Source of the DNA: Candidatus Kryptoniota bacterium
GTDB taxonomy: Bacteria > Bacteroidota > Ignavibacteria > Kryptoniales > JAKASW01
Length of the DNA stretch: 64,000 nt
Direction of reading: 5' to 3'
NCBI GenBank assembly: GCA_046706745.1
Contig: JBJKPC010000054.1
Coordinates: forward strand, 15,759 to 79,758
Shown: one piece after another, positions 1 through 64,000 of the stretch
How positions within the stretch are numbered: the first letter of the stretch is position 1
Layout: each line of letters starts with the position of its first letter
Program-made: the position numbers and the translations under genes
Notes under the pieces: model-generated
The model's database searches: none
The model's input: only the letters and a program-made list of their open reading frames with translations
What the model was told of the DNA's origin: nothing

Positions 1-279
1 GAGATATTCATGTGAAGGTCTCGCGTAACAGTAGATGCAGCCGTGCTCGCACCCCCTATAGGGGTTCAGACTGTATGTGAAGGGGATGTCCGGGCTGTCG
101 TTCTTCGCGAGAATCGTCTTCGAAGTATCCAGAAAGTACTTCGTCTCTATTCTGTTTCGATCCCGGTCCTCGTCTGGAAAGAATCGGTCATCTTCCTCCG
201 AAGGAACGACGTCGAGCTCTATAAACCGGTTCTTCGGATTGAATCCCGAGCTCCTCCCGCTGACTTTGGGGCCTGCCAA
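1..279 (-). CDS. Radical SAM protein, PA0069-like (5' part only; gene continues past left edge)
   Basis: Edge-truncated and absent from the ORF track. Minus-strand frame reads [23 protein letters not shown]...[38 protein letters not shown], with the CxxxCxxC radical-SAM cluster motif. An in-frame TGA at 289-291 leaves TTG 277-279 as the only possible start; GAGGAGGAG lies just upstream. Confidence 0.7.
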
Positions 280-349
280 AGCTCCTCCTCACTTCTCACC
301 TGCCGGACGCGGCCTTCAAAGCGCCGGCTGCGTCTCGCATGACTAATGG

Positions 350-1756
350 TCAGTAACCGGTACCCAAATATTGTTGCCAGTTGCCGTTGTGAATCTCATT
401 TCTCGCCGTCGAGTTGACCAGCGTGTAATCTCCGAATCCTGTCCTGTCGACGAAGTCGAAGCTGACTCCTCCCTGAATCGAGTTGTAGTACCATATCTCG
501 TAAGGCTTGGAACTGGATTCATTGGGATGACTCTCGACCTGGTCGGGCTTTCCGTATGTTATGTAGATCCTTCCCCTGTCGGTCTTCCAGCCGGGCGTAG
601 CCCCCACCCTGAAATGGTCATTAGCATACGCAACTCTTTGCAAGTAATCGATCCTGTACTTGTTTGTACTCATAACCGGATCAGGATTCCGCTTCTGCCA
701 GAAGTCAAAGAGAAACTGACGCTTAGCCGGAAGGCTGTGCAATTGGCCGAACTCCTCCTTTTCCCTCGAGGTCGCAATGTAGCGGGCTTCCTCGAACTCT
801 CGGTCGATCTCCTGCAATCCCATGCTCGCAAAGACAGTTGACAGCATTGACGCGCCCAGGCGGCTGCTTCCGGGATTTTCGGGAGCACCCAGGCCCGGGT
901 TGTAGACGAAGAATCTGCGCGAAGACCGCGCATATTCGTTCGCGACAGAATCTACGATCGTAAGGAGAAATGTATACGAACCGGTCTTCAGATCTGATCC
1001 GTTGACAGTCCCAACCTCGACGCTTGTGTCGCCGAATTTTCTCTTTCTTATCGTCCTCGATTTCAGTACCTGTCCGAAACTATCCCTGACTTCGGACTCT
1101 ACCGTAAAGACACTGTCCCTGGCCGAGTCCGGAATGTTATAGACCTCTGCGTAATAGAAAATAATCGGAAGTCCGGCCCCGTAGACTTCCCTCGCATTGG
1201 GAATGACATTGTATGTGTTCTTGTAAAAGATCCCATGTGGTCCGGACCCTGCCTCTGTAATGTTCGAGCACAGCTCGATGTCGCTGACCTGCAGTTTCTT
1301 GAAAGAGTATGCAGGTACGGTTATATGTCCGACAACACTGTCCACGCTGATACTGTTGTTGTGATCTGTCGCCTCGACCCGCATCAGATAGTTCCCAGGT
1401 CTCACTGCAAGCCCGATTTGGCCGACAAACGCCTGATTGAGGTCGGCAGCGGTCGTATCATGAGCGGCAACCGGAACTGCCCAGGATTGGCCTAAGGCGT
1501 TGGAGTCGCTGCCGGTTTCTTCAAGCTTGATGTTGAACATAAGAGAGTCCACGTAAAGAGAATCGCTCTTCACTAACTTCAAACCCGCCAGGCTGAAATT
1601 GTAATATAACTCCATGAACGATTTGGAAGTGTCGTAGCGAAAGGTCGAGAAATCGAAGTTCACGTCAAGGTTTTGAGAGTGCGCCGGGCTCACGACGCAC
1701 GCCGTGGCCGCGACACAAGCGGCGAGAAAGGTCCAGAATGTTCGTCTCTTTTTCAT
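350..1756 (-). CDS. GWxTD domain-containing secreted protein
   Basis: C-terminal 'GATPGWKTDRGRIYITYGKPDQVESHP...YEIWYY' matches the GWxTD signature. Start moved to ATG 1756, which gives a signal peptide (MKKRRTFWTFLAACVAATACVVSPAHS); the ORF-track start at 1900 is an upstream extension. Confidence 0.8.
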   Translation of the reverse strand: MKKRRTFWTFLAACVAATACVVSPAHSQNLDVNFDFSTFRYDTSKSFMELYYNFSLAGLKLVKSDSLYVDSLMFNIKLEETGSDSNALGQSWAVPVAAHDTTAADLNQAFVGQIGLAVRPGNYLMRVEATDHNNSISVDSVVGHITVPAYSFKKLQVSDIELCSNITEAGSGPHGIFYKNTYNVIPNAREVYGAGLPIIFYYAEVYNIPDSARDSVFTVESEVRDSFGQVLKSRTIRKRKFGDTSVEVGTVNGSDLKTGSYTFLLTIVDSVANEYARSSRRFFVYNPGLGAPENPGSSRLGASMLSTVFASMGLQEIDREFEEARYIATSREKEEFGQLHSLPAKRQFLFDFWQKRNPDPVMSTNKYRIDYLQRVAYANDHFRVGATPGWKTDRGRIYITYGKPDQVESHPNESSSKPYEIWYYNSIQGGVSFDFVDRTGFGDYTLVNSTARNEIHNGNWQQYLGTGY

Positions 1757-1930
1757 TTCGTATACAATATAGTTTTTTTTACAGGTGGTGAAAAGGGGGG
1801 ACACGTTAAGCTCTGAGCGCATCGACCGGCTAGGCTCCAGGGGCCGTCTGGCGGATAATTGCCGAAATGTAGAATAAGCATCACGCTGAAAGTCTCTCAT
1901 GGTGGAAGAGGTTGCCGGCAGTTCTGCCGG

Positions 1931-3073
1931 TCATGCTGCTCCGCTCTTCTTGATTATGTCTTTAGCTATGACAAGGCGCTGTATCTCATTAGTCCCCTCG
2001 AAAATTCTGTTTATCCGCGAGTCGCGGTAGAATCTTTCAATCGGTATTTCGCGCGAGTACCCCATCCCACCGTGTATCTGGACGGCACAGTCTGCGACGT
2101 AGTCGAGTCCCTCGGAGCAGAAGAGTTTGACTATTGCGGACTGTCTGGAGATCTGCTTACCAGCTTCGTATGCCGCCGCAGTTCGGTAAACGATCGACTC
2201 CATGCAGTATATGCGTGTTGCCATGTCTGCGAGCATCCACTGGACGGCCTCGAAATTTGCGATTGCCGAATCGAACTGCCTTCGCTCCTTCGCATATTTC
2301 GTGGACAATTCAAGCAACTCCTTTGCTGCACCCACACAGGCCGCTCCGAGACCGAGCCTCCCTGCATCGAGGGTCTTCATAGCAATGATGAACCCCCTTC
2401 CTTCTTGCCCGATTACGTTCGCGGGAGGGACGCGGACATTTTCAAGCGTGATCGGTGCGGTGGCACTTCCCCTAATACCCATCTTCTTTTCTGGCGGCCC
2501 GGCATGAAAACCGTCCCAGCCGGATTCGACGACGAATCCTGTAATTCCGCGTTCCGTGCGCGCGAAAAGCGAAATAACATCTGCAATCGAACCGTTTGTA
2601 ATCCACATCTTTTCGCCGTTCAGTACCCAATCCTTCCCGTCGAAGTCCGCCCTCGTCCGCAGGTTGAATGAGTCCGATCCTGCAAGTACCTCAGTAAGCG
2701 CAAAGGCGGCAATTTTTTTTCCTTCCGCGAGCGGAACGAGGTATTTTTTTTTCAGCTCCTCGCTCCCTCCGATATAGATCGCGTTGCATCCGATAGACTG
2801 GTGCGCGCCAATGAAAGTTGCCGTCGAAAGGCAGCCTCGCCCGATCTCCTCCTGAAGGAGACAATAGCCGACCTCCCCGAAACCGCTCCCGCCGTACTCC
2901 GTGGGAAATGCGACGCCGAGGAAACCAAGCTCTTTAATCTTTTCCATGACATCGCCTGGGATTTTCTCCTCCCGGTCGATCTCACAGGCTCGCGGTTTCA
3001 GCTCATTGTTCACGAAATCGCGAACTGTTTCACGCAGCATTTTCTGTTCTTCAGTGAATTCCAAATCCAGCAT
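1931..3073 (-). CDS. Acyl-CoA dehydrogenase
   Basis: Full-length ACAD-like sequence (LDLEFTEEQKMLRETVRDF..., ...TEVLAGSD..., ...IHGGMGYSREIPIERFYRDSRINRIFEGTNEIQ). ATG 3073 is preferred over GTG 3079 because of AAGGAG spacing. Confidence 0.9.
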   Translation of the reverse strand: MLDLEFTEEQKMLRETVRDFVNNELKPRACEIDREEKIPGDVMEKIKELGFLGVAFPTEYGGSGFGEVGYCLLQEEIGRGCLSTATFIGAHQSIGCNAIYIGGSEELKKKYLVPLAEGKKIAAFALTEVLAGSDSFNLRTRADFDGKDWVLNGEKMWITNGSIADVISLFARTERGITGFVVESGWDGFHAGPPEKKMGIRGSATAPITLENVRVPPANVIGQEGRGFIIAMKTLDAGRLGLGAACVGAAKELLELSTKYAKERRQFDSAIANFEAVQWMLADMATRIYCMESIVYRTAAAYEAGKQISRQSAIVKLFCSEGLDYVADCAVQIHGGMGYSREIPIERFYRDSRINRIFEGTNEIQRLVIAKDIIKKSGAA

Positions 3074-3214
3074 ACCCACTCCTTTCCGGATAATTGCCCG
3101 TTCAGCCGAAAAAGCCCAGAATTGTCATTGGAAAAGATGGCGCAAAGATGCCGCTATTCGACGTCTCCTAATGATCGATCTGGTATCTGATAAAAGACAG
3201 CCCTTGGACTTGGT

Positions 3215-4051
3215 TTACGAACCCGGCTTTTGGCCGACATAGCTCACGATGTCTTCTCCGCCGTCGGCTCCTATGACGCCACCGGAAATCCAGTATGCAC
3301 TTTCATCGCAAAGCAGAGAGATTGACTTTGCCACATCTTCCGGCGTCGTAAGTCTCCCTCCGGGGTTCTTAGCGTGCGCTACACGCAGCATATCCTGATT
3401 ACCCGGGATCTTCCTGAGTGCCGGGGTATCTGTAACGCCCGCCATTATGGCATTCGCCGTTATTCCGAAAGGGCCGAGTTCCACAGCCAGTTGCCGAATG
3501 TGAGACTCGAGCGCAGCTTTTGCCGCTGAAACAGCACCATAGTACGGTATCGCCGTGTGCCCCCCCGAACTCGTCATTGCAAATATCCTGGCGCCTTTCT
3601 TCATAAGGTTGCGTACCATGAGCCCCTGAGTCCAGTATACAAGACTATGCGCCATCACGTCGAGGGTCATCTCCATTTGTGCCTTGCTGACGTATTCCTC
3701 AGGAGCTTTACCTACGAACTTCTTGAGCGTCCCGAAGGCTAGTGAGTGCATTAGCACCCGGACGGTCGAACCCGGCTGGCCTGAAAACTGCTCGGCTATC
3801 TCGTCGAGTACTTCATCCTGTTTGATAGGATCCGCCGCATTGATATTGAAAAAGACCGCCTGACTTCCCGCGTGCCTTATGTCTTTGATAAGCTGCTGAA
3901 CCACGGGCATCGTTCCTGCGCGGTCCAGGTGAACTCCGAATATATTCATACCGTCCTTAGCGAGTTCAAGGGCGGTCGCTCCTCCGAAGCCGCTCGACGC
4001 TCCGAGAATAAGAGCCCATTCGTTCGACTTGAATCGCGGTTCTTGTTTCAT
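3215..4051 (-). CDS. Short-chain dehydrogenase/reductase (SDR) family oxidoreductase
   Basis: N-terminal Rossmann motif LILGASSGFGGATALELA, length about 278 aa, SDR-like Y/K region (AVSAAKAALES). Confidence 0.75.
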   Translation of the reverse strand: MKQEPRFKSNEWALILGASSGFGGATALELAKDGMNIFGVHLDRAGTMPVVQQLIKDIRHAGSQAVFFNINAADPIKQDEVLDEIAEQFSGQPGSTVRVLMHSLAFGTLKKFVGKAPEEYVSKAQMEMTLDVMAHSLVYWTQGLMVRNLMKKGARIFAMTSSGGHTAIPYYGAVSAAKAALESHIRQLAVELGPFGITANAIMAGVTDTPALRKIPGNQDMLRVAHAKNPGGRLTTPEDVAKSISLLCDESAYWISGGVIGADGGEDIVSYVGQKPGS

Positions 4052-4551
4052 CTATTAGTTTCTCCTTCGAAAAGAATCCAGTGTATGATCTGCTTAGAAT
4101 AGGAAATCGCCAACTAGGCCAACGGAGCTGCCGGATCTTCGGAAAATCCTGCGCGAGTACCGCTCCATCATGGAAAAAAGTTAATACCACATCAAAAGTA
4201 AAGCAAGCTGCGCCGGATATTCGAATTCCGTATGAGTCCTCCGGACGACCTTCCTCGCGAAAACAGGACACCTCTCCCATGCATGTCGCAGACTGCAATC
4301 GCTTAGCCGAGCGTTTTTGAGAGAAGACGGGTAGAGCTCTGGATCGAGTCTCGCGACATGCCTATCCCGACCTCCTTAATAACCATTACTCCTATAGGAT
4401 GCACTCGAAGAGCCGGTCTCGTCCCTGCTCGAATATTCACGCATAATCTCAGAAAGACTTGAGGAGTCCCTCCGCCATCCGACTCCGGCACTAGTTGCCG
4501 GTGCAAGGCACAAGGGTCCCTGTAATGGTGGCCTCTCCCTACCTAAGGGTA

Positions 4552-5586
4552 TCAATATATAAGGTTGAATAAATACCCGACCGCGACTATCCCGGCAGCA
4601 ACAACGCCCACAAAGACGGCAATGAGTCTTGGCTTTAGCACTTTTCGCAGGATAACCGTTTCAGGGAAGGAAAGCCCGATCACGGACATCATAAAAGCGA
4701 GAGCGGTGCCCAACGACGCGCCTTTCTCCAAAAGAGCCTGCATGATCGGGATGATGCCCGCAGCATTGGAATAGAGTGGAACCCCGATGAGAACCGAGGC
4801 GGGAACTGCCCACCAGACCGACTTTCCCATTATAGCCGACATGATATCCCCCGGAACGTATCCGTGTATGCCCGCTCCAATTCCGATTCCAGCCACGACG
4901 TACGGCCAGACCTTTCCGACAATATCCCTCACTGATTCGAACCCGTACTGGATCCTAGCATCGAAGTCCATCTCAGTCTGATCCGCCAGCAATTCTCCCG
5001 CTGCCGGATCAGGCCCCTTTACAGTGTAAACCCAATCTTCGACGTAGCCTTCCAGTTTGAGCATACCGATAATGACCCCGGCCGCTATAGCTATGAATAA
5101 GCCGGTCGATATGTAAAGGAGAGCCGTCCCCCATCCAAAAAGGCCAAACAGCAGCACGACCGCTACTTCGTTTATCATGGGGGCGGCGATCAGGAAAGAA
5201 AATGTCGCCCCGAGAGGAACTCCCGCTTCGACAAAACCAATGAATAGTGGAACGGCAGAGCATGAACAAAACGGAGTCACAATTCCGAGGGCACTTCCCA
5301 TGACGTTGCCGACGATAGGCGACCGCTTGCCCAGGATACGGCGGGTTTTTTCGGCGGAGAAGTAACTCCTAACGATGCCCACGAAGAAAACCACTATTAC
5401 CAGAAGCAAGAGCACTTTGGGTGCTTCATAGACAAAGAAAGAAACAGCGCCCGCAAATCGCGCTCCATCTTTTAGCGGCATGAAGGACAGGAACAGATTT
5501 ACCGTCGGTTTGAGGAACCAGAAAGCCGCGAACAGAGCTCCGACAAACAGTACGGCGCGAGCGCGCACCGTGATCTTCAAACTCAT
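4552..5586 (-). CDS. Multi-pass membrane permease (UPF0718/ArsP-like, CSCSAVP motif)
   Basis: Highly hydrophobic 344 aa with 'VTPFCSCSAVPLFIGF'. Its start overlaps the stop of the upstream thioredoxin-like gene by 4 nt. Confidence 0.75.
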   Translation of the reverse strand: MSLKITVRARAVLFVGALFAAFWFLKPTVNLFLSFMPLKDGARFAGAVSFFVYEAPKVLLLLVIVVFFVGIVRSYFSAEKTRRILGKRSPIVGNVMGSALGIVTPFCSCSAVPLFIGFVEAGVPLGATFSFLIAAPMINEVAVVLLFGLFGWGTALLYISTGLFIAIAAGVIIGMLKLEGYVEDWVYTVKGPDPAAGELLADQTEMDFDARIQYGFESVRDIVGKVWPYVVAGIGIGAGIHGYVPGDIMSAIMGKSVWWAVPASVLIGVPLYSNAAGIIPIMQALLEKGASLGTALAFMMSVIGLSFPETVILRKVLKPRLIAVFVGVVAAGIVAVGYLFNLIY

Positions 5587-5831
5587 TCCTTTGAAGCGGC
5601 TTGCTCTATCAGCGATTTGATATCTAGCACATTCAAAACCCTGCCGGCCGATACGACCTTGCCGTCGATTACCATTGCGGGTGTATGCATGACACCGTAA
5701 GAGGCGATCTCAGCATAATCCCTGACTTCCCTGATTTCGGCCGGTATACTCATTTCTTTCAATGCCTGGACGGCATGACTCTCGAGGGCCTTGCAGTTCG
5801 GACAACCCGACCCTAGTATTTCAATAATCAT
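5583..5831 (-). CDS. Small thioredoxin-fold protein (redox-active disulfide protein 2-like)
   Basis: 82 aa with 'MIIEILGSGCPNCKALE' (CxxC) ... 'HTPAMVIDGKVV'. This is the usual partner of the downstream permease. Confidence 0.8.
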   Translation of the reverse strand: MIIEILGSGCPNCKALESHAVQALKEMSIPAEIREVRDYAEIASYGVMHTPAMVIDGKVVSAGRVLNVLDIKSLIEQAASKE

Positions 5832-5899
5832 TTCCCAGCCCTTTCTTTTAGTTGTCGTTGGTACAGCATGTCCAGCAAGCGGACGATATCAAGTGCGGA

Positions 5900-6247
5900 T
5901 CACACCTCGCAGATCTTGTTCCTGTCGACGGTTCTCACTATCTCCGAATCGCTTTGGACCGATTCATCGAATGGGAAAGAAGTCTTGAGGAGGGATATTA
6001 CAGCCGTGACGAAGTGGTCCTCTGATTTCGAGTTTATGCGATAATTGACCCATTTGCCCTCCTTGGATTGTGTGATCAGACCGGCGTCAAAGAGGATCGA
6101 CAGGTGTTTGGAGACGGTTGAGTTTGAAAGTGACAGGATCTCCCTCACTTCGCAGACGCACAATTCCCGTTTCTCCAGCATCTTCATTATCCGGATTCGG
6201 TTTGGGTCACTGAGTGCCTTGAACAACTTCACGGTCTGTCTGTCCAT
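5900..6247 (-). CDS. ArsR/SmtB family transcriptional regulator
   Basis: 'LFKALSDPNRIRIMKMLEKRELCVCEVREILSLSNSTVSKHLSILFDAGLI' is a winged-HTH with the metal/metalloid-type CVC motif. Confidence 0.85.
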   Translation of the reverse strand: MDRQTVKLFKALSDPNRIRIMKMLEKRELCVCEVREILSLSNSTVSKHLSILFDAGLITQSKEGKWVNYRINSKSEDHFVTAVISLLKTSFPFDESVQSDSEIVRTVDRNKICEV

Positions 6248-6555
6248 AGATTCGCTTCCTCACTTCGTCAAATAACGAAATATAATTACTCAGAGGGATC
6301 CCGTCAAGGCAGTCGGCAAATCGCTTGTCCGGCCTGCCTACCGCTATTGTAAATTGATTTTCACGCCCCCTCCGTTTATATTTTTTTCTTGAACGATAAC
6401 TTTGTCAGTGACGAAACAGTCAGGCGCCGGACAAAGCAGTCTACCAGTTTCGCGCTCAGGCGAAGATCGCAGTTTCGCAGTGAATTCATTGAAATAGGGC
6501 CCGAGAAAGAGCGTCTTCTTCGGGTTAAATTTGTTCGAGAGGAAAAGTTCATAGT

Positions 6556-8682
6556 ATGCCGATAATGAACAAAATGCGGGACAACATGCCCGCAATCTTG
6601 GTAGGTCTTGCAATTCTCTTTGTGGCAATGATCGTTTTCGAGTGGGGCATGGACATAACAGGCCGGCAAAACGGGCAGTACACCGGAAATGTCGTCGGCA
6701 AGATCAACGGACAGGAAATTACTTATCAGCAATTCAATCAGTCCCTTCAGAATGCAATCAAACAATACAAGGAGTCAACAAAGAAGGATCCTGACGAGCA
6801 GGTGACGAAAGAACTTCGCGATCAGGTTTGGCAGGGACTCCTCAACCAGATTCTGGTGGATCAAGCTGCGCGCCGACTCGACATCTTTGTAACGGATCAG
6901 GATATTGTCAATTGGGTTACTCAGAACCCGGAAACACTGCCGGACAATATAAAGCGGTTCTTCGAGGACTCGACAGGGCACTTTAGCCGACAGATTCTTG
7001 CTGAGGCTCTTGCTTCGAACCGTCCCGACGTTCAAGAATTCTGGACGAACGTACAGACTTATTTGAAGGAGCAGCGGCTGCAGGAAAAACTGACAGGGAG
7101 GCTTTATTCGGCGATAAGAATTCCCGAGTCGCAAATAAAGCTCCAGTTCGAGCGTGATAACGTGAAGCTCGATGTCGGCTACGTCATGTTTCCTCCCGGT
7201 CAGCTATTTCCGGATTCCTCGATTCACATTTCGGAAGCGGACCTCAATGACTACTACTCAGCACATGAGGATGACTTCAGGACGCCGGCGACCCGCCAGT
7301 TGAAGTATGTGGATTTCCCGATCGGACCGTCGGCTGAAGACTCTTCTGAAGTCAAAGATGAAATGGAGCGTGTTGCGGTCCAGGCAAAGAATGGCACAAA
7401 TTTTCTCGATCTTGTAAAGGAGTACTCGGAAACGCCGTACCAGGACAAGTTTTTGACACACGGCCAATTGAACCCGACAGTCGAGGCCAAGGCGCTCGAG
7501 GCCAAAGAAGGACAGATTGTGGGACCGTTCCTCGCATCCGACGGTTACCATTTAATCAAAGTGATGGCTGAGACAAAAGGCAAGAACGAATACGTACATG
7601 CCGCGCACATTCTCATTCCGGTGACACCGGGACCCGACTCCGTCCAATCGTATAAACTTGCCGACAAAATTCTTAAAGAAGCCCGTTCGGGAGCCAATTT
7701 TGCCATGCTGGCGCGTGAATACTCGCAGGATCCCGGTTCTGCCAAGCGAGGTGGAGATTTAGGGTGGTTTGGCAAAGGAGCTATGGTAAAACCGTTCGAG
7801 AAGGCGGCCTTCGGCGCAAGAGTCGGGCAGATTGTCGGACCCATCCGGACCCGCTTTGGTCTGCACATCATAAAAGTTCTTGGGAAAGATGATCGCGAGC
7901 TGAAGGTCGCTGATGTCAAAATGAGTATAACCACTTCCTCGCAGACAAAAGACGACCTGAAACAGCGCGCTGAAGATTTCATATATCTTGCAAAGAGAGA
8001 CGGATTTGAGTCGGCGGCGAACACGACGAGAAAGACCGTCAGAGAAACTCCTCCGTTTCAGAAGAACTCCGACTACATAGCCACGATAGGAAGCGATCAA
8101 GCTCTGATCGATTGGGCTTTCAAACAGTCGCTGGGAGATATCAGCCAGATAATGACGGTACCCCAGGGCTATGGTGTGTTCATGGTAAGCAACATCAAAG
8201 ACGCTGCAGTCAGTCCTCTCAGTGAAGTTTCTCGTCAGATCCGGTCTACCCTAACAAGAGAGAGGCAATTTGACAAGGCGCTTGCATACGCAAACAAACT
8301 GAGAGCCAAACTGTCGCCGAAAGACAGTCTGAGCTCGCTTGTGAAAAGCGACCCGGGCTTGCACTACACTGTTACCGGCCAGTTCGCTTACGACTCTTAC
8401 GTGCCCGGAAACGTAGGGATGGATTTCAACTTCCTTGCTGAGGCGGCAAATCTTAAAGTCGGTCAAATCTCCCCGGCATTCAAGGGAAGATCCGGAGTTT
8501 ACATCATGCAGCTTCTGAGTAGAACGCCGTTCGATTCGACGGCCTTTAAGATACAGCGGCTGACGATTATGCAGCAATTGATGCAGCGTGAAGAGTCCGG
8601 CGTAGTAAGCAACTGGCTTCAGAATCTTAGGAAATCAGCGACGATTGTAGACAATCGTTCCAAGATATTCCAACAGGACTGA
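6556..8682 (+). CDS. Periplasmic chaperone / peptidyl-prolyl isomerase, PpiD/SurA-like with parvulin domains
   Basis: N-terminal TM anchor (MPAILVGLAILFVAMIVF), SurA_N-like region, and two parvulin-like blocks (HAAHILI..., GDLGWFGKGAMVKPFEKAAF...FGLHIIKV). Confidence 0.8.
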   Translation: MPIMNKMRDNMPAILVGLAILFVAMIVFEWGMDITGRQNGQYTGNVVGKINGQEITYQQFNQSLQNAIKQYKESTKKDPDEQVTKELRDQVWQGLLNQILVDQAARRLDIFVTDQDIVNWVTQNPETLPDNIKRFFEDSTGHFSRQILAEALASNRPDVQEFWTNVQTYLKEQRLQEKLTGRLYSAIRIPESQIKLQFERDNVKLDVGYVMFPPGQLFPDSSIHISEADLNDYYSAHEDDFRTPATRQLKYVDFPIGPSAEDSSEVKDEMERVAVQAKNGTNFLDLVKEYSETPYQDKFLTHGQLNPTVEAKALEAKEGQIVGPFLASDGYHLIKVMAETKGKNEYVHAAHILIPVTPGPDSVQSYKLADKILKEARSGANFAMLAREYSQDPGSAKRGGDLGWFGKGAMVKPFEKAAFGARVGQIVGPIRTRFGLHIIKVLGKDDRELKVADVKMSITTSSQTKDDLKQRAEDFIYLAKRDGFESAANTTRKTVRETPPFQKNSDYIATIGSDQALIDWAFKQSLGDISQIMTVPQGYGVFMVSNIKDAAVSPLSEVSRQIRSTLTRERQFDKALAYANKLRAKLSPKDSLSSLVKSDPGLHYTVTGQFAYDSYVPGNVGMDFNFLAEAANLKVGQISPAFKGRSGVYIMQLLSRTPFDSTAFKIQRLTIMQQLMQREESGVVSNWLQNLRKSATIVDNRSKIFQQD

Positions 8683-8714
8683 TACCAACCGATAGTACTA
8701 GAAGGATTTTACCT

Positions 8715-8755
8715 ACTGCGGTATGACGGAGTTCTCCGGCTGCCGCAGTTTTTTT
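8715..8755 (+). terminator. Rho-independent terminator after the PpiD-like gene
   Basis: ACTGCGG...(inner GGAG/CTCC)...CCGCAGT stem followed by a T7 run (8749-8755). Confidence 0.7.
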
Positions 8756-8813
8756 ATGTGATCCCTACGCACACAAGCCCGGAGAGATGATTAGAGTTGA
8801 TTGGGCTTGTTTC

Positions 8814-10082
8814 TTACCGCAGGACAGTTTGAAGGCGTGTCGCCCCGACTGAGACGAACTTCACTGGAGCCTCAAGATATCTCTCGATGTACTCGACGTA
8901 GGATCTGCAGTTTGTCGGGAGTTGATCGTAGGATTTCGCTTCAGCTATACTTGTTTTCCATCCCGGCAGACTTTCATAGACAGGTTCAATGTCTTCGATA
9001 GTACATAGATCGAGCGGGAATGACTTGAGACGTTTCCCCAGGTACTTATATCCGACGCATACCTTTATTTCATCGAACTTATCAAGCACATCAAGCTTAG
9101 TCAGGGCTAATTCGCCGATGCCGTTCACCATAACGGAATATTTCAGGCTGAAGAGGTCGAGCCAGCCGCACCTCCTCGGTCTCCCGGTTGTAGCGCCATA
9201 CTCGCCCCCGAGTTCCCTCAAAGTCTCGCCGGTTTCGTTTAACTGTTCGGTGGGAAACGGCCCGTTTCCGACTCTCGTAGTGTAGGCCTTTGCCACGCCG
9301 ACAATAGAGTCGACGTAAGTTGGGGCAACACCCAGGCCTGTGCATGCCCCTCCACTCGTAGGGTTCGACGAAGTTACGTAAGGATACGTGCCGAAATCGA
9401 CATCCAGCATCGCACCCTGCGCTCCTTCAGCAAGCACTCTCTTCCCGGATTTCAATTCATGGTTGAGGTATAAAGATGTGTCGGTAATGAACTCGTCGAG
9501 TTGTTTGTCGAATTGTAGATACGATTCGACAATTTCGTCTACGTTTACCTCCGACGAGTGATAGATTTTGCTTAGAAGCTGATTCTTGTCTTCAATGTTA
9601 CTCCTGATCTTTCTCACGAGCACATCTCTATGCAGGAGGTCCACTATTTTCACTCCGACTCGGGCGAACTTGTCTATGTAAGCCGGGCCGATTCCCCTGC
9701 CGGTAGTCCCGATTTTCGAAGTGCCTTGCTCCTTCAGTGAGTCGATGAGCTTATGATAGGGCATAATGAGGTGCGCGTTGTGGGAGATGAACAGCCTGCC
9801 CCGGGGCTCTATGTTCAGTGATTCCAGGAACGCGACCTCGTCAAGGAAGGCCTGCGGATCCAGGACGACGCCGTTGCCGATAACACAAACAACCTTCGGG
9901 TGAAGAATTCCGGAAGGGATCAGGTGAAGGACGTATGTTTTACCTCCCACGACAACTGTATGACCGGCATTCGCACCTCCCTGGTAACGCGCCACTATAT
10001 CCACGTTCTCGCTGAGCAGGTCAACGATTTTGCCTTTACCTTCATCGCCCCACTGGGCTCCAACGATCACTTTCACAGACAT
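8814..10082 (-). CDS. purA: Adenylosuccinate synthetase
   Basis: 'VIVGAQWGDEGKGKIVD', 'GTTGRGIGPAY', 'GATTGRPRRCGW'. Start set to ATG 10082 (MSVKVIVG...). Confidence 0.95.
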   Translation of the reverse strand: MSVKVIVGAQWGDEGKGKIVDLLSENVDIVARYQGGANAGHTVVVGGKTYVLHLIPSGILHPKVVCVIGNGVVLDPQAFLDEVAFLESLNIEPRGRLFISHNAHLIMPYHKLIDSLKEQGTSKIGTTGRGIGPAYIDKFARVGVKIVDLLHRDVLVRKIRSNIEDKNQLLSKIYHSSEVNVDEIVESYLQFDKQLDEFITDTSLYLNHELKSGKRVLAEGAQGAMLDVDFGTYPYVTSSNPTSGGACTGLGVAPTYVDSIVGVAKAYTTRVGNGPFPTEQLNETGETLRELGGEYGATTGRPRRCGWLDLFSLKYSVMVNGIGELALTKLDVLDKFDEIKVCVGYKYLGKRLKSFPLDLCTIEDIEPVYESLPGWKTSIAEAKSYDQLPTNCRSYVEYIERYLEAPVKFVSVGATRLQTVLR

Positions 10083-10136
10083 CGAAAAGTCTCCTGATTC
10101 CTGGCCGCTCTGCTGAAAATCGAGACGGCATTCCAC

Positions 10137-10170
10137 AAAAAAAGGCCCGCACTTCCGTTTCGCGCGGGCC
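10137..10170 (-). terminator. Rho-independent terminator ending the secD-secF-STAS operon
   Basis: Minus strand: GGCCCGC-N13-GCGGGCC stem followed by T7 (plus-strand A-run 10137-10143), 18 nt after the STAS stop. Confidence 0.75.
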
Positions 10171-10187
10171 GGTTAAACTTTCCCTAT

Positions 10188-10529
10188 TCAGGCAAGATTC
10201 TTGACAGCCTCGTCGACCGAGTTGTACGATTCGAAGATCTGGGTGAGTTTCGTAATCTTGAGCAACTCGAGCACACGTGAACTGACGCTCGCAATCTTCA
10301 GCTCGCCGCCCGCCTGATGGACAGTGTTCAGGCTTGCGATAAGAATTCCCAGTCCGCTGCTATTCACGTGCTCGACGGAGTGCATGTCGATAACAAATTT
10401 CTTCTTCCCCTCGTCGACAAGCTTCCTGACTTCTTCGTTCAAATTCATGGCATCAGGTCCTCCGACGATGTTTCCCTCAATCTCAAAAAGGATGACCCCG
10501 CCTTCAAGCTCTTTTTGCTGCAACCTCAT
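10188..10529 (-). CDS. STAS-domain anti-sigma-factor antagonist (SpoIIAA/RsbV-like)
   Basis: 113 aa; 'FVIDMHSVEHVNSSGLGILIA' carries the conserved phospho-acceptor Ser motif. The start overlaps the secF 3' end by 26 nt. Confidence 0.8.
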   Translation of the reverse strand: MRLQQKELEGGVILFEIEGNIVGGPDAMNLNEEVRKLVDEGKKKFVIDMHSVEHVNSSGLGILIASLNTVHQAGGELKIASVSSRVLELLKITKLTQIFESYNSVDEAVKNLA

Positions 10530-11490
10530 AGGGCCTCTCGATTTCCAGTACAGGGGATTGTTTCTCTCCCAATTTCAGGTCCACCTTCTTGACGTAAATA
10601 TTGTAATCCACAACTATAGCGGACGCTACATATATCGAAGAGTAAGTTCCGGTTACAACTCCCACGAGCATCGCGAAAGCAAACCCTCTCGTTACCTCGC
10701 CGCCGAAAATAAGCAGGACGAGCAGGACTCCGAAAGCTGTGCCCGACGTGATGATCGTACGGCTCAGTGTATCGTTGATGCTACGGTTCATGACACGGAT
10801 CAGATTCTCCCCCTTATATATCTTGAGGTTTTCCCTGATCCTGTCGAAAATAACAACCGTGTCGTTCATTGAATAACCGACGAGTGTAAGGAAGGCAGCG
10901 ACCATCGTCTGGTCAATCTGGAGATTAAGCCATGGGATCAACCATCCGCAGACTGCTACTGCCCCCAACGTGATAAGCACATCGTGGAACAGCGCGGTAA
11001 CCGCACCCACCGCATAGATAAATTGGAACCTGAGTGAGACGTAGATCAAAATGAAGATAAGGCTGTAGAAGATAGCGATAACGGCATCACGCCTCAGCTC
11101 CTTTCCGATTTCCGGACCTATCTTATTGTCCTGCAACATGACAATCTTAGTGTTCGGGAAACTCTTATCGAGCTGGGACAGTATCTCCTGACTGGTGTTG
11201 GTTTTCGATTTGGAAGCCTTCACGCGGATCAACAAATCGTTCGGGGAGCCGAAAGTTTTGATGACTGCATCGCCTTGCCCTATACTGTTCATCGAGGAGC
11301 GAGCAGCCCCGACACTTATCGCAGGATTGAACTGAAGAGTCAATTCCTCGCCTCCGACAAAATCAATACCGTAATTCATTCCACGGATCGCCATCGTAAT
11401 CAGACCAATCACGATGAGGGTTGAAGAAACGGTATACCAGAGGTGCCGTTTGCCGATAAAATCCACGTTAGTTCTTGGGAAAAAACGCAT
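10504..11490 (-). CDS. secF: Protein translocase subunit SecF
   Basis: 'NVDFIGKRHLWY...GIDFVGG...', 'DTVVIFDRIRENL'. ATG 11490 has GGAG 6 nt upstream (the track start at 11493 is TTG). Confidence 0.9.
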   Translation of the reverse strand: MRFFPRTNVDFIGKRHLWYTVSSTLIVIGLITMAIRGMNYGIDFVGGEELTLQFNPAISVGAARSSMNSIGQGDAVIKTFGSPNDLLIRVKASKSKTNTSQEILSQLDKSFPNTKIVMLQDNKIGPEIGKELRRDAVIAIFYSLIFILIYVSLRFQFIYAVGAVTALFHDVLITLGAVAVCGWLIPWLNLQIDQTMVAAFLTLVGYSMNDTVVIFDRIRENLKIYKGENLIRVMNRSINDTLSRTIITSGTAFGVLLVLLIFGGEVTRGFAFAMLVGVVTGTYSSIYVASAIVVDYNIYVKKVDLKLGEKQSPVLEIERPYEVAAKRA

Positions 11491-11564
11491 CAATTCTCCA
11501 ATGTTAAATTCAAAATTCCGAATTCCGAATTGAGAATCCTAAATCCATAATTCAAAATTCCAGC

Positions 11565-13541
11565 CTAGCCGAAGTTAATGCTAGTCGCGCCGCGCTCCAT
11601 CATGATATCGAAGATAACGCGCGTGATGATGATCGCACTGAACAATGAAGCCACGATGCCGATCATCAACGTAAGTGCAAATCCCTGAACGGGGCCGGTC
11701 CCGAACTGGTAAAGGATCGCCCCTGTGAGCAGCGAAATTATATTTGCGTCGAAGATAGCCGTGAAGGCTTTCGAATATCCCTGATCGATGGATGCCCGAA
11801 GGGTCTTGCCGGTTGCCATTTCTTCCCGGATACGCTCATAGATGAGCACATTCGCATCGACCGCCACGGCAATCGTGAGTATCATTCCCGCTATACCCGG
11901 CATGGTCAGCGTTCCGTGGAAAGCCGCCAGTACTCCGAGTATGAAGAAGATGTTGATTAGAAGCGCGAAATCAGCCATGAATCCGCCCGTACGATAGTAG
12001 AAGGCCATGAAGAGAATTATCAGCGCGAGGCCGACAATCCCTGAAGTGATGCCGTTTCGTATGGAGTCTTCTCCAAGCGAAGGACCGACGTTCCGTTCTT
12101 CTACTATATCGACGGGAGCCGGAAGAGCGCCAGCGCGCAACACAATTGCCAGCAGGTTGGCTTCGTCCATGTTTGCCATGCCGGAGATCTGAGAACTCCC
12201 GTTCGGTATTTTCGACCGGACGACAGGCGCAGAATAGACTGCATTATCAAGCTCGATCGCAATCCTCTTCCCGATATTCGCGCCTGTAATCTGTGACCAC
12301 TCCCTTGCACCCTCTGAGTTCATCTGCATATTAACGACAGGCGTATTCGTTTGTGGGTCGATTTGAGCCTGGGCGTTTGTCACGACACTTCCGGTAAGCA
12401 AAGGCGTCTTGTTGACAACATACAGCGCATAGTATTTTTGAGCCTGAGCGGCAATCTCAGGCCTGGCGCTGAAAAGGAATTGGAAATCTGAAGGAATGAC
12501 GCGTTTGACTTCCGGCCGGTTGATTATGCGGTCGAATCTGTCCTTATCGATCTCCGCAACGTATGCGTCTCCAGTCTGTGAACTCATCCTCACGATGGCA
12601 AAGAAAGGATGTTTCTTCGCGAACTCTGCAGGCGATAACGTCGAATCGGCGGGCGAGGTCGTATCGGCCGACGACACAGAATCCGGTTTGCCCGCCATTA
12701 TGTTGTCGATAGCCTGAAAGACTTTTATGACTTCGTCTTCAGGTTGAAGCATTTTGAACTCAAGGAGAGCTGTCCCCTGAAGAAGTTCCCTGACCTCCGT
12801 CTCGTTGCTGACACCCGGAAGTTCTACGATAATCCGGCTGCCTCCCTGCTTCTGTATTGTTGGCTCAGACACACCGTACTGGTCGACGCGGTTCCTCACG
12901 ATTTCCATGGCCCTGTCGACGGCGGTCTTCGTCTGATCACTCAGATAAGACATCACCTGTCCGTTATCGTCCCGGATATCGCCGTAGTATCTGCTGAGTC
13001 GGATGTTGTTCTTTGTGAATTCCTGATCAAGCGCCGTCAATGGATCCACGCCGTTATCTTTCACATCGGCAGCGACCTGTTTGAAGATCTTGTCGAATGT
13101 CTGGTCCTTATTCTTTGCCATGTCCTGAAGCATCCGCAGGACGTCAACCTGCAATACTATATGCATTCCGCCCTGCAGGTCCAGGCCGAGCTTGATCCTT
13201 TTCAGTTTGGCGGAGTTGATCTGTTTGGCATGTGCATCGTAATACTTCAGGCTGTCTGCAGAAAACGCCCGATCAAGGCTGTCGACATAAGCAGTTTTGA
13301 CAGAATCCGGCATCGATCGAAAAGGATGAGTCTTCAAGTAAGAATCAAGCTTGGTCTGCCCGGATAACTCGTTCAATTTCTTACTGTATACCCCACTCTG
13401 ATAGGTCGGATACAGGTAGTATAGCGTTAGCGCTATGGCAGCAATAATGAGGACGATCTTAAAGCGATTCTTTCGCAAAAAAAAATCCCTCCGGAGTTTG
13501 AAATTAGAAATCCCGAACACATACGGGAGTTTGCCCCTCAT
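11565..13541 (-). CDS. secD: Protein translocase subunit SecD
   Basis: 'LGLDLQGGMHIVLQVD', 'VELPGV...', 'DANVLIYERIREE'; 658 aa. Confidence 0.9.
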   Translation of the reverse strand: MRGKLPYVFGISNFKLRRDFFLRKNRFKIVLIIAAIALTLYYLYPTYQSGVYSKKLNELSGQTKLDSYLKTHPFRSMPDSVKTAYVDSLDRAFSADSLKYYDAHAKQINSAKLKRIKLGLDLQGGMHIVLQVDVLRMLQDMAKNKDQTFDKIFKQVAADVKDNGVDPLTALDQEFTKNNIRLSRYYGDIRDDNGQVMSYLSDQTKTAVDRAMEIVRNRVDQYGVSEPTIQKQGGSRIIVELPGVSNETEVRELLQGTALLEFKMLQPEDEVIKVFQAIDNIMAGKPDSVSSADTTSPADSTLSPAEFAKKHPFFAIVRMSSQTGDAYVAEIDKDRFDRIINRPEVKRVIPSDFQFLFSARPEIAAQAQKYYALYVVNKTPLLTGSVVTNAQAQIDPQTNTPVVNMQMNSEGAREWSQITGANIGKRIAIELDNAVYSAPVVRSKIPNGSSQISGMANMDEANLLAIVLRAGALPAPVDIVEERNVGPSLGEDSIRNGITSGIVGLALIILFMAFYYRTGGFMADFALLINIFFILGVLAAFHGTLTMPGIAGMILTIAVAVDANVLIYERIREEMATGKTLRASIDQGYSKAFTAIFDANIISLLTGAILYQFGTGPVQGFALTLMIGIVASLFSAIIITRVIFDIMMERGATSINFG

Positions 13542-13785
13542 CGGGGGGCCTGCCGGAGATCACGCCAAGTGAAACGCCCGACAAAACCGCATCCAATATA
13601 TCAACCGGTAGAGTCAAAATCAATTTATCGTGAGGAAACGACCGCGAGATACGGTGACAACGTCGGAAATCCGCTCCCAATGTCACGAATCCCCAGCTTA
13701 GGATGCTTCGCCACTCGGAAGGACCTTTCTGACAAGTATTATTCCGCAAATCAAAAGAATAGACGAACAACTCGCCCCCTTATTC

Positions 13786-14250
13786 CTATTGGGAACTGTG
13801 GCCATCATTTGCCTTCAGTTGTTCCAAGTGATGTTCCAAGTGTTGCACATATTCTTTTATCAATTCCTGTAGGGTCGTCGGTTCTTCCTCGGCGATCTTA
13901 CACCGAATCGCGAGCTTCTCGGGGGGCAAATCCGCGATTACGTGTGCAAGGTGAAGGTTATAGGCACTCCATAGATCAACAAGCAATCTCCAACTCTCAT
14001 CCCCGTACGCCTGCACGCGAACCCAGTCCGTTTGGACGTAAGAAGGGAACTCAAGCCTATCGTCAAGCAAAGCCCTGACAAATCTCTGGTGATGGTTGCT
14101 CGCCGAATCTATCAGATGCCCCAGAATCTCTTTCCTACTCCATTTACCTTCCACAACCGGTTTGCTGACATCCTGTTCTTTCATTGCCGCGAGCCTTCCG
14201 TGCTCGCGCTCCTCGATGGTCAATATAACCTCACTATAGTCGGACAGCAT
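13786..14250 (-). CDS. DinB-superfamily protein
   Basis: 'WSRKEILGHLIDSASNHHQRFVRA' ... 'AYNLHLAHVI' ... 'YVQHLEHHLEQL' gives a His-triad four-helix pattern. Confidence 0.7.
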   Translation of the reverse strand: MLSDYSEVILTIEEREHGRLAAMKEQDVSKPVVEGKWSRKEILGHLIDSASNHHQRFVRALLDDRLEFPSYVQTDWVRVQAYGDESWRLLVDLWSAYNLHLAHVIADLPPEKLAIRCKIAEEEPTTLQELIKEYVQHLEHHLEQLKANDGHSSQ

Positions 14251-14549
14251 GCTTCCTCCTTTTTAGGTTCATGAGACAAGGGGTGGACGATCTGCTCTTC
14301 CGGGATCCTAGGTAATCAGGGCGGATCAGGAAGATCTCAAAGGGAAAAACTATACGTAACGATGGCACCGATCCTCCCAGTATCATGAGTTCAACTCCTA
14401 TCAGGGATCCGGGTAGCCTCCGCCAGCTGATATGCTGTCCGGCTGAAACCGACGCCCTCTCTGAAGATGGCGGGTTCTCCCGCACAAAGATCGGACACAT
14501 GAGGAACACTCGTTGTCCTTCCTTCCAGGGATGGCTCGATGCAAATCCC

Positions 14550-14939
14550 TCAGAGCTTCAACTTGCAGAACTCTGAAAGGGATCTAACAGCCGCCTCGAA
14601 GCTTTCTGTTTTCACGAGGAGGTAGTCTGTGTCGTATGTCGATAGAGTGAATACACTTATTCCCTCCGCTGCGAGTGGACCTGTAAGCGATGCGATAACC
14701 CCTGTCATCGAAAGATCCAGCGGCCCTTCTACCTTGAAAGCCCGCCATCCTTTGGCGGCTATGGCGTCGCCCGGCACGATGGACTCATCACATACTATCG
14801 AGATTTCCTCAGATGTGGCAGTTATCGAAATGAATTGGGAATCGCTCAAAGCCCATTCAGGTATGGGCACTTTCTTCTCCAGCCTGCAAATTGCGAGCGT
14901 TTGAGGGAGTACAGAGAGGACGAGTCCTGGCTGGCTCAT
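14550..14939 (-). CDS. ACT-domain protein (ACT_7/CASTOR-like)
   Basis: 'LVLSVLPQTLAICRLE...ISITATSEEISIVC...WRAFKVEGPLDLSMTGVIASLTGPLAAEGISVFTLSTYDTDYLLV'. Start moved to ATG 14939. Confidence 0.6.
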   Translation of the reverse strand: MSQPGLVLSVLPQTLAICRLEKKVPIPEWALSDSQFISITATSEEISIVCDESIVPGDAIAAKGWRAFKVEGPLDLSMTGVIASLTGPLAAEGISVFTLSTYDTDYLLVKTESFEAAVRSLSEFCKLKL

Positions 14940-14987
14940 TACCCAAACGATTCCAAATCCTGCCATGGTTTTCTCATCGGCAGGCTT

Positions 14988-17075
14988 TCAGTCATTTTGG
15001 CCTAGGCGGTCGACCGCCAATCCAGTCGCGCGGAACAAAGCATCGGGACTCACCGGAGAGCCGGTTGCATGTTTCATCCATACAACTGGAGAGACCCTGC
15101 CATAGGTGGCCATGCGCTCAAACTCATTTCCAACATTCCCTGCTTTCCTCATTTGCTCTTCTATCTGGTAGGCAATGATGTGCCCGATCGGGTAGTCCGG
15201 CAGATAGAGAAAACTATCGATCAAGTGCGAATAGATAGCCAGCAGAACGACATCCCTGACCTTGAAGACAGGGGCATAGTACCTGTTCCAGACTTCTTTT
15301 GCTGTCCGGATCACCGCGTTTCTTAGTTCGGCTGGCTTCGCATCCTCGTGTTCGTACATCCAATGCCAGACCGCCATATCGACCAACGCTACTCCCGCAA
15401 TTTCGTAAGTTGCCCAGAAGTCGTTCAGAACTTTCAGTGCTTCCGCTTCTGGATCATGGCTCTTCAAGCCAAGAAGCTCCAGATCACGCCCCTGAAAGGC
15501 AAAGGCGAAGGCTTCGGTGAATGCTGTATTGGGAACACCTTGCAGCAAAGTATGGTCTACATAATTGAGCGACAAAGTCTGTTCGACGTTGTGGCCCATC
15601 TCGTGAACTGCAATATTGTACCCCTTGTAGTCCATTCCTCCATTTCCGACGCGTGTTCTCAGGTGCGCTTTGGCAGATCTCATCGCCGCACCCCAGGCAT
15701 GACCTGAACCGCGCGCCGGGTCGACTATGATGTTGTCCGCGATGGCAACGGCGCGTTCTCGATCAAAGCCGAGTTGCCGAAGGATTACCGGGATACTGTC
15801 TTTATAAGCTTGAGCCGTAGGAAATTTTTCAGCGACGATCGAATCAAGATAAACACGATCGTATTTCCCGTCTCCTCTGAAACCATCATACCAGATGTCG
15901 AAAGGTTCGAGCGGACGGCCGAGGCGTTTTGTAATCAATGCGGCAACGCGAGGGACGAGGGGCGAAGAGACTACTTTCTCCAACATAGCTTTTGCTTCGG
16001 CCTCCGGTATTTCGCGGCCCTCCTCGAACCGCCTGGCCATCAATGTCGGAGAGGCCGGCGAATACTTGTCGACAAGTCGTGAGGCATAAAAAGTCCCGAG
16101 CAACATCGAATATCTCGTATCCGGTTCTCTTTGCGGGTTCGCCTCGGTCTCCTTTACAAGGTATTCATCCGTATCGCTTACCGCAGAACTCGTCACTTCA
16201 TTGGTAAACGGATCCCAGTCCAACCCCGGATTATCAACCACTGCAGCCGGGATGGTCTGGGTCACGATTCGTTCCATCACCTTCTGAATCATCCGTTGTT
16301 TCTCAAGACCGAGTGATGAATCGCCGTAGTCGGCCTTTATTTCATCGCGGATATTCCAGTGAGAAAGCAGTCTCATCCCCCGGGGAAAGAGTCGTTCTCC
16401 CTTATCATTCACAAGGTGATGCATCCAGATATTGTAACCCGATATGTATTGTTCAGCCTGTGAGGCAGCTCTGGAAAGCTCAAGCATGACATCAGCGGGG
16501 ATTCGCGTGTCAAAAAATTGAGTAAGACGAGCTTCAGCCCATTGGCGGCGAGACCAGCCGGGCCCATCCCTCAACCGCTCCTCCAGCGTAGTCATGGGAA
16601 AATTCAACAGAACTACAAAGGCGAGTTTATTGTGAAAGAAGTCGTCCTGAATGTGCGCCGCCGGATCGTACTCCGCAAAGACACCGTCGAACGGATACGA
16701 CTTGCCGGCGTCGAGATCGGTCTGCGCCCGGAACTCCCGTGAGATTTCAACCATGTGTCCGTCCAGCTTCTCCAGCAGAGCCTCGAAGCGGTTGAAGATC
16801 GCATCAAGAGTTCGGGGGTCGCGAGCGAAATTGGCCAGAGCGAACGCCTTGAAGACATCTTCGTTGCCGTCTTGTTCGCGCCAGAAAGCGGCCACCTGCC
16901 CCAGCCCGCGCTCAAGTCGCTCTCGTTGCTCCCCGTTCAATTCGGGGTTCACTTCCGATTTCACTGCCGAGATCGCCGCGTCCAACCACTTTGGCTGAGT
17001 TGTCTGCGATGATGCAGAAGGGACGAAGACAAACGCAGCCAGTGTGATCAGAGATAAGACTGATACTGATTTCAT
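14988..17075 (-). CDS. Secreted zinc metallopeptidase, gluzincin (HEMGH...E; M2/M3-like)
   Basis: Signal peptide MKSVSVLSLITLAAFVFVPSASSQ. 'AVHEMGHNVEQ' plus 'GVPNTAFTEAFAF' 26 residues later resembles the ACE-type HEMGH-x(23-26)-E arrangement. Confidence 0.6.
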   Translation of the reverse strand: MKSVSVLSLITLAAFVFVPSASSQTTQPKWLDAAISAVKSEVNPELNGEQRERLERGLGQVAAFWREQDGNEDVFKAFALANFARDPRTLDAIFNRFEALLEKLDGHMVEISREFRAQTDLDAGKSYPFDGVFAEYDPAAHIQDDFFHNKLAFVVLLNFPMTTLEERLRDGPGWSRRQWAEARLTQFFDTRIPADVMLELSRAASQAEQYISGYNIWMHHLVNDKGERLFPRGMRLLSHWNIRDEIKADYGDSSLGLEKQRMIQKVMERIVTQTIPAAVVDNPGLDWDPFTNEVTSSAVSDTDEYLVKETEANPQREPDTRYSMLLGTFYASRLVDKYSPASPTLMARRFEEGREIPEAEAKAMLEKVVSSPLVPRVAALITKRLGRPLEPFDIWYDGFRGDGKYDRVYLDSIVAEKFPTAQAYKDSIPVILRQLGFDRERAVAIADNIIVDPARGSGHAWGAAMRSAKAHLRTRVGNGGMDYKGYNIAVHEMGHNVEQTLSLNYVDHTLLQGVPNTAFTEAFAFAFQGRDLELLGLKSHDPEAEALKVLNDFWATYEIAGVALVDMAVWHWMYEHEDAKPAELRNAVIRTAKEVWNRYYAPVFKVRDVVLLAIYSHLIDSFLYLPDYPIGHIIAYQIEEQMRKAGNVGNEFERMATYGRVSPVVWMKHATGSPVSPDALFRATGLAVDRLGQND

Positions 17076-17452
17076 AACGACTTCCCTTTCTGATGGCCAT
17101 CAAAAGAACTTTTGCGGGCCAAAGATCGCCTGAGCCGCAGGCCGACCAGCCGAATGGTAATTCGAAGTTGAAGGTTCTACTCGAAAAGGTCGCCGAGCAA
17201 CCACAGAATTTGTTCGGCGTTGAATGGGGGAATGGTATCAGAGCAGGGCACGGTAGCCCGGACTTCACAACAAGCTCTTCACAAACGCGTCTTCCGATTG
17301 CGGTCTTTGGCAGCGACCGGTCGCCTGATTTAGCCTGCATTAGTTTCCGGAGGCGGTTGGACGCCTCCGGATCTGGTTAGGAATACCTGAATCGTTCGCT
17401 CTCCCGCACCGCCCAGAGGGGGCTGCGGGTTAAGCATCTACTTACGGACGGA

Positions 17453-17475
17453 GGAAAGAAGCCGGCGCTTCTTCC
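17453..17475 (-). terminator. Candidate terminator hairpin after the RRM gene
   Basis: AAGAAGC-GCCG-GCTTCTT stem-loop about 20 nt after the stop. The U-tract is weak (TTCTTTCC). Confidence 0.3.
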
Positions 17476-17495
17476 AACGCTGCCGGTTCACCTAC

Positions 17496-17816
17496 TTAAA
17501 ACTTCCGGCGACCGCCTCCCCCGAAATCACCGCCGCGGCGAGGGCCTCCCCTGCCGCCGCCACGCCGATCATCAGTCCGCGGGCGAGCTTCATTGACGTT
17601 AAGAGCTCTCCCCTTCAGCTCTTTCCCGTTTAATCCGGAAATCGCTGCTTCAGCTTCTTCCTTCACTGGCATTTCCACAAAAGCAAAGCCACGGTATTCT
17701 CCCGTGAACTTGTCTTTTATTATGTTGACGCTCGAAACCTGCCCGAATTCGGCGAACGCTTCTCGCAGTTCATCCTCACTCAGATCCCTTGATATGTTGC
17801 CGATGTAGATGTTCAT
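17496..17816 (-). CDS. RRM-type RNA-binding protein with Arg/Gly-rich tail
   Basis: RNP2 'IYIGNI', RNP1 'RGFAFVEM', C-terminal 'RRGGGRGGPRRGGDFGGGGRR'. Confidence 0.85.
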   Translation of the reverse strand: MNIYIGNISRDLSEDELREAFAEFGQVSSVNIIKDKFTGEYRGFAFVEMPVKEEAEAAISGLNGKELKGRALNVNEARPRTDDRRGGGRGGPRRGGDFGGGGRRKF

Positions 17817-18149
17817 CTTTACTCCTCACTTATTGGATGATAACAAAATTATCCCACGCGTCCATCTGGGAAACAAAAGATACAAACGGGAAACCACTCT
17901 GACCAGTCATGTTGTGTGAGGCGCGAAGAGGACCCATCTCGAGTAGATTCGCTCATAAATCGTTACGCCTCTAGGAGGGCGCAGTTCGACTGATCTCATC
18001 GTCAACCCTTTCGCCCATGATAAACAATTTCCGTTCAACTAACAAATGTTTTTCACACGACCACCATGTCCTCGAATGGGATCGCAAATCCGAGCCCGTA
18101 CCTTCAATACAGTAGGTTAAAAATTGTTCGTTTTTGGCTAAATTTAGGG

Positions 18150-18935
18150 ATGAAAAAGAAGCCATTAATCCTTGTGTCAAACGACGACGGGATCGATGCG
18201 CCGGGGCTGCACACTCTTGTAAATTCTCTGAGGAGAATCGCGAGGGTCACCGTGGTTGCACCTACTATCCAGCAGAGCGCCGTTGGACATGCCATAACTG
18301 TCAGGACTCCCTTGAGGGCATACAAGTTTCATCGACATGGTGCTCTCTTCGGGTACGCGGTCGACGGCACTCCAGCCGATTGCGTGAAACTCGGGATCAG
18401 ATCTCTCTTGAAAGAGAAACCGGATCTCGTCGTGTCGGGAATCAACGACGGGCTCAATACCGCGGTCAACGTAATCTACTCGGGGACGGTTAGCGCCGCG
18501 ACCGAAGGCACTATCCTGGGCATTCCTTCCATTTCGATCTCACTCGAGTATACAAAGAAACCGAACTTCGAGCCCGCTGCAAAGGTGGCGATGATGTTTG
18601 CCAAGTTCGTCCTCCAAAACGGACTACCGGAAGATACAGTCTTGAACGTCAACGTTCCGGCTATCCCTGCGGGCAAGATAAAAGGAATAAAGTATACTCG
18701 GCAGGGACGGTCGAGATGGGACGATGAATTCTACCAAAGGAAGGATCCGAAAAACAAGGATTACTACTGGCTCGCCGGGACTATGCGTATCCTTGATCGG
18801 GGAGAAGATGTCGACCAGCTGGCTTTGAAGCAAGGATTTGTATCAGTGACGCCCATCCATTTCGACCTGACTCATTACCAGTACCTGGAGATGATGCGGC
18901 TGGAATGGAACGGGAAGTTCAAGCTGAAGCTGTGA
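18150..18935 (+). CDS. surE: 5'/3'-nucleotidase SurE
   Basis: 'ILVSNDDGIDAPGL', 'SGINDGLN...YSGTVSAATEG'. Start moved to ATG 18150 (MKKKPLILVSNDDG). Confidence 0.9.
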   Translation: MKKKPLILVSNDDGIDAPGLHTLVNSLRRIARVTVVAPTIQQSAVGHAITVRTPLRAYKFHRHGALFGYAVDGTPADCVKLGIRSLLKEKPDLVVSGINDGLNTAVNVIYSGTVSAATEGTILGIPSISISLEYTKKPNFEPAAKVAMMFAKFVLQNGLPEDTVLNVNVPAIPAGKIKGIKYTRQGRSRWDDEFYQRKDPKNKDYYWLAGTMRILDRGEDVDQLALKQGFVSVTPIHFDLTHYQYLEMMRLEWNGKFKLKL

Positions 18936-19159
18936 AGGTAAATGAAATAATCTCCGGAAGGCCCTCCGCGGAATTGTGACCGGAGGGTGATCCATGCTCT
19001 CCCGATTCGAAGGTGGGCCTGACAGGAATCTCGAGGATCGTTTTTTCCAACAACATGTCCGCTCTTCTCGGATCTCATGAACGAAGTAAGACTCCCACTC
19101 GTGTCATTCGCCGATACGTGACGGGAATGGTTCGCGATCCGGCGTTCGGCCGGCGGACG

Positions 19160-19564
19160 TTACTCGACTATCCTTATCTCGTGAGTGACCTTCGCCTTCA
19201 GCGACGCAGCAACTGAGCAGTACTTCTCCTGAGACAATGAAACGGCATGCTCAGCATCGCTCTGGTTGACATTACCGTGTATCGTGTAGACGATATGTAT
19301 GCCAGTAAAAACTTTGGGATGCTCGACGGCTCGCTCGCCGGTTACCTCGAGCTCCAACTTCCGCATGTCCGCCCTTTTCTTTTTCAGTATAGACTCGACG
19401 TCCATGGCGGTGCACCCCGCAAGGCCGATCAGAACAAGTTCCATCGGCGCGGTACCTGCGGCGCTGCCGTCTGAGTTAACGGAGGTATCGACCGGGACCC
19501 AGTGATTCGATTCTCCCTTACCTACATAGCTGTTTCCCTGGACTTGCTTAAGCTCTATTTTCAT
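19160..19564 (-). CDS. OsmC/Ohr family protein
   Basis: 'PMELVLIGLAGCTAMDV' ... 'EKYCSVAASL' supplies the two conserved Cys. ATG 19564 is preferred over TTG 19570. Confidence 0.8.
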   Translation of the reverse strand: MKIELKQVQGNSYVGKGESNHWVPVDTSVNSDGSAAGTAPMELVLIGLAGCTAMDVESILKKKRADMRKLELEVTGERAVEHPKVFTGIHIVYTIHGNVNQSDAEHAVSLSQEKYCSVAASLKAKVTHEIRIVE

Positions 19565-19588
19565 TCCCAAATACTCCGCTCCATTTTT

Positions 19589-19765
19589 CTACTTTCCGCC
19601 GACCGCGAGGATAATGCCGAGAGCCGCGAAAAAAACCGTACTTATCCTGGGGTTGCAGAGAATGGGGCAAGCGCCGAATGTTCTGGACTCGAAGAATCTT
19701 CCGATAAGAAATCCGACGATTGCCCCGCCGAGCCCGCCGATCACTGCAAGAAGATATGAACTCAT
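19589..19765 (-). CDS. 58-aa membrane protein with 'CPI..NP.IST' motif (paralog of 21023-21226)
   Basis: Below the ORF-track size cutoff; translated by hand: MSSYLLAVIGGLGGAIVGFLIGRFFESRTFGACPILCNPRISTVFFAALGIILAVGGK. Two hydrophobic helices flank the conserved core that is shared with the 67-aa ORF at 21023-21226. Confidence 0.5.
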   Translation of the reverse strand: MSSYLLAVIGGLGGAIVGFLIGRFFESRTFGACPILCNPRISTVFFAALGIILAVGGK

Positions 19766-19817
19766 CAGGTCAGTGCCGGAATAACTGAAAACACCCGTGG
19801 TGTTACGGTCGCCGGGA

Positions 19818-20417
19818 TCAATCTTCGCTCGTCAGCTTGTGTATTAAATTTTCAAAAACCGATGCAGGCCTGTAACCGACAAACGACGCACGGACTTTCC
19901 CGTGCTTGTCGATAACGAATGTGGTAGGTATTGCGTTGATACCGCCGTAGTCGGCCACCACCTGGTTGTTTCCGAGCATGATCGGATAGTTAATCCCGTA
20001 CTCCTTCATAAATGGCTTCACGGCCGACATCCCCGCCTGATCCAGCGAAACGCCGAGCATCTGGAAGCCATCGCCCTTGTACTTCGAGTACAGTTTTATG
20101 AAATCCGGTATCTCAGCCTTGCACGGCGGACACCATGTCGCCCAGAAATCCAGCACCACAACCTTGCCTCTGAAGTCCGAAAGCTTGATTGTCTTCCCCT
20201 CGGTAGACGTAAGCGAGAAGTTCGGTGCCATTTCACCGTTGCCGGGGGCTTCCATCGCTGCATTCTCGGCCGGCACCTGCTGTGCCTGCGCTGTGGCCAC
20301 ACCGTCATTCTGCGACCTGCTCATGTAAACGGCTCCCACAATGAGGAGCACCGCAGCAATAACGATGTAGTGAATATTCTTCTCAAGAAAACTCTTTTGT
20401 TTCGCCTTGCGAGTCAT
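19818..20417 (-). CDS. TlpA/ResA-like thiol-disulfide oxidoreductase (membrane-anchored)
   Basis: N-terminal TM (IHYIVIAAVLLIVGAVYM); 'VVLDFWATWCPPCKAEIPDF'. Confidence 0.8.
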   Translation of the reverse strand: MTRKAKQKSFLEKNIHYIVIAAVLLIVGAVYMSRSQNDGVATAQAQQVPAENAAMEAPGNGEMAPNFSLTSTEGKTIKLSDFRGKVVVLDFWATWCPPCKAEIPDFIKLYSKYKGDGFQMLGVSLDQAGMSAVKPFMKEYGINYPIMLGNNQVVADYGGINAIPTTFVIDKHGKVRASFVGYRPASVFENLIHKLTSED

Positions 20418-20629
20418 ATCACTTCACCTCGTCTGTTGTTTTGTTTTACTTTTTTGCCCCATCCGGATCGCCGCCGGGAGAAGCATTACCGAAATTTTCT
20501 GTGGACGGACTAGAAAAGGCTCCGATTGAAAACTTCTTAGCACGCCTCTTTCGTCATGCCCAATGGCATCTATTTCCGCTGGCGGAATCAGTTCAATCCG
20601 CATGCTTAGGCCTGCCATTTTGAGACCCG

Positions 20630-21019
20630 TCATACCAAATACTTCCGAAGCTTGTCTTCCTGCTTTGCCCCGATAAGAAATTCGACTATTTCATTTCCTT
20701 TCGTGACTACGGTTGTCGGGGTCGCCATCACCCCGAATTTCCTCGCGGTCGCCATGTCGCGCGAAATATCGACTTTCTGAATCTTCAATCCTTCCGAGAT
20801 GAGTCGGTCGATTATTGGAGTCTGGTACTTGCACGCCCTGCACGACGGAGAATAGAAATAAAACATCGCCTTTCCTCCCATCGACATCACATTGCCGAGC
20901 TTGCCCCCGACCGGCTCCACTTTCTTTCCCTTGTTCCTCTTGCCTCGCAGGACCATGAGATACTGCATCCCCATAAACGCTATGAATATTCCGAGAAGTA
21001 TGTATACCAGGAGCAACAT
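20630..21019 (-). CDS. Membrane-anchored thioredoxin-fold protein
   Basis: N-terminal TM (MLLLVYILLGIFIAFMGMQYL), 'FYFYSPSCRACKYQTP' (CxxC), 'GVMATPTTVV' (cis-Pro loop). Confidence 0.7.
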   Translation of the reverse strand: MLLLVYILLGIFIAFMGMQYLMVLRGKRNKGKKVEPVGGKLGNVMSMGGKAMFYFYSPSCRACKYQTPIIDRLISEGLKIQKVDISRDMATARKFGVMATPTTVVTKGNEIVEFLIGAKQEDKLRKYLV

Positions 21020-21022
21020 AAT

Positions 21023-21226
21023 TTAGTCCTTTTCAACCATTCCGAGAGTGAAACCTAGCAGCCCGCCGTACATCGTGCTTATGTAAGGATTACTGGAGAT
21101 CGGACACGTTCCGGTTGCACATCCCACAAAGTGATAATAAGCGTAGCCCGCCGCAGCACCTGCCGCAATGAACAGCGCCCTTGTAATATTCCTCTTCAAA
21201 GCCGGTTTTCTAATTCCCTCTCGCAT
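21023..21226 (-). CDS. 67-aa membrane protein with 'CPI..NP.IST' motif (DUF6132-like, from memory)
   Basis: 'ALFIAAGAAAGYAYYHFVGCATGTCPISSNPYISTMYGGLLGFTLG'. Abuts the methyltransferase gene with no gap (stop codon 21227-21229, start 21226). Confidence 0.6.
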   Translation of the reverse strand: MREGIRKPALKRNITRALFIAAGAAAGYAYYHFVGCATGTCPISSNPYISTMYGGLLGFTLGMVEKD

Positions 21227-21796
21227 CTAAGCTTTCTTCGCGACGACGGCAAAATACCTGGGATTGAGAACAACCGTCTTGACGGCGCGCATTCTACTCC
21301 TTGCAAGAAAATTCCTTACTTCCTTCGTGTCCAATCGCTCCTCCATCGGCGGGCCGGCACGCATCGACTCTTTCCTCCACTCGATCACGAGAAGCGCCGC
21401 ATTTGCTTTCATTATCCTGCGTATCTCTCCGAGAAACTTGACCGGCTCGTTCTCATGGAGAATTGCGCTTGCGATAACGAAATCGACCGAACCGCTCGGG
21501 ACCTTGAACTGGTAACCGTCTCTGGTGTGAAGGAGCACAACGTTGGAAGGGGGCTTTTTCCGCTTAAGGTGAGCCAGCATTTCCTTTGAGGCGTCGACGC
21601 CATAAGCCGGCGCCTCCCTACCGACAATGCGTGCCGCCGGGATCAAGAAGTAACCGGAACCGGAGCCGATATCTGCCACGGTCATCCCCTTTTTTAGACC
21701 GAATCTTTTCAGTGTTGTGGAAGGTGGAAGGATTCTCCTTCTATACGAGGAATCAAGCCTCTTGTGATGCTTTGCTTCGAATCTATGTCCGTGCAT
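21227..21796 (-). CDS. Class I SAM-dependent methyltransferase
   Basis: Motif I 'MTVADIGSGSGYF', 'VVLLHTRD', 'VDFVIASAILHE'. ATG 21796 is preferred (the track start at 21826 is TTG). Confidence 0.75.
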   Translation of the reverse strand: MHGHRFEAKHHKRLDSSYRRRILPPSTTLKRFGLKKGMTVADIGSGSGYFLIPAARIVGREAPAYGVDASKEMLAHLKRKKPPSNVVLLHTRDGYQFKVPSGSVDFVIASAILHENEPVKFLGEIRRIMKANAALLVIEWRKESMRAGPPMEERLDTKEVRNFLARSRMRAVKTVVLNPRYFAVVAKKA

Positions 21797-21986
21797 TTTC
21801 CGTTCTCTTTTTTTCGTACTCTGCAACCATGGCTGCCACCGTCTTGTCGGTCAACGCCATGAGATTGCCGCAATTCTCGCAATTGAAGTAGAACACGCTC
21901 CCGCAGCATGCCATTTGCGGTTTCATCGATGCACCGCATCTTCCACACCTTTGGCTGCGCAACGGATGGTTCTGATCGAAATCCAT
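21783..21986 (-). CDS. Small Cys-rich zinc-ribbon-like protein
   Basis: 67 aa; 'CGRCG...ACCG...NCENCG' gives 4+ Cys in ribbon spacing. The start lies 1 nt after the upstream stop and the end overlaps the methyltransferase start by 14 nt. Confidence 0.45.
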   Translation of the reverse strand: MDFDQNHPLRSQRCGRCGASMKPQMACCGSVFYFNCENCGNLMALTDKTVAAMVAEYEKKRTENART

Positions 21987-21987
21987 T

Positions 21988-22647
21988 TCAGTTGACCGCC
22001 TTCAGGACTTCTTCCACGAAGTACTCCTCCGGCATCGCGCCTTCGAAATGGTGATCCCCTTTCCCCGGGGCTCCCACCGAAACTACAATTCTCGGTACGC
22101 CTCGCACGTCATATTGCATGGCAAGTTCAGGGAACTCGGTTGCCTCGACGGCATCCGCGGTCACCAGATCGCTGGCCATCGCGAACTGGTGCGACAGAGT
22201 AACGGCGTTCGGGCAATATGGGCATGAGGGGGTCACAAAGACCTGGATGTGGACCTGCTTACTTAGTTTGGAAAGCTGCTCAACAGTCTTCGTTGCCAGC
22301 TCGTGATTGTTTGAGCCTACCATACGCACCGCATTCATCAGAGCTACGAACTCGTAGCCCGCGGGCAGGCCGTAATACCGAATCCCATAATCCTTTTTCC
22401 CCATGATAACAATCGCCGGGGCGCGTTTCACTTCGAACTTCTCCGCGAGATCGCCATTGAGATCGATATCGTACTTTTCCAGTTTGACCTTGTCTACTAC
22501 CTGCGAGAACTCTTCCAGTATTGTCTGGACCTCGCCGCAATACTGGCAGTTGGCGCTCCGAGTAAATGCGATTATCCGGACTTCACCTGTGAGCTCGCCT
22601 ACCTGTGCCCTGATCTGTTCCTTATCTGATTCCTGAATGAATGCCAT
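21988..22647 (-). CDS. Two-domain protein disulfide oxidoreductase (glutaredoxin-like PDO type)
   Basis: Two thioredoxin-fold halves, each with CxxC: 'SANCQYCGEV' and 'TPSCPYCPNAV'. This is the architecture known from thermophile PDOs. Confidence 0.75.
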   Translation of the reverse strand: MAFIQESDKEQIRAQVGELTGEVRIIAFTRSANCQYCGEVQTILEEFSQVVDKVKLEKYDIDLNGDLAEKFEVKRAPAIVIMGKKDYGIRYYGLPAGYEFVALMNAVRMVGSNNHELATKTVEQLSKLSKQVHIQVFVTPSCPYCPNAVTLSHQFAMASDLVTADAVEATEFPELAMQYDVRGVPRIVVSVGAPGKGDHHFEGAMPEEYFVEEVLKAVN

Positions 22648-22662
22648 CACACTCCTTACGTC

Positions 22663-23007
22663 CTAGTTCGCCTGCGATCCGTTCAAAACCGTCTTCGTCA
22701 GCTTTTCAACGATTACCTTTTTCGGAACCGCCCCTATGATCCTGTCCACCATTTCCCCACCCTGGAAAAAACCAAGCGTAGGGATGCTGAGGATGTTGTA
22801 CTTAATAGCTATGTCCATATTCTCATCGGTGTTCAGTTTCATGACCTTGATTTTGCCTTCGTATTCCTTGGCAATTTCCTCAACAACGGGGGCAACCATG
22901 CGGCATGGCCCGCACCAGGGCGCCCAGAAGTCAATCAGCACAGGTTCTGTCGATTTGAGGACTTCGTTCTCGAAAGTGCCTGTCGTAGCGTCTTTTATAT
23001 TAGCCAT
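22663..23007 (-). CDS. trxA: Thioredoxin
   Basis: '[22 protein letters not shown]', '[11 protein letters not shown]'. Confidence 0.9.
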
Positions 23008-23160
23008 CTTGGTATCCTTTCGTTCTGTTTGTTAGATGAAGAAGAACGGAATTGGTTTCGGCTTTCGAGCAGAATTTCGGGAGACATTATTTTGAATAGG
23101 ACAACTTAGCCTCGAATTCCTTCACGGCGATCCGAGGTGCATATTTTCAGGGCCTCGTCG

Positions 23161-24675
23161 CTAGATCTGGGCGGCAATTTGTTTGAAAAACTGCGTCAAA
23201 AGTCTGACTCCCACTCCGGATCCTCCAGATGTCGAATAGTAAGTCGCTTCTTCGAGCATCGCAGTTCCGGCGATATCGAGATGTACCCAGGGATATTCTC
23301 CCACAAATTTCTTCAGGAACAAAGCAGCGGTTATCGCACCTCCCCATTTTCCCCCGACGTTCTTCACGTCGGCAATGTCGCTCTTGATCTGTTTTTCGTA
23401 TTCCTCGTAAATGGGGAGCTGCCAGACTCGCTCGTAGGTCTTTTCTCCCGCGTCTTTCAATTGCGTCATCGCCTCTTCGCTTGTTCCAAACATGCCAGTA
23501 GCATGATGGCCGAGCGCTACGACGCACGCCCCGGTCAACGTAGCAAGGTCAATTATCGCCTTCGGTCGATAGCGCTTTGCGTAGTGCAGGCCGTCCGCCA
23601 GGACCACCCTTCCCTCTGCATCGGTGTTGTCGACCTCGATAGTAATGCCGGACATCGTGGTGACCACATCTCCAGGCTTGTAAGCTCCCCCTCCCGGAAG
23701 ATTCTCGGTGGACGGGGCGATTCCCGCGACATTGACAGGTATCCTAAGCGATGCAAGAGCCTGAATAGTCCCGATCACGGCGGCGGCACCGGACATATCC
23801 ATCTTCATTTCTCCCATCCCTGAGGACGGCTTCAATGAAATGCCGCCGCTGTCGAATGTAATTCCTTTCCCGACTATCGCGTACCAGGTTCTGCTGCGAG
23901 GATTGCCTTTGTATTCCAGCGTTATGAAACGCGGCGGCTTCGCACTGCCGGAGCTGACAGCAAGCAGACCTCCCATATTCAGTCTTCGAATCTGTTTCTC
24001 GTCCAATATTCTGGCAGCGACATGGTATTTTCTCGCCATCTTCAGCGCCGCGCCGGCAAGCACTTCAGGATACACCTCGTTCGCCGGAGCATTACAAAGG
24101 TCTCGCGTCAGATAGACGGCTTCACAGATGAGCTGCGCATCCCGTGCCGCCTTCTTCCCGATAGATGGCTCGACAGATCTGAAGGCGACGGTGATCGAGG
24201 TTACTTTCGACTTCTTCTGATCCAGGGTAAGGTATTTGTCAAACTTGTATCCTCCAAGTATAGCACCCTCAAGCAGCGAATGAACAACTTCGTAATGGCT
24301 CGTTTCTTCGAGGACCGACTCCAGAATACCGATGACAACCGAGGCCGCTTTCGCGGACTGTGCGGCCTTTATACCTGCCGCTGCAGCCCTTCTGAGTCTT
24401 TCGTTGGTCAACTGGGACTCGTCTCCGGCCCCGATAAGAAATACCGCCGCATACCCCGCGACCGAATACACCGTCAGCTGCTCATCTTTGTCACCCGTAA
24501 ACCGGGCTCCAGCAATAGCTCTTTCAAGACTCGACTTGTCTGCAGGAAATCTCGAAACGAGCCTGCAGGGGCCGGAGGACTTCCCCTCGCGCCGAACGTC
24601 CTCCTTAGTAACTACAACCACAAGCGCATCTGCTTTGGCCGTAGTGAAGTCCTTTTGCACAAAGTCAATTTTCAT
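23161..24675 (-). CDS. pepA: Leucyl aminopeptidase (M17)
   Basis: 'VGKGITFDSGGISLKP', 'MKMDMSGAAAV', 'VDNTDAEGRVVLADGL'. Confidence 0.9.
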   Translation of the reverse strand: MKIDFVQKDFTTAKADALVVVVTKEDVRREGKSSGPCRLVSRFPADKSSLERAIAGARFTGDKDEQLTVYSVAGYAAVFLIGAGDESQLTNERLRRAAAAGIKAAQSAKAASVVIGILESVLEETSHYEVVHSLLEGAILGGYKFDKYLTLDQKKSKVTSITVAFRSVEPSIGKKAARDAQLICEAVYLTRDLCNAPANEVYPEVLAGAALKMARKYHVAARILDEKQIRRLNMGGLLAVSSGSAKPPRFITLEYKGNPRSRTWYAIVGKGITFDSGGISLKPSSGMGEMKMDMSGAAAVIGTIQALASLRIPVNVAGIAPSTENLPGGGAYKPGDVVTTMSGITIEVDNTDAEGRVVLADGLHYAKRYRPKAIIDLATLTGACVVALGHHATGMFGTSEEAMTQLKDAGEKTYERVWQLPIYEEYEKQIKSDIADVKNVGGKWGGAITAALFLKKFVGEYPWVHLDIAGTAMLEEATYYSTSGGSGVGVRLLTQFFKQIAAQI

Positions 24676-24713
24676 TTTTCCTCCATTGTCCGAATCAATC
24701 CTCGGAACAGAAT

Positions 24714-25715
24714 TTATTTTGGGAGAATAGTGCCTGCCTCTTCAACAACTTTTCGCACCGCATCGTCAAGCTTTATGCCGGTCAATCTGGCTCCGGATGC
24801 ATTCTTGTGACCGCCGCCGCCATATCTCTTGGCCAGTTCGTTCACAGGTATATCCCCTTTGGATCTGAAACTAATCTTGACTCCATCTTCGAGCTCCAGG
24901 AAGAAGAGCGTCATTATGACCCCTGCAATGGCGCCAGCCTGGTTGACAAAGTTATCGACGTCGTCTGGGACGACTTCGTTCTTGTTCAGCTGTTCGAGAG
25001 TGAGGACAGCACACGAGACCCGACCGTCGTAGGCCAGCTTCACCCCGGAAAGCATCTCGCCGAGCAGCCTGGTCCTACCAATGGAATTCTGCTCGTACAA
25101 ATTATGATAAACATAAAACGGGTCCACCCCCAGGTCGAGCAGAGTTGCGGCGATTCGGTGAGAGTCTCCGTCGGTCCGCGGGAAGCGGAACGACCCGGTG
25201 TCCGTCATTATCGCAGCGTACAGGGCTTCCGCAATTTCCTTATCAAGTATCCCGGCGTCATACGCGGCCAGGCAGCGGTAAACGATCTCTCCGGTGGCGG
25301 GAGAATCGAGGTCAATGAGCTTGTGGTCGACAAATTCCTGTGCTTCCAGGTGGTGGTCTATGATGACTTTCGCGGCCTCGCTTTCCAGAAAATACTTCTC
25401 AAGGCTTCTAAGCCGTCCGGAGTTGTTCATGTCGAGAGCGAACAGCACATCCGCTTCCAGAAGCAGCTTTCCGTCTCTATCGGGATCGAACTTCCTTATC
25501 TCGTTGTGATGATCGAGAAATCTATGGTTTGTCGGGGTTTCGCTGTGGTTAAGAATTGCGGATTGCTTTCCAATCTTATGGAGGAACCTGTTCAAGGCCA
25601 ATTCCGAACCGAGACCGTCGCCATCGGGATTTACGTGCGTGGTCAGCACGAACTTTCTGTTTGAATCAACCAACTCTCTGAATATTCCTGTAAGTTCCCG
25701 ATGCTCCATTAGCAT
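24714..25715 (-). CDS. DHH-family phosphoesterase (NrnA-like oligoribonuclease/pAp phosphatase)
   Basis: 'THVNPDGDGLGSELAL', 'IIDHH', 'IMTDTGSFRF', 'GGGGHKNASGA' (DHHA1). Confidence 0.8.
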   Translation of the reverse strand: MLMEHRELTGIFRELVDSNRKFVLTTHVNPDGDGLGSELALNRFLHKIGKQSAILNHSETPTNHRFLDHHNEIRKFDPDRDGKLLLEADVLFALDMNNSGRLRSLEKYFLESEAAKVIIDHHLEAQEFVDHKLIDLDSPATGEIVYRCLAAYDAGILDKEIAEALYAAIMTDTGSFRFPRTDGDSHRIAATLLDLGVDPFYVYHNLYEQNSIGRTRLLGEMLSGVKLAYDGRVSCAVLTLEQLNKNEVVPDDVDNFVNQAGAIAGVIMTLFFLELEDGVKISFRSKGDIPVNELAKRYGGGGHKNASGARLTGIKLDDAVRKVVEEAGTILPK

Positions 25716-26050
25716 CTCCTCCTGAGTAATAAGAAATAGTTACTGCAATTGAATTGCGGTTCATAAAAATTACGAATGCTGAGCCCCAAAATCTAAGCAA
25801 ATCCTGCAACCCGGGAAGAGAGGCGCCAACCCCGGCATTTCATTGTCGAGCGATCGAGATCCTCCGCAGAACAGACGGCGTTGTTCCCTCACCCTTGTAC
25901 AAGATATACACGGGGTGCAGCCCCGTCTTTCATTTCAGAATCGAGGGGATGCTAATCCCGGGAACTTGAGCGGTGCAGTTTGCTGCCGTTTAGATGCAAA
26001 GTGAACTCGAATGCTCAGGAGGTCGGTCTGTTTTGAGGAGCATAATCTTG

Positions 26051-26082
26051 GAAATGAGAAAGGGCGGCCAACCGACCGCCCT
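26051..26082 (-). terminator. Rho-independent terminator after korB
   Basis: Minus strand: AGGGCGG-TCGGTTGG-CCGCCCT stem followed by TTCTCATTTC, 25 nt after the stop. Confidence 0.7.
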
Positions 26083-26107
26083 TCGTTGTGAATCAAGTTC
26101 ATGTTTA

Positions 26108-27151
26108 CTAGTTGGACGAGACGACCCAGGTATTTCCTGACTTCAAAAGCTTGTCCAGATCGCCATCGCCTCGTTTCTTCTTGACGTCCTCTATCTGTGA
26201 GGTCAGCATCTCCTCGTAGCTCTTCCTTTCGGTAGTGAAGAACACTCCGATGGGCGTTGGGAAACCGGGACGATCGCTGAACGTCGCCAGCATGGTGGCC
26301 ATATCGAAAGACTTCTCGTCATACACAAGAAGGTCATCCATACCGTACTTGCCGTCCTTGAGTGAAACAATTTCAGGCTTGAAGCCGTCGAGACGTATTC
26401 CTTTGTCTCTCTCTTTTCCGAAAACAAGCGGCTTGCCGTCCTCAAGATAGAGAACATTGTCCGGCTTCGTATCTTTCTCGGTGAGAATTAGAAACGCGCC
26501 GTCGTTGAACACGTTGCAGTTCTGGTATATCTCGATAAATGAAGTTCCCTCATGCTTGGCGGCGCGGAGCAGAACCGTCTGAAGATGCTTTGGATCCCTG
26601 TCGAGACAGCGGGCAACAAACGTTCCTTCGGCTCCAAGAGCAAGCTGGACCGGGTTGAACGGATAGTCGATAGTCCCGAACGGTGTCGACTTGGTCTTCT
26701 TGCCGAATTCGGAAGTCGGCGAATACTGTCCTTTCGTCAGGCCATAGATTCGGTTATTGAACATAAGAATTTTCAGGCCGATGTTCCGTCTGAGCGCGTG
26801 TATGAGATGGTTGCCGCCTATCGAGAGAGCATCGCCGTCGCCGGATGCGACCCAGACCGTGAGATCGGGGTTTGCAGCCTTGACGCCGCTTGCAATCGCA
26901 GGCGCACGTCCGTGAATCCCGTGGATTCCGTACGCGTTCATGTAGTATGGAAAACGGCTCGAGCATCCGATGCCCGAAATGAAGACGTGCTTCTCTTTCG
27001 GCGTGTCGAGCTCCGGCAGGATCCTCTGTACTTGTGCCAGGATCGAGTAATCACCGCAACCCGGACACCATCTGACGTCCTGATCGGAGGCAAAATCCTT
27101 GGCAGTATATTTTTTTACCTTCACTTCACCATTTCCGTTTGAGTCAGCCAT
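26108..27151 (-). CDS. korB: 2-oxoacid:ferredoxin oxidoreductase, beta subunit
   Basis: 'WCPGCGDYSIL', 'SGIGCSSRFPYY', 'GDGDALSIGGNH' (TPP-binding). Start ATG shares 1 nt with the korA TAA stop. Confidence 0.9.
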   Translation of the reverse strand: MADSNGNGEVKVKKYTAKDFASDQDVRWCPGCGDYSILAQVQRILPELDTPKEKHVFISGIGCSSRFPYYMNAYGIHGIHGRAPAIASGVKAANPDLTVWVASGDGDALSIGGNHLIHALRRNIGLKILMFNNRIYGLTKGQYSPTSEFGKKTKSTPFGTIDYPFNPVQLALGAEGTFVARCLDRDPKHLQTVLLRAAKHEGTSFIEIYQNCNVFNDGAFLILTEKDTKPDNVLYLEDGKPLVFGKERDKGIRLDGFKPEIVSLKDGKYGMDDLLVYDEKSFDMATMLATFSDRPGFPTPIGVFFTTERKSYEEMLTSQIEDVKKKRGDGDLDKLLKSGNTWVVSSN

Positions 27152-28986
27152 TACTTACTACCTCCTAAAGCATCTTTGATTGCTTCCTCGAGCTCGGCCG
27201 ACCTTATGGGCAGGCCTCTTACCTTATTGTACTGAACCACCGGAATCAGGAACTCGGCCCGCAATAGTCTCGCGAGCTGCCCCAGATTAATTTCCGGTAC
27301 AAATATCGTCTTGAAGTTGCCGAGGACTTCGCCGAGGTTTCTGGGGAACGGATTGAGGTACCGCAAGTGTGCATGCGATATCTTGTAGCCGTTCTTCCGC
27401 ATTCTTTCGACCGTGGACCTGATAGCTCCGAATGTTCCGCCCCAGCTGACAACGAGCAATTCGCCGCTCTGTTCGCCGTGGACTTCCTGAAGGGGGATGT
27501 CCTTTTCTATACCCTTCACCTTCTCGGCTCTGAGGTGTACCATGAAGTCGTGGTTGTCCGGATCATAGCTAACGTTGCCGGTAATGTTCGCTTTCTCGAG
27601 ACCGCCGATCCGGTGTTCAAGGCCGGGCGTGCCGGGCAACGCCCACGGCCGGACGTTGTTTTCGTTCCGCGCGTACGGATGGAAGTTTTCCGGATCCGTC
27701 CTAAACGTGACGGGGATTGGCGGAAGATCTTTCGAGTCGACCACAAGCCATGGTTCGCTGCCGTTCCCGAGATAACCATCGGTCAGCAGGTAGACCGGCG
27801 TCATGTATTTTATCGCAAGTCGCGCTGCTTCGTACGCCATCTGGAAACAGTCCGCCGGTGTGGCCGCCGCGATCACAACTGCAGGGGCTTCACCGTGGCG
27901 CCCATAGGTGACAAACATAAGGTCGGACTGCTCGGTCTTCGTCGGCAGACCGGTCGAAGGACCGCCGCGCTGAACATCCACGATAACAAGCGGAAGCTCA
28001 AGCATTATCGCGAGACTGATCGTCTCCGATTTCAGGGCCGCTCCCGGGCCGCTCGTTCCTGTAACGGCCAAGTTCCCGGCATACGATGCGCCGACAGCTA
28101 CGCCTGCAGCGGCAATTTCGTCTTCAGCTTGAAATGTCTTCACGTTGAAATTCTTGTACCCGGACAGATTGTGAAGGATCTCGCTTGCGGGGGTGATAGG
28201 ATAGCTAGCATAAAACAAAGGAAGATTAGCCTTCTGGGCTGCGGCGACGACGCCGAGGGCCACTGCTTCGTTACCGGTGATGTTTCTGTAAAGGCCGGGC
28301 TTCAATTGCGCCGGCTTTACTTCGAATCTCGCACCGATGGCTTCAGTCGATTCGCCGTAGTAGTAGCCTGCATTCAGCACCTTGGCGTTGGCTTCCGCTA
28401 TCTTCGGCTCCTTTCCGAACTTCTCATGTATCCACGCACTCGTCGGTTCCAAAGGTCTAGAGTACATCCAATACATTAGTCCGAGAGCAAAGAAGTTCTT
28501 ACATCGGACCATCTCTTTCTGAGTCAAACCCATTCCCTGCAGTGCACCGAGCGTGAGATTAGTTATGGGCACCTCGATCAGTTGGTAGTTGTTGAGGGAG
28601 TCGTCCTTCAACGGATTGGCTTCGTATCCCGCAAGACCCAGATTCTTATCGTCGAAAGAATCTATGTTTGCCACAACAACGCCGCCGGGTTTGAGATCTT
28701 TCAAGTGTACTTTCAATGCCGCAGGATTCATAGCTACAAGGACGTCCGGATGGTCGCCCGGCGTAAGTATATCAAGGCTTGAGAAGTGAAGCTGGAAGCT
28801 CGAGACACCGTAGACGGTGCCGGCAGGAGCCCTAATCTCTGCCGGATAATCCGGTAACGTACTCAGGTCGTTGCCGACAAGCGCGGTGGTGTTGGTGAAT
28901 TGCGTACCGGTCAACTGCATGCCGTCTCCAGAATCGCCGGCGAACCGGATCACCACATCATCCAAGGTTTCAATATTCTTGCTCAT
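27151..28986 (-). CDS. korA: 2-oxoacid:ferredoxin oxidoreductase, alpha subunit
   Basis: 611 aa; 'IRFAGDSGDGMQLTG', 'YPITPASEIL', 'TGTSGPGAALKSE'. Confidence 0.9.
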   Translation of the reverse strand: MSKNIETLDDVVIRFAGDSGDGMQLTGTQFTNTTALVGNDLSTLPDYPAEIRAPAGTVYGVSSFQLHFSSLDILTPGDHPDVLVAMNPAALKVHLKDLKPGGVVVANIDSFDDKNLGLAGYEANPLKDDSLNNYQLIEVPITNLTLGALQGMGLTQKEMVRCKNFFALGLMYWMYSRPLEPTSAWIHEKFGKEPKIAEANAKVLNAGYYYGESTEAIGARFEVKPAQLKPGLYRNITGNEAVALGVVAAAQKANLPLFYASYPITPASEILHNLSGYKNFNVKTFQAEDEIAAAGVAVGASYAGNLAVTGTSGPGAALKSETISLAIMLELPLVIVDVQRGGPSTGLPTKTEQSDLMFVTYGRHGEAPAVVIAAATPADCFQMAYEAARLAIKYMTPVYLLTDGYLGNGSEPWLVVDSKDLPPIPVTFRTDPENFHPYARNENNVRPWALPGTPGLEHRIGGLEKANITGNVSYDPDNHDFMVHLRAEKVKGIEKDIPLQEVHGEQSGELLVVSWGGTFGAIRSTVERMRKNGYKISHAHLRYLNPFPRNLGEVLGNFKTIFVPEINLGQLARLLRAEFLIPVVQYNKVRGLPIRSAELEEAIKDALGGSK

Positions 28987-29322
28987 TCATAATCCCTTTG
29001 GTTTATTGCTTTCAAGAAAACTGGCTGAAGAACCAGTACCACTCCGCAAAGTAACCGGAAAGCTCGGTTAAGTTGCCTGTCAGATTCAGAATCCTTGCGA
29101 GAGTCATTGAATTCCCAGACATTCATCAAGCGGCCACATACACTTCCGACGCCGTCATTACTGAAGATGTCCGCACGGGAATTACCAGTCGCCCCCTTAA
29201 AGGTACAGCGACCGTGCGGGGACCTTGTCGCGGAAGAACCTGAAGGACACAAAGCCGGACAAAGGATGCGGTTCCACTCCGAAATGTCGCTGATGTACTG
29301 ACGTTTTCCACAGCTATCTCTT

Positions 29323-29366
29323 AAAAAAAATAACTCACAAACACCGTCTAAACAAGGTTAGACGGT
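29323..29366 (-). terminator. Candidate terminator of the ribosomal-protein operon
   Basis: Perfect 9-bp stem ACCGTCTAA/TTAGACGGT (29343-29366). A T8 run (minus strand) follows 12 nt later, which is non-canonical spacing. Confidence 0.3.
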
Positions 29367-29566
29367 ATGAATGAGTTGAAAATAGTGTGCCGAATCGTGA
29401 GGCCAAGAGAGACCAATTCTGCACTTTGCAAAGCCCCCACCTCATCCATCGGGGCAACTTCACCCCACAAGCGGACTAGAAGCCACAATCGGCGTTGCGG
29501 CACTGACATCCCGTTTCTCGGATCAGCGGCGCTATTTTACCCCGGATCCTTTGATCGGATCGAGCC

Positions 29567-30016
29567 CTACTCGGGTTGCTTTACTACGTTGACCCCGATC
29601 TCCGCCGTGACCTGCTGATGGAGCTTCACCGGGATCTTGTAACTGCCCAGCATCTTGATCGGTTCCTCCAGATCTATCCGCCGGCGGTCTACTTCGACCC
29701 CTTTCTCAGCCAGTTTCTCGGCAATCATCTGCGACGTGACCGAGCCGAAGAGCTTGTCCTCTTCACCCGCCTGGACTTCGATTGTAATCTCGATACCGTT
29801 CAGGGTTCCCGCCAGCGTCTCCGCGTCGTGGATCTCACGGTTGACTTTGGCCTGGTAAGCTTTCTTTTCATTCTCGATCATCTTCAGATAGCCCGGTGCA
29901 TACGGATACGCCACTTTTTGAGGAATGAGATAATTCCTCGCATAGCCGTCGCGAACATCGACGACCTTGCCGATTTCACCGAGTCCTTCTGTATTTTTTC
30001 TTAGGATTACTTTCAT
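29567..30016 (-). CDS. rplI: 50S ribosomal protein L9
   Basis: 'MKVILRKNTEGLGEIGKVVDVRDGYARNYLIPQKVA'. Confidence 0.95.
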   Translation of the reverse strand: MKVILRKNTEGLGEIGKVVDVRDGYARNYLIPQKVAYPYAPGYLKMIENEKKAYQAKVNREIHDAETLAGTLNGIEITIEVQAGEEDKLFGSVTSQMIAEKLAEKGVEVDRRRIDLEEPIKMLGSYKIPVKLHQQVTAEIGVNVVKQPE

Positions 30017-30134
30017 AAGAACTCCCTGTTAAAAGCTGTAAACAGTAATTAGTAAGAAGTAAACAGGTATAAGCGCTTTCGCCGCGTTGACAATCCATGT
30101 CCCGCGCTTCCTGCTTCTTACTACCTACTGATTC

Positions 30135-30380
30135 CTATCTTATTATGTCTGAAACGAACGGCAGCAGCGCGAGATGCCGGGCTCGCTTGATTGCGAGCGC
30201 AAGCTGGCGTTGGTGCTTCGCGCAAGTCCCGGTCACCCGACGGGGGATAATCTTCCCCTGCTCCGAGGTAAATTTGACGAGACGTTTCTCATCCTTGTAG
30301 TCTATGTAAACGTCTCCGCTCTCGCAAAACCTGCAGACTTTTCTCTTCTTGATTTCTTTCACTGGTAGCACTTTTTTCAC
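30135..30380 (-). CDS. rpsR: 30S ribosomal protein S18
   Basis: '[15 protein letters not shown]...[32 protein letters not shown]'. Confidence 0.95.
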
Positions 30381-30859
30381 TCGCTTATTTTGTGTCCATT
30401 ATTCCTCAACAAATCGGCCTCTTCACTCGTCAGAAAACGGTCAAACGATTCGTCAGTAAAACTTGATGGCTCTTCTTCCGTCCCCTGATCAGTAGCGACA
30501 TCCGAGAGATGCCCGCGCTTGTTCAGGAACTGGATCCTTCTGGCCTTGATCTCGACGATCGAGCGGTTGTGTCCGTCATCGGTCTTCCAGTTCCTGCTTT
30601 GAAGCTCACCATCTATCAAAACGGCGCTCCCTTTCTTCAACCTGTCCCGGCAGCTGTCAGCGAGTTTATTCCAGGCAACGATGCCCACATAACAAACGTC
30701 TTCCTGCCACTGGTTTCCGCTGTCACGGAATTTCCTGTTGGAAGCAACAGTGAAATTGACGACCGGTGTACCGTTAGTCGTCTGACGGAATATCGGGTCC
30801 TTTGTAAGGTTGCCCGCAATAACGACGGAATTCATCTCGGGCATCTTTAGATCAGCCAT
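30377..30859 (-). CDS. ssb: Single-stranded DNA-binding protein (OB fold; atypical C-terminus)
   Basis: '[34 protein letters not shown]...[17 protein letters not shown]'. Sits in the rpsF-ssb-rpsR context and ends ...[11 protein letters not shown] rather than an acidic D-I-P-F-type tip. Confidence 0.85.
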
Positions 30860-30896
30860 AAGTCCTCCATCAATAAGTTAGCCTTACTGTGTATTT

Positions 30897-31346
30897 TTAC
30901 GTGTCATCGCGATCCTTCGCTTCCGGAGCGGCACTGCGTCCTCCTGAGGGCCGTTGTTCTTCCGCCTGGGTCGATGGTTCCGCGTGCTCGCTCTTCGAAG
31001 CACGTTGGTGACGACGCTTCTTGACTCCGGCGCGTGCCTTCAGCATGTTCTTGTCAACGACGACGGTAAGGTGACGGATCACTTCTTCGTCGAGCCTGAA
31101 TGCCTGTTCAAGCTTCGCTACGATATCAGTCGGCGATTTATGGAGCACCTGCACGTAGAACCCGGCATTCTTCTTCTTTATGGTATACGCGAGGCGTCTT
31201 CTTCCCCAGCGGTCAACGGTTGCAACCTCTCCGCCATTCTTCACGACGAAGTCCTGATAGCGGGTGATCGCAGCCTCGACCTGACTGTCTTCCAGGTTGG
31301 AATTGACAATGAAAGTTGTCTCGTATTCTCTCAGAATGTTGTTCAG
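30897..31346 (-). CDS. rpsF: 30S ribosomal protein S6 (non-canonical start codon; long charged C-tail)
   Basis: The ORF track begins at an internal GTG (31244). The conserved N-terminus '..NNILREYETTFIVNSNLEDSQVEAAITRYQDFVVKNGGEV' lies upstream in the same frame. Only CTG/ATT codons occur after the in-frame TGA (31353-31355). GGAGG at 31356-31360 sits 9 nt before CTG 31344-31346. Confidence 0.85.
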   Translation of the reverse strand: MNNILREYETTFIVNSNLEDSQVEAAITRYQDFVVKNGGEVATVDRWGRRRLAYTIKKKNAGFYVQVLHKSPTDIVAKLEQAFRLDEEVIRHLTVVVDKNMLKARAGVKKRRHQRASKSEHAEPSTQAEEQRPSGGRSAAPEAKDRDDT

Positions 31347-31477
31347 TTTAATTCACCTCCCTTGGTCAATTTGGCCGTCCATTGGTGAAATTCCCGACAC
31401 AACTTGCCCAGTGTGGGAACAGCGTTCAGGAACGGCAGTTTATACGCATTTATGAATTTTCGTTTCATTATGTACAA

Positions 31478-32047
31478 TCAATTGAACTTGTTCATCGCAG
31501 TCTGAATGCCCGAACGGACGAATGTCAAGACAGCCTCGGCCGCTTTCTCCGTCATCGCATCCACATCGGCAAGTTCGTCCCGTTCGAATTTCGAAAGGAC
31601 AAACCCAGCCATGTCTCTCCCCGGCACGACTTCGCCGGTGCCGATTCCGCATCTTAGTCTAGGAAAGCTGTCGTCGTTCAGGTGATAGATAATCGAATAA
31701 ATCCCGTTGTGACCGCCGTCGCTTCCTCCTTTGCGGAGTCTGAGCTTGCCCAGCGGAATATTGAAATCGTCATATACGACCAGGAGGTCCTCGAGGACCA
31801 CACCGAATCTATCCAACGCATCACTTACCGCGACTCCACTGTCGTTCATGAAAGTCGTGGGCTTCAGGAGTGTCACGTCTTCACCTGCATGCCGGATTCC
31901 GACGTAATAGTATTCGCCTTTGCCCGGGGAAAAAGTCTTCCGAAGCTTCGACGCAATCAGGTCTACGACCATGAATCCCACGTTATGCCGCGTCGACTCA
32001 TATTCGCGTCCCGGATTACCAAGGCCGATTATCATCTTCCTGCCCAA
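31478..32047 (-). CDS. pth: Peptidyl-tRNA hydrolase
   Basis: 'MIIGLGNPGREYESTRHNVGF', 'GGHNG'. The start is either TTG 32047 or ATG 32035. Confidence 0.9.
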   Translation of the reverse strand: MGRKMIIGLGNPGREYESTRHNVGFMVVDLIASKLRKTFSPGKGEYYYVGIRHAGEDVTLLKPTTFMNDSGVAVSDALDRFGVVLEDLLVVYDDFNIPLGKLRLRKGGSDGGHNGIYSIIYHLNDDSFPRLRCGIGTGEVVPGRDMAGFVLSKFERDELADVDAMTEKAAEAVLTFVRSGIQTAMNKFN

Positions 32048-32098
32048 CCGGCCAGGTCCCTCATACAGATCGTCATCTTTCGCAGGGAAGTACTCAGC

Positions 32099-32764
32099 TT
32101 ACTTCTTTTCCTTCTCTTCGGACTCGCCTTCTTCAGGCTTCTTCGTCTTCCCTATCACCTCCGGCTCTGCAGGGACCTCGCCTACCGCTGCTTCAGCAGC
32201 TTCGGGGACTTCTTCCTTGAGAGCGGGCGGCGGCACGATGCTAACAATTGAAGAGTCAGGATTATCAAGTATCTTGACCCCTTCCAGTTTGACATCTTTT
32301 ATGTGGATAGAGTCGGCGACGCCGAGCTCGGAAACATCCACCATCACATGTTCCGGAACATTTTCCGGGTCGCACTGAATTCTTATTCTGTGGATTGAGT
32401 GCTGAAGAATTCCGCCGTCCTTGACGCCTTTAGCTGATCCGACAACGCGAACGGGAATATCGACTATTATCTTTTCACCCTCTTTTATACCTCGCAGGTC
32501 GAAATGCATTATTCCGCCATGTACAGGGTCGAATTGCACGTCGGTCAGGATCGCACGCGATTCACTCCCGTCCTGAAACTTCACTCTTATTACGTGCGTC
32601 GTATGGGATCGCATCAGGGTGAGTATCGGAGCAGCGCTGGTTTGCAGCGTAACATTCTTATCACCCAGGTAGAAGACGCCCGGGATCTTCTTTTCGGCAT
32701 AGAGTCTCTTCGCCTTCTTACCCATCAACGTCCTATTCTCAACATTCAGAACGAACTCTTCCAT
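32099..32764 (-). CDS. rplY: 50S ribosomal protein L25 / general stress protein Ctc
   Basis: 'GKKAKRLYAEKKIPGVFY', 'DVQFDPVHGGIMHFDL', acidic/Lys-rich C-tail. Confidence 0.9.
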   Translation of the reverse strand: MEEFVLNVENRTLMGKKAKRLYAEKKIPGVFYLGDKNVTLQTSAAPILTLMRSHTTHVIRVKFQDGSESRAILTDVQFDPVHGGIMHFDLRGIKEGEKIIVDIPVRVVGSAKGVKDGGILQHSIHRIRIQCDPENVPEHVMVDVSELGVADSIHIKDVKLEGVKILDNPDSSIVSIVPPPALKEEVPEAAEAAVGEVPAEPEVIGKTKKPEEGESEEKEKK

Positions 32765-32773
32765 TTTATCCTC

Positions 32774-33706
32774 TTACTTGATTTCGAATAATGAACTGAT
32801 CGATTCGTTTTGGTATGTTCGCCGAATCGCCTCTGCAAACAGCCTTGCCACCGACTCAACCTCGATCTTCTCGGAATTACGTTTGAGAGGTACCGTGTCA
32901 CTGACGATGAGCTTCTTCAACGGACTGCTCTCTATCCTCTCGTACGCCTTCCCGCTGAAGATGGGATGCGTGCACGCGCCGTAGATTTCATTTACCCCGG
33001 CTGCCCTGAGCGCATTGACGCCCGCCACAAAAGTACCGGCGGTGTCAATCAAATCGTCCACGATCAGGACGTTCTTCCCTTTCACATCGCCGATTATGTT
33101 CACGACCTCCGCGACGTTTGCCTTCGGACGCCGCTTATCTATCAGGACAAGATCGGCCTCGAGACGGGTCGCGTACGCGCGGGCAAATTTGATGCCCCCT
33201 ACATCCGGCGAGACGACGACCAGGTTTGGAATCTTGAGGTCTTTGATGCGCTTGACAAAAACTGCTGAAGAGTACAGGTGATCCACAGGTATGTCGAAAA
33301 ACCCCTGTATCTGCGCCGCATGGAGGTCCATTGTGAGAACCCGGTCCGCGCCTGCCCCTGTCAGCAGGTTGGCAACCAGCTTTGAAGAGATGGCCACGCG
33401 TGGCTGGTCCTTTCTGTCTTGACGGGCGTAGCCGAAATATGGAATGACCGCCGTGATTCGCGAAGCCGAAGCTCTCTTCGCCGCGTCGATCATGATGAGA
33501 AGCTCCATAAGATTGTCGGCCGGAGGGCAAGTACTCTGGATGATAAATACATCGGCCCCTCGGATATTATCGGAGTACTTAACCCATATCTCGCCGTCGC
33601 TGAAGTTTACTATCTCCCTCTCGCCGAGAGGTTCTCCGATTTCGCGTGCAATCCTCTCCGACAGAGCAGGATTGCTTCTACCTGAAAATATCTTTATGCC
33701 ATCCAT
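32774..33706 (-). CDS. prs: Ribose-phosphate pyrophosphokinase
   Basis: 'IFSGRSNPALSERIA', 'YFGYARQDRK', 'DLHAAQIQGFFDIPVDHL', 'VLIVDDLIDTAGT'. Confidence 0.95.
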   Translation of the reverse strand: MDGIKIFSGRSNPALSERIAREIGEPLGEREIVNFSDGEIWVKYSDNIRGADVFIIQSTCPPADNLMELLIMIDAAKRASASRITAVIPYFGYARQDRKDQPRVAISSKLVANLLTGAGADRVLTMDLHAAQIQGFFDIPVDHLYSSAVFVKRIKDLKIPNLVVVSPDVGGIKFARAYATRLEADLVLIDKRRPKANVAEVVNIIGDVKGKNVLIVDDLIDTAGTFVAGVNALRAAGVNEIYGACTHPIFSGKAYERIESSPLKKLIVSDTVPLKRNSEKIEVESVARLFAEAIRRTYQNESISSLFEIK

Positions 33707-33868
33707 CGATTACTCTTGTTGTTCGCCGGCACGTAAGGATCCTCCGCGGGTGGCGGATATGGATGTCTCCTGACCGTAGACACCTTACCATCCGGCAATA
33801 GCCTGGATATGTCAGATTCGTCGGCAGTGCTGGCGCGCGTCGCTTACCGCTCGCTCGGCACTCGTCAA

Positions 33869-33910
33869 AGTCCATTTACGCTGGGGCGGCAGGATTCGAA
33901 CCTACGAATG
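33869..33910 (-). repeat. 42-bp perfect direct repeat, downstream copy (tRNA-Gln 3' half + 12 nt trailer)
   Basis: agtccatttacgctggggcggcaggattcgaacctacgaatg is identical to 34189-34230 (compared base by base). Confidence 0.95.
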
Positions 33911-33958
33911 TCCCGACTACAATCTTGTAGTCGGGATGCCTTACCACTCGGCTACGCC
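33881..33958 (-). other. tRNA-Gln-derived tRNA-like element (anticodon arm replaced by an 11-bp hairpin; acceptor 5' strand damaged)
   Basis: Minus strand: ATAGGCG-TA-GCCGAGTGGTAAGGC-A-[TCCCGACTACA-AGAT-TGTAGTCGGGA]-CATTC-GTAGGTTCGAATCCTGC-CGCCCCA. The D-arm and T-arm match tRNA-Gln. A 26-nt perfect hairpin (33911-33936) replaces the 17-nt anticodon arm. Only 4 of 7 acceptor pairs remain. Confidence 0.6.
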
Positions 33959-34188
33959 TATCATTTTCAGAAACCTAGCGGTCCCTTTGAGGCTCTTTAC
34001 TTCTCTTTCCCGCCTCATCGCTTCCGCTCGTGTCTCATATTTCTCAAAGTACACTATCGACCAAGGCCTGTGGCCCCTTGTCGACCTGACTCTTCCTTCG
34101 TTATGCCTCTTGAGCCGATCTGAGAGGTCGCCGGTCTGTCCAACGTAGTACCTCTCCACTGTCTGACTCCTTAGCACATATACAAAGT

Positions 34189-34195
<7 letters not shown>
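33941..34195 (-). CDS. Minimal GIY-YIG nuclease-domain protein (84 aa)
   Basis: 'YFVYVLRS...RYYVGQTGDLSDRLKRHNEG...WSIVYFEKYETRAEAMRREREVK' gives the GIY / YIG / R / E catalytic pattern. The ATG lies 5 nt after the tRNA-Gln 3' end, inside the 42-bp repeat. The last 7 codons and the stop read through the pseudo-tRNA D-arm. Confidence 0.85.
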
Positions 34196-34272
<77 letters not shown>

Positions 34273-34413
34273 ATAGGATTCTTTGAAAGAAACCCGCCGC
34301 ACGCCACTTCAGAAGCGTAGCGGCATAAAATATACTTCGCTAAAGTGATAAAATCAAAGGTCGCTTGAGTTCCACGCCTGTGCCCCGCCCCACTCCTCGA
34401 ATATGGGCCAAAT

Positions 34414-34806
34414 TCAGTTCGAATCGCAGATAGCGTCGGCCTCTATCTCTATCAGCATCGCGCGATCTATCAGCGACTCAACCTCGATCATGCTGGTGGC
34501 AGGCGGGTGTCCTCCGAAATACTCACTATGCGCCCTCCCGAACTCCTTCCAGCGGGATATGTCTGTCACGAACATCCTTGTCCTGACAACGCGCGTGAGA
34601 TCGGCGCCGAGGCTCTTCAGTGCTCTTTCGATCAATTGAATGCACCTGCAGGTCTGCGCATATGCATCGCCCGGAGCGAACGGTTTGCCTTCTTCATCCA
34701 CCGCCGCAGTTCCTGTAACGTAGATATTATTACCCGCGCGAATTGCCCTGCAGTATCCCACTTCCGACTCCCAAGGGGCATCGGAGAACGCTCGTTCAAA
34801 TTCCAT
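34414..34806 (-). CDS. RidA/YjgF family protein
   Basis: 'YCRAIRAGNNIYVTGTAAVDEEG', 'VRTRMFVTDI', 'PATSMIEVESLIDRAMLIEIEADA'. Confidence 0.85.
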   Translation of the reverse strand: MEFERAFSDAPWESEVGYCRAIRAGNNIYVTGTAAVDEEGKPFAPGDAYAQTCRCIQLIERALKSLGADLTRVVRTRMFVTDISRWKEFGRAHSEYFGGHPPATSMIEVESLIDRAMLIEIEADAICDSN

Positions 34807-34848
34807 GATCTCTCGTCGTCCTTTCCGGTATCGTGACCCGTCAAAGGT

Positions 34849-35232
34849 TTACTTCATCGACCTCAGTGCAACCCTGTTGCCTTCCGTATCTTCGAAGATG
34901 CCCATGTAGCCGTACTCCGGGGATATCTGCGTCTTCCCTTTGATCACATGCCCGCCGTTACCGTCTACCCTGTCGAGAATGGCCTGCAAATCGGGGTTGC
35001 CGTTCAGGTATACAAGCGTACCATCATGGCTCGGTTTTTAGAATTCCTCGTATTCACAAAGGGATCCTCCAACTCCATTTCCATCGACTGGGAAGATCGC
35101 CATCTTCAAGCCGGTTCCCACCGTCATCTTCTGCATCTCAAACAAGAAAATCTGCTCGTAAAATTTCTGGGCTCTGTCAATGTCATCAACCGGTATCTCG
35201 AACCAGCTCAACGCACTTTCCATCAACTTCAT
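34849..35232 (-). pseudogene. VOC/glyoxalase-family gene interrupted by one in-frame TAA
   Basis: The N-half ORF 'MKLMESALSWFEIPVDDIDRAQKFYEQIF...GGSLCEYEEF' stops at TAA 35038-35040. The same frame continues 'KPSHDGTLVYLNGNPDLQAILDRVDGNGGHVIKGKTQISPEYGYMGIFEDTEGNRVALRSMK*', which is the expected C-half. Confidence 0.7.
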
Positions 35233-35570
35233 AATGCTTCTCCCTGACTCGTTAACGTACAGCCGTCAGCTTTCATGAGTATCTTAGTTGCCGCCATGAC
35301 ACGCACTGGCATTTCGGCTCTTTACGATGACCGTTTCCTTTGACAATTTTCAAGGAATGTATACCCGTGCCGGTCAAAAATCAACGTCCTCATGAAAAGT
35401 GGTATCAACACCATCATAAGCGGGGATCCCAATGGTTTGTATTACCCGGCGCGGCCAGATCATCGAAATTGGAATGCAGCAATTAAGAAGATCCCCGGCA
35501 ACGCTTCGCATGGGACAGGCGTTCGCCGGGGATTCGATATTTCGCACAACGGAGGAAAAGCTCCGCCCTT

Positions 35571-36374
35571 TCAGCGGTCTGAACTCGACCGGATAATGCT
35601 GATATTACCGTTCACGGTCTCGAGGACCACTCTGGCCCCCCCGTTGCCGAGCTTCGCGCGTAGCCTGTCGCCGACCCTAACGTACGAGTGCTGGTCGCTC
35701 CGGCGGGATGTTTGCAGCCCGAAATCGTCTGAAATCTTGCCCACCGTGGTGCTGGCCTCGATGTTTGCATCGGGATTTTCGGGAAGACGAAGGGTAAGGA
35801 CACCGTTGACCGATTTCATATTAATTTCGTGGCCTGATCGGAGCGCCGAGAATTCTGCATCTATCTTTCCGTTGACCGTCTTCAAGTCGCAATTTCCCTT
35901 GAGTCCATCTGTCTTTATCCATCCGTTTACCGTGGATACCGTTACGTCCCCTTTAACGCCTGCGATTTCCACCTGACCGTTCACAGTTTTGACCTCATCG
36001 AGACTTGCGCCCTTCGGAACCGTAAGCACATAGTTCACCGACATATTGTGTCCGTTATCCCCGTTCTCGTGTTTCGGATATCTCGTGTGGACCTCAACCC
36101 TGTCACTTGAAGCGTCGACTTCTATCTTCAATTTGTCAAGAGCTTCCCTGCTGTCGGCTGACTTGACAGCTTCCACTTTCACTTCGTTCTTGTCCCAGGT
36201 TGTCACCTTCACGTCGCCATTGACGTTTTCCAGGCTGACGGTGCCGCCGGCGGAGATCGCGTACGATTTCTCGAACTTCTCGGTCACCGAGCCTTTCCCG
36301 GTTGCCGCGCTTGTAGAAAAAGCCGCGAAGAGAAGGACTGTCAGCTGGACCGCGATAGACTTCCTATATCTCAT
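35571..36374 (-). CDS. DUF4097-type beta-repeat protein (putative envelope/adhesin-like), secreted
   Basis: Signal peptide, then repeated 'V..VNG.V.V' strands (LENVNGDVKVTTW, VKTVNGQVEIAGV, VSTVNGWIKTDGL, LKTVNGKIDAEF, MKSVNGVLTLRL, LETVNGNISIIR). Confidence 0.7.
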   Translation of the reverse strand: MRYRKSIAVQLTVLLFAAFSTSAATGKGSVTEKFEKSYAISAGGTVSLENVNGDVKVTTWDKNEVKVEAVKSADSREALDKLKIEVDASSDRVEVHTRYPKHENGDNGHNMSVNYVLTVPKGASLDEVKTVNGQVEIAGVKGDVTVSTVNGWIKTDGLKGNCDLKTVNGKIDAEFSALRSGHEINMKSVNGVLTLRLPENPDANIEASTTVGKISDDFGLQTSRRSDQHSYVRVGDRLRAKLGNGGARVVLETVNGNISIIRSSSDR

Positions 36375-36391
36375 TTCATTTCCCTCCTTTT

Positions 36392-37519
36392 CTAGTTTCC
36401 TGAAGAAGTCAATTTCTTTACATAGATATTTCCGGAAGAAGTGTGCAGATAGATGTCCTGTCCTCCTCCATTCATTGTGAAAACCGCTCTTCGACTGCTG
36501 GACGATTCATACGTAACGGGGAAATCGGTAACGATCCGGTCGTCGTTGCCGCCGGAAATATCAGCCTTGATCGTGACCTTCGCGTCCGGGGGCAGGTATA
36601 AATACACATCTCCGCCGCTCGACTCTATCCTGCTGCTCTGATCCCCTTCCGGCACAAGTCCAACTTTAACCGTACCTCCGGAAGAGAAAACGTTGGCGGA
36701 TCCTGTGGCTCGCAATACATTGATGTCCCCACCTGAAGTGTTTGCGCTGACTCTTCCATTTCCGGACTTCAGGCTTATGTCGCCGCCGGCGGTACTCAGC
36801 TTGACACTCCCTCCGATTTCACCGACGGATACATCCCCGCTGGAGGTAGAAGCTGTCAGATCGCCTTTGACTTCCCTGATGCTTACGTCCCCGCCTGATG
36901 TAGAAGCACGAAGGTTTCCTCCAACCGAGCCGACGGAAAGGTCACCGCCGGAGGTGGCGACAACAAGGTCTTTCGCCGTCTGCCCGACTTGAATATCACC
37001 GCCGGAGGTGACAAGATTTGCCGCGCCTCCGATATCACGCGCTATTATATCGCCGCCGGAAGTCGTACCGTCCACCTCACCTGCCACACCGTCCAGGGTC
37101 AGGTCTCCCCCAGAAGTGTGCATAGAAGCATCGCCCTCGAGCGGCCCACTGATTCTGACATCTCCGCCTGACGTATTAAGGTTGACGTTGAAACTCTTCG
37201 GCACGTAGAAGTCGAAGGAAATGTTCCTTGAGGAACCGAACCACCCCGAGGGCGGGCGATACCTGATCGCAACCGTGTTACCGTCCTGAGAGGCCTCAAG
37301 CCGTTCTGGCTCTTCACCAATGTTGCGGGCAATCATCTGGACCTGCATCTTGTCCCAGATTCGCACCGATATATCGCCGCCGCCCACACTGACGACGAGT
37401 CGGCCCCCGCTCGAAACATTAAAGTTTCTCTGTACATCCGCCGATGCCAGTTCGGTACCTGCGGCCATTGATGCCAGAAACAACACCAGAGTGGCTGACA
37501 ACGAAATCATTTTTTTCAT
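36392..37519 (-). CDS. DUF4097-type beta-helix repeat protein with more than 12 'TSGGD(I/V)' units, secreted
   Basis: Signal peptide MKKMISLSATLVLFLASMAAG. 'SGGD(V/I/L)' recurs roughly every 19-20 aa over most of the length. Confidence 0.7.
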   Translation of the reverse strand: MKKMISLSATLVLFLASMAAGTELASADVQRNFNVSSGGRLVVSVGGGDISVRIWDKMQVQMIARNIGEEPERLEASQDGNTVAIRYRPPSGWFGSSRNISFDFYVPKSFNVNLNTSGGDVRISGPLEGDASMHTSGGDLTLDGVAGEVDGTTSGGDIIARDIGGAANLVTSGGDIQVGQTAKDLVVATSGGDLSVGSVGGNLRASTSGGDVSIREVKGDLTASTSSGDVSVGEIGGSVKLSTAGGDISLKSGNGRVSANTSGGDINVLRATGSANVFSSGGTVKVGLVPEGDQSSRIESSGGDVYLYLPPDAKVTIKADISGGNDDRIVTDFPVTYESSSSRRAVFTMNGGGQDIYLHTSSGNIYVKKLTSSGN

Positions 37520-37520
37520 T

Positions 37521-38507
37521 TCAAAGCTCCTTGAATTCTTTCAGCAAATCCGCTGCCTTTAGTCTCACATATCTGTTTTGGTCGGAAACCGATTTCTCCT
37601 TCAGGACCTCGAGGACCCTCGGATCGACGCGCCTCTCGACCGCCGTACCCGATGTCGCACCCAGCACTTTACCGGCAAGGAAGTTTATCGCTGCAACCCG
37701 CATCCCGGGATTCCTGTCGTTTTGGAGGACGAACAGCAGTGCATCCTTTATAATTTTGCTAAACGGAAATTTCTCCAGCGACAGCAGCGCTTCTCTCCTG
37801 ACACCTGTGTTCGCATCTGTCTCCACGGCCTTTACCATTGCAGCCACTATCTCCGGATCGGCTTTCTCCGACGCATCCAGCATTCCAATCGTTCTCAGCC
37901 GAACGCCGGGATTGTCTGAATTCACGAGTGCGAACGCCAGTACCTTCTGGACGTCTTTTTCGTCAAGCGATCCGTCTAGGACGTAACGCCTGCTGAGATT
38001 GAAGGAGAATCTTAGATCTCCCTGCTTAGTCCCTGCTAGAAAACGAACATCCGAAATGGCGACATCGCTGGAGTTTGCTGCCGATATCTGCGACAGCACT
38101 GCGTGCGTATTGGATACCTCGCCGGAATTTCCTCCAAAGATAACGAAACCTGCAAGAAGGCCTGTCGCAAGCGCCAACACGGCCATCCCTCCGGCAGCAT
38201 ACACCGGAATCGCAGGAATGCGCCCCTTCCAGGCAGCAGGTCCGGTCTTCTTAATATCCTGTCCGGCGGCGTGACGCATTTCTCTAACAAGCGCGGGATG
38301 CGACTCCCTTCTCGCTTCAAGGAGACCCTGTTCGCCGGTGCTCTCGCGATTCCAATTTCCTTCACGAAACATCCCGGAGAGCTCTTCCTTGAAATAGCTG
38401 CACGCGGGGCACGAAAGAAGATGCCCTTCAAGATGCTGCTTCTCTTCGTCTTCAAGTTCACCGTAGAGTGAAAGCACAATCCACTTTGCATATTTCCTGT
38501 GTTTCAT
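37521..38507 (-). CDS. Anti-sigma factor (zf-HC2, single TM) with extracytoplasmic HEAT-like repeats
   Basis: 'HLEGHLLSCPACSYF' (HxxxCxxC), TM 'VYAAGGMAVLALATGLLAGFVIFGG', repeats 'NPGVRLRTIGML / NTGVRREALLSL / NPGMRVAAINFL / NRYVRLKAADLL'. Confidence 0.75.
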   Translation of the reverse strand: MKHRKYAKWIVLSLYGELEDEEKQHLEGHLLSCPACSYFKEELSGMFREGNWNRESTGEQGLLEARRESHPALVREMRHAAGQDIKKTGPAAWKGRIPAIPVYAAGGMAVLALATGLLAGFVIFGGNSGEVSNTHAVLSQISAANSSDVAISDVRFLAGTKQGDLRFSFNLSRRYVLDGSLDEKDVQKVLAFALVNSDNPGVRLRTIGMLDASEKADPEIVAAMVKAVETDANTGVRREALLSLEKFPFSKIIKDALLFVLQNDRNPGMRVAAINFLAGKVLGATSGTAVERRVDPRVLEVLKEKSVSDQNRYVRLKAADLLKEFKEL

Positions 38508-38522
38508 AGTAGTGATCTCCTG

Positions 38523-39158
38523 CTAAGCGACCGCCTCGAGTTCCTTCTGAAGTCTGCGAACCGCTTCAAAGAGGTGCTTCTTCACAGTCCCCTCCGCGCA
38601 GTTTGTCGCCACGGCTATCTCTCTCAACTTGTATCCTTCGTAGTGTTTCATTGCAAAGACGAGCCGCTGCATCGGAGAAAGAGTTTCAAGCGCCTTTTCT
38701 ATCTGGCTCTGCAGTTCTGCTCTCATGAAATTACCTTCCACAGTATCGGAAGAGACCCCTTCAAGTAACGGTCTTTCCTCAGATCGCGATAGCGCTGCCG
38801 GCTCGCCTTGCTCGAATATGCTCGCATGCTTTCTCTTCCTCGCATTGAACCTCATACATACGTTTGTCGCAATACGGAAGATCCATGTAGAGAACTGGCT
38901 TTTCATCTCAAACTTACTCAAAGACCTGTAAGCTCTTATGAGCGTTTCCTGGTAAATATCTTTAGCGTCGTCAGAATTACGGGTGTATGAAAACGCGAGC
39001 GAAAGTATACGGCGGTCGTATTTCTGGATAAGCTCTTCAAACGCATCGAGGTCGCCGCTCTGTGCAGAGAGGATCAGTTCCCTATCACTAATTGTCACGG
39101 CTTCAGAAATACCTGCGGTCAACTCTTCCTCTTTTTTCCCTTTCTCCGGCGTCTTCAT
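38523..39158 (-). CDS. ECF (group IV) RNA polymerase sigma factor
   Basis: Region 2 'DAKDIYQETLIRAYRSL...FSTWIFRIATNVC'; region 4 'QRLVFAMKHYEGYKLREIAVATNCAEGTVKKHLFEAVRRL'. ATG 39158 with AGGAG 10 nt upstream is preferred over TTG 39197. Confidence 0.85.
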   Translation of the reverse strand: MKTPEKGKKEEELTAGISEAVTISDRELILSAQSGDLDAFEELIQKYDRRILSLAFSYTRNSDDAKDIYQETLIRAYRSLSKFEMKSQFSTWIFRIATNVCMRFNARKRKHASIFEQGEPAALSRSEERPLLEGVSSDTVEGNFMRAELQSQIEKALETLSPMQRLVFAMKHYEGYKLREIAVATNCAEGTVKKHLFEAVRRLQKELEAVA

Positions 39159-39302
39159 AGATTTCGACTCCTGTCTCTCGCGAAAGGTTGGGGGCAAAGG
39201 CCCTTCTTTCTCAAATGGAGAATAATTATTTATGGACTACGGCGAGAGTGACGGAGGGGGTACATCCACAGCCCGGGGGAGAACCGCGAAGCAAGAGCGA
39301 GA

Positions 39303-39950
39303 TTAGAAGTGCAGGAGTATCTTAAGGGATGTCCCCAAGAAGTAGAACGAAAGAAGAATCAGCACGACGCCGAGAGCGTAGTTCACCTTTTTCATCATTT
39401 CGTTGGAAATGAACCGTTTTGCCCAGTGCAGGGTATTTGCCAGCGTGAAAAGGTATGATGCCAGCCCGATTCCACCGGCGGCGAGAAACATCAATGAAGT
39501 CTTTGTATCAAAATTAGTTACAAGCCCGAGATCCCTCAAGATCCTGACGCCGATAAGCCACCAGACGATCATCATTGGGTTAGTTACCGCCAGGGAAAAA
39601 CCGGTGACATAAGACAGCCTTTTACTCCTCAATGTCGGGTGAGTAAGCTCAAGCATGTTGGCTTTCTTCCCATCGCGGAAAGTGAAGTATGAAAGAAGCC
39701 ATAGAATAACCGTGGCAACCAGGCCGAAAATCGCCACGACGATCTGATTCTTGAGAAAAGGAGCCACGCCGAATAGAGCGATGATACCGTACATAAGATC
39801 GGAACTCACCGACCCGAAGGCGACCATATAAGCGGCACGCAGATGGCTGTTAAGTGACCTCTTGGCTATTTCAATTTGTGTCGCTCCAACCGGTATTGCC
39901 GTGAGAAAGCCCAGGACATACGTAATAATCAGGAACAAAAATGTATCCAT
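39303..39950 (-). CDS. LysE/RhtB-type small-molecule exporter
   Basis: About 215 aa with 6 predicted TM segments. Start moved to ATG 39950 (MDTFLFLIITYVLGFLTAIPVGATQ); the upstream part of the track ORF overlaps the GT9 gene end. Confidence 0.65.
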   Translation of the reverse strand: MDTFLFLIITYVLGFLTAIPVGATQIEIAKRSLNSHLRAAYMVAFGSVSSDLMYGIIALFGVAPFLKNQIVVAIFGLVATVILWLLSYFTFRDGKKANMLELTHPTLRSKRLSYVTGFSLAVTNPMMIVWWLIGVRILRDLGLVTNFDTKTSLMFLAAGGIGLASYLFTLANTLHWAKRFISNEMMKKVNYALGVVLILLSFYFLGTSLKILLHF

Positions 39951-39991
39951 CACACCATATTGATTGTTTCGATGAGTCTTAATATAGGGCT

Positions 39992-41320
39992 TTACTTCAC
40001 AAGAATCCGCATACGTTCGCGTTCCATGCGTTTTCGCGCCGCATTCATATGCAGCGACGCCTCCTGAGCGATTTCTGCGGGATCGAGCGATTGAAAACAC
40101 CTGACCTCTTTGCAGGTCTTGGCCATTTTGTTTATGCAGGTTATGTTCCTGCAATTGTTACCGGCGACAAAGACCTTCGACGGCGCATCCTGATTTGCGG
40201 GGAAATAACCGGGAGATTCCGAGTCATAGCCGTAGATGTGAGAGGGAGTACCGCCGAACACGGAAAGAACCGCCGTCCTGTTTCGCAGACTACTGCCCGT
40301 CTCCCGCGAAAATTTGCGGGCCGCTGCAACATGAAGCGGTCCGGTATCCCCTGTGATGTAAACATCGGAGAAATCAATGAGAGCGGTGTATACGTCGAGA
40401 CCTGTGGATGGCGGGACCAAGGTAATTTTTCGGCGGTGTTCCGGGGGAAGCGAGAACATGAGCTCATGCTCGATCAGCTTTTCGACATGACCTGCGCCGA
40501 GGAGCACGGAGCAATTCATGCCGCACAGCTGTTTCAGCAGACTTAGCTGAAACTCGAACGGCATCCGTGTAAACTTGGCCGACGCGTCCGGATTGAAGAG
40601 CACCACCGGGTCATCCTTCGACACTCCATGATCGGCCAAAAATTTCTTTCCTTGGTTCAAGGCTTCATCAGAAATATAGACCTCGGCGCCTTTAAACTTC
40701 CGCCCAAAATCGGGAGCAACCATGTCTCGGAAGATCTCTCCCATGAACTTGTGCGATCTGTAAATGACATTGTTTACAACTTCTCCCTGGCGGCTCTCGT
40801 TCCTGATAAGCTCGGCTGCCATCATGGAGTAATTGACGACATTCTTTTTGCCGAAGACTCTATCATCGACCATCGGACTGAAGTTTATCACGAGGTCGTA
40901 ATCTTCACCTGCCGCGATAGCCGAGAGCCCTTCGATATCCATTTCATTGGGATACGGGGCTCCCTCGTAGAGAGAGAAGAGATTTGTTATTTGGGGATTG
41001 CCCTGAATAAGGCTACTCGCCGTTTTCTTTACCACGCAATCGATTCTCGCGTCGGGAAGGATATCTCTAATTGCAGACACGGCTCCCTGGGCGATGATGG
41101 CATCACCGATATTGAGATCGGCCGCCACAAGGATCTTTTCGAGCTTCTTTGTCCTTTTGAATTGTCTCCTCGCCTGATGTTCAACAGCCCTTAAGACGAG
41201 GATATTTCCAAGCAGGTTGCTGACCGCAATATCAAGAACCTTCGCACCGCGACGTGGAAAAACATCTGTTACTAAGCTTGCAAACTGGAAAAATCTCTTA
41301 AACTGTGTCTCTTTGTCCAT
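39992..41320 (-). CDS. Glycosyltransferase family 9-like (heptosyltransferase fold) with Cys-rich C-terminal extension
   Basis: 'ILVAADLNIGDAIIAQGAVSAIRD', 'VLFNPDASAKFTRMP', 'VYITGDTGPLHVAAA' (GT9-type motif), C-terminal 'CRNITCINKMAKTCKEVRC'. Start is ATG 41320 or TTG 41428. Confidence 0.7.
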   Translation of the reverse strand: MDKETQFKRFFQFASLVTDVFPRRGAKVLDIAVSNLLGNILVLRAVEHQARRQFKRTKKLEKILVAADLNIGDAIIAQGAVSAIRDILPDARIDCVVKKTASSLIQGNPQITNLFSLYEGAPYPNEMDIEGLSAIAAGEDYDLVINFSPMVDDRVFGKKNVVNYSMMAAELIRNESRQGEVVNNVIYRSHKFMGEIFRDMVAPDFGRKFKGAEVYISDEALNQGKKFLADHGVSKDDPVVLFNPDASAKFTRMPFEFQLSLLKQLCGMNCSVLLGAGHVEKLIEHELMFSLPPEHRRKITLVPPSTGLDVYTALIDFSDVYITGDTGPLHVAAARKFSRETGSSLRNRTAVLSVFGGTPSHIYGYDSESPGYFPANQDAPSKVFVAGNNCRNITCINKMAKTCKEVRCFQSLDPAEIAQEASLHMNAARKRMERERMRILVK

Positions 41321-41622
41321 CTGGAGTGGTTCCTTCTGTTGCCACCCTGGCTTGCTTGCGGAACCCGCGATGGCTTTCAATTCATTCCTCTCTCTCTGCG
41401 GTCTGCGCGACCGACTTTCCCTTTCCAAATTGAATTAGGTCGGAGGAATACAAGGTAGTCACTGCGCTAAATATAGTGCATTTATGTGAAAATCTGATGA
41501 ATTTCCCGGTATGAATACATGGAAAGATATTCAGGCAAGATCGCAGACCTGCAAATCAGCTTCGTTTCAAGCGACATGCAATTCCCTCCTCATTGTTTTC
41601 TTCAATAAGCCGGCCGCAATCC

Positions 41623-43368
41623 TCAACAGAACCTTACACAAACCTGGGTAATATCGTCGCTCTGCGGCGCATCTCCGACAAATAACGCCACCTCGCGTCT
41701 GATCGTTTCCAGGATATCATCGGCATCAAGCCCCGAGTTCGAAGCAAGAAGGTCGCCGATCCTTTCTTCTGTGAATTGTTCACCTTTGCCGTTCAGGGCT
41801 TCATTCACACCGTCGGTAAACATATAAAGAAGATCGCCCCGATCGATCCCTTCAGACCCGGTCTCGTACTTCACGTCGGGCATTACGCCCAACATCAGTC
41901 CGCCCTTGTCGAGTCTGACCACTCTTCCATCTTCTTTCATCAGATACGGGTAGTTGTGACCGCCGTTAATGTATGTAAGCGACTTTTTGCCGGCGTCGTA
42001 CAGAGCCGCAAAGAAAGTGATGAATTTGTCGAAATCTGTATTATCATAGATAATATTATTTAAACGCTCCACTATCTCATTGAGTTTCAGTTCAGTAGCC
42101 ATCAAGGCCCTGAACGCAGATTGCAGGTTGGCCATCAACAGGGCGGCCGGGAAACCCTTTCCGGACACATCGGCAATCGCAACGCAGAGCACTTTTTCGC
42201 CCAGCCTGATCACATCGAAGTAGTCACCTCCGACCTGCTTCGTCGAGATGTGGAACGTACCCACTTTGCAGCCGGGGAATCCTGGCATCTCTCTAGGCAG
42301 AAGTTTCTCCTGTATCGTGTGCGCGAGACTTAGTTCCTCCTCGAGGCGCTGTTTGGCAAGAGACTCGGCGAAGAGTCGAGCATTGTCGATTGCCATGGCT
42401 GCCAAATTACATAGCGAGGATATGAAGCTTATCTCGGAGTCGGAGTATCTGACGTGCGACATTCTCTCACCAAGGACAAGAAACCCGTCGGTCTTGCCCT
42501 GAAGTTGGAATGGGATCAAGATCTCCGCCCCTTTTTCAATGAGCCGTGCGGCGGTCGGGAAATCCGAATTGAGGCCCTCCAACCTAACCGGAGTCTCAAA
42601 TGAACAGAAGGGACGCAGGTCCGACTCCTCGAGACCTGGAATCCTGTTGACGACGATCTGCCCTTCCGAATCATGCACGAGACATATGGCATACCTCCTC
42701 GCACCGGTCTGTCCCATCACAGCGAATTCAAGCGTTCGAATCGCCCTCCCCTCGTCAATCAGCAAATTGAATTCTTTACTTAGCTCGAAAAGCGTTTGGA
42801 GTTCCTGCACCCTGCGCTGCAATTCCGAATTCGAATCTCTGTATTGCTGGAATACGATAGCGTTCTCTATGGCCGCGGCGGCAATGTTGCAAAGCGTGGA
42901 TACAAATTCTATTTCTCCAGCAGACAGCTCACCCCCGAGAAGTTTTTTCCCGATGAAGAGGTAACCGAACAGCCGATGAGATGTCCTGATCGCAAACAGC
43001 ATTGCCACTCCGGCGTCACCCAGACTATTATCGACTTTTTCCCGGAGTTCAGACGCACGCACAGATCCTTCGATGTCGAGAGCCAACAGCCTCTCTACCG
43101 TCTCGTCACTCAGAGAAATCCCCTTTTCTATCTTGACAGTATCCTCTCTGGCAGATTGCGAGACTGAGACGAAACGGACAACGGCTGCAGTCCTGGAAAC
43201 TGTCAGCTTGCCCATTGACGCGAGCATGATGTGGTTGAGAATGAATTTGTAGTCCAATGAGGAATTGAGAATCTTCGCCGTCTCTATAAGAGACGTGAGC
43301 TCAACGATCTGATCGCTCCCTCTGGCTTTCGGCCGCTTCCGGGAGGACGGTTTAGGATTACTGTGCAT
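41623..43368 (-). CDS. GAF-domain SpoIIE/PP2C-family serine phosphatase (RsbU-like), cytoplasmic
   Basis: Two GAF-like regions, then 'QEKLLP...VGGDYFDVI...VAIADVSGKGFPAALLM...INGGHNYPYL...FTDGVNEA'. Confidence 0.8.
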   Translation of the reverse strand: MHSNPKPSSRKRPKARGSDQIVELTSLIETAKILNSSLDYKFILNHIMLASMGKLTVSRTAAVVRFVSVSQSAREDTVKIEKGISLSDETVERLLALDIEGSVRASELREKVDNSLGDAGVAMLFAIRTSHRLFGYLFIGKKLLGGELSAGEIEFVSTLCNIAAAAIENAIVFQQYRDSNSELQRRVQELQTLFELSKEFNLLIDEGRAIRTLEFAVMGQTGARRYAICLVHDSEGQIVVNRIPGLEESDLRPFCSFETPVRLEGLNSDFPTAARLIEKGAEILIPFQLQGKTDGFLVLGERMSHVRYSDSEISFISSLCNLAAMAIDNARLFAESLAKQRLEEELSLAHTIQEKLLPREMPGFPGCKVGTFHISTKQVGGDYFDVIRLGEKVLCVAIADVSGKGFPAALLMANLQSAFRALMATELKLNEIVERLNNIIYDNTDFDKFITFFAALYDAGKKSLTYINGGHNYPYLMKEDGRVVRLDKGGLMLGVMPDVKYETGSEGIDRGDLLYMFTDGVNEALNGKGEQFTEERIGDLLASNSGLDADDILETIRREVALFVGDAPQSDDITQVCVRFC

Positions 43369-43795
43369 CTTTCAGGTAGCGGACCAACCTCACTTCGTTA
43401 GAAGCATCCTTACCCCCGTATTCCACCGTGTCCATAAGTTTTCTCATCAGGAAAATGCCGAGCCCCCCCGCCCTGTGCTTCTTGAACCTGTCCTTAATGT
43501 TGGGAACGGGAACTTCATCCGGCTTGAAACTTGCCCCCCAATCGCGGACGACTACTTGAAACTCGCGGTCGTTGGCGAGGATACTCACTTCAAATTCCGT
43601 GTTCGGATTTCCCTTGTAGGCGTGTTTTATCACGTTCGTGCAGGCCTCGTCGACGGCCAGAGTGATCTCGGAAACCTCCTTGTCGCCGAATCCGAATCCG
43701 GACGCACGCTCGAATACAAATTCTCGCACGTCTGCAAGTGCACCCGTTGTGCTCTTGAAAACCTTCTTGTCTTCTATTTTTTCAAGCTTCTTCAC
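43358..43795 (-). CDS. Anti-sigma regulatory factor-type Ser/Thr kinase (RsbW/SpoIIAB-like, HATPase_c)
   Basis: 'ITLAVDEACTNVIKHAY' (N-box), 'RAGGLGIFLMRKLMD' (G-box). Overlaps the downstream phosphatase gene by 11 nt. Confidence 0.8.
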   Translation of the reverse strand: MKKLEKIEDKKVFKSTTGALADVREFVFERASGFGFGDKEVSEITLAVDEACTNVIKHAYKGNPNTEFEVSILANDREFQVVVRDWGASFKPDEVPVPNIKDRFKKHRAGGLGIFLMRKLMDTVEYGGKDASNEVRLVRYLKDAQ

Positions 43796-43828
43796 AACAC
43801 TTTTTCTAGAGTTACTGAAATGGACCGA

Positions 43829-44179
43829 TTATTTACTGTCGAATTTCTTCAGCGCTTCGTCCTTGTCCTTGTAAATCTCGTACAGATACGGGAACCCGAG
43901 AAGGTCGAACACATTGAAAACCTTCTGTTGCATGTTCGCGAGTTTTATGTCGCCCTTATTGTTTCGGACTTCGTCTATATAAGCCATGAAAACGCCGAGG
44001 CCGGCACTCGATATGTAGTTGAGCTCGTGGAAATTGACCACGATGTTGTATTTGCCCTTTGCCATCAGATCCGAAAAAGTTTTTTCAAGATCAGGTGCCG
44101 TGTGAGCATCAAGGAAGCCGTGAAGCTCCATCACCACTGCATTGCCCGATTCTTGAGTCAGCACCTTAAACTCATTCAT
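43829..44179 (-). CDS. STAS-domain anti-sigma-factor antagonist
   Basis: 'VVNFHELNYISSAGLGVFM' carries the conserved Ser. ATG 44179 has GGAGGA 5 nt upstream. Confidence 0.8.
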   Translation of the reverse strand: MNEFKVLTQESGNAVVMELHGFLDAHTAPDLEKTFSDLMAKGKYNIVVNFHELNYISSAGLGVFMAYIDEVRNNKGDIKLANMQQKVFNVFDLLGFPYLYEIYKDKDEALKKFDSK

Positions 44180-44260
44180 TACTTCCTCCACCTTTCCTGG
44201 AATGTTCCCGTGTACCGGCCGAGCGACGAAGGAGAATCCCGGTCCGAACACATCTCAAAA

Positions 44261-46333
44261 TCATCTCCATTTTAAAACTAGCACGGTCGTGTCGTCGACC
44301 GCATCGGTCCCTTGTGAGAATTCTGCCAGAGCGCGGATAATGCCTCCTTTTATCTCTGTAGTTGAGCCGCCGCTCAGGTCTTTCAACAAATTGTAGAAAC
44401 GCTGTTCTCCAAACTCTTCGCCGTGCGGATCTCTTTGATCAGTGATTCCGTCGGTATACAAAACCAGAGTGTCTCCATGTTCCAGAACAAATTTTTCCTC
44501 GCCAAGATGCCTTCCGAAATCATCGGAAAGCTCGAGGCCGAGTCCGATACCAGTGGGCCTGACGAGCCTGCAGCGCTTCCGGCCACTGCCGTCCGTGCTT
44601 ATAAGTACTCCCGGAGTATGGCCCGCGCGAACAACCGACATTTCGCCGGTGTCGCATTCGAGCGTCACATAAATCAGCGTAATGAAGTAGCTCTTCTGCA
44701 GCGTATTGCCGACGGCTTCGTTAGCCGCCATCATAAATTCAGAAGGCGATTTCGCCGACGCCGAAAGCGACTGGAACACACCTTTCATATAAGCCATATA
44801 GAAGGCTGCGGACGTTCCTTTTCCCGATACGTCTCCGACGACGAAAGCATACTTATTGTCACCGATCCTGGAACAATCTATATAATCTCCGCCCACCTCG
44901 AATGCGGGGAATGACAGAAAATCGGTCTCGAAATTGTCGGAGCTTGGAAGCGAAGTGGGGAGCAGTTTGAGCTGCATCTCATGTGCAATGCGGAGCTCGT
45001 GCTGAAGCCTCTCGTTTTCGAGTGACTTAGTGAAAAGGAGTGAGTTTTGTATGGCAACCGCAGCGGTATCCGCAAAAGCGCTCACAGTTGAAATCTCCTC
45101 CTCGTCGAATGCATACGGCATCTCGTGTGCCGCATAAAGCATTCCTATGAACTCTTCATGTGCGGTGAGGGGAACGGCAAGCAGCGATTTCGCCGGGAAG
45201 TTCTTCAAGTTAAATTTTTCGAAGTCCTCCGTTTCCTGGATGATAACCCTGTTGTTCGACCTTACGGTCGCCCTAACCTGGGTAAAATCAAATGCGGACA
45301 GCTCATACTGGCTTGTCCTGTGGGTAGCAGATATCTTGTACTCCTCTACGTCACTCCCTTCATCCTCGTACCTGAGCTCTATCCACACTTTGTTCGCCTG
45401 GGTGACTGCCCCGACAACCGCAACGGTATTGTTCATAACTTCCGAAGTGTCCATTACGTTGGTTATCACCTTGCTCAGGTTCTGGTATGAATCGAGTTCC
45501 CTCTTCTTTTTCTCAAAAACTCCGCTCGTCGGGATATGAAAAATCGTAACCACGAATGCAAGGGTGAAATAAATCGTCAGGAATAGAAAGACTATCTTGC
45601 TGAATTCTCCCATCGGAGGGCTGTAAAAAGAGAGCACTCCTCCCGCCAGGTTAGCGGGACCGACAGATGCATAAGAATAGCCGAAAAGAACCAGCAATAC
45701 GAAGGAGTAGGCGAGCGACTTGTATTTCTCTTTTCTTGTGAGAAACACTATCCAGTTCATGCTGACAATGTGAAAGACGGCGAGGATCACGGCAACCACA
45801 AATGCAATATCCCTTAGGGCGGATAGAAAAGGGGAACCGCTGAAGATCGTAAGGATTGATGCCGTAAGCGCGAAGGCGATAAAGACTTCAAACCTTCTTC
45901 TGACTTTTCTCTCAGGTTTTATGTATATGATGTCGCTCATCGTCATGAGCAGGACGATCACGAAGACCGCGACTCCGAAGACAACGGCAGTAGTGAGAAG
46001 TAGCTGTGAGATACTGGAGGGAACGAAGGCGCCTGAAGAGTCCTTCTCCCCGCCAAGCGTGATTCCCGCCGTAGAAACAATCGCAGCGGAAAAGAAACTG
46101 AAGGCAAGAAGCTTACGCAGCGTTTCGAGAGGTTTGGCGGACTTCTTTGTTCTGAAAGCTCTCAGTGCGGCGTATAAGAAAACAAATGCGGCTACCGTCA
46201 GGAGACTCCGAAATCCATTGAGCACCGGATCTTCAAGATTGATCGAGATCCTGATCCAATCAAAGACCAGCAGGAGTGCCGCAATCACCCCCGCAGCAAC
46301 GAAGTAAAGGCTATTTCGGAAATTGATCCGCAT
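44261..46333 (-). CDS. Integral-membrane GAF-SpoIIE/PP2C serine phosphatase (RsbU-like)
   Basis: About 270-aa N-terminal multi-TM region, a GAF-like middle, then 'HEMQLKLLP...EVGGDYIDC...FVVGDVSGKGTSAAFYM...RAGHTPG...YTDGITDQ'. Confidence 0.8.
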   Translation of the reverse strand: MRINFRNSLYFVAAGVIAALLLVFDWIRISINLEDPVLNGFRSLLTVAAFVFLYAALRAFRTKKSAKPLETLRKLLAFSFFSAAIVSTAGITLGGEKDSSGAFVPSSISQLLLTTAVVFGVAVFVIVLLMTMSDIIYIKPERKVRRRFEVFIAFALTASILTIFSGSPFLSALRDIAFVVAVILAVFHIVSMNWIVFLTRKEKYKSLAYSFVLLVLFGYSYASVGPANLAGGVLSFYSPPMGEFSKIVFLFLTIYFTLAFVVTIFHIPTSGVFEKKKRELDSYQNLSKVITNVMDTSEVMNNTVAVVGAVTQANKVWIELRYEDEGSDVEEYKISATHRTSQYELSAFDFTQVRATVRSNNRVIIQETEDFEKFNLKNFPAKSLLAVPLTAHEEFIGMLYAAHEMPYAFDEEEISTVSAFADTAAVAIQNSLLFTKSLENERLQHELRIAHEMQLKLLPTSLPSSDNFETDFLSFPAFEVGGDYIDCSRIGDNKYAFVVGDVSGKGTSAAFYMAYMKGVFQSLSASAKSPSEFMMAANEAVGNTLQKSYFITLIYVTLECDTGEMSVVRAGHTPGVLISTDGSGRKRCRLVRPTGIGLGLELSDDFGRHLGEEKFVLEHGDTLVLYTDGITDQRDPHGEEFGEQRFYNLLKDLSGGSTTEIKGGIIRALAEFSQGTDAVDDTTVLVLKWR

Positions 46334-46513
46334 GTGACTTAATCTAATTCTACTATTCGCATTCTGCAATCAATTGTTACAACAGTGGCGAAAACAAACC
46401 ACCAGCACCGGTCGGATTGATAAGTGTGCCCCTCAGACAGGCCCGTTTTTCCGCCAAGAAATGCTTTCCTGTACGCCGAAACGACTATCGCAGCCCCTGC
46501 CGCAAACTGCTTC

Positions 46514-47149
46514 CTAGAACTTCTCCTCCCCTGCCCGGATATCGACATCAAGACGATTTGCTTTGGGAACTATCGGGCAACTGTAATTATGATTATAGGC
46601 GCAATAAGGATTGTAAGCATAGTTGAAGTCAAGCACATACTCTCCTGAAGCATTCGCTGTCAAATCCAGGTACCTTCCGCCCGAATATGAAGTCTTCCCG
46701 CAAGTATTGTCCAAGAACGGTAGGAAAAGGTCGTTCGAGTTGTCTCCCTCCATTTTGTAAACCTGCAGTTTCAGACTCCTGCCTTCGACCACAAATTCAA
46801 ATTTTCCTACAATAGTCGCCGGTCTCATCTCCCCTCCCGTGGCTTGTATTTCGGTCCTGACAGGGGTCTTCTCTTTGAGAAGTCTTACTCTGAATATCAG
46901 GTCAAAGTTCGGCGGATAATAATTGAGCTGCGTGAATTCCGCTCTCTGCGAAATCGTAAGCGGTGAGGCGGCGTCCGACTTGAAGAAGAGGTCCTTTCTC
47001 TCCCTGTAGCTCTCAAGCTGATCCACGTACAATTGCTTCTGAGCGGAACTGAACACCATCTTTTCAGAATTGCTCGAACATGAGGCAAGGCTGAGGGCCG
47101 CCGCCACCAATAGCGCAGCGACAAACCTATTTGTCGTTGCCGAGAACAA
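46514..47149 (-). CDS. DUF1684-family lipoprotein
   Basis: 'YYPPNFDL', 'SGGRYLDL', 'LDFNYAYNPYCAYNHNYSCPIVPKANRL'. TTG 47149 gives a lipobox signal MFSATTNRFVAALLVAAALSLASC. Confidence 0.7.
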   Translation of the reverse strand: MFSATTNRFVAALLVAAALSLASCSSNSEKMVFSSAQKQLYVDQLESYRERKDLFFKSDAASPLTISQRAEFTQLNYYPPNFDLIFRVRLLKEKTPVRTEIQATGGEMRPATIVGKFEFVVEGRSLKLQVYKMEGDNSNDLFLPFLDNTCGKTSYSGGRYLDLTANASGEYVLDFNYAYNPYCAYNHNYSCPIVPKANRLDVDIRAGEEKF

Positions 47150-48194
47150 GTTCGAGTGATATCCGGTGAGTGTCGCCGAGGGATCCCGCGTATGCAAACC
47201 GCGCAAACGAGTAGTCTATTTCGAGTTTAGGCAGGCGAATCCCTGCGCCGACGGTGAACTGTTTCACTTCATTATATCCGGCACGGATCGCGATAACATT
47301 CTTGTAACTGATCTCACCACCCATCCGGAGGTCGGCACTGAAGGGGCCCAGATGCACTGTCGACGAAGCTCCCAGATTGTCGGCATTGAAAATAAGATCG
47401 AGTGCCGGCCTGAACGTGACCGGGCCGATGTCCAGCGCATAGCTTGCCCCTGTCGCAAGGGTGGGCGGCGCAAGTTCCGTCGTACCGTCCGTCCACGCGA
47501 CCACAGTGGTCGTTGCATTTTGAAGATCGGCGCCGAGATTGAATTTTCTGAAGGGGCTGTAAAGCGCGCCGACGTCAAACCCGATCCCGGTTCCGTAGAC
47601 GGAGCCGATACTTCGGCGGATGAACTTGACGTTCGCCCCGTATGAAAAGGCGTCGGTTACGCGTTTAGCGTAACTGCCGATCAATGCAATGTCGGTTGCG
47701 CTGAAGAAGGTTATTTTAGAATAGTCGAGTCGACCGAGATTGCCGGTGTAATTGTCCGACGGGGGGATCGGGTTTCCATTGGCATCTATGCCGGCAAGCT
47801 GAGTATTCGGAATACCGCTAACGTTCAGCAGAATCAGGCTGAGCCCAACCGTCTCGGTTTTAGAAAGAGAGATCGCTCCCGCACCATAGTTGAAGCTCAC
47901 GGCGCCGGCATAGCGCTCATCGTGCATGACCATTATTTCCGGATACTTTATTCGGGCTAGTCCTGCCGGGTTCCAGTACCCGGCCGTTACATCGTTTGCA
48001 ACTGCAGTGTAGGCGCTCCCCATTCCGAGTGCCCGGCCCCCGACGCCTATATTCAGAAAATCGTTCGCGTACTTTGCGAGAGTAATTCCCTGAGCGGAGG
48101 CTCGTGCCGGCAACATCGCTCCCAGGACAACTACCGATAAAGCTGCAAGAAAAAAATATCTTCTACGACTCGAGCGGCTCCGCACCGAATTCAT
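47127..48194 (-). CDS. Outer-membrane beta-barrel protein, PorV/PorQ-like family
   Basis: Signal peptide ...ARASAQ; 'NIGVGGRALGMGSAYTAVANDVTAGYWNPAGLA'; alternating beta pattern; C-terminal aromatic-rich strands. The family call is from memory only. Confidence 0.5.
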   Translation of the reverse strand: MNSVRSRSSRRRYFFLAALSVVVLGAMLPARASAQGITLAKYANDFLNIGVGGRALGMGSAYTAVANDVTAGYWNPAGLARIKYPEIMVMHDERYAGAVSFNYGAGAISLSKTETVGLSLILLNVSGIPNTQLAGIDANGNPIPPSDNYTGNLGRLDYSKITFFSATDIALIGSYAKRVTDAFSYGANVKFIRRSIGSVYGTGIGFDVGALYSPFRKFNLGADLQNATTTVVAWTDGTTELAPPTLATGASYALDIGPVTFRPALDLIFNADNLGASSTVHLGPFSADLRMGGEISYKNVIAIRAGYNEVKQFTVGAGIRLPKLEIDYSFARFAYAGSLGDTHRISLELVLGNDK

Positions 48195-49806
48195 CCTTTA
48201 AGTACTTTACTAGAGGATCGCTTGCGTCGGCCTCCGCATGCTGCTCGCCTTCGACTATGGTGAAGTCTATCGCGACCCTTGCCCCCAGCGTTTTGAGTAT
48301 AGCCTCCTGAATGTAGGACTTGTAGGGCTTTGTCATTCCGATGACGACTTCATTCGGCGCACCGAGCATCAGCCAGCCGTTCTGGACTCCCATGGGTTTC
48401 AGATTGATAAGTTGAGACCAGACGCCGATCCTTTCCTTGCGAACGGCGAGAAGCAACTCGTCCCATCTGACACTTATTTCCTGAAAAGAAGAACCGGTGG
48501 TCAGGTGAACCGGCCTCTCGGGGGTCACCGGTGAAGGGCGGGCAGTTGCACTTCTTTTCCTTTCCGGGTATACCGGGCGGATCTCTTTGACTGACGAAGT
48601 TGAAAAGCCCTCTTTTCCCCCTTGATGAATGTCCTGCCGCGTCCCGAAAGATCCTCCGCGGTCACTCAGGTTTTTTTTTAGCTCGCCGATCTCGCGAAGG
48701 AGTTCCTGAAATTTGACCGCCTTTTCCATATTCACGAGTTGAAGCAGCGTCATCTCGAGTTTGATTCTGGGCTGAGAAACATACTTTATCTGTTGGATGG
48801 ATTCACTCGTGATCTTGAGCATCCTAAGCAGGTCGATTTTGTCGAAGCCTGAAGCTGTCTCAAGATAACGCTTCCTGTAGTCCTCCGAAGCCTCGATCAA
48901 ATCGGCCTTCCCGGTGGTCGAAGCCATAAGCAAATTTCTTAAGTGTTCTGAGAGACCTTCAAGAAAATCGACAGGGTCGTAGCCTTTGGAAATCACTTGC
49001 GCGGCTAGCTCTACCGCTCCCTTCGAATCGCGGCCCGTTATGAGCTCGGTTGTCCGGAAAAAAAGCTCGCTGTCCACAAGGCTGAGGGCATTTACCACTA
49101 TTTCATGCTTCACGTGGTTTCCACAGAAGGCCGCGACCTGGTCGAATATGCTGAGCGCGTCGCGCATGGATCCGTCGCCTTTTTTGGCGATTGTCATGAA
49201 CGACTCTTCGTCGACCGAAATATTTTCCTCCCTGGCAATGAAACGCAGGCGCTCAATAATCTTTTCTATCTCAATTCTCTTGAAATCGAATCTCTGGCAC
49301 CGGGTAAGGATTGTAGGGAGAACCTTGTGAGGCTCGGTCGTGGCCAGAACGAATATCGCATGGGGCGGCGGCTCTTCGAGAGTTTTGAGAAGCGCATTGA
49401 ACGCTTCTTTGGTGAGCATGTGGACTTCGTCGATGATATAGACTTTGTATTTCAGCCGCGAGGGGGAATAGCGGACGGATTCACGCAGGTCTCTAATCTC
49501 GTCAATTCCGCGGTTCGAGGCCCCGTCGATCTCGATAACGTCGAGGCTTCGCCCCTCGGTAACTTCTTTGCACACGTCGCATTCGTTACACGGCTCTCCG
49601 TCTTTGACATTTTGACAGTTGATCGCTTTTGCAAACAAGCGAGCGGTGGTAGTCTTTCCGACGCCGCTCGGGCCGCTGAAGAGATAGGCGTGTGCGATAC
49701 GATTTCGCACAATCGCATTCTTAATGGTTACGGTGACGTGTTCCTGAGCGGTCACCTCGTCGAATCGCATCGGGCGCCATTTACGCGCGGTTACAAGATA
49801 GCTCAT
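48163..49806 (-). CDS. dnaX: DNA polymerase III subunits tau (full length) / gamma (predicted by slippage)
   Basis: 'ARKWRPMRFDEV', 'YLFSGPSGVGKTT', Zn module 'CQNVKDGEPCNECDVC', 'IIDEVHML', 'TRCQRFDF'. Confidence 0.95.
   Translation of the reverse strand: MSYLVTARKWRPMRFDEVTAQEHVTVTIKNAIVRNRIAHAYLFSGPSGVGKTTTARLFAKAINCQNVKDGEPCNECDVCKEVTEGRSLDVIEIDGASNRGIDEIRDLRESVRYSPSRLKYKVYIIDEVHMLTKEAFNALLKTLEEPPPHAIFVLATTEPHKVLPTILTRCQRFDFKRIEIEKIIERLRFIAREENISVDEESFMTIAKKGDGSMRDALSIFDQVAAFCGNHVKHEIVVNALSLVDSELFFRTTELITGRDSKGAVELAAQVISKGYDPVDFLEGLSEHLRNLLMASTTGKADLIEASEDYRKRYLETASGFDKIDLLRMLKITSESIQQIKYVSQPRIKLEMTLLQLVNMEKAVKFQELLREIGELKKNLSDRGGSFGTRQDIHQGGKEGFSTSSVKEIRPVYPERKRSATARPSPVTPERPVHLTTGSSFQEISVRWDELLLAVRKERIGVWSQLINLKPMGVQNGWLMLGAPNEVVIGMTKPYKSYIQEAILKTLGARVAIDFTIVEGEQHAEADASDPLVKYLKDEFGAEPLES
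48671..48679 (-). other. A9 slippery run inside dnaX (codons L376-K377-K378-N379)
   Basis: Minus strand: GAG CTA AAA AAA AAC CTG AGT GAC. The -1 frame reads AAA CCT GAG TGA and the +1 frame reads ACC TGA. Confidence 0.5.
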
Positions 49807-52217
49807 TTCCTTTGGCGTGGTCTCCTGCGGGCACTCACCCGGCCGGAAAACAGATGTTTTGCTGCATCTTCTATCCTGTCCAGAGGGACCACCGTAATTC
49901 CCTCTTTTATTTTATCCGGTATCTCGCTGAGGTCTTTCATGTTATCTCTAGGTATGAGGACCTTCTTAATTCCGTATCTCTTTGCGGCAAGCATCTTTTC
50001 CATCAGCCCGCCAATCGGCAAGACTTCGCCGTTCAGATTGATCTCTCCGGTCATTGCAACATCGTTACGAACCGGCTTCTTGCCGGCGGCTGAGATAAGA
50101 GCTATCGACATCGTCAGACCCGCGGAGGGCCCATCCTTCGGCGTTGCTCCTTCGGGAACATGGATATGAATTTCTTTCCCCTTTTGAAAATTCCTGGGAA
50201 TCCCGAAGTTTGCCGCGTTTGCTCTGACGTATGTAAGAGCGGCTTTCGCCGACTCCTGCATTACATTTCCCAACCTTCCAGTCAACTGTAATCTGTCCGG
50301 ACCTTCCATCAATATTGCTTCGACGTTTAGAATATCGCCACCTCCACTAGTCCACGCAAGTCCAAGAGCAACACCTACGCGCTTTTTCTTTGCGATCTGT
50401 TTCGAATGGAATTTCGGTACGCCCAGGAACTCTTCCACTTTCTTCTCATCGACGACGATGGGAGCAACTCTCTTTTTGCCGCCGTTTCCTTGTTCGACAA
50501 CCTCCCTGGCAATCTTCCTGCAAACTCCCGCGACAGCCCTTTCGAGGTTTCTGACCCCCGCTTCCCACGTGTACCCGCGAATTATTTTCATCAGCGCCGC
50601 ATCGTCGCACTTCGCGTGCTTCGTATCGATACCGTGTGCTTTCAGCTGCTTCGGAATTATGTGCCGTTTCGCTATCTCTATCTTGTCGTAGTCAAGATAG
50701 CCCGGCAGCTCTATAACCTCCATCCTGTCCTGAAGGGGCTCCGGAATATTTTCTCTTACGTTGGCCGTAGTGATAAAAAAGACCTTCGAAAGATCGTAGT
50801 CCACCTCGAGATAGTGATCTTGAAAGGAATGGTTCTGTTCGGGGTCCAGCACTTCCAGCAGCGCTGCTGCGGGATCGCCGTGAAAATCGAACGCAAGCTT
50901 ATCGACTTCGTCGAGGAGCATCAGCGGGTTGACCACCCCCGCTTTCTTCATCGCCTGGAGAATTCGGCCGGGAAGGGAGCCGACATATGTCCTCCTGTGT
51001 CCCCTTATCTCGGCTTCATCTCTTATTCCTCCGAGAGAGAGCCTCACGAATTTCCTTCCGAGTGCACGTGCGATCGACTTTGCCAGCGAGGTCTTCCCAA
51101 CTCCCGGGGGCCCAACGAAACAGATGATCTGAGAGTGCATTTCCTTGACGAGGTTCAGTACCGCTATCTGTTCGATGATCCGTTCCTTCGGCTTCTCCAG
51201 GCCATAATGATCTTCGTCCAGGATTTCCCTCACATGTTTGATATCGAGGTCGTCCTTCGTCTTCTTGTACCATGGAACGTCGAGCAGCCAGTCGAGATAA
51301 TTGCGTATCACGGTTGCTTCCGGCGAAAAGGCCTGAGTTCTTTTGAGTTTGTCCATCTCATCCATAGCCTTGGCCTTGGCCGCCTCCGGCATGTGAGCTT
51401 TTTCGATCTTCTCTTTGAGCTGGGCAAATTCACCCGACGGATTTTCATCGCCGAGCTCGTCCTGCATTATCCTGACCTGTTCCTGCAGGTAATACTTTCT
51501 CTGATTCTTCTGTATACTGTCTTGTACCTTATTGTCGATCTCTTGTTCGATTTTCAGGACATTGATCTCACCCATCAGAATCTTAATGAGCGCCTCGTAT
51601 TGCTCCTGCAGACTCTTCAGGCTGAATATGTTTATCTTTTCCTGAACCGATAGTTCTATATTTGCGAGGATGTAGTAAAACTTTCTGTCAGGCTGCTCCA
51701 TGTTGTCGAACGACATTATGGTCTCCGGAGGCAAATCCCGACTGTTGCGGACGTATTCCCGGAACAGCTGGGCGGAGTGTTTCACGTACGCATCCAATTC
51801 AAGGTTCTTCCTCAGCGAGACCACGTTCGGCACATATTCGGCTTTGACAATTCCTTTTTCCTCGTAAAATTTCTTCACGAAAGCCTGCACCACACCGTCG
51901 ACGAGTACCTTCAACAATCCATTAGGGAGTTTCAGTACCTGCAGTATTCGGGCGACCGTGCCGACTTTGTACAATTCCTCCTTCGCTGGATCCTCAACCG
52001 TGCTGTCCTTCTGAGCAATCAGGAGCACGAACTTATCAGACTTCGCAGCCTGCTCAACGGCCTCAACCGATTGTTCGCGCCCCACGAGGATCGGGAAAAG
52101 CATATATGGAAGGATAAGGGAATCGCGTAATGGAAGCACCGGAAGACGCGTCGGTATGTCTTCGATCTTGCTTATGTCTTCGACTTCTTCAATATCTTCG
52201 AAATCCTTCAAAATCAT
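49803..52217 (-). CDS. lon: ATP-dependent Lon protease
   Basis: 'LPVLPLRD', 'GPPGVGKTS', 'LDEVDK', 'PKDGPSAG' (catalytic Ser). ATGA overlap with the dnaX start. Confidence 0.95.
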   Translation of the reverse strand: MILKDFEDIEEVEDISKIEDIPTRLPVLPLRDSLILPYMLFPILVGREQSVEAVEQAAKSDKFVLLIAQKDSTVEDPAKEELYKVGTVARILQVLKLPNGLLKVLVDGVVQAFVKKFYEEKGIVKAEYVPNVVSLRKNLELDAYVKHSAQLFREYVRNSRDLPPETIMSFDNMEQPDRKFYYILANIELSVQEKINIFSLKSLQEQYEALIKILMGEINVLKIEQEIDNKVQDSIQKNQRKYYLQEQVRIMQDELGDENPSGEFAQLKEKIEKAHMPEAAKAKAMDEMDKLKRTQAFSPEATVIRNYLDWLLDVPWYKKTKDDLDIKHVREILDEDHYGLEKPKERIIEQIAVLNLVKEMHSQIICFVGPPGVGKTSLAKSIARALGRKFVRLSLGGIRDEAEIRGHRRTYVGSLPGRILQAMKKAGVVNPLMLLDEVDKLAFDFHGDPAAALLEVLDPEQNHSFQDHYLEVDYDLSKVFFITTANVRENIPEPLQDRMEVIELPGYLDYDKIEIAKRHIIPKQLKAHGIDTKHAKCDDAALMKIIRGYTWEAGVRNLERAVAGVCRKIAREVVEQGNGGKKRVAPIVVDEKKVEEFLGVPKFHSKQIAKKKRVGVALGLAWTSGGGDILNVEAILMEGPDRLQLTGRLGNVMQESAKAALTYVRANAANFGIPRNFQKGKEIHIHVPEGATPKDGPSAGLTMSIALISAAGKKPVRNDVAMTGEINLNGEVLPIGGLMEKMLAAKRYGIKKVLIPRDNMKDLSEIPDKIKEGITVVPLDRIEDAAKHLFSGRVSARRRPRQRK

Positions 52218-52465
52218 CTCCGGTTGTTAAGTGAGTTTTTGGGGATTTTCTTTGGAAAAAATATAGCAGAGTATACAGGGTTAAACAAGGTTAGCTCACG
52301 GTGGCACGTAGACCGGCTCGCCGCTTTGAACTTTCAGATGCCGCTGACTAACTTTTCCCAGGACTAATGAATCAACTTACGAGCGTTTCGCCATAAGCGA
52401 AACGTCCGGGCATGTCCCGATGCGAGTCGGGGTCCTATGGACGAGTTATAAACCAGGAGCATTAA

Positions 52466-54736
52466 ATGAAAATCCGCTTAGAAGATGCGCTTCATTACCA
52501 CTCGAGTGGTCGAAGAGGCAAAGTAGAAGTCGTACCCACGAAGCCATGCGTGACGCAGAGGGACCTTTCCCTGGCATACACGCCGGGAGTCGCTGAAGTA
52601 TGCAGGGTCATCGACAAGAACCCGGATGCGGTTTATGAGTATACCTCCAAAGGGAACCTTGTAGCGGTGCTTTCCAACGGCACCGCAGTTCTCGGGCTCG
52701 GAAACATCGGGCCGTTGGCAGGGAAACCTGTAATGGAAGGAAAAGGGGTCCTGTTCAAGAGATTTGCGGATATTGATGTGTTCGATATCGAGATAGACGC
52801 CAAAACACCGGAAGAGATTATTGCCGTCGCAAAAGCACTTGAGCCGACATTCGGCGGAATCAACCTTGAAGACATAAAGGCCCCCGACTGTTTCATCGTT
52901 GAGCAGACTCTTAAGGAGTCGATGAACATTCCGGTTTTTCACGACGATCAGCACGGGACTGCGATCATAAGTTCAGCGGCTTTGCTCAACGCCCTGGAAA
53001 TATCCGGTAGGGACATTTCAAAAGTTAAAATCGTCGTCAACGGCGCGGGCGCGGCCGCGATTGCATGCACGAAGCTCTACATCAAGCTGGGCGCAAAGAT
53101 CGAAAATGTCCTCATGTGCGACACAAAAGGAGTCATTTACAAGGACAGACCGGGCGCGATGAATCCGTACAAGGAGGAATTCGCGCGAGATACAAATGCG
53201 CGAACCTTGGCCCAGGCAATGGTCGGGGCAGACGTGTTCGTTGGATTATCCGTGGCCAACGTGGTTACGAAGGATATGGTACGTTCCATGGGAGAAAAAC
53301 CTATAGTCTTCGCTATGGCGAACCCGGATCCGGAGATCAGTTATGAGGACGCCGTGGACGCTCGGCCGGACGTGATCATGGCAACCGGCAGAAGCGATTA
53401 CCCCAACCAGGTGAACAATGTCCTGGGTTTCCCGTTCATTTTCAGAGGGGCGCTCGACGTTCGCGCGCGCAACATCAACGATGAAATGAAGATAGCCGCA
53501 GTTCACGCACTCGCACGGCTCGCAAAAGAGCCCGTTCCGGATTCGGTCAAAGTGGCGTATGGAGGCATCGATATGCAGTTCGGCAAGGACTACATCATTC
53601 CGAAGCCGTTCGACCCGAGAGTGATAACTTGGGTGGCACCTGCCGTAGCAAAAGCGGCGATCGAAACGGGAACCGCGAGAGTCAAGATTGACGACTGGGA
53701 TAAGTATGTTTTCCAGCTTGAGGAAAGGATGGGGATTACTCGGAGCGTCGTGAGGACCGCCATAACGAAGTCGCAGGGTAGCGGGATGAGGATAGTGTTC
53801 CCCGAAGGCGGCGAAGCGAAGGTGCTTCACGCCGCTCAGATCATAATCGACGAAGAAATCGCAAAACCTGTTTTGCTCGGCAAGAGATCGCAGATAGAAA
53901 TGAAGGCGCATGAGATGAAGATCGATATGGAAGGTATAGAAGTCATCGACCCTGCGAATTTCGACAAACACCAGGAATATGTGGAAGAGTTCTTCAAGAT
54001 GAGGCAGCGCAAGGGCATGACCCGGGCAGAGGCCGCGAGATATATCGAGAGACCAAACTATCTCGGAGCCATGATGGTGCACATGGGAGACGCAGACGGT
54101 CTGGTCTCCGGACTGACACAATCATATCCCAACACGATCCGACCGGCTCTTCAGGTAATCGGAATGGAAGAGAAGAGAACCAGGGTGGCAGGCTTGTATA
54201 TAGTCATGACAAAACGCGACACCTACTTTTTTGCCGACACGACGGTCAACGTCGATCCAACAGCAGATGACCTGGCCGAGATTGCGATTATGACCGCGGA
54301 AGTCGTCAGGCGCTTTAACATGGTTCCCAGGGTGGCTATGCTCTCGTTCAGCAATTTCGGGAACACGCGTCTGCCGGAGTCGGTCAAGGTACAGCAGGCA
54401 GTTGCTATCGCGCACAGACTCGACCCGACTCTCGTAATAGACGGGGAAGTACAGGCTGACGTGGCGCTGTCTGCAGACGTTCTCGAGGAAGTTTACCCAT
54501 TCTCCTCCCTGAAGAACGGCGCAAACACCTTGATATTTCCGGATTTGAATGCCGGTAACATCGCGTATAAGCTGATGGGGAAGATAGGAAATGCTGCGCT
54601 TCTTGGACCCATCCTCATGGGGATGAAGAAGCCCGTCCACGTTCTCCAACAGGGGTGCGATGTAAATGCCATAGTCAACATTGCTGCGGTATGTGCCGTC
54701 GAAGCCATCGACAAGGTCAAGAACAGCGTACATTAA
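52466..54736 (+). CDS. maeB: NADP-dependent malic enzyme with C-terminal phosphotransacetylase-like domain
   Basis: 'SLAYTPGVA', '[12 protein letters not shown]', '[11 protein letters not shown]', 'ANPDPEI', 756 aa including the PTA-like C-half. Confidence 0.9.
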
Positions 54737-54752
54737 GCACAGTGGTTATGTT

Positions 54753-54792
54753 CCGGGTGCCGTTTTATACTATTGCAGTGTACGGCACCCGG
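54753..54792. repeat. Perfect 11-bp inverted repeat (CCGGGTGCCGT / ACGGCACCCGG) with 18-nt spacer
   Basis: Seen directly, 17 nt after the maeB stop. No U-tract follows on either strand. Confidence 0.6.
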
Positions 54793-55034
54793 CGCAGCAC
54801 GTTCGCAGAAATATGGCCATCATGAAAGACGCCGGGACTGGCCCCGCTTTAGGACCAGTCGGTTGTATCGACTGAATCGTTCTTACATGCCCCACGATTG
54901 AGGGTCGGACCTTTCACCGGGAGTCTTCATGAAGTTTTAACCTACACACAGTAGAAGTACGGGAAGGATAGTGAATCATCTCAAGCTCGGTAGCAGATCT
55001 TTTAGAGGAAGTAGTGGGATGGATACCACTACGG

Positions 55035-55496
55035 TCAGTTTCCCTGTACCCGTAGTAGAGTAGCCCTGAGATCGGTTATCTCTCGTTCCTTCGTTTCGAG
55101 TTGGCTGTACAGGTCCACCAGATGATCGTAGAATTGGTCCTCGAGAAATCGCAATCCGGATATATCTTCAAGTTGAAAAACCATTTGGCGTTTGCAGTGC
55201 TTGAGCTTATACGCCCTTACTCTATAAAATCTGGCGGTTCCTTTCTGCTTCACAGTGCAAACGCTTTCTCCCCGGAGTCTGCATTCCGATACAACTCTTT
55301 GAAAGGTCCCCGAATCCTCGCCCTCGAGAAACCCTTCAACCTGTAATCTCTTTCCATACTCGAGAGTGATTGGGAGCACATCCCTTGAGGCTTGATTCGC
55401 ATAGGTGATCACCAGATTAGGTCCAGTGAGTATCAGCGGCACCCGCAGATCCTCACAAATCCTTTGAAAATCAGATATTATTTCGTTTGAGTCCAC
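55035..55496 (-). CDS. Stand-alone PAS-like sensor protein with C-terminal coiled coil
   Basis: 'PLILTGPNLVITYANQASRDVL...FYRVRAYKL...MVFQLEDISG' is PAS-like; tail 'LYSQLETKEREITDLRATLLRV'. GTG start. Confidence 0.5.
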   Translation of the reverse strand: MDSNEIISDFQRICEDLRVPLILTGPNLVITYANQASRDVLPITLEYGKRLQVEGFLEGEDSGTFQRVVSECRLRGESVCTVKQKGTARFYRVRAYKLKHCKRQMVFQLEDISGLRFLEDQFYDHLVDLYSQLETKEREITDLRATLLRVQGN

Positions 55497-55651
55497 TGTA
55501 CCACTTTATTCACTATCCATGCCGCGGAAATCTTGTCATAGAAGCATGTTTGGAGGATTCCCTGAAGCTCCTACAGGGAGGTGTTACTGCTAAGTAAATT
55601 TGGATTACGGAAACTTCTCGGTGTTTTTGAGAGGCGGGTGATACGGTGGAA

Positions 55652-56011
55652 CTAATTTCCCAGATAGTCTACTTCGACGCTGGAGACGCCGTCCAGCTGG
55701 CTGGCGGTAAATGTCTTGACTTGCCCTTCATGAAGTTTGTATTCCGCCGGTGCTCCTCCCTTCGTGTCGAGTTGCACCAACACATTACCCGGGCTTGTTA
55801 AGGTGACCGCCGGTACTACCGAGGTCCGATTAATACCGGGAACGGGAGCCGGTGATGCTTTCATCTTCGGCGAGGCAAAGCTGATCCCCGGCGCAGGAAT
55901 CACCGTCAGCCTTACCGTTGCGGTGGCTGTAACTTGTGCCTGGGTGGGAGAGGCCAAAAACAAGTACCCGATCGCTGCAAGAAATAGTGCTATGTACTTC
56001 TGGTTTCTCAT
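55652..56011 (-). CDS. Small secreted beta-rich protein, possible minor fibre subunit
   Basis: Signal peptide MRNQKYIALFLAAIGYLFLASPTQAQ. Mature 'VTATATVRLTVIPAPGISF...' ends '...SSVEVDYLGN*', resembling the termini of the two upstream subunit genes. Confidence 0.45.
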   Translation of the reverse strand: MRNQKYIALFLAAIGYLFLASPTQAQVTATATVRLTVIPAPGISFASPKMKASPAPVPGINRTSVVPAVTLTSPGNVLVQLDTKGGAPAEYKLHEGQVKTFTASQLDGVSSVEVDYLGN

Positions 56012-56233
56012 TGTCTTTGACCAATACTGATACGAAGACAATGCCAAACCTTATTTCACCCGTCAGCATGTCACACCATGCCGTAACACTCGGTAATACA
56101 ATGGGCTACCACACCATCTAGAATACGTCGGCACAAATTTGCTTCGCCGACACATGTCATTATTACCGATTTCCCGGCAGAAATACCTGCGTTTTTGAAA
56201 GGGAAATTGCCGCTTGAAAGGTGAACTCGTTGC

Positions 56234-59200
56234 CTAAGGCAGAGAGATAATCCGGGCCGATGGGTATTCTCCATAAGACCTGATCTTACCCATGGCTGTC
56301 CAAGCCTCTTTCTCCGTACTAAATGTCGGAGTAAATGCTCTGAACTTTAGCCTCTCACAGTCAAAACCAACCAACGCAAGGATTCCTGTTCTCAAGCGAA
56401 AGTCCAGTGCGAACGACCGTGCCTGGCGTTCATGGTCGAATTCAGCCAGCTCGATCGTATAGCGACGAGGAAGGTTCGATTCTCCGTCTATTACTACAAA
56501 TGCGCGGCGAAAACCATGTTCCAGCTCCAGTTTATCAAGGGCCCGAGTGGCTGCCTCATCATTCTTGAACGGTCCTGCCATTACCGAGAAAAGATTTGTC
56601 GATCGTCTGAACCGAACGCTCAAACGTAGATCCGTCTCTTTCAAATTCCTCCGGACGAATTGGCTGGCTTGATCGACCGATGCAAACGCTGCGATCTGTA
56701 CCCAGTATATGTAGCGGGCATGGGGCCTTGTCGTCGAATTGACAAAAGCGTCGAAAAATCCGAACTCATCGATGAAGATAGTGAGCCGCTGAAGGGCCGT
56801 TTGTCTGCTGTCAAACGTGTCGGTCTGTACGACGAAGAGGCCCAACTGCTTGGAGGGCCGTGCCATCAGAATCTGGCCCGTCATGATCCTTGCTCTTTTT
56901 GCCAGGACTTCCGCTCGCTTCCGGGAAACGAACGCTCCGATTTGCACGACATATTTTTCAAGAGGCCGATAGATCTTTCCGGAGCTTTCTTTCAGTTTAC
57001 GCGGAGGAGTCCTCTTTTCAATTTGCTTTAGAATTATCTTGAGGCCTTCCACGAAATCCCCGTTCTTCGTCGGCTTGATGTTGAAATTCAAGATCGCAGG
57101 ATCCGCATATACTCCGAGGACCGAGAGCTGTGTCGAGTCCACGTACGCCTCATACTCTCCCGGTTGCAATCCCATGTAGTAGAAGCTTCCGTCGTTGAAA
57201 ACAGAAACGCTTGTTGTCCTGCCGGTCGATTTGGATTTGATATATAGAGTCAGTCCGGGTACAGACGTCATCTTCGTGCCGGCAAGGCGGAGAACCTTGC
57301 CCTCAACTATCCCCCCGACGAAGAACGGCACGTCGATCCTCTTGTATGAATTGGGATCTGTAATGAACGAGAACGACCTCAGCTTCGGGATCCACAATGG
57401 GTTCCTGATCGAGCTGAGGTCCACATCGGCGCTGTACTGCGTATAAGGAAGAAGATTCCAGTCCCTGATAATCCCATCGGAAGAAGTCTCGCTAGCGACG
57501 GCCTGTCTGAGCGTTACCTCTCCATTCTTAATTATCTCTTCCCCTTTATCGTATTTCCCGTTGCCATTCGCGTCAACGAACATTCTGATCGATGCGGCGG
57601 AGCGCCCGACCCAGGGCAAATTGTTGAATAGAAAGGTCTTATAGTTGCTGTCATACCCTATCGACCCGCTTAAATTCTCGGTATAATATCCCGCGCCGTT
57701 TCGAACTTGAGCACCCGTGGTGGATCTGGTGAACGGAAGATCGGCAATGATCTGAAGGTTGAAAGTAGTCGCTCTATTTATATAGTCGCGTTCTGCAGAA
57801 AAACCTATCCTTATATACCTTAGTACGTTTCGCGAGAGCTGGAACGATATGTCGTCCAGCGAGTTCTTGAGCACACCGTATCTTCCGGTGGCGTTCACAA
57901 GGGTACCGTTCAGAAATTCAAACGGCCCCTGCCCAAAGAACATCGAATAGAGCACTGAGGCGGAGAGCGTATAGTTGTCTACTACATTCGAGTGACCGTA
58001 GTCGATGATGGATTTAAGATAGCCGATCGTTGCGTTTAGCTGGGAAACGCTTGTGGATAAATATGCCGAGTAGTTGTATGCCTTCTGACCAAGAGAGTAT
58101 TCCTGCGCATTACCTGTCGCCCTGAAATTGAAGCTGCTGCCTCCAAGGGAGAACGGAACATACAGGTCTGCCTGTCCCTCCTGAATCTTGAGACTTGGAT
58201 TGTAAAGAAGATTTTCCCGATAACGTGAATACGACAGATCGAAAGCTGCCTGAGAAGCATATAGGGCGCTGAACGTCGATCTGTAAAATGCGAGAGGAGC
58301 CGCGTCGAAACTTATTGTATACTGCGGTCCCAAACGGAGGTATAGGGAATTGTAAAAAAGTGGCTTCGAGAAGTACGGGTTGTCGACATAGTCCACGCCC
58401 ACTTTATCGCTCAGCCAGCTGGTAAAACCGTAAATTACGTTTGCGGACAGGAAATTATAGTTGGTATTGTTCAATTTGCCGCCGCCGACGGTATAGTTCA
58501 CTTCTCCCGCGGGCACAAAGGAAAAAGGGATCTGGAGTCTCCTGTCCACTTCGTTGAATTGGCCGTTGGGACCATAATACTTCAGCTGAATGAATGAAGT
58601 TCCGTAAACCAGCGGGATCGAGAACTGTGCGCGTCCCTGTTTGTCCGCCTTCTTGTAGCCTACAAGCTGCCCGTTCAGGTAAAGTTCGACATCCCAGCCG
58701 GGATTTGTGCTGGCGTGCACAATGTACTGACTGAAAAGCGTTCTGACGGTAAGCGGTTCGTTGGAAACTTGCGCTCCGCGAAAGCCAAATTGTGTCAGAC
58801 CGTTCGAATAGAGATTGCCCAGGCCAGCGTATGTTATGTAGGAGGTGGAGTCGAAAGCATACTTCCAGCTCAGGTCGCTCGAATAGATCTTTGAACCCGC
58901 TCCCGTTGAGGTTCCCAGAAGACTTCCTTCGGTTTCACCGCCGAGGACCTCGCCTCCGCCGGTGAATTGATAAGTGTAAGCAGACTGGTTCCCTCCTGTG
59001 TATGCCGAGAGCGAGTAATCCAGGATCCCCCCGTCCAGCAGATGCCGATGTCGCGGGAATGCGAGCGGCGCCTGAATCAGGTTCAATTCCGGAGAAACCA
59101 CCATGTAGTTCCTCCGTGTTTGTCTCCGATAGTCCTGGAGCACAGGGAGTTCCTTCTGTGTGTTGAGAGCAAGTGAAAGGGAATTGAAATCTACCGTGAA

Positions 59201-59635
59201 ACTGAGTCCGAAGATCGTTTTGAAAAATGAGGGGAGGGCATAGAAATCCAGTGGTCCGATGATGACCTTTGCCGTATCGAATCTGATTCTTCTCCCGCCG
59301 ATCTCGGCAATTCCTTTACTGAAATCTATATCGTACTTATCCGACGCCCTTATGTAAAACCCTTTCAGGGTCTTTGCCCGCATATCGGCAGTCTCGTCTA
59401 TCCTCAGTTGTTTAAAGACCGCCCCGATCGGTATGTATACGGAGTCGCGATAATAATACGCCGTTATGACGGAGTTCACCAGGCCGCTATAACTGAAAGA
59501 GAGAAAAATCTCCTGCTTATTTGAACTCGGGGGAATATCCTGCGCCCACCCTGATGAGGCAAACACGACGACAAGAATCGCAGTCAAAAGAGATTTTTGT
59601 GCGCAGATAAGTAACTCCCGCGTGTTTCTATTCAC
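56234..59635 (-). CDS. Usher-like outer-membrane protein fused to three C-terminal SPOR repeats
   Basis: Signal peptide ...VVFASSGWAQ. About 800 aa of Y/G/S/N-rich alternating beta pattern. Plug-like insert 'WDVELYLNGQLVGYKKADKQGRAQFSIPLVYGTSFIQLKYYGPNGQFNEV'. Two Ig/CarboxypepD_reg-like modules ('IRMFVDANGNGKYDKGEE', 'GIVEGKVLRL...NDGSFYYMGLQPGEYEAYV'). The last 241 aa are 3 SPOR-like repeats. Confidence 0.55.
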   Translation of the reverse strand: MNRNTRELLICAQKSLLTAILVVVFASSGWAQDIPPSSNKQEIFLSFSYSGLVNSVITAYYYRDSVYIPIGAVFKQLRIDETADMRAKTLKGFYIRASDKYDIDFSKGIAEIGGRRIRFDTAKVIIGPLDFYALPSFFKTIFGLSFTVDFNSLSLALNTQKELPVLQDYRRQTRRNYMVVSPELNLIQAPLAFPRHRHLLDGGILDYSLSAYTGGNQSAYTYQFTGGGEVLGGETEGSLLGTSTGAGSKIYSSDLSWKYAFDSTSYITYAGLGNLYSNGLTQFGFRGAQVSNEPLTVRTLFSQYIVHASTNPGWDVELYLNGQLVGYKKADKQGRAQFSIPLVYGTSFIQLKYYGPNGQFNEVDRRLQIPFSFVPAGEVNYTVGGGKLNNTNYNFLSANVIYGFTSWLSDKVGVDYVDNPYFSKPLFYNSLYLRLGPQYTISFDAAPLAFYRSTFSALYASQAAFDLSYSRYRENLLYNPSLKIQEGQADLYVPFSLGGSSFNFRATGNAQEYSLGQKAYNYSAYLSTSVSQLNATIGYLKSIIDYGHSNVVDNYTLSASVLYSMFFGQGPFEFLNGTLVNATGRYGVLKNSLDDISFQLSRNVLRYIRIGFSAERDYINRATTFNLQIIADLPFTRSTTGAQVRNGAGYYTENLSGSIGYDSNYKTFLFNNLPWVGRSAASIRMFVDANGNGKYDKGEEIIKNGEVTLRQAVASETSSDGIIRDWNLLPYTQYSADVDLSSIRNPLWIPKLRSFSFITDPNSYKRIDVPFFVGGIVEGKVLRLAGTKMTSVPGLTLYIKSKSTGRTTSVSVFNDGSFYYMGLQPGEYEAYVDSTQLSVLGVYADPAILNFNIKPTKNGDFVEGLKIILKQIEKRTPPRKLKESSGKIYRPLEKYVVQIGAFVSRKRAEVLAKRARIMTGQILMARPSKQLGLFVVQTDTFDSRQTALQRLTIFIDEFGFFDAFVNSTTRPHARYIYWVQIAAFASVDQASQFVRRNLKETDLRLSVRFRRSTNLFSVMAGPFKNDEAATRALDKLELEHGFRRAFVVIDGESNLPRRYTIELAEFDHERQARSFALDFRLRTGILALVGFDCERLKFRAFTPTFSTEKEAWTAMGKIRSYGEYPSARIISLP

Positions 59636-59687
59636 TGGACCATAAACGACACGTTTGCCCGGAACAGACCTGTAGAAGGTCAGAGGT

Positions 59688-60509
59688 TCAATTTATACTG
59701 AAAGTCATCGACTTGGTTACCGTCGGGACTTTCAACAAGTCCTCAGCAGGTATGTCGCTCCTGTCGGATTCGAGCTTGACCTCAGCAGTATACGTCCCGC
59801 CGTGAAGGTCCGAAAGCGGTATCGCAAATCTTACCACCATGCTGCTCGGGTAGATGGCAAGCACTTCCTGACTGGAGTAGATCGTGCTGCCTGCCGCATT
59901 CTTCACGATTGCATTCATCTTGCCGAAGAACGGCGAGTTCCCTCCGCGTGACACATAAGCGAGCAGGTTCATAGATGCAGAATCCGGAACCGCATGCAAC
60001 CGGGGAATCTCAACGCTCGTATTAACATAGCCTTTCTTGTACAGCACAGTCGTCACCTGTCTGAGGACGAAGGTGATGTTAGCGGTTATGCCTGTTCTAA
60101 CCGTGTCGATGGTTTTGGCCTGCGGGGTTGAACTGGTGATCAATCTCGTCCAGTACTCGCCCTCCGGGATATCGGGAGGAGGGGACACCAGCAGTCTAAC
60201 CGTCTGTTGTTTACCGGGATCGATTATGAATTTCTGCGGAAACCCTCTCAGCCACTGCTGGCAGGAGTGCTCACGAGCCATCAAGCTATCGTCGTACTGC
60301 ATCCGGACATTCCCGACAGAGTCGGATTCCGGGAACCCAAACCTGAATGATATGCTGATCTCCTGAGGCGTGTCTGACCGGTTCATCACGACAAATGTCC
60401 CGAACGGTGACTGGTTGCTCATGAAAAGGATCGTAGGAGCAACGACAACTTGGGCCCGGGACACAGCTACAAAAGACAGGATCAACAACGCGGATAAGAT
60501 CTTCTTCAT
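59688..60509 (-). CDS. Periplasmic two-Ig-domain protein, PapD-like chaperone candidate
   Basis: Signal peptide MKKILSALLILSFVAVSRAQ. 'VVVAPTILFMSNQSPFGTFVVMNRSDTPQEISI' and 'FPQKFIIDPGKQQTVRLLVSPPPDIPEGEYWTRL' follow the chaperone N-domain pattern. A second beta-rich domain follows. Confidence 0.5.
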   Translation of the reverse strand: MKKILSALLILSFVAVSRAQVVVAPTILFMSNQSPFGTFVVMNRSDTPQEISISFRFGFPESDSVGNVRMQYDDSLMAREHSCQQWLRGFPQKFIIDPGKQQTVRLLVSPPPDIPEGEYWTRLITSSTPQAKTIDTVRTGITANITFVLRQVTTVLYKKGYVNTSVEIPRLHAVPDSASMNLLAYVSRGGNSPFFGKMNAIVKNAAGSTIYSSQEVLAIYPSSMVVRFAIPLSDLHGGTYTAEVKLESDRSDIPAEDLLKVPTVTKSMTFSIN

Positions 60510-60548
60510 GGCACCAATTTAAACATTTAGTGGTTATCTCCCAATTGC

Positions 60549-61481
60549 TCAGTAGTTTACTGTCAGGGTAAATGTGCCCGAATAGTTGCCCGGCGCCTGA
60601 TTTGGTGGAACAGGGTCGAGTGACCCACCAAGCCAGAAATAGTAATATCCGGTCGACTGGCGATTTCCGCTCAAGCGAACTCTTTGGCCGGAAGAAATTG
60701 CGGTCGCCCCCGCCTGGTTGGTCGGAATGTCTGTCCCGCTTACACTGGGAGTGAAAGTCAACGTGTTGCCGTGCGAATCGTCCAAGGATGTTGTCGCAGA
60801 GTATGTGACGGTTATGTGTTTGCCGCCGGAGCCAGCCGCCGTGATCTCCGGAGCCGAGCCGCTCTGGGGACTCAATGAGGGAGGCGTTGTACCCGCAACA
60901 ATTAACCCGAAATCCAGCGTACCCGTCGACATTAGCGTAAGCCCCTGGATCACGCTGGATGACAGACTTATGTCCTGACTGGTCTGAAATTGATTGAAAG
61001 GATAGAATGTCCAGACCATAGCATCCACATTGATGGTTCCAGTATAATCCCCCGACGCCTGATTGTTGCCCGGACTGACGGTTCCGCCGATCCATATATA
61101 GAGTGTCAAGGGAGCATTCGATCCTGTAAGAGTTTGATAGCCTGAGCTCGGATCAAAGACCGTGCTCCCGGAGAAACTGTTAGTGGTATTCCATGCGGCC
61201 GAATTTGTTCCAAACGAAACGGGGAGCGAGTAACCTCCCGAGATGAGGGCGGCGGGCAAATTGAAGGTAATGCGGTCGTAACCGTAGCCGCTATGACCGG
61301 GGAATTGGACCTCGATTTCAGCCGCGCCGGGATCGGAAGGTGCAATTGTGTTGCTCGTGCCGCTTATAACCATTCCGAGAGACATGTTCCTGAGAAGTGT
61401 GATGGTGGGTGTCTGCGCGCTGGATTTAACCGCGAAGAGCAGAAGGCAACCGGCAATCAGTATCATTCGTTTGTTCTTCAT
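60549..61481 (-). CDS. Secreted tandem (2x) DUF4402/SCPU-like subunit
   Basis: Signal peptide ...FAVKSSAQ. The first half ends 'ASGDYTGTINVDA'. The second half starts 'LTLMSTGTLDFGLIVAGT' and ends 'APGNYSGTFTLTVNY*'. Confidence 0.6.
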   Translation of the reverse strand: MKNKRMILIAGCLLLFAVKSSAQTPTITLLRNMSLGMVISGTSNTIAPSDPGAAEIEVQFPGHSGYGYDRITFNLPAALISGGYSLPVSFGTNSAAWNTTNSFSGSTVFDPSSGYQTLTGSNAPLTLYIWIGGTVSPGNNQASGDYTGTINVDAMVWTFYPFNQFQTSQDISLSSSVIQGLTLMSTGTLDFGLIVAGTTPPSLSPQSGSAPEITAAGSGGKHITVTYSATTSLDDSHGNTLTFTPSVSGTDIPTNQAGATAISSGQRVRLSGNRQSTGYYYFWLGGSLDPVPPNQAPGNYSGTFTLTVNY

Positions 61482-61656
61482 CCGCGCCGTTCCAAACTTA
61501 ACTCATTTGCTGAAATAAAAACATTGAGTGAGCCGTCGGCTTCGGTGCCATAGTAATCCGGGGATGATTTCACAGAGCACGACATCGTGACCGGTGGTAT
61601 CTTGAAGTTTCCTGATATTGAGGCAGAAGCGAAATTGTGGTGCATAACTAATACAA

Positions 61657-61678
61657 GGCCCGGCATCGCTGCCGAGCC
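61657..61678 (-). terminator. Intra-operon hairpin (9-bp stem, GCGA tetraloop) after the first subunit gene; candidate attenuator/partial terminator
   Basis: Minus strand: GGCTCGGCA-GCGA-TGCCGGGCC followed by TTGTATTAGTTATG, about 60 nt after the stop of 61739-62242. Confidence 0.35.
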
Positions 61679-61738
61679 CCCCTCCTTTGTCCAAAATGCG
61701 CAGGACTCAACCTGCCACTTGTTTCTCAGTTGACGGGA

Positions 61739-62242
61739 TCAGTTGTAGACTGCCGTCAGTGTAAAAGTGCCCGTGTACGTGCCGGCCGGTTCGGAACCGC
61801 CTAAGGTCACGTCGCCGCCGAGCAAGAAATAGAAATGACCGGTGCCGGTGGGGTATGTTCCGCTGAGCTTGTAAGCCGTTCCCGCCACGGCTGCAGTCCC
61901 CGCCGTTGTACCGTCGGTGCTTTCGACCAGGTTCACATCGAACGTTACGTTGTTCCCGCTTCCGTCGGAGAGCGTCACCGTACTCGGGAAGGCATTTAGC
62001 TCGAATGTCGCACCAGAAGTTCCGGAGACATCGAATTTAGCCCCCGCAGTCGGGGCAACTGGCGTAAGAGCACCGGTAGTTCCTGTCACGACGTTGCCGA
62101 AGTCGACGGCTCCCGTGACGTTCATCTGCATTCCCTCGAGCATCTGCAGGGAAATATTCGCAGAACCCTGCGCAGTTGTCTGTCCAAATGACAATGCAGC
62201 GGTGGTCAGCACGATCGCGCCAACGAGCATTAATTTCTTCAT
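61739..62242 (-). CDS. Secreted single-domain DUF4402/SCPU-like subunit (candidate major fibre subunit)
   Basis: Signal peptide MKKLMLVGAIVLTTAALSFGQ; 'VTGAVDFGNVVTGTTG', 'GHFYFLLGGDVTLGGSEPAGTYTGTFTLTAVYN*'. First gene of the operon; AGGAG lies 9 nt before the ATG. Confidence 0.65.
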   Translation of the reverse strand: MKKLMLVGAIVLTTAALSFGQTTAQGSANISLQMLEGMQMNVTGAVDFGNVVTGTTGALTPVAPTAGAKFDVSGTSGATFELNAFPSTVTLSDGSGNNVTFDVNLVESTDGTTAGTAAVAGTAYKLSGTYPTGTGHFYFLLGGDVTLGGSEPAGTYTGTFTLTAVYN

Positions 62243-62286
62243 CGCATGTCTCCTGTAAGTTGTTATATCCGAAAGATTTCATTCTA

Positions 62287-62306
62287 TTCTTCCCTGAAGG
62301 GAAGAA
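62287..62306. promoter_or_regulatory. Perfect palindrome TTCTTCCCT-GA-AGGGAAGAA in the leader of the fibre operon
   Basis: 9-nt arms with a 2-nt spacer, 45-64 nt upstream of ATG 62242. Adjacent CTCAA-C-TTGAG palindrome (62317-62327) and a 14/15 long-range inverted repeat (62307-62321 / 62399-62413). Confidence 0.4.
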
Positions 62307-62864
62307 CCGCCAAACGCTCAACTTGAGTTGTTTCTTTTGTCGTCACCTCCTAATTAACAAGCTTCGTGCCGTAAATGGGACTTTAGATAGGTTCCAGATT
62401 GAGCGTTTTGCGGCCAGTAATGAGAATTGGGTTACGATTTCGTAATGCAGTTCCTGCGGAATGTAATGCATTATGATTCAGTGGGTTGCGGGTCAATCGA
62501 AGCCTTCATAGGCATTGGAGCAAATCTTCTCGACTTCCAGAACCGACCGGGAGAAGGCATCGATGGCGTTTGCTGACAACGTCGCCAGACGGATACCCAC
62601 GCCGATTCGTGGTTTCGTGAGATCCGATTGACCGGAGACAATTGAAGGAAGGAATCTACTGGAAAGTTCACCCATGTCTTTCCTGAACGATCGGTCACCC
62701 TAAGAAATTTCGCAACAATGGTATGAACTTCGGGGCAAGCACCAAGTCCTTCTCCTCGCTGCCACGAACGTGGTCCTTCAAACAAGACGCAACGGTCGAG
62801 GCCAAGCCCTGTCGGCGGACATAGGCAGACTCACACACTTCGACCCCCTACGGCCGAAAGCCTT

Positions 62865-64000
62865 TTACTGCAGCCTGATGGTCCGTATTGATGCGTCGAA
62901 AGGAAAAGAAATCTGTACCAGGTTGCCGCGGAGATTTTTCACGGTGCCTTTGAAGGACTTTCCGTCTCTTGCCGTGGCCTCGGCACTTCGTACAGGCTTG
63001 GACATTTTCAGTCGAACGGCAATCTCTTTGTACGCCGGCTTGAAACTCCCCTCGTTCGTGAACTCGATTTCAGCACCCATTCCTTTTCTCTTCATCGATA
63101 CTTCCATATTGAGATACTCGCCCCGACGAAAAGCATACGTTTCCCCGTCATCGAAATAAGCTTTGCCTTCCGCGTCTGTCTCCCCGTACGCTCTGAGATA
63201 AAGCGTATCCGCCTGTTCGCTTGTGGACTGGATATGGCTCTGCGTGAAGAGTACCGTCCCCTCCCTTACGAAGACCGGTGTAACTCCCAGCGGCGCTTCA
63301 ACTTCGTGCCATCCTCCGTGCAGGTCGGCGCCGCCGTCGATGCTCGTCCAGTCTCCAGCAGGCAGGTAGACTTTTCGCCTTACGACTCCGGAATCTAAAA
63401 CCGGTGCAACGAGGAGCTTGCTTCCGAAAGTAAACTCGTTGTCTAATTTGTAAGCTTGGGCATCGTGCGGAAAGTCGATGTAGAGCGGCCGGACGATCGG
63501 CAGACCGGTTTCATGGGCAATTCTGAATGCCGTATAAATCTCCGGCATCAACTCGTATCTGCGGTCGATAGTCCTGCGATTTATCTTCGTATACTCCGGG
63601 CCGAACACCCAGGGCTCACGCGGCTTCGAGTCTTTGGTGCTGTGGGTTCTGAAGAATGGCGTAAACGTGCCGAGCTCAAGCCAGCGCGTGTAAAGTTCGG
63701 CGGACGGGTTCCCGACGAAACCTCCGATGTCGCTGCCTACGAAAGGCTGCCCGCTCACCCCGATGTTCAGGAACATGGCCAGGGCGAGTCTCAGATGGGC
63801 AAAGCTCGCGAAGTTGTCACCTGTCCACATCGCCGCGTACCGCTGTCCGCCGGCATAGTTCGCGCGTGTAAGAACGAACGGGCGTTTCCCTGGCCGGAGC
63901 TTTTCGACACCGTCGCGCGTTGCCCTCGCCATCTGCATCCCGTATGCGTTGTGTACTTCGTAGTGTTCCACCGTATCGCCGTCGATATCCTGCAGGACAT
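62865..64000 (-). CDS. Glycoside hydrolase family 31 (alpha-glucosidase-like), C-terminal part; continues past right edge
   Basis: 'RPFVLTRANYAGGQRYAAMWTGDN', 'GQPFVGSDIGGF', 'FFRTHS'. The frame stays open from 63971 to 64000 (...VLQDIDGDTVEHYEVHNAYG). Confidence 0.85.
   Translation of the reverse strand, partial: VLQDIDGDTVEHYEVHNAYGMQMARATRDGVEKLRPGKRPFVLTRANYAGGQRYAAMWTGDNFASFAHLRLALAMFLNIGVSGQPFVGSDIGGFVGNPSAELYTRWLELGTFTPFFRTHSTKDSKPREPWVFGPEYTKINRRTIDRRYELMPEIYTAFRIAHETGLPIVRPLYIDFPHDAQAYKLDNEFTFGSKLLVAPVLDSGVVRRKVYLPAGDWTSIDGGADLHGGWHEVEAPLGVTPVFVREGTVLFTQSHIQSTSEQADTLYLRAYGETDAEGKAYFDDGETYAFRRGEYLNMEVSMKRKGMGAEIEFTNEGSFKPAYKEIAVRLKMSKPVRSAEATARDGKSFKGTVKNLRGNLVQISFPFDASIRTIRLQ

Follow-up and report, generated by a model that had tools for sequence, protein, structure and literature searches.

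Gene layout of the locus

The window analysed here is a stretch of 64,000 nucleotides from a Candidatus Kryptoniota bacterium, the minus strand of which carries five co-directional ORFs for secreted proteins, A to E, at positions 55652-62242 (Table 1). An ORF check reproduced all coordinates that an earlier note on this DNA had given for the five genes. None of the five proteins matches an NCBIfam model. Signal peptides of the set end in SFG↓Q, SSA↓Q and TQA↓Q and have no lipobox Cys. The small residue followed by Gln, which the earlier note had pointed out, is real but follows the known Q-rule of the Bacteroidetes and is a lineage-wide trait, not one special to this system.

The hairpin 3' of gene A has a 9-bp stem (RNA fold) and a regional z-score of just -1.0; it is possibly an intra-operon attenuator or mRNA stabiliser. 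Gaps of 222 nt and 155 nt precede E and the gene of a PAS-like protein, and these two genes may form separate transcription units. The PAS-like protein shows a weak PAS match below the cut-off (E=0.0028) and its gene follows E also in Kryptoniota-like loci; whether it belongs to the assembly system is uncertain.

Table 1. Features of the locus, with positions in the 64,000-nt window
Feature	Position (nt)	Strand	Length or residues	Description
Gene A	61739..62242	-	167 aa	single-domain DUF4402 subunit, candidate major polymerising subunit
GC-rich hairpin	61655..61680	-		in 257-nt gap 3' of gene A, without T-run (terminator scan)
Gene B	60549..61481	-	310 aa	two-domain DUF4402 subunit, candidate tip subunit
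B N-domain	about 61014-61415	-		DUF4402 domain
B linker and C-domain	about 60552-61013	-		DUF4402 domain with preceding linker
Gene C	59688..60509	-	273 aa	two-domain PapD-like periplasmic chaperone (by predicted fold)
Gene D	56234..59635	-	1133 aa, GTG start	outer-membrane usher (by predicted fold) fused to SPOR tail
D N-terminal domain	59156-59515	-	aa 41-160
D barrel	57641-59047	-	aa about 197-665
D plug-like insert	58526-58738	-	aa about 300-370	after strand 6
D two C-terminal beta-sandwiches	57023-57601	-	aa about 679-871
D three SPOR-like repeats	56237-56953	-	aa 895-1133
Gene E	55652..56011	-	119 aa	small secreted protein; candidate minor, terminator or anchor subunit
Small PAS-like protein	55035..55496	-	153 aa	syntenic neighbour downstream of E

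DUF4402 subunits and gene E

Pfam DUF4402 (PF14352, gathering cut-off 25.2 bits) is matched by A with 32.3 bits and by B with 52.2 bits over two stretches, and the cut-off is passed by 25 of 27 relatives of the subunits; these scores confirm the earlier assignment of A and of both halves of B to DUF4402. The early strand motif LDFG..V.GT and the terminal motif G.Y.GT..LT..Y, described before as common to A and B, are present in the 27 homologues (family alignment) and also line up across A and the two domains of B (joint alignment). In protein A the signal peptide is followed by some 25 residues of N-terminal extension, in which hydrophobic positions alternate, and then by the DUF4402 core and the C-terminal end ...GTYTGTFTLTAVYN. 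Its first position in the operon and its single-domain form make it a candidate for the major subunit.

In B the N-domain lacks the N-terminal extension, which is retained by the linker and C-domain (alignment of A with both domains of B). The same holds in a comparison of 11 two-domain proteins, which include 10 orthologues from other loci: a script placed the LDFG-like motif 10-12 residues past the predicted cleavage site in nine, and a tenth, with a script offset of 21, reads as short too. In single-domain subunits the motif typically lies 22-28 residues in. By its sequence layout B is a candidate tip subunit. Consistent with donor-strand logic would be the terminal strand that ends the protein together with the N-terminal extension of the single-domain subunits, as well as the missing extension at the N-terminus of the two-domain subunit, which adjoins the chaperone.

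A profile search of the PDB with the subunits found nothing; Pfam gave no Fimbrial (PF00419) match for A, B or E and no FimA or Mfa match in the set. The earlier note had read the subunits as following the pattern of spore coat protein U (SCPU, PF05229). A weak link is seen in sub-threshold SCPU matches of three of the 27 DUF4402 relatives (best E=8.4e-4), whereas A and B themselves match DUF4402 and not SCPU.

The mature protein E begins with QVTATATVRLTVIPAPG and ends in VEVDYLGN; its ATG start is supported by alignment of homologues, and conservation of the gene behind the usher is confined to about 20 Kryptoniota-like loci. E matches no Pfam model and is not picked up by the DUF4402 profile, and what it shares with DUF4402 is an N-terminal beta-strand-like segment alone (hhalign P=63%). 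Because of this the likeness to the DUF4402 plan, said earlier to be weaker in E than in A and B, is weaker still. E is no demonstrable DUF4402 subunit, and its detectable relation to the pilins is confined to this one strand. It is a candidate minor, terminator or anchor subunit, a role that is conjectural.

Predicted folds of C and D

The AlphaFold (AF2) model of C (pLDDT 88.6) was compared with the PDB by Foldseek. The top matches are overwhelmingly chaperones of chaperone-usher systems (EcpB, CfaA, CsuC, Caf1M, PapD and FimC), with Enterococcus WxLIP interspersed, at E-values of 8.9e-10 and weaker and with 231-280 aligned columns spanning both domains. EcpB and CfaA lead and CsuC is among the best (TM up to 0.58); the E-values of archaic, alternative and classical chaperones span no more than some two orders of magnitude and do not separate the classes. 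The Pfam PapD_N match that had been expected for C itself stays below the cut-off (14.2 vs 23 bits, E=0.043), while proteobacterial relatives that match the C profile at 1e-10 to 3.5e-16 pass it with 25.3 and 34.3 bits. The fold search on the model establishes C as a two-domain PapD-type chaperone fold; together with the profile-linked relatives it bears out the PapD-like reading of C in the earlier note.

Residues R105 and R122 of C are invariant. R122 (YWTRL) is shared by 32 of 32 sequences and falls within the putative F1 strand; Y240, in the penultimate strand of domain 2, is nearly invariant. Residues 130-148 form a long flexible loop, after which comes GITANITFVL, a conserved segment of alternating hydrophobic residues. 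Among chaperone sequences the C family matches EcpB best by hhalign (E=1.4e-3, P=17%), with FimC at P=0.9%; since these profile alignments are of low confidence, the residue equivalences for R122 and for the missing R8/K112 are tentative. In them the F1 Arg motif reads RYYRIVW in EcpB and YWTRLI in C, the FimC Arg is aligned to Thr26 of the C family, and the classical Arg8/Lys112 positions appear as Thr/Pro and Gln; the invariant Lys is absent from the putative G1 segment, where Q151 is conserved. Non-classical chaperones are reported to anchor the subunit carboxylate by an invariant Arg in F1 of domain 1, which is Arg89 in CsuC and EcpB, and a Tyr/Arg pair in domain 2 (PMC4654587). The invariant Arg122 in the putative F1 strand would be consistent with donor-strand logic.

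In the AlphaFold (AF2) model of D (pLDDT 87.8) DSSP delimits six strands (aa 200-291), an insert (300-369), 18 further strands (379-662) and two sandwiches. All of the top 17 Foldseek matches in the PDB are FimD or PapC, the best with E=1.1e-31 over 917 columns and the longest reaching 938 columns, and the closest barrels of other kinds trail them by 25 orders of magnitude in E-value. An hhalign comparison of D with FimD/HtrE/SfmD (E=3.3e-5) is collinear over D196-543 and FimD 178-583, plug-like segment included. The most conserved stretch of D, WDVELYLNGQLV in this segment, falls on the FimD segment AQVTIKQNGYDIY, which we take to lie in the FimD plug. Pfam Usher, expected to match D, misses it and matches only two of 117 relatives; relative P0052 passes the cut-off (33.8 vs 27.1 bits) with a match that falls on the plug region. 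As C and D stay below the PapD_N and Usher cut-offs, the case for their homology is built on predicted structures and related proteins. On its model D is an usher with an N-terminal domain, a 24-strand barrel, a plug after strand 6 and two C-terminal sandwiches, as the earlier description of a large usher-like outer-membrane protein had suggested. The N-terminal domain and the sandwiches give weak Pfam hints to Cu_amine_oxidN1, SdrD_B and CarboxypepD_reg, and for these parts homology to PapC_N and PapC_C may fail.

D might instead be a peptidoglycan-anchored outer-membrane porin or structural protein of generic barrel likeness, with C, A and B as unrelated Ig-like proteins. Its annotation, merely 'SPOR domain-containing protein', and the missing Usher match would suit this; the exclusively usher-like top fold matches, the plan of 6 strands, plug and 18 strands, the placement of both the hhalign and the relative's Pfam match on the plug region, and the strict synteny of D with a gene of PapD fold throughout the loci examined speak against it and make it highly improbable, so that it is already disfavoured relative to the usher reading.

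Of the three SPOR repeats expected in the tail, the first two pass Pfam SPOR (PF05036, cut-off 21 bits) with 31.4 and 49.9 bits; the third falls short with 13.3 bits and is degenerate, with the same secondary-structure pattern as the others. The D profile also matches the SPOR structures of CwlC and FtsN, and relatives of D carry TPR or OmpA modules where D has SPOR. From its sequence the tail is predicted to tether or localise the usher on peptidoglycan.

Conservation, proposed assembly and relation to known systems

The order of one to six DUF4402 genes, chaperone and usher is found in 28 of 28 related genome loci from Kryptoniota, Ignavibacteriota, Bacteroidota and one Chromatiales MAG. It recurs on plasmids of Alpha-, Beta- and Gammaproteobacteria, including those of Novosphingobium and Polaromonas, in Salegentibacter and in a TPR-tailed paralogue (plasmid and other loci L030, L031, L035, L036 and L027). 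The neighbourhood survey called for earlier thus finds the three gene types co-conserved across phyla; the presence of the module on proteobacterial plasmids does not agree with the description of a class of a non-proteobacterial diderm.

The locus probably codes for a machinery of chaperone-usher type that assembles surface fibres and belongs to a deeply divergent lineage so far without annotation; folds and co-conservation agree with the original reading of a divergent chaperone-usher operon built on DUF4402 subunits. From the folds, family memberships and gene order shown above we infer the following mechanism. A, B and perhaps E would be exported by Sec and cleaved at the small-residue↓Gln sites. 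The periplasmic chaperone C would capture each DUF4402 subunit, anchoring its terminal ...G.Y.GT..LT..Y strand in the interdomain cleft and lending it the alternating-hydrophobic G1 strand (GITANITFVL). Chaperone-subunit complexes would dock at D, a gated 24-strand barrel with plug, where the N-terminal extension of the incoming subunit would displace the chaperone strand of the previous one (donor-strand exchange) and the fibre would be extruded. B would enter first and form the tip, because its N-domain is without an N-terminal extension; A would form the shaft, and E may terminate or anchor the fibre. The SPOR repeats behind the second C-terminal domain of the usher would hold or position the machine on peptidoglycan.

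A chaperone-usher-like machine could also lay down a non-fibrous DUF4402 surface layer or coat, as the Mcu system deposits spore coat protein U in Myxococcus. The weak SCPU resemblance of the subunits, the number of DUF4402 paralogues, which varies from one to six per locus, and the predicted tethering of the usher to the cell wall would be in keeping with a coat. Linear polymerisation fits the N-terminal extensions and a two-domain subunit that resembles a tip, every structurally studied chaperone-usher product is to our knowledge a linear polymer, and the sequence offers nothing specific for a sheet, which leaves a coat quite unlikely beside a fibre.

Among known systems the archaic (sigma) Csu and CupE share the operon logic of subunits, two-domain periplasmic chaperone and outer-membrane usher, the small beta-rich subunits with an aromatic-containing C-terminal strand at the end, a chaperone with an invariant Arg in putative F1 and apparently no classical Arg/Lys pair (low-confidence alignments), a further subunit-like gene after the usher (csuE in Csu), and a broad phyletic spread. 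They differ in that their subunits are SCPU, while here they are Pfam DUF4402; here the usher is missed by Pfam Usher and bears SPOR, TPR or OmpA after the second C-terminal domain, and the chaperone, at 273 aa, exceeds theirs in length and has some 19 loop residues ahead of G1. The published range of the archaic class, the phylogenetically broadest of the chaperone-usher classes, is Proteobacteria, Cyanobacteria and Deinococcota, in contrast to Kryptoniota, Ignavibacteriota and Bacteroidota here.

The system could accordingly be a divergent member of this class, like Csu, CupE and Mcu, with DUF4402 as drifted SCPU and a new phylum-level occurrence. The few SCPU matches among relatives, CsuC among the best folds for C, the F1 Arg that is a hallmark of non-classical chaperones and the breadth of the class favour this. 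It is nevertheless rather unlikely in view of the DUF4402 instead of SCPU matches of A and B, the near absence of Pfam Usher matches in the D family, five proteins outside all NCBIfam models and a fold search that does not tell archaic from alternative or classical chaperones.

Alternative Ecp and CFA/I systems, reported as confined to Beta- and Gammaproteobacteria, provide the top fold matches of C, and the F1 Arg motif occurs in both EcpB and C (low-confidence alignment); EcpA, however, aligns to DUF4402 solely over the signal peptide, and EcpC matches D weakly and in the C-terminal domain only (E=0.037). Classical type 1 and P pili share the whole usher plan, and D finds its best structural matches in FimD and PapC, with collinearity across barrel and plug-like segment, yet sequence identity is just 12-14%, the anchor pair of the chaperone appears replaced (low-confidence alignment) and the subunits here are not Pfam Fimbrial. 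We know of no classical usher with a peptidoglycan-binding tail, and a literature search found none. The type V pili (FimA/Mfa) of Bacteroidota come from the same superphylum and are adhesive strand-exchange fibres. Type V pilins derive from lipoprotein precursors through protease processing and need neither usher nor PapD-like chaperone, whereas here the subunits show signal peptidase I sites (A↓Q) without lipobox Cys, and chaperone and usher are encoded.

The D-type family is large and unpublished; it goes with subunits of the DUF4402 type, and its ushers are often fused to domains that bind the cell wall. Among the papers searched there was no mention of DUF4402, nor of an usher together with a SPOR domain, and databases label ushers of the family "SPOR domain-containing" or "hypothetical". 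The earlier term 'undescribed' fits the usher and the entire system but not the chaperone, relatives of which already carry the automatic labels 'P pilus assembly chaperone PapD' or 'fimbria/pilus periplasmic chaperone'. We tentatively put forward, as a possibility somewhat short of even, that the DUF4402-linked systems are a fourth major chaperone-usher branch besides the classical, alternative and archaic ones, a branch of great age and very wide distribution (at 50% identity, at least 3,000 usher clusters in the FCB superphylum and Proteobacteria), with ushers commonly tethered or localised by fused peptidoglycan-binding modules (SPOR, TPR/YbgF-like or OmpA). If so, the Bacteroidota-related phyla would gain a second pilus type, so far unrecognised, next to type V. 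A search with the usher core returned no fewer than 3,017 cluster representatives (E<=1e-30), and tblastn searches of plasmids with D and a related chaperone yielded, apart from one classical Yersinia chaperone, DUF4402-type systems only.

Operon layout and secreted subunits

The five minus-strand open reading frames (ORFs) A to E that the earlier note described as a chaperone-usher-like operon are all located at the coordinates claimed for them, and no further ORFs resembling them were found among the ORFs of the window. Long overlapping ORFs on other frames, e.g. 60286-61095, are without support.

Coordinates of genes A to E in the window and of the predicted parts of the usher D in its protein sequence
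Feature	Position	Strand	Source
A, DUF4402 subunit	61739-62242	minus	ORF call
B, two-domain DUF4402 subunit	60549-61481	minus	ORF call
C, PapD-like chaperone	59688-60509	minus	ORF call
D, usher with SPOR tail	56234-59635	minus	ORF call
E, small secreted protein	55652-56011	minus	ORF call
D, N-terminal domain	aa 41-160		model
D, six long strands	aa 200-291		model
D, six-strand insert	aa 300-369		model
D, eighteen further strands	aa 379-662		model
D, two beta-sandwiches	aa ~679-871		model
D, three beta-alpha-beta-beta modules	after the sandwiches		model

As had been proposed, A and both halves of B are DUF4402 subunits: A passes the Pfam DUF4402 cut-off and B passes it twice, once per half, and A, B-N and B-C are mutually alignable over their whole length. 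An early L-D-F-G...V..G-T strand, a W/F-L-G-G motif and a C-terminal G.Y.GT..LT..Y strand that forms the end of the polypeptide are common to 27 homologous single-domain proteins (alignment A4). The DUF4402 profile found no pilin among PDB sequences, and an NCBIfam scan of all five proteins gave nothing useful. The attribution of E to the same family is not supported: the DUF4402 profile misses E, no Pfam or NCBIfam model matches it, and only the signal peptide and the first beta-strand-like segment align in a profile-profile comparison (P=63%). Its donor-strand-like N-terminus and conserved C-terminal YLG(S/N) permit a guess that it acts as terminator, anchor or minor subunit.

All five proteins carry signal peptides that end in a small residue plus Gln, but these ends reflect the Bacteroidetes Q-rule, a lineage trait, and are no evidence for a chaperone-usher system. 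Under the Q-rule, cleavage by signal peptidase I leaves an N-terminal Gln, which then cyclises to pyroglutamate (PMC5837995). The rule is reported as strong also in Ignavibacterium album, and nearly all homologues from loci labelled Kryptoniota or Ignavibacteriota have Gln at position +1 (alignments A4, A2, A6), which suggests, at the level of sequence, that it also holds in Kryptoniota.

E and a small PAS-like gene downstream occur only in the Kryptoniota-like subset of loci. The PAS-like protein (153 aa, window 55035-55496, minus strand) scores under the Pfam cut-off, and its gene directly follows E in about 20 Kryptoniota-like loci; it may have a regulatory connection with the putative pilus operon. 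The 257-nt gap after A contains a GC-rich hairpin of 9-11 bp without a T-run (window 61655-61680, minus strand), which could raise the ratio of the major subunit to the downstream genes; the fold z-score of this region is only -1.0. Scans of the locus for sigma-70 promoters and terminators, of a kind that does not suit this lineage anyway, remained at background level. The locus is flanked by three long ORFs that, on reading by eye alone, resemble Lon protease (49803-52217, minus strand), NADP-malic enzyme with a PTA-like C-terminal half (52466-54736, plus strand) and a glycoside hydrolase (62865-63971, minus strand), and have no evident link to the putative pilus locus.

Predicted folds of chaperone C and usher D

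The reading of C as a PapD-like two-domain chaperone is supported by an AlphaFold2 model built on 32 homologues, which is confident (pLDDT 88.6). In a Foldseek search of the PDB this model is matched best by chaperones of chaperone-usher systems, with each of the three described groups represented, among them EcpB (8.9e-10), CfaA, CsuC (TM up to 0.58), YadV, Caf1M, PapD and FimC; the alignments extend over 231-280 columns and thus span both domains. By sequence, C reaches 14 bits against PapD_N, under the 23-bit cut-off, and PapD_N is the most frequent weak match across the C family (11 of 32 members), while PDB sequence searches with C and with the family profile gave no chaperone match. The family profile matches plasmid-borne proteobacterial relatives at 1e-10 to 3.5e-16, and these relatives pass the PapD_N cut-off (25.3 and 34.3 bits), so that the C family is tied to PapD-like proteins by sequence and fold. 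Several C homologues are already named "P pilus assembly chaperone PapD" in JGI and UniRef. An Enterococcus faecium WxL-interacting protein (PDB 9i1y, 9i25) matches the C model about as well as the chaperone-usher chaperones do.

An Arg in strand F1 (Arg89 of CsuC and EcpB), which pairs with a Tyr of domain 2, is the hallmark of archaic and alternative chaperones, in which the classical Arg/Lys pair is absent (PMC4654587). R105 and R122 are invariant in all 32 sequences of the C family. In low-probability alignments R105 is located in a "VRL" strand common to FimC and EcpB, and R122 (YWTRL) in the strand that follows; the corresponding site reads Asn in FimC and RYYRIVW in EcpB. Domain 2 carries a nearly invariant Tyr240 in its last strand but one. 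A flexible 19-residue loop of C is followed by the conserved alternating-hydrophobic segment GITANITFVL, which is compatible with a G1 donor strand.

The proposal that D is an usher agrees with a confident model built on 68 homologues (pLDDT 87.8), which predicts six strands, an insert and eighteen further strands. PapC and FimD follow the same plan, their plug lying between strands 6 and 7. In the PDB fold search FimD or PapC took all of the first 17 places, led by full-length FimD (E=1.1e-31 over 917 columns); no unrelated barrel did better than about 1e-6. D escapes the Pfam Usher model, and a PDB sequence search with D matches only its SdrD-like and SPOR C-terminal parts. P0052, a relative 31% identical to D, passes Pfam Usher at 33.8 bits over the plug and the part preceding it. 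In hhalign the usher core aligns with FimD/HtrE/SfmD at E=3.3e-5, D196-543 being collinear with FimD 178-583. The most conserved stretch of the family, WDVELYLNGQLV, lies inside the six-strand insert and is placed on AQVTIKQNGYDIY of FimD.

A conserved FVDxNxNGxYDxGE loop (aa 684-697, window ~57545-57586, minus strand) opens the first C-terminal sandwich of D; D688 is invariant and N690 is present in at least 90% of the sequences (alignments A1/A5). The loop gives a sub-threshold Pfam SdrD_B match and resembles a calcium-binding loop.

Proposed assembly and the usher tail

We infer donor-strand complementation and exchange as the working principle of the system because three features fit it, namely the subunit C-terminus, the N-terminal extensions, and the Arg/Tyr residues of the C family together with its G1-like segment; a conventional mechanism is most likely. 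Chaperones anchor the C-terminal part of the subunit (PMC4654587). Single-domain subunits have about 22-28 alternating-hydrophobic residues before the LDFG strand, e.g. ANISLQMLEGMQMNVT in A. In the two-domain subunit encoded beside the chaperone this stretch is just 10-12 residues long in nine of 11 two-domain proteins scored by script; one more, with a score of 21, looks short as well. An alternating-hydrophobic segment is kept in the linker before the second domain. Such a layout is what one expects of a tip subunit, which enters the fibre first and requires no donor strand; judged by it, B would be the tip.

Three SPOR repeats had been claimed for the tail of D; two pass Pfam and the third is degenerate. 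The tail follows the second C-terminal sandwich and is therefore expected to be periplasmic. SPOR domains bind peptidoglycan at denuded glycan strands, so the tail of D would, by analogy, tether the usher to the wall or steer it to sites of wall remodelling. Among the 117 usher homologues listed, the tail is SPOR in about 62, TPR (YbgF-like) in 12 and OmpA in two, the latter also in the Chromatiales locus, and many have no tail; TPR or OmpA modules in place of SPOR support a generic envelope-anchoring role. A literature search, including "outer membrane usher" with "SPOR domain", found no description of an usher that carries cell-wall-binding modules. A fusion of this kind matters for how pili withstand pulling force, or for where they sit on the cell.

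Distribution and relation to described systems

With a narrower C alignment as query, 28 genome loci were recovered, and all 28 keep the order of one to six DUF4402 genes, chaperone and usher. They are labelled Candidatus Kryptoniota, Ignavibacteriota or Ignavibacteriales, Bacteroidota/Bacteroidetes, one unclassified "bacterium" and one Chromatiales MAG; the closest, 72-75% identical in C, are labelled Candidatus Kryptoniota or uncultured Bacteroidota. One 4.57-Mb Kryptonia contig carries two paralogous DUF4402 chaperone-usher systems (P0017, P0073 / L036), with SPOR-tailed and TPR (YbgF-like)-tailed ushers. As read from gene neighbourhoods, the module also occurs on proteobacterial plasmids (Novosphingobium sp. 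ES2-1 p2, Polaromonas sp. JS666 plasmid 2), and usher-like matches alone point to Sphingopyxis and Pseudoalteromonas plasmids. A plasmid tblastn search with D and a related chaperone returned solely DUF4402-type systems and one Yersinia chaperone. RefSeq names the plasmid chaperone "molecular chaperone" or "fimbria/pilus periplasmic chaperone" and the usher "hypothetical" or "carboxypeptidase-like regulatory domain-containing". Among 1.84 billion cluster representatives the usher-core profile matches 3,017 at E<=1e-30 and 6,426 at E<=1e-10, and the best 150 of those matches span almost the whole profile.

Among the adhesive fibres of Gram-negative bacteria, chaperone-usher pili are understood best. 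Three groups are described, and in the literature consulted for comparison their range, like that of the archaic group, comprises Proteobacteria, Cyanobacteria and Deinococcota only. Our literature search found no mention of DUF4402, PF14352 or IPR025514, and none of the 12 best-ranked papers on Ignavibacteria, Kryptonia and Bacteroidota contained "chaperone-usher". Judged by its genes and predicted folds, the A-E system resembles a non-classical chaperone-usher pathway in the way it would work. It differs from the archaic class in being negative in the SCPU test for archaic subunits, and from the alternative class (Ecp) in that the DUF4402 subunits have no detectable relation to EcpA. One DUF4402 protein bears the name "Mat/Ecp fimbriae major subunit" at JGI, which was rejected, since EcpA aligns solely over the signal peptide and the protein matches DUF4402 only. 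The DUF4402-linked system may have split off deep in the archaic class or be a branch of its own.

The type of machine is thus familiar, unlike its subunit family, the predicted tethering of the usher to the wall, the range of phyla and how large the unannotated family is. This large usher family extends the chaperone-usher pathway to Kryptoniota, Ignavibacteriota and Bacteroidota and assigns a testable role to DUF4402, a domain of unknown function. Public annotation of the ushers as "SPOR domain-containing", "carboxypeptidase-like regulatory domain" or "hypothetical" leaves a gap that a new profile model could close. Cultured carriers make direct tests possible: Algoriphagus ratkowskyi, Polaromonas sp. 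JS666, Novosphingobium sp. ES2-1 and the flavobacterium Salegentibacter sp. 24, which has the same module.

In the Salegentibacter locus a 1198-aa gene without Pfam match (L035, 1856-5452) separates the chaperone-like gene from the last DUF4402 gene and could encode a large adhesin or an additional component. On ES2-1 p2, a 327-aa ORF directly 3' of the usher (L030, 7565-8548) matches the DUF4402 profile at 9e-6; it is missing from the PLSDB gene table, which is incomplete, and may be a missed two-domain subunit gene. The position directly after the usher is the one that csuE holds in the csu operon.

Follow-up and report, generated by a model that had tools for sequence, protein, structure and literature searches.

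A gene of a Candidatus Kryptoniota bacterium, found in a 64-kb window (the whole stretch of 64,000 nucleotides that was analysed), encodes a predicted outer-membrane usher that ends in three tandem SPOR units, here called usher-SPOR. The architecture and folds of this protein, the conservation of the fusion and of the operon around it, and the replacement of the tail by other peptidoglycan-binding modules in relatives are best explained overall by a divergent chaperone-usher-like fibre system of the FCB group whose usher would be tethered to the cell wall by its SPOR tail, and we consider this explanation probable. The fusion is not unique to one genome, and is common in a large FCB-group usher clade. 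As the preliminary description of this locus had stated, no usher with a peptidoglycan-binding extension seems to have been described: our literature searches returned no such paper, and nothing relevant on SPOR-tailed ushers or on chaperone-usher systems of Bacteroidota.

Usher-SPOR Is Encoded by One Continuous Gene

Usher-SPOR is one continuous secreted protein, with a complete usher predicted in residues 1-871 (Table 1). The stretch 56234..56959 on the reverse strand, in which the SPOR repeats had been noticed, corresponds to the final 241 codons and the stop of this reading frame, and orthologs align with the protein from residues 1-3 onward at the N-terminus. The same architecture could arise artificially if an usher gene and a separate SPOR gene had been joined by a chimeric assembly, a frameshift or an overlooked stop. 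This explanation is refuted by the uninterrupted reading frame, by an independent Logan assembly that yields the same gene call and an identical 1133-residue product, and by the three-unit architecture found in most relatives of at least 50% identity, which come from many assemblies. The AlphaFold2 (AF2) model, with its defined linker between folded domains, also speaks against an artefact, to which we assign practically no probability; the absence of a frameshift or missed stop in the preliminary description thus holds.

Table 1. Features of the usher-SPOR locus, in window coordinates; domain limits within the protein are approximate where marked (~).
Feature	Position	Strand	Residues	Remarks
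Candidate major subunit	61739..62242	-		167 aa, secreted; first gene of the cluster; DUF4402 32.3 bits
Candidate fibre subunit	60549..61481	-		310 aa, secreted; DUF4402 52.2 bits, in two stretches
Candidate PapD-like periplasmic chaperone	59688..60509	-		273 aa, secreted; directly upstream of the usher gene
Usher-SPOR gene	56234..59635	-	1-1133	single 1133-aa reading frame plus stop; GTG start
Predicted signal peptide		-	1-31	ends in SSGWA, followed by QD; inferred by reading the sequence
Predicted usher NTD, periplasmic	59156..59515	-	~41-160	AF2 pLDDT ~90; limits from the DSSP string
Predicted translocation barrel	57623..59065	-	~191-671	24 long strands counted in DSSP
Predicted plug domain within barrel	58529..58738	-	~300-369	six short strands, inserted after barrel strand 6
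Predicted CTD1, beta-sandwich	57362..57601	-	~679-758	AF2 model and Foldseek
Predicted CTD2, transthyretin/CarboxypepD_reg-like beta-sandwich	57023..57346	-	~764-871	AF2 model and Foldseek
Flexible linker, CTD2 to SPOR unit 1	56954..57022	-	872-894	23 residues; pLDDT <50 at 875-889
SPOR unit 1	56735..56953	-	895-967	Q898 and F902 present
SPOR unit 2	56480..56713	-	975-1052	Q980 and F984 present; top-scoring unit
SPOR unit 3	56237..56464	-	1058-1133	SPOR fold, divergent; E1062 in place of Gln, F1066 present
Small secreted protein downstream of usher	55652..56011	-		119 aa; no family match
PAS-like protein	55035..55496	-		153 aa; weak PAS match (E 0.0028); last conserved gene on the strand

A Predicted Usher Precedes the SPOR Tail

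The usher assignment of residues 1-871 is based on the predicted structure and on Pfam Usher matches in relatives. When the AF2 model of the protein (pLDDT 88.3) was compared to the PDB with Foldseek, the top 16 matches were all FimD or PapC (E 1e-31 to 3e-14), with approximately 900 aligned columns against the full-length ushers. Structures of the FimD/PapC translocation domain (3ohn, 2vqi, 3fip) were matched with E values of 1e-15 to 3e-14 and TMt of 0.51-0.61. The "usher-like barrel" of the preliminary description is borne out by these matches, and the predicted structure comprises the full set of an NTD, a 24-stranded plugged barrel, CTD1 and CTD2. Porin or LptD-type barrels were rejected as candidates, their Foldseek matches having E values of 1e-6 or worse versus 1e-31 for ushers.

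At the sequence level, the Pfam Usher family (PF00577, gathering score 27.1 bits) was not matched by usher-SPOR even when E values up to 10 were allowed, and NCBIfam likewise gave no Usher match. Two relatives pass the Pfam threshold, P0052 (33.8 bits, 31% identical to the query) and P0136 (32.4 bits), with matches spanning the region equivalent to the plug region of usher-SPOR. Since these relatives pass and usher-SPOR itself does not, its membership in the Usher family by sequence is transitive only. A profile of 106 family sequences retrieved SdrD-type and SPOR matches among PDB sequences, and no usher. Aligned by hhalign to E. coli FimD, the family gave a weak match (probability 16%, E 0.0017) with a sensibly aligned plug region: within this weak alignment the plug falls on FimD residues 180-418, and an FRGAQ sequence stands opposite FimD's own FRGAQ. 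The motif 'FGFRGAQVSNEP' sits directly ahead of the plug domain. The two C-terminal domains showed a weak SdrD_B match (CTD1, 685-715) and a sub-threshold CarboxypepD_reg match (CTD2, 778-834), the latter above threshold in the relative P0101. No second usher paralog was found within the 64-kb window.

The model of usher-SPOR thus resembles FimD and PapC in its NTD, its barrel (read as 24 strands), the plug following strand 6, CTD1 and CTD2, and its gene adjoins genes for a candidate PapD-like chaperone and for small secreted candidate subunits. Yet the sequence identity to FimD/PapC is just 12-15%, CTD2 is larger and transthyretin/CarboxypepD_reg-like, the subunits belong to DUF4402 rather than to the Fimbrial/PapA type, and usher-SPOR carries a 260-residue periplasmic extension. 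To our knowledge, FimD and PapC have no such extension.

Three Tandem SPOR Units, the Third One Divergent

The preliminary description had read this extension as three tandem SPOR units, and folds, profile and Pfam agree with it, with the caveat that the third unit is divergent and has a Glu for the conserved Gln; the peptide strings it quoted are all found in the translation. Against Pfam SPOR (PF05036; gathering score 21 bits), the full-length protein reaches 76.3 bits (E 2.3e-21). Of the units taken alone, the Pfam check that had been proposed holds for the first (31.3 bits) and the second (49.9 bits) and fails for the third (13.3 bits, E 0.1). A profile seeded with unit 2 and iterated over 106 homolog tails recovers units 1, 2 and 3 at 73, 100 and 62 bits, respectively. 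Compared to shuffled sequences, pairwise local alignments relate unit 1 to unit 2 (24 of 71 positions identical, z 10.2), unit 1 to unit 3 (z 4.3) and unit 2 to unit 3 (z 3.1), and the family profile matches the CwlC and FtsN SPOR structures at the sequence level.

Each unit displays the RNP-like order beta-alpha-beta-beta-alpha-beta in the AF2 model as read by DSSP (residues 895-967, 975-1052 and 1058-1132). Modelled by itself, unit 3 reached a pLDDT of 94.4, and Foldseek placed the SPOR domain of CwlC on top (TM 0.80/0.82), with RlpA (0.65-0.72), DedD (0.67), FtsN (0.56) and DamX (0.54) also matched; non-SPOR ferredoxin-like folds stayed below a TM of 0.5. The glycan contacts of SPOR domains are a conserved Gln in beta1 (FtsN Q251, RlpA Q270) and the Phe that follows it (PMC6895207). 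Among 30 orthologs, this Gln is found in unit 1 of 28 and in unit 2 of 25, versus only 7 for unit 3. By its modelled fold, unit 3 is a divergent SPOR domain that lacks the conserved glycan-contact Gln.

The tail of usher-SPOR thus shares its domain family and fold with FtsN, DamX, DedD, RlpA and CwlC, and the glycan-contact Gln/Phe pair is conserved in its units 1 and 2. As far as is known, those proteins carry a single SPOR domain on an inner-membrane anchor, a lipoprotein or an enzyme. Usher-SPOR differs in having three tandem copies, predicted to lie below an outer-membrane beta-barrel, the third of them without the Gln.

A Conserved Operon with Candidate Chaperone and Subunits

Across 18 genome loci, and at paralogous loci as well, the gene order runs from subunits to the chaperone-like gene, the usher and a small reading frame; in all 18, the gene for the 273-residue chaperone-like protein adjoins the usher gene. 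Sub-threshold matches to PapD_N were obtained in 12 of 19 orthologs of this protein (best E 0.007), and several homologs bear the name "P pilus assembly chaperone PapD" in JGI and UniRef. Neither a profile of 19 homologs nor a later one of 36 significantly matched a solved chaperone in the PDB or FimC.

The 310-residue DUF4402 gene occupies a conserved position upstream of the chaperone-like gene, and related loci carry one to six DUF4402 paralogs upstream. A Pfam scan of the subunits with E values up to 10 returned DUF4402 and no match to SCPU (PF05229). As the DUF4402 profile found no solved relative, we infer fibre assembly from context. Downstream of the usher, the 119-residue protein is conserved in 12 of the 18 related loci, is also called with 119 residues in the independent assembly, and has its counterpart in a small reading frame after the usher gene of a related locus (L022). 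It matched no Pfam family, and its match to DUF4402 is confined to the signal peptide and first strand. Nine of the 18 loci have the PAS-like gene at the same place.

Acinetobacter Csu, an archaic (sigma-type) chaperone-usher system, has the gene order csuA/B-A-B-C-D-E. The present locus is similar in its succession of candidate subunits, candidate chaperone, usher and a further secreted protein, and in its occurrence in environmental, non-enteric phyla. It differs from Csu in that its subunits match DUF4402 and not SCPU, and in its downstream protein, whose 119 residues could not accommodate a two-domain tip adhesin.

This last difference bears on whether the locus makes a pilus at all. The usher-fold pore could instead build a non-fibrous surface coat of DUF4402 proteins, the wall anchor then serving a coat-assembly platform; the spore coat protein U of Myxococcus provides a precedent for a non-fibrous coat. 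Such a reading would fit a downstream gene that encodes only this small protein and no two-domain tip adhesin, and a DUF4402 family that has no characterised member or solved relative and for which we found no paper mentioning it. On the other hand, the usher domain set for donor-strand-exchange polymerisation is predicted to be complete, fibre operons typically combine several paralogous small subunits with a chaperone-like gene, as this locus does, and the products of archaic chaperone-usher systems are themselves thin fibres. We consider a coat improbable.

Tail Diversity across the Usher Family

The usher core defines a family of 799 clusters at E <= 1e-30, and the tails were surveyed in its 150 best representative clusters. 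At the C-terminal position we found SPOR in 48 clusters, OmpA-like domains in 11, LysM-like domains in 8, TPR in approximately 10 and nothing in approximately 60, tail types being confirmed on samples by Pfam. Approximately 44% of these 150 closest representative relatives thus carry one of three unrelated peptidoglycan-binding folds. The tail is an accessory module, since approximately 40% of the representative relatives have none. Among cultured bacteria, Algoriphagus aquatilis, Aquiflexum gelatinilyticum and Salegentibacter sp. 24 carry the core system in its bare form. Between the core and the first SPOR unit, homologs differ in spacing, with approximately 20 to 280 residues. The TPR tails of other relatives and paralogs are YbgF/CpoB-like or short, and have no direct peptidoglycan binding.

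These data bear on what the SPOR units do. It could be imagined that they work inside the machine, in chaperone-subunit docking, plug gating or glycan binding on fibre subunits, with no role at the peptidoglycan. The fold of unit 3, conserved in orthologs despite the loss of its Gln, would be consistent with this, as would the TPR tails of paralogs, which are protein-interaction modules. However, units 1 and 2 score above the Pfam SPOR threshold and keep their ligand-contact residues, the tail is joined to the usher by a flexible linker of variable length, and the replacement of SPOR by OmpA-like or LysM domains is hard to account for except through peptidoglycan binding; a role confined to the machine is accordingly very improbable. 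Anchoring of the usher to peptidoglycan is the most likely function of the SPOR tail.

A Proposed Wall-Anchored Fibre Machine

Based on these observations, we propose that bacteria of the FCB group (Kryptoniota, Bacteroidota and relatives) carry a fibre system in which DUF4402 proteins would be the subunits and the 273-residue protein the candidate chaperone. An even strand count (24 by DSSP reading) puts both barrel ends in the periplasm, to which the chaperone-docking NTD and CTDs must also be exposed, and the SPOR array is therefore expected below the pore: following CTD2 through a flexible linker of approximately 23 residues, it would hang under the pore and reach the sacculus. Units 1 and 2, with their intact Gln/Phe pair, would bind peptide-free ("denuded") glycan strands, while unit 3, with an intact fold, is probably a weak binder or a spacer. 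Binding would attach the usher to the wall, together with the fibre held in it, such that the load on the fibre is passed to the peptidoglycan and not borne by the outer membrane alone. Since septa and new poles are rich in denuded glycans, a SPOR tail may in addition bias the sites where ushers settle.

A comparable arrangement is found in the type IVa pilus secretin PilQ, whose AMIN domains bind peptidoglycan, bring the pilus machine to division sites and have been proposed as a force anchor (PMC5285504). The secretin of the type II secretion system is reported to be tethered to peptidoglycan via GspB/OutB (PMC9239104). Like usher-SPOR as predicted here, PilQ is an outer-membrane fibre pore with tandem periplasmic peptidoglycan-binding modules, whereas the usher is a monomer and not a multimeric secretin, its modules are SPOR and not AMIN domains, and they are C-terminal and not N-terminal. 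The likeness to PilQ is a functional analogy only.

Septal or polar targeting by the SPOR tail is possible, and the array might even be mainly spatial in function, capturing new ushers at the septum, where amidases expose denuded glycans, and thereby placing fibres at new poles. The YbgF/CpoB-like TPR tails of some paralogs point in this direction, CpoB being a Tol-Pal-associated division-site protein, as do the critical Gln and Phe residues intact in units 1 and 2. The SPOR domains characterised so far are reported to bind denuded glycans enriched at the septum (PMC6895207; bioRxiv 10.1101/2022.07.01.498525), and the AMIN domains of PilQ ensure that type IV pilus machines are already in place at future poles (PMC5285504). 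Against a mainly spatial role stands the finding that other members of the family have OmpA-like or LysM tails at the same position. Since the binding of OmpA-like domains to peptidoglycan shows no preference for the septum, attachment to the wall would seem to be the shared, selected property. That SPOR, OmpA-like and LysM modules replace one another at this position speaks more for general anchoring to the sacculus than for a strictly septal role, and we regard the mainly spatial function as the less likely one, though worth serious consideration.

Implications

We know of no description of chaperone-usher pilus ushers other than as free outer-membrane pores without a link to the cell wall. 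Usher-SPOR is a predicted complete usher that carries a putative wall-binding array and, together with the peptidoglycan-binding tails of its relatives, it suggests that in these bacteria selection has acted on the anchoring of the fibre pore to the wall, and possibly on its positioning. A bolder and doubtful extension of this view is that the FCB group harbours a large unrecognised clade of wall-anchored chaperone-usher machines with DUF4402 fibres, which have repeatedly gained SPOR, OmpA-like and LysM tails, and in which septal capture by the triple SPOR array would pre-install fibres at new poles. If the reading of septal capture were true, it would represent a way of positioning that no chaperone-usher system is known to have. 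Database names follow the tail only ("SPOR domain-containing protein", "cell division protein FtsN/DedD", "OmpA family protein", "TolA-binding protein"). Such names hide what is probably a pilus system of Kryptoniota, Bacteroidota and their relatives, the recognition of which gives DUF4402 proteins a candidate role.

A Predicted Usher With a C-Terminal SPOR Tail

The interval 56234-56959 on the reverse strand, which the preliminary description read as three SPOR repeats closing an usher-like barrel, holds the final 241 codons and the stop codon of one ORF (56234..59635, GTG start) encoding 1133 aa, and all three peptide strings quoted in that description are found in its translation. In an independent Logan assembly (run SRR31309758), gene calling gives a 1133-aa product identical to this one, and the same genes around it. 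Among 117 database homologs, with 0 to 5 SPOR units per member, a three-unit tail is common to most of those at least 50% identical to the protein, and close matches are named as Candidatus Kryptoniota/Kryptonia and "Bacteroidetes" MAGs. The ORF is continuous as first described, and an artefactual fusion through a missed stop or frameshift, ruled out by the independent assembly together with the three-unit relatives, is extremely improbable.

On the predicted structure, which is decisive here, the N-terminal 870 residues form a real usher. Low confidence in the AlphaFold2 model (106-sequence alignment, mean pLDDT 88.3) is limited to the signal-peptide region (residues 1-37) and residues 875-889. 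When the full model was searched with Foldseek, the 16 best matches were all FimD or PapC (E 1e-31 to 3e-14), with full-length FimD aligned over about 900 columns; other barrels (porins, LptD) came next, at E 1e-6 or worse against 1e-31 for ushers, and were rejected for the core. At the sequence level, Pfam Usher did not match the protein, no usher was among the PDB sequences matched by the family profile, and hhalign against E. coli FimD gave a weak alignment (E 0.0017) in which the query FGFRGAQ falls on FRGAQ of the FimD plug region. The Pfam Usher test is passed only transitively, via two relatives, P0052 (33.8 bits; gathering score 27.1), which is 31% identical and SPOR-tailed too, and P0136 (32.4 bits). 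Together with the Foldseek matches, these bear out the usher-like barrel initially proposed. The protein is therefore predicted by structure to be built, and to work, like FimD and PapC. In these ushers the N-terminal and C-terminal domains dock chaperone-subunit complexes in the periplasm, which by analogy would place the tail behind the second C-terminal domain in that compartment, the same as peptidoglycan.

Features of the usher gene cluster and domains of the predicted usher (nucleotide positions in the window; aa, residues of the usher)
Feature	Position	Strand	Remarks
167-aa DUF4402 protein	61739..62242	-	first in transcription order
310-aa protein, two DUF4402 domains	60549..61481	-	second
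273-aa secreted protein	59688..60509	-	third
1133-aa usher with SPOR tail	56234..59635	-	fourth
119-aa secreted protein, no family	55652..56011	-	fifth
153-aa PAS-like protein	55035..55496	-	sixth
Stem-loop	61655-61680	-	11-bp stem, 7 G-C pairs
Long ORF, 756 aa	52466-54736	+	downstream flank
Long ORF, 804 aa	49803-52217	-	downstream flank
Usher N-terminal domain	aa about 41-160		DSSP of model
Usher barrel	aa about 191-671		24 long strands counted in DSSP of model
Plug-position insert	aa about 300-369		six strands, after barrel strand 6; DSSP of model
Two C-terminal beta-sandwich domains	aa about 679-758 and 764-871		DSSP of model
SPOR unit 1	aa 895-967		Pfam SPOR 31.3 bits, above gathering score
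SPOR unit 2	aa 975-1052		Pfam SPOR 49.9 bits, above gathering score
SPOR unit 3	aa 1058-1132		Pfam SPOR 13.3 bits, E 0.1, below gathering score

Three SPOR Units, Two With an Intact Ligand Pair

The whole protein scores 76.3 bits (E 2.3e-21) against Pfam SPOR (PF05036). When the units were scanned one by one against the gathering score of 21 for this family, the first two of the three repeats originally claimed passed and the third did not. Starting from unit 2, a family SPOR profile was built up by iteration over the C-terminal tails of 106 members; it gave 73, 100 and 62 bits for units 1, 2 and 3. Units 1 and 2 share 24 of 71 aligned residues (z 10.2 against shuffled controls), and unit 3 aligns above shuffled controls with both unit 1 (z 4.3) and unit 2 (z 3.1); despite its sub-threshold Pfam score, sequence comparison thus identifies unit 3 as homologous to the others.

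In the AlphaFold2 model each unit follows a beta-alpha-beta-beta-alpha-beta order. Modelled alone (pLDDT 94.4) and searched against the PDB, unit 3 resembles the SPOR domains of CwlC (TM-score 0.80/0.82, rmsd 2.3 Å), RlpA (0.65-0.72), DedD (0.67), FtsN (0.56) and DamX (0.54), with other ferredoxin-like folds (PII, CutA, S6, NikR) below 0.5. By predicted fold, all three units are SPOR domains: units 1 and 2 belong to the family by every computational test run, unit 3 by fold and family profile only.

The sole highly conserved ligand contacts of SPOR domains are a strand-1 Gln (FtsN Q251, RlpA Q270) and a Phe at the fourth position after it (PMC6895207). This pair is intact in unit 1 (Q898/F902) and unit 2 (Q980/F984), the Gln being retained in 28/30 and 25/30 orthologous units, respectively, so that units 1 and 2 are probably competent glycan binders. 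Unit 3 has E1062/F1066 at these positions, where just 7 of 30 orthologs carry Gln, and we conclude from this replacement that it is probably a degenerate copy.

A Conserved Cluster of Putative Fibre Genes

The gene order is kept in 18 related genome loci (tblastn), in which the upstream DUF4402 paralogs number one to six. Even in SPOR-less relatives that are 27-30% identical (Algoriphagus aquatilis, Aquiflexum gelatinilyticum), the usher gene is adjoined by the 273-aa gene, whose product is a probable but unproven chaperone. PapD_N matches were sub-threshold only (12 of 19 orthologs, best E 0.007) and comparison with solved chaperones and FimC gave nothing significant, even with a 36-sequence profile; several homologs are named "P pilus assembly chaperone PapD" by JGI and UniRef. 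From their position and copy number we infer that the DUF4402 proteins are fibre subunits; no solved relative was found by profile, and no literature on DUF4402 in an incomplete coverage. That the system makes a coat instead of a fibre seems rather unlikely.

The mature N-terminus of the 119-aa protein, for which no family match was found, is strongly conserved (AQVTATATVTLTV); hydrophobic residues alternate along it, and it resembles an extension of the donor-strand type. Orthologs of the protein also share a C-terminal VEVxYLG. The PAS-like protein (E 0.0028, without signal peptide), whose gene immediately follows the cluster in 9 of 18 related loci, may be an operon-linked sensor or regulator. 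In classical fimbrial operons, a stem-loop behind the major pilin gene raises the ratio of major subunit to assembly genes, and the stem-loop in the 257-nt gap between the two DUF4402 genes could be such an attenuator. This stem-loop lacks a T-rich tail, and around it terminator-like matches are no commoner than in shuffles. The two long ORFs flanking the cluster downstream appear to be housekeeping genes and, from their translations by eye, look like a Lon-type protease (804 aa) and a malic enzyme (756 aa). GC content is about 0.50 and unchanged across the cluster, which thus bears no sign of recent horizontal acquisition.

Tails of Related Ushers and Their Possible Role

With the usher core (aa 1-892) as phmmer query, 1.84 billion representative proteins gave 799 clusters at E <= 1e-30 (2407 at E <= 1e-10), and we sorted the best 150 by architecture with local profiles. 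The fusion with SPOR is present in 48 of these 150 (1-5 copies, C-terminal), and is therefore a common architecture in a large usher clade of the FCB group, not peculiar to this genome. Other tails are OmpA-like (11), LysM-like (8, one carrying SPOR too), short and TPR-like (9, with a YbgF/CpoB-like TPR array in one further cluster) or unclassified (4), while 10 clusters have an N-terminal extension and about 60 no extension. Samples checked with Pfam confirm this, giving OmpA for P0101, P0120, P0219 and P0244 (56.6-74.4 bits), LysM for P0191 (34.8 bits) and P0231 (24.6; gathering score 20.9), with P0130 at 20.0, and TPR_6 with related families for P0068 and P0073.

One Kryptonia genome appears to hold two paralogous usher systems, as a contig of 4,567,335 bp seems to carry both the SPOR-tailed P0017 and P0073 (locus L021, 7001-10531), which has a YbgF/CpoB-like TPR tail, the JGI name "TolA-binding protein", and its own small upstream ORFs and 283-aa ORF. 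This TPR-tailed locus and an OmpA+SPOR locus both consist of small ORFs, then an ORF of ~280 aa, then the usher. In the latter (L022, 1-4022, Bacteroidales), a protein of >2450 aa with Gly_rich_2 lies directly upstream of the DUF4402 genes. The N-terminal extensions (115-640 residues, without C-terminal tail; e.g., P0139, P0173, P0212, P0213, P0215, P0188, P0248) match fn3 or Ig-like domains in some cases, and those of about 320 residues could stem from fusion to the chaperone-like gene upstream or from its read-through. Public names of P0019, P0099, P0067, P0070 and P0101 derive only from the tails ("cell division septation protein DedD," "cell division protein FtsN," "tol-pal system protein YbgF," "TolA-binding protein," "OmpA family protein") and are misleading for 1000-aa outer-membrane ushers.

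SPOR, OmpA-like and LysM modules are unrelated peptidoglycan-binding folds, and all three recur at this one site, after a flexible linker whose length varies. This is explained most simply by a tail that fastens the usher to the sacculus, a reading we consider fairly probable; a role unconnected with peptidoglycan is very unlikely. Pore and fibre would thereby be fixed to the wall and the load on the fibre transferred to peptidoglycan. A tail serving mainly to target the usher to septa or poles is possible, if less favoured: the glycans to which SPOR domains bind specifically are denuded ones, concentrated at septa and new poles (PMC6895207), and by analogy the AMIN domains of PilQ position type IV pili (PMC5285504), yet the OmpA-like variants point to attachment, not septal specificity, as the shared property. 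Besides being attached to the wall, SPOR-tailed ushers may, given where denuded glycans are enriched, also be biased in where they settle, and PilQ, whose AMIN domains are also a proposed force anchor of the secretin (PMC5285504), offers a parallel for both suggested roles.

Within an incomplete coverage of the literature, we found no usher described as extended by SPOR or any other peptidoglycan-binding module (the preliminary description likewise knew of none) and no account of chaperone-usher systems in Bacteroidota. Wall-binding modules are already familiar on other outer-membrane machines, so that the surprise is only moderate. The analysis nonetheless uncovers a sizeable unannotated usher clade, and with it a wall-anchoring hypothesis that is open to direct test.
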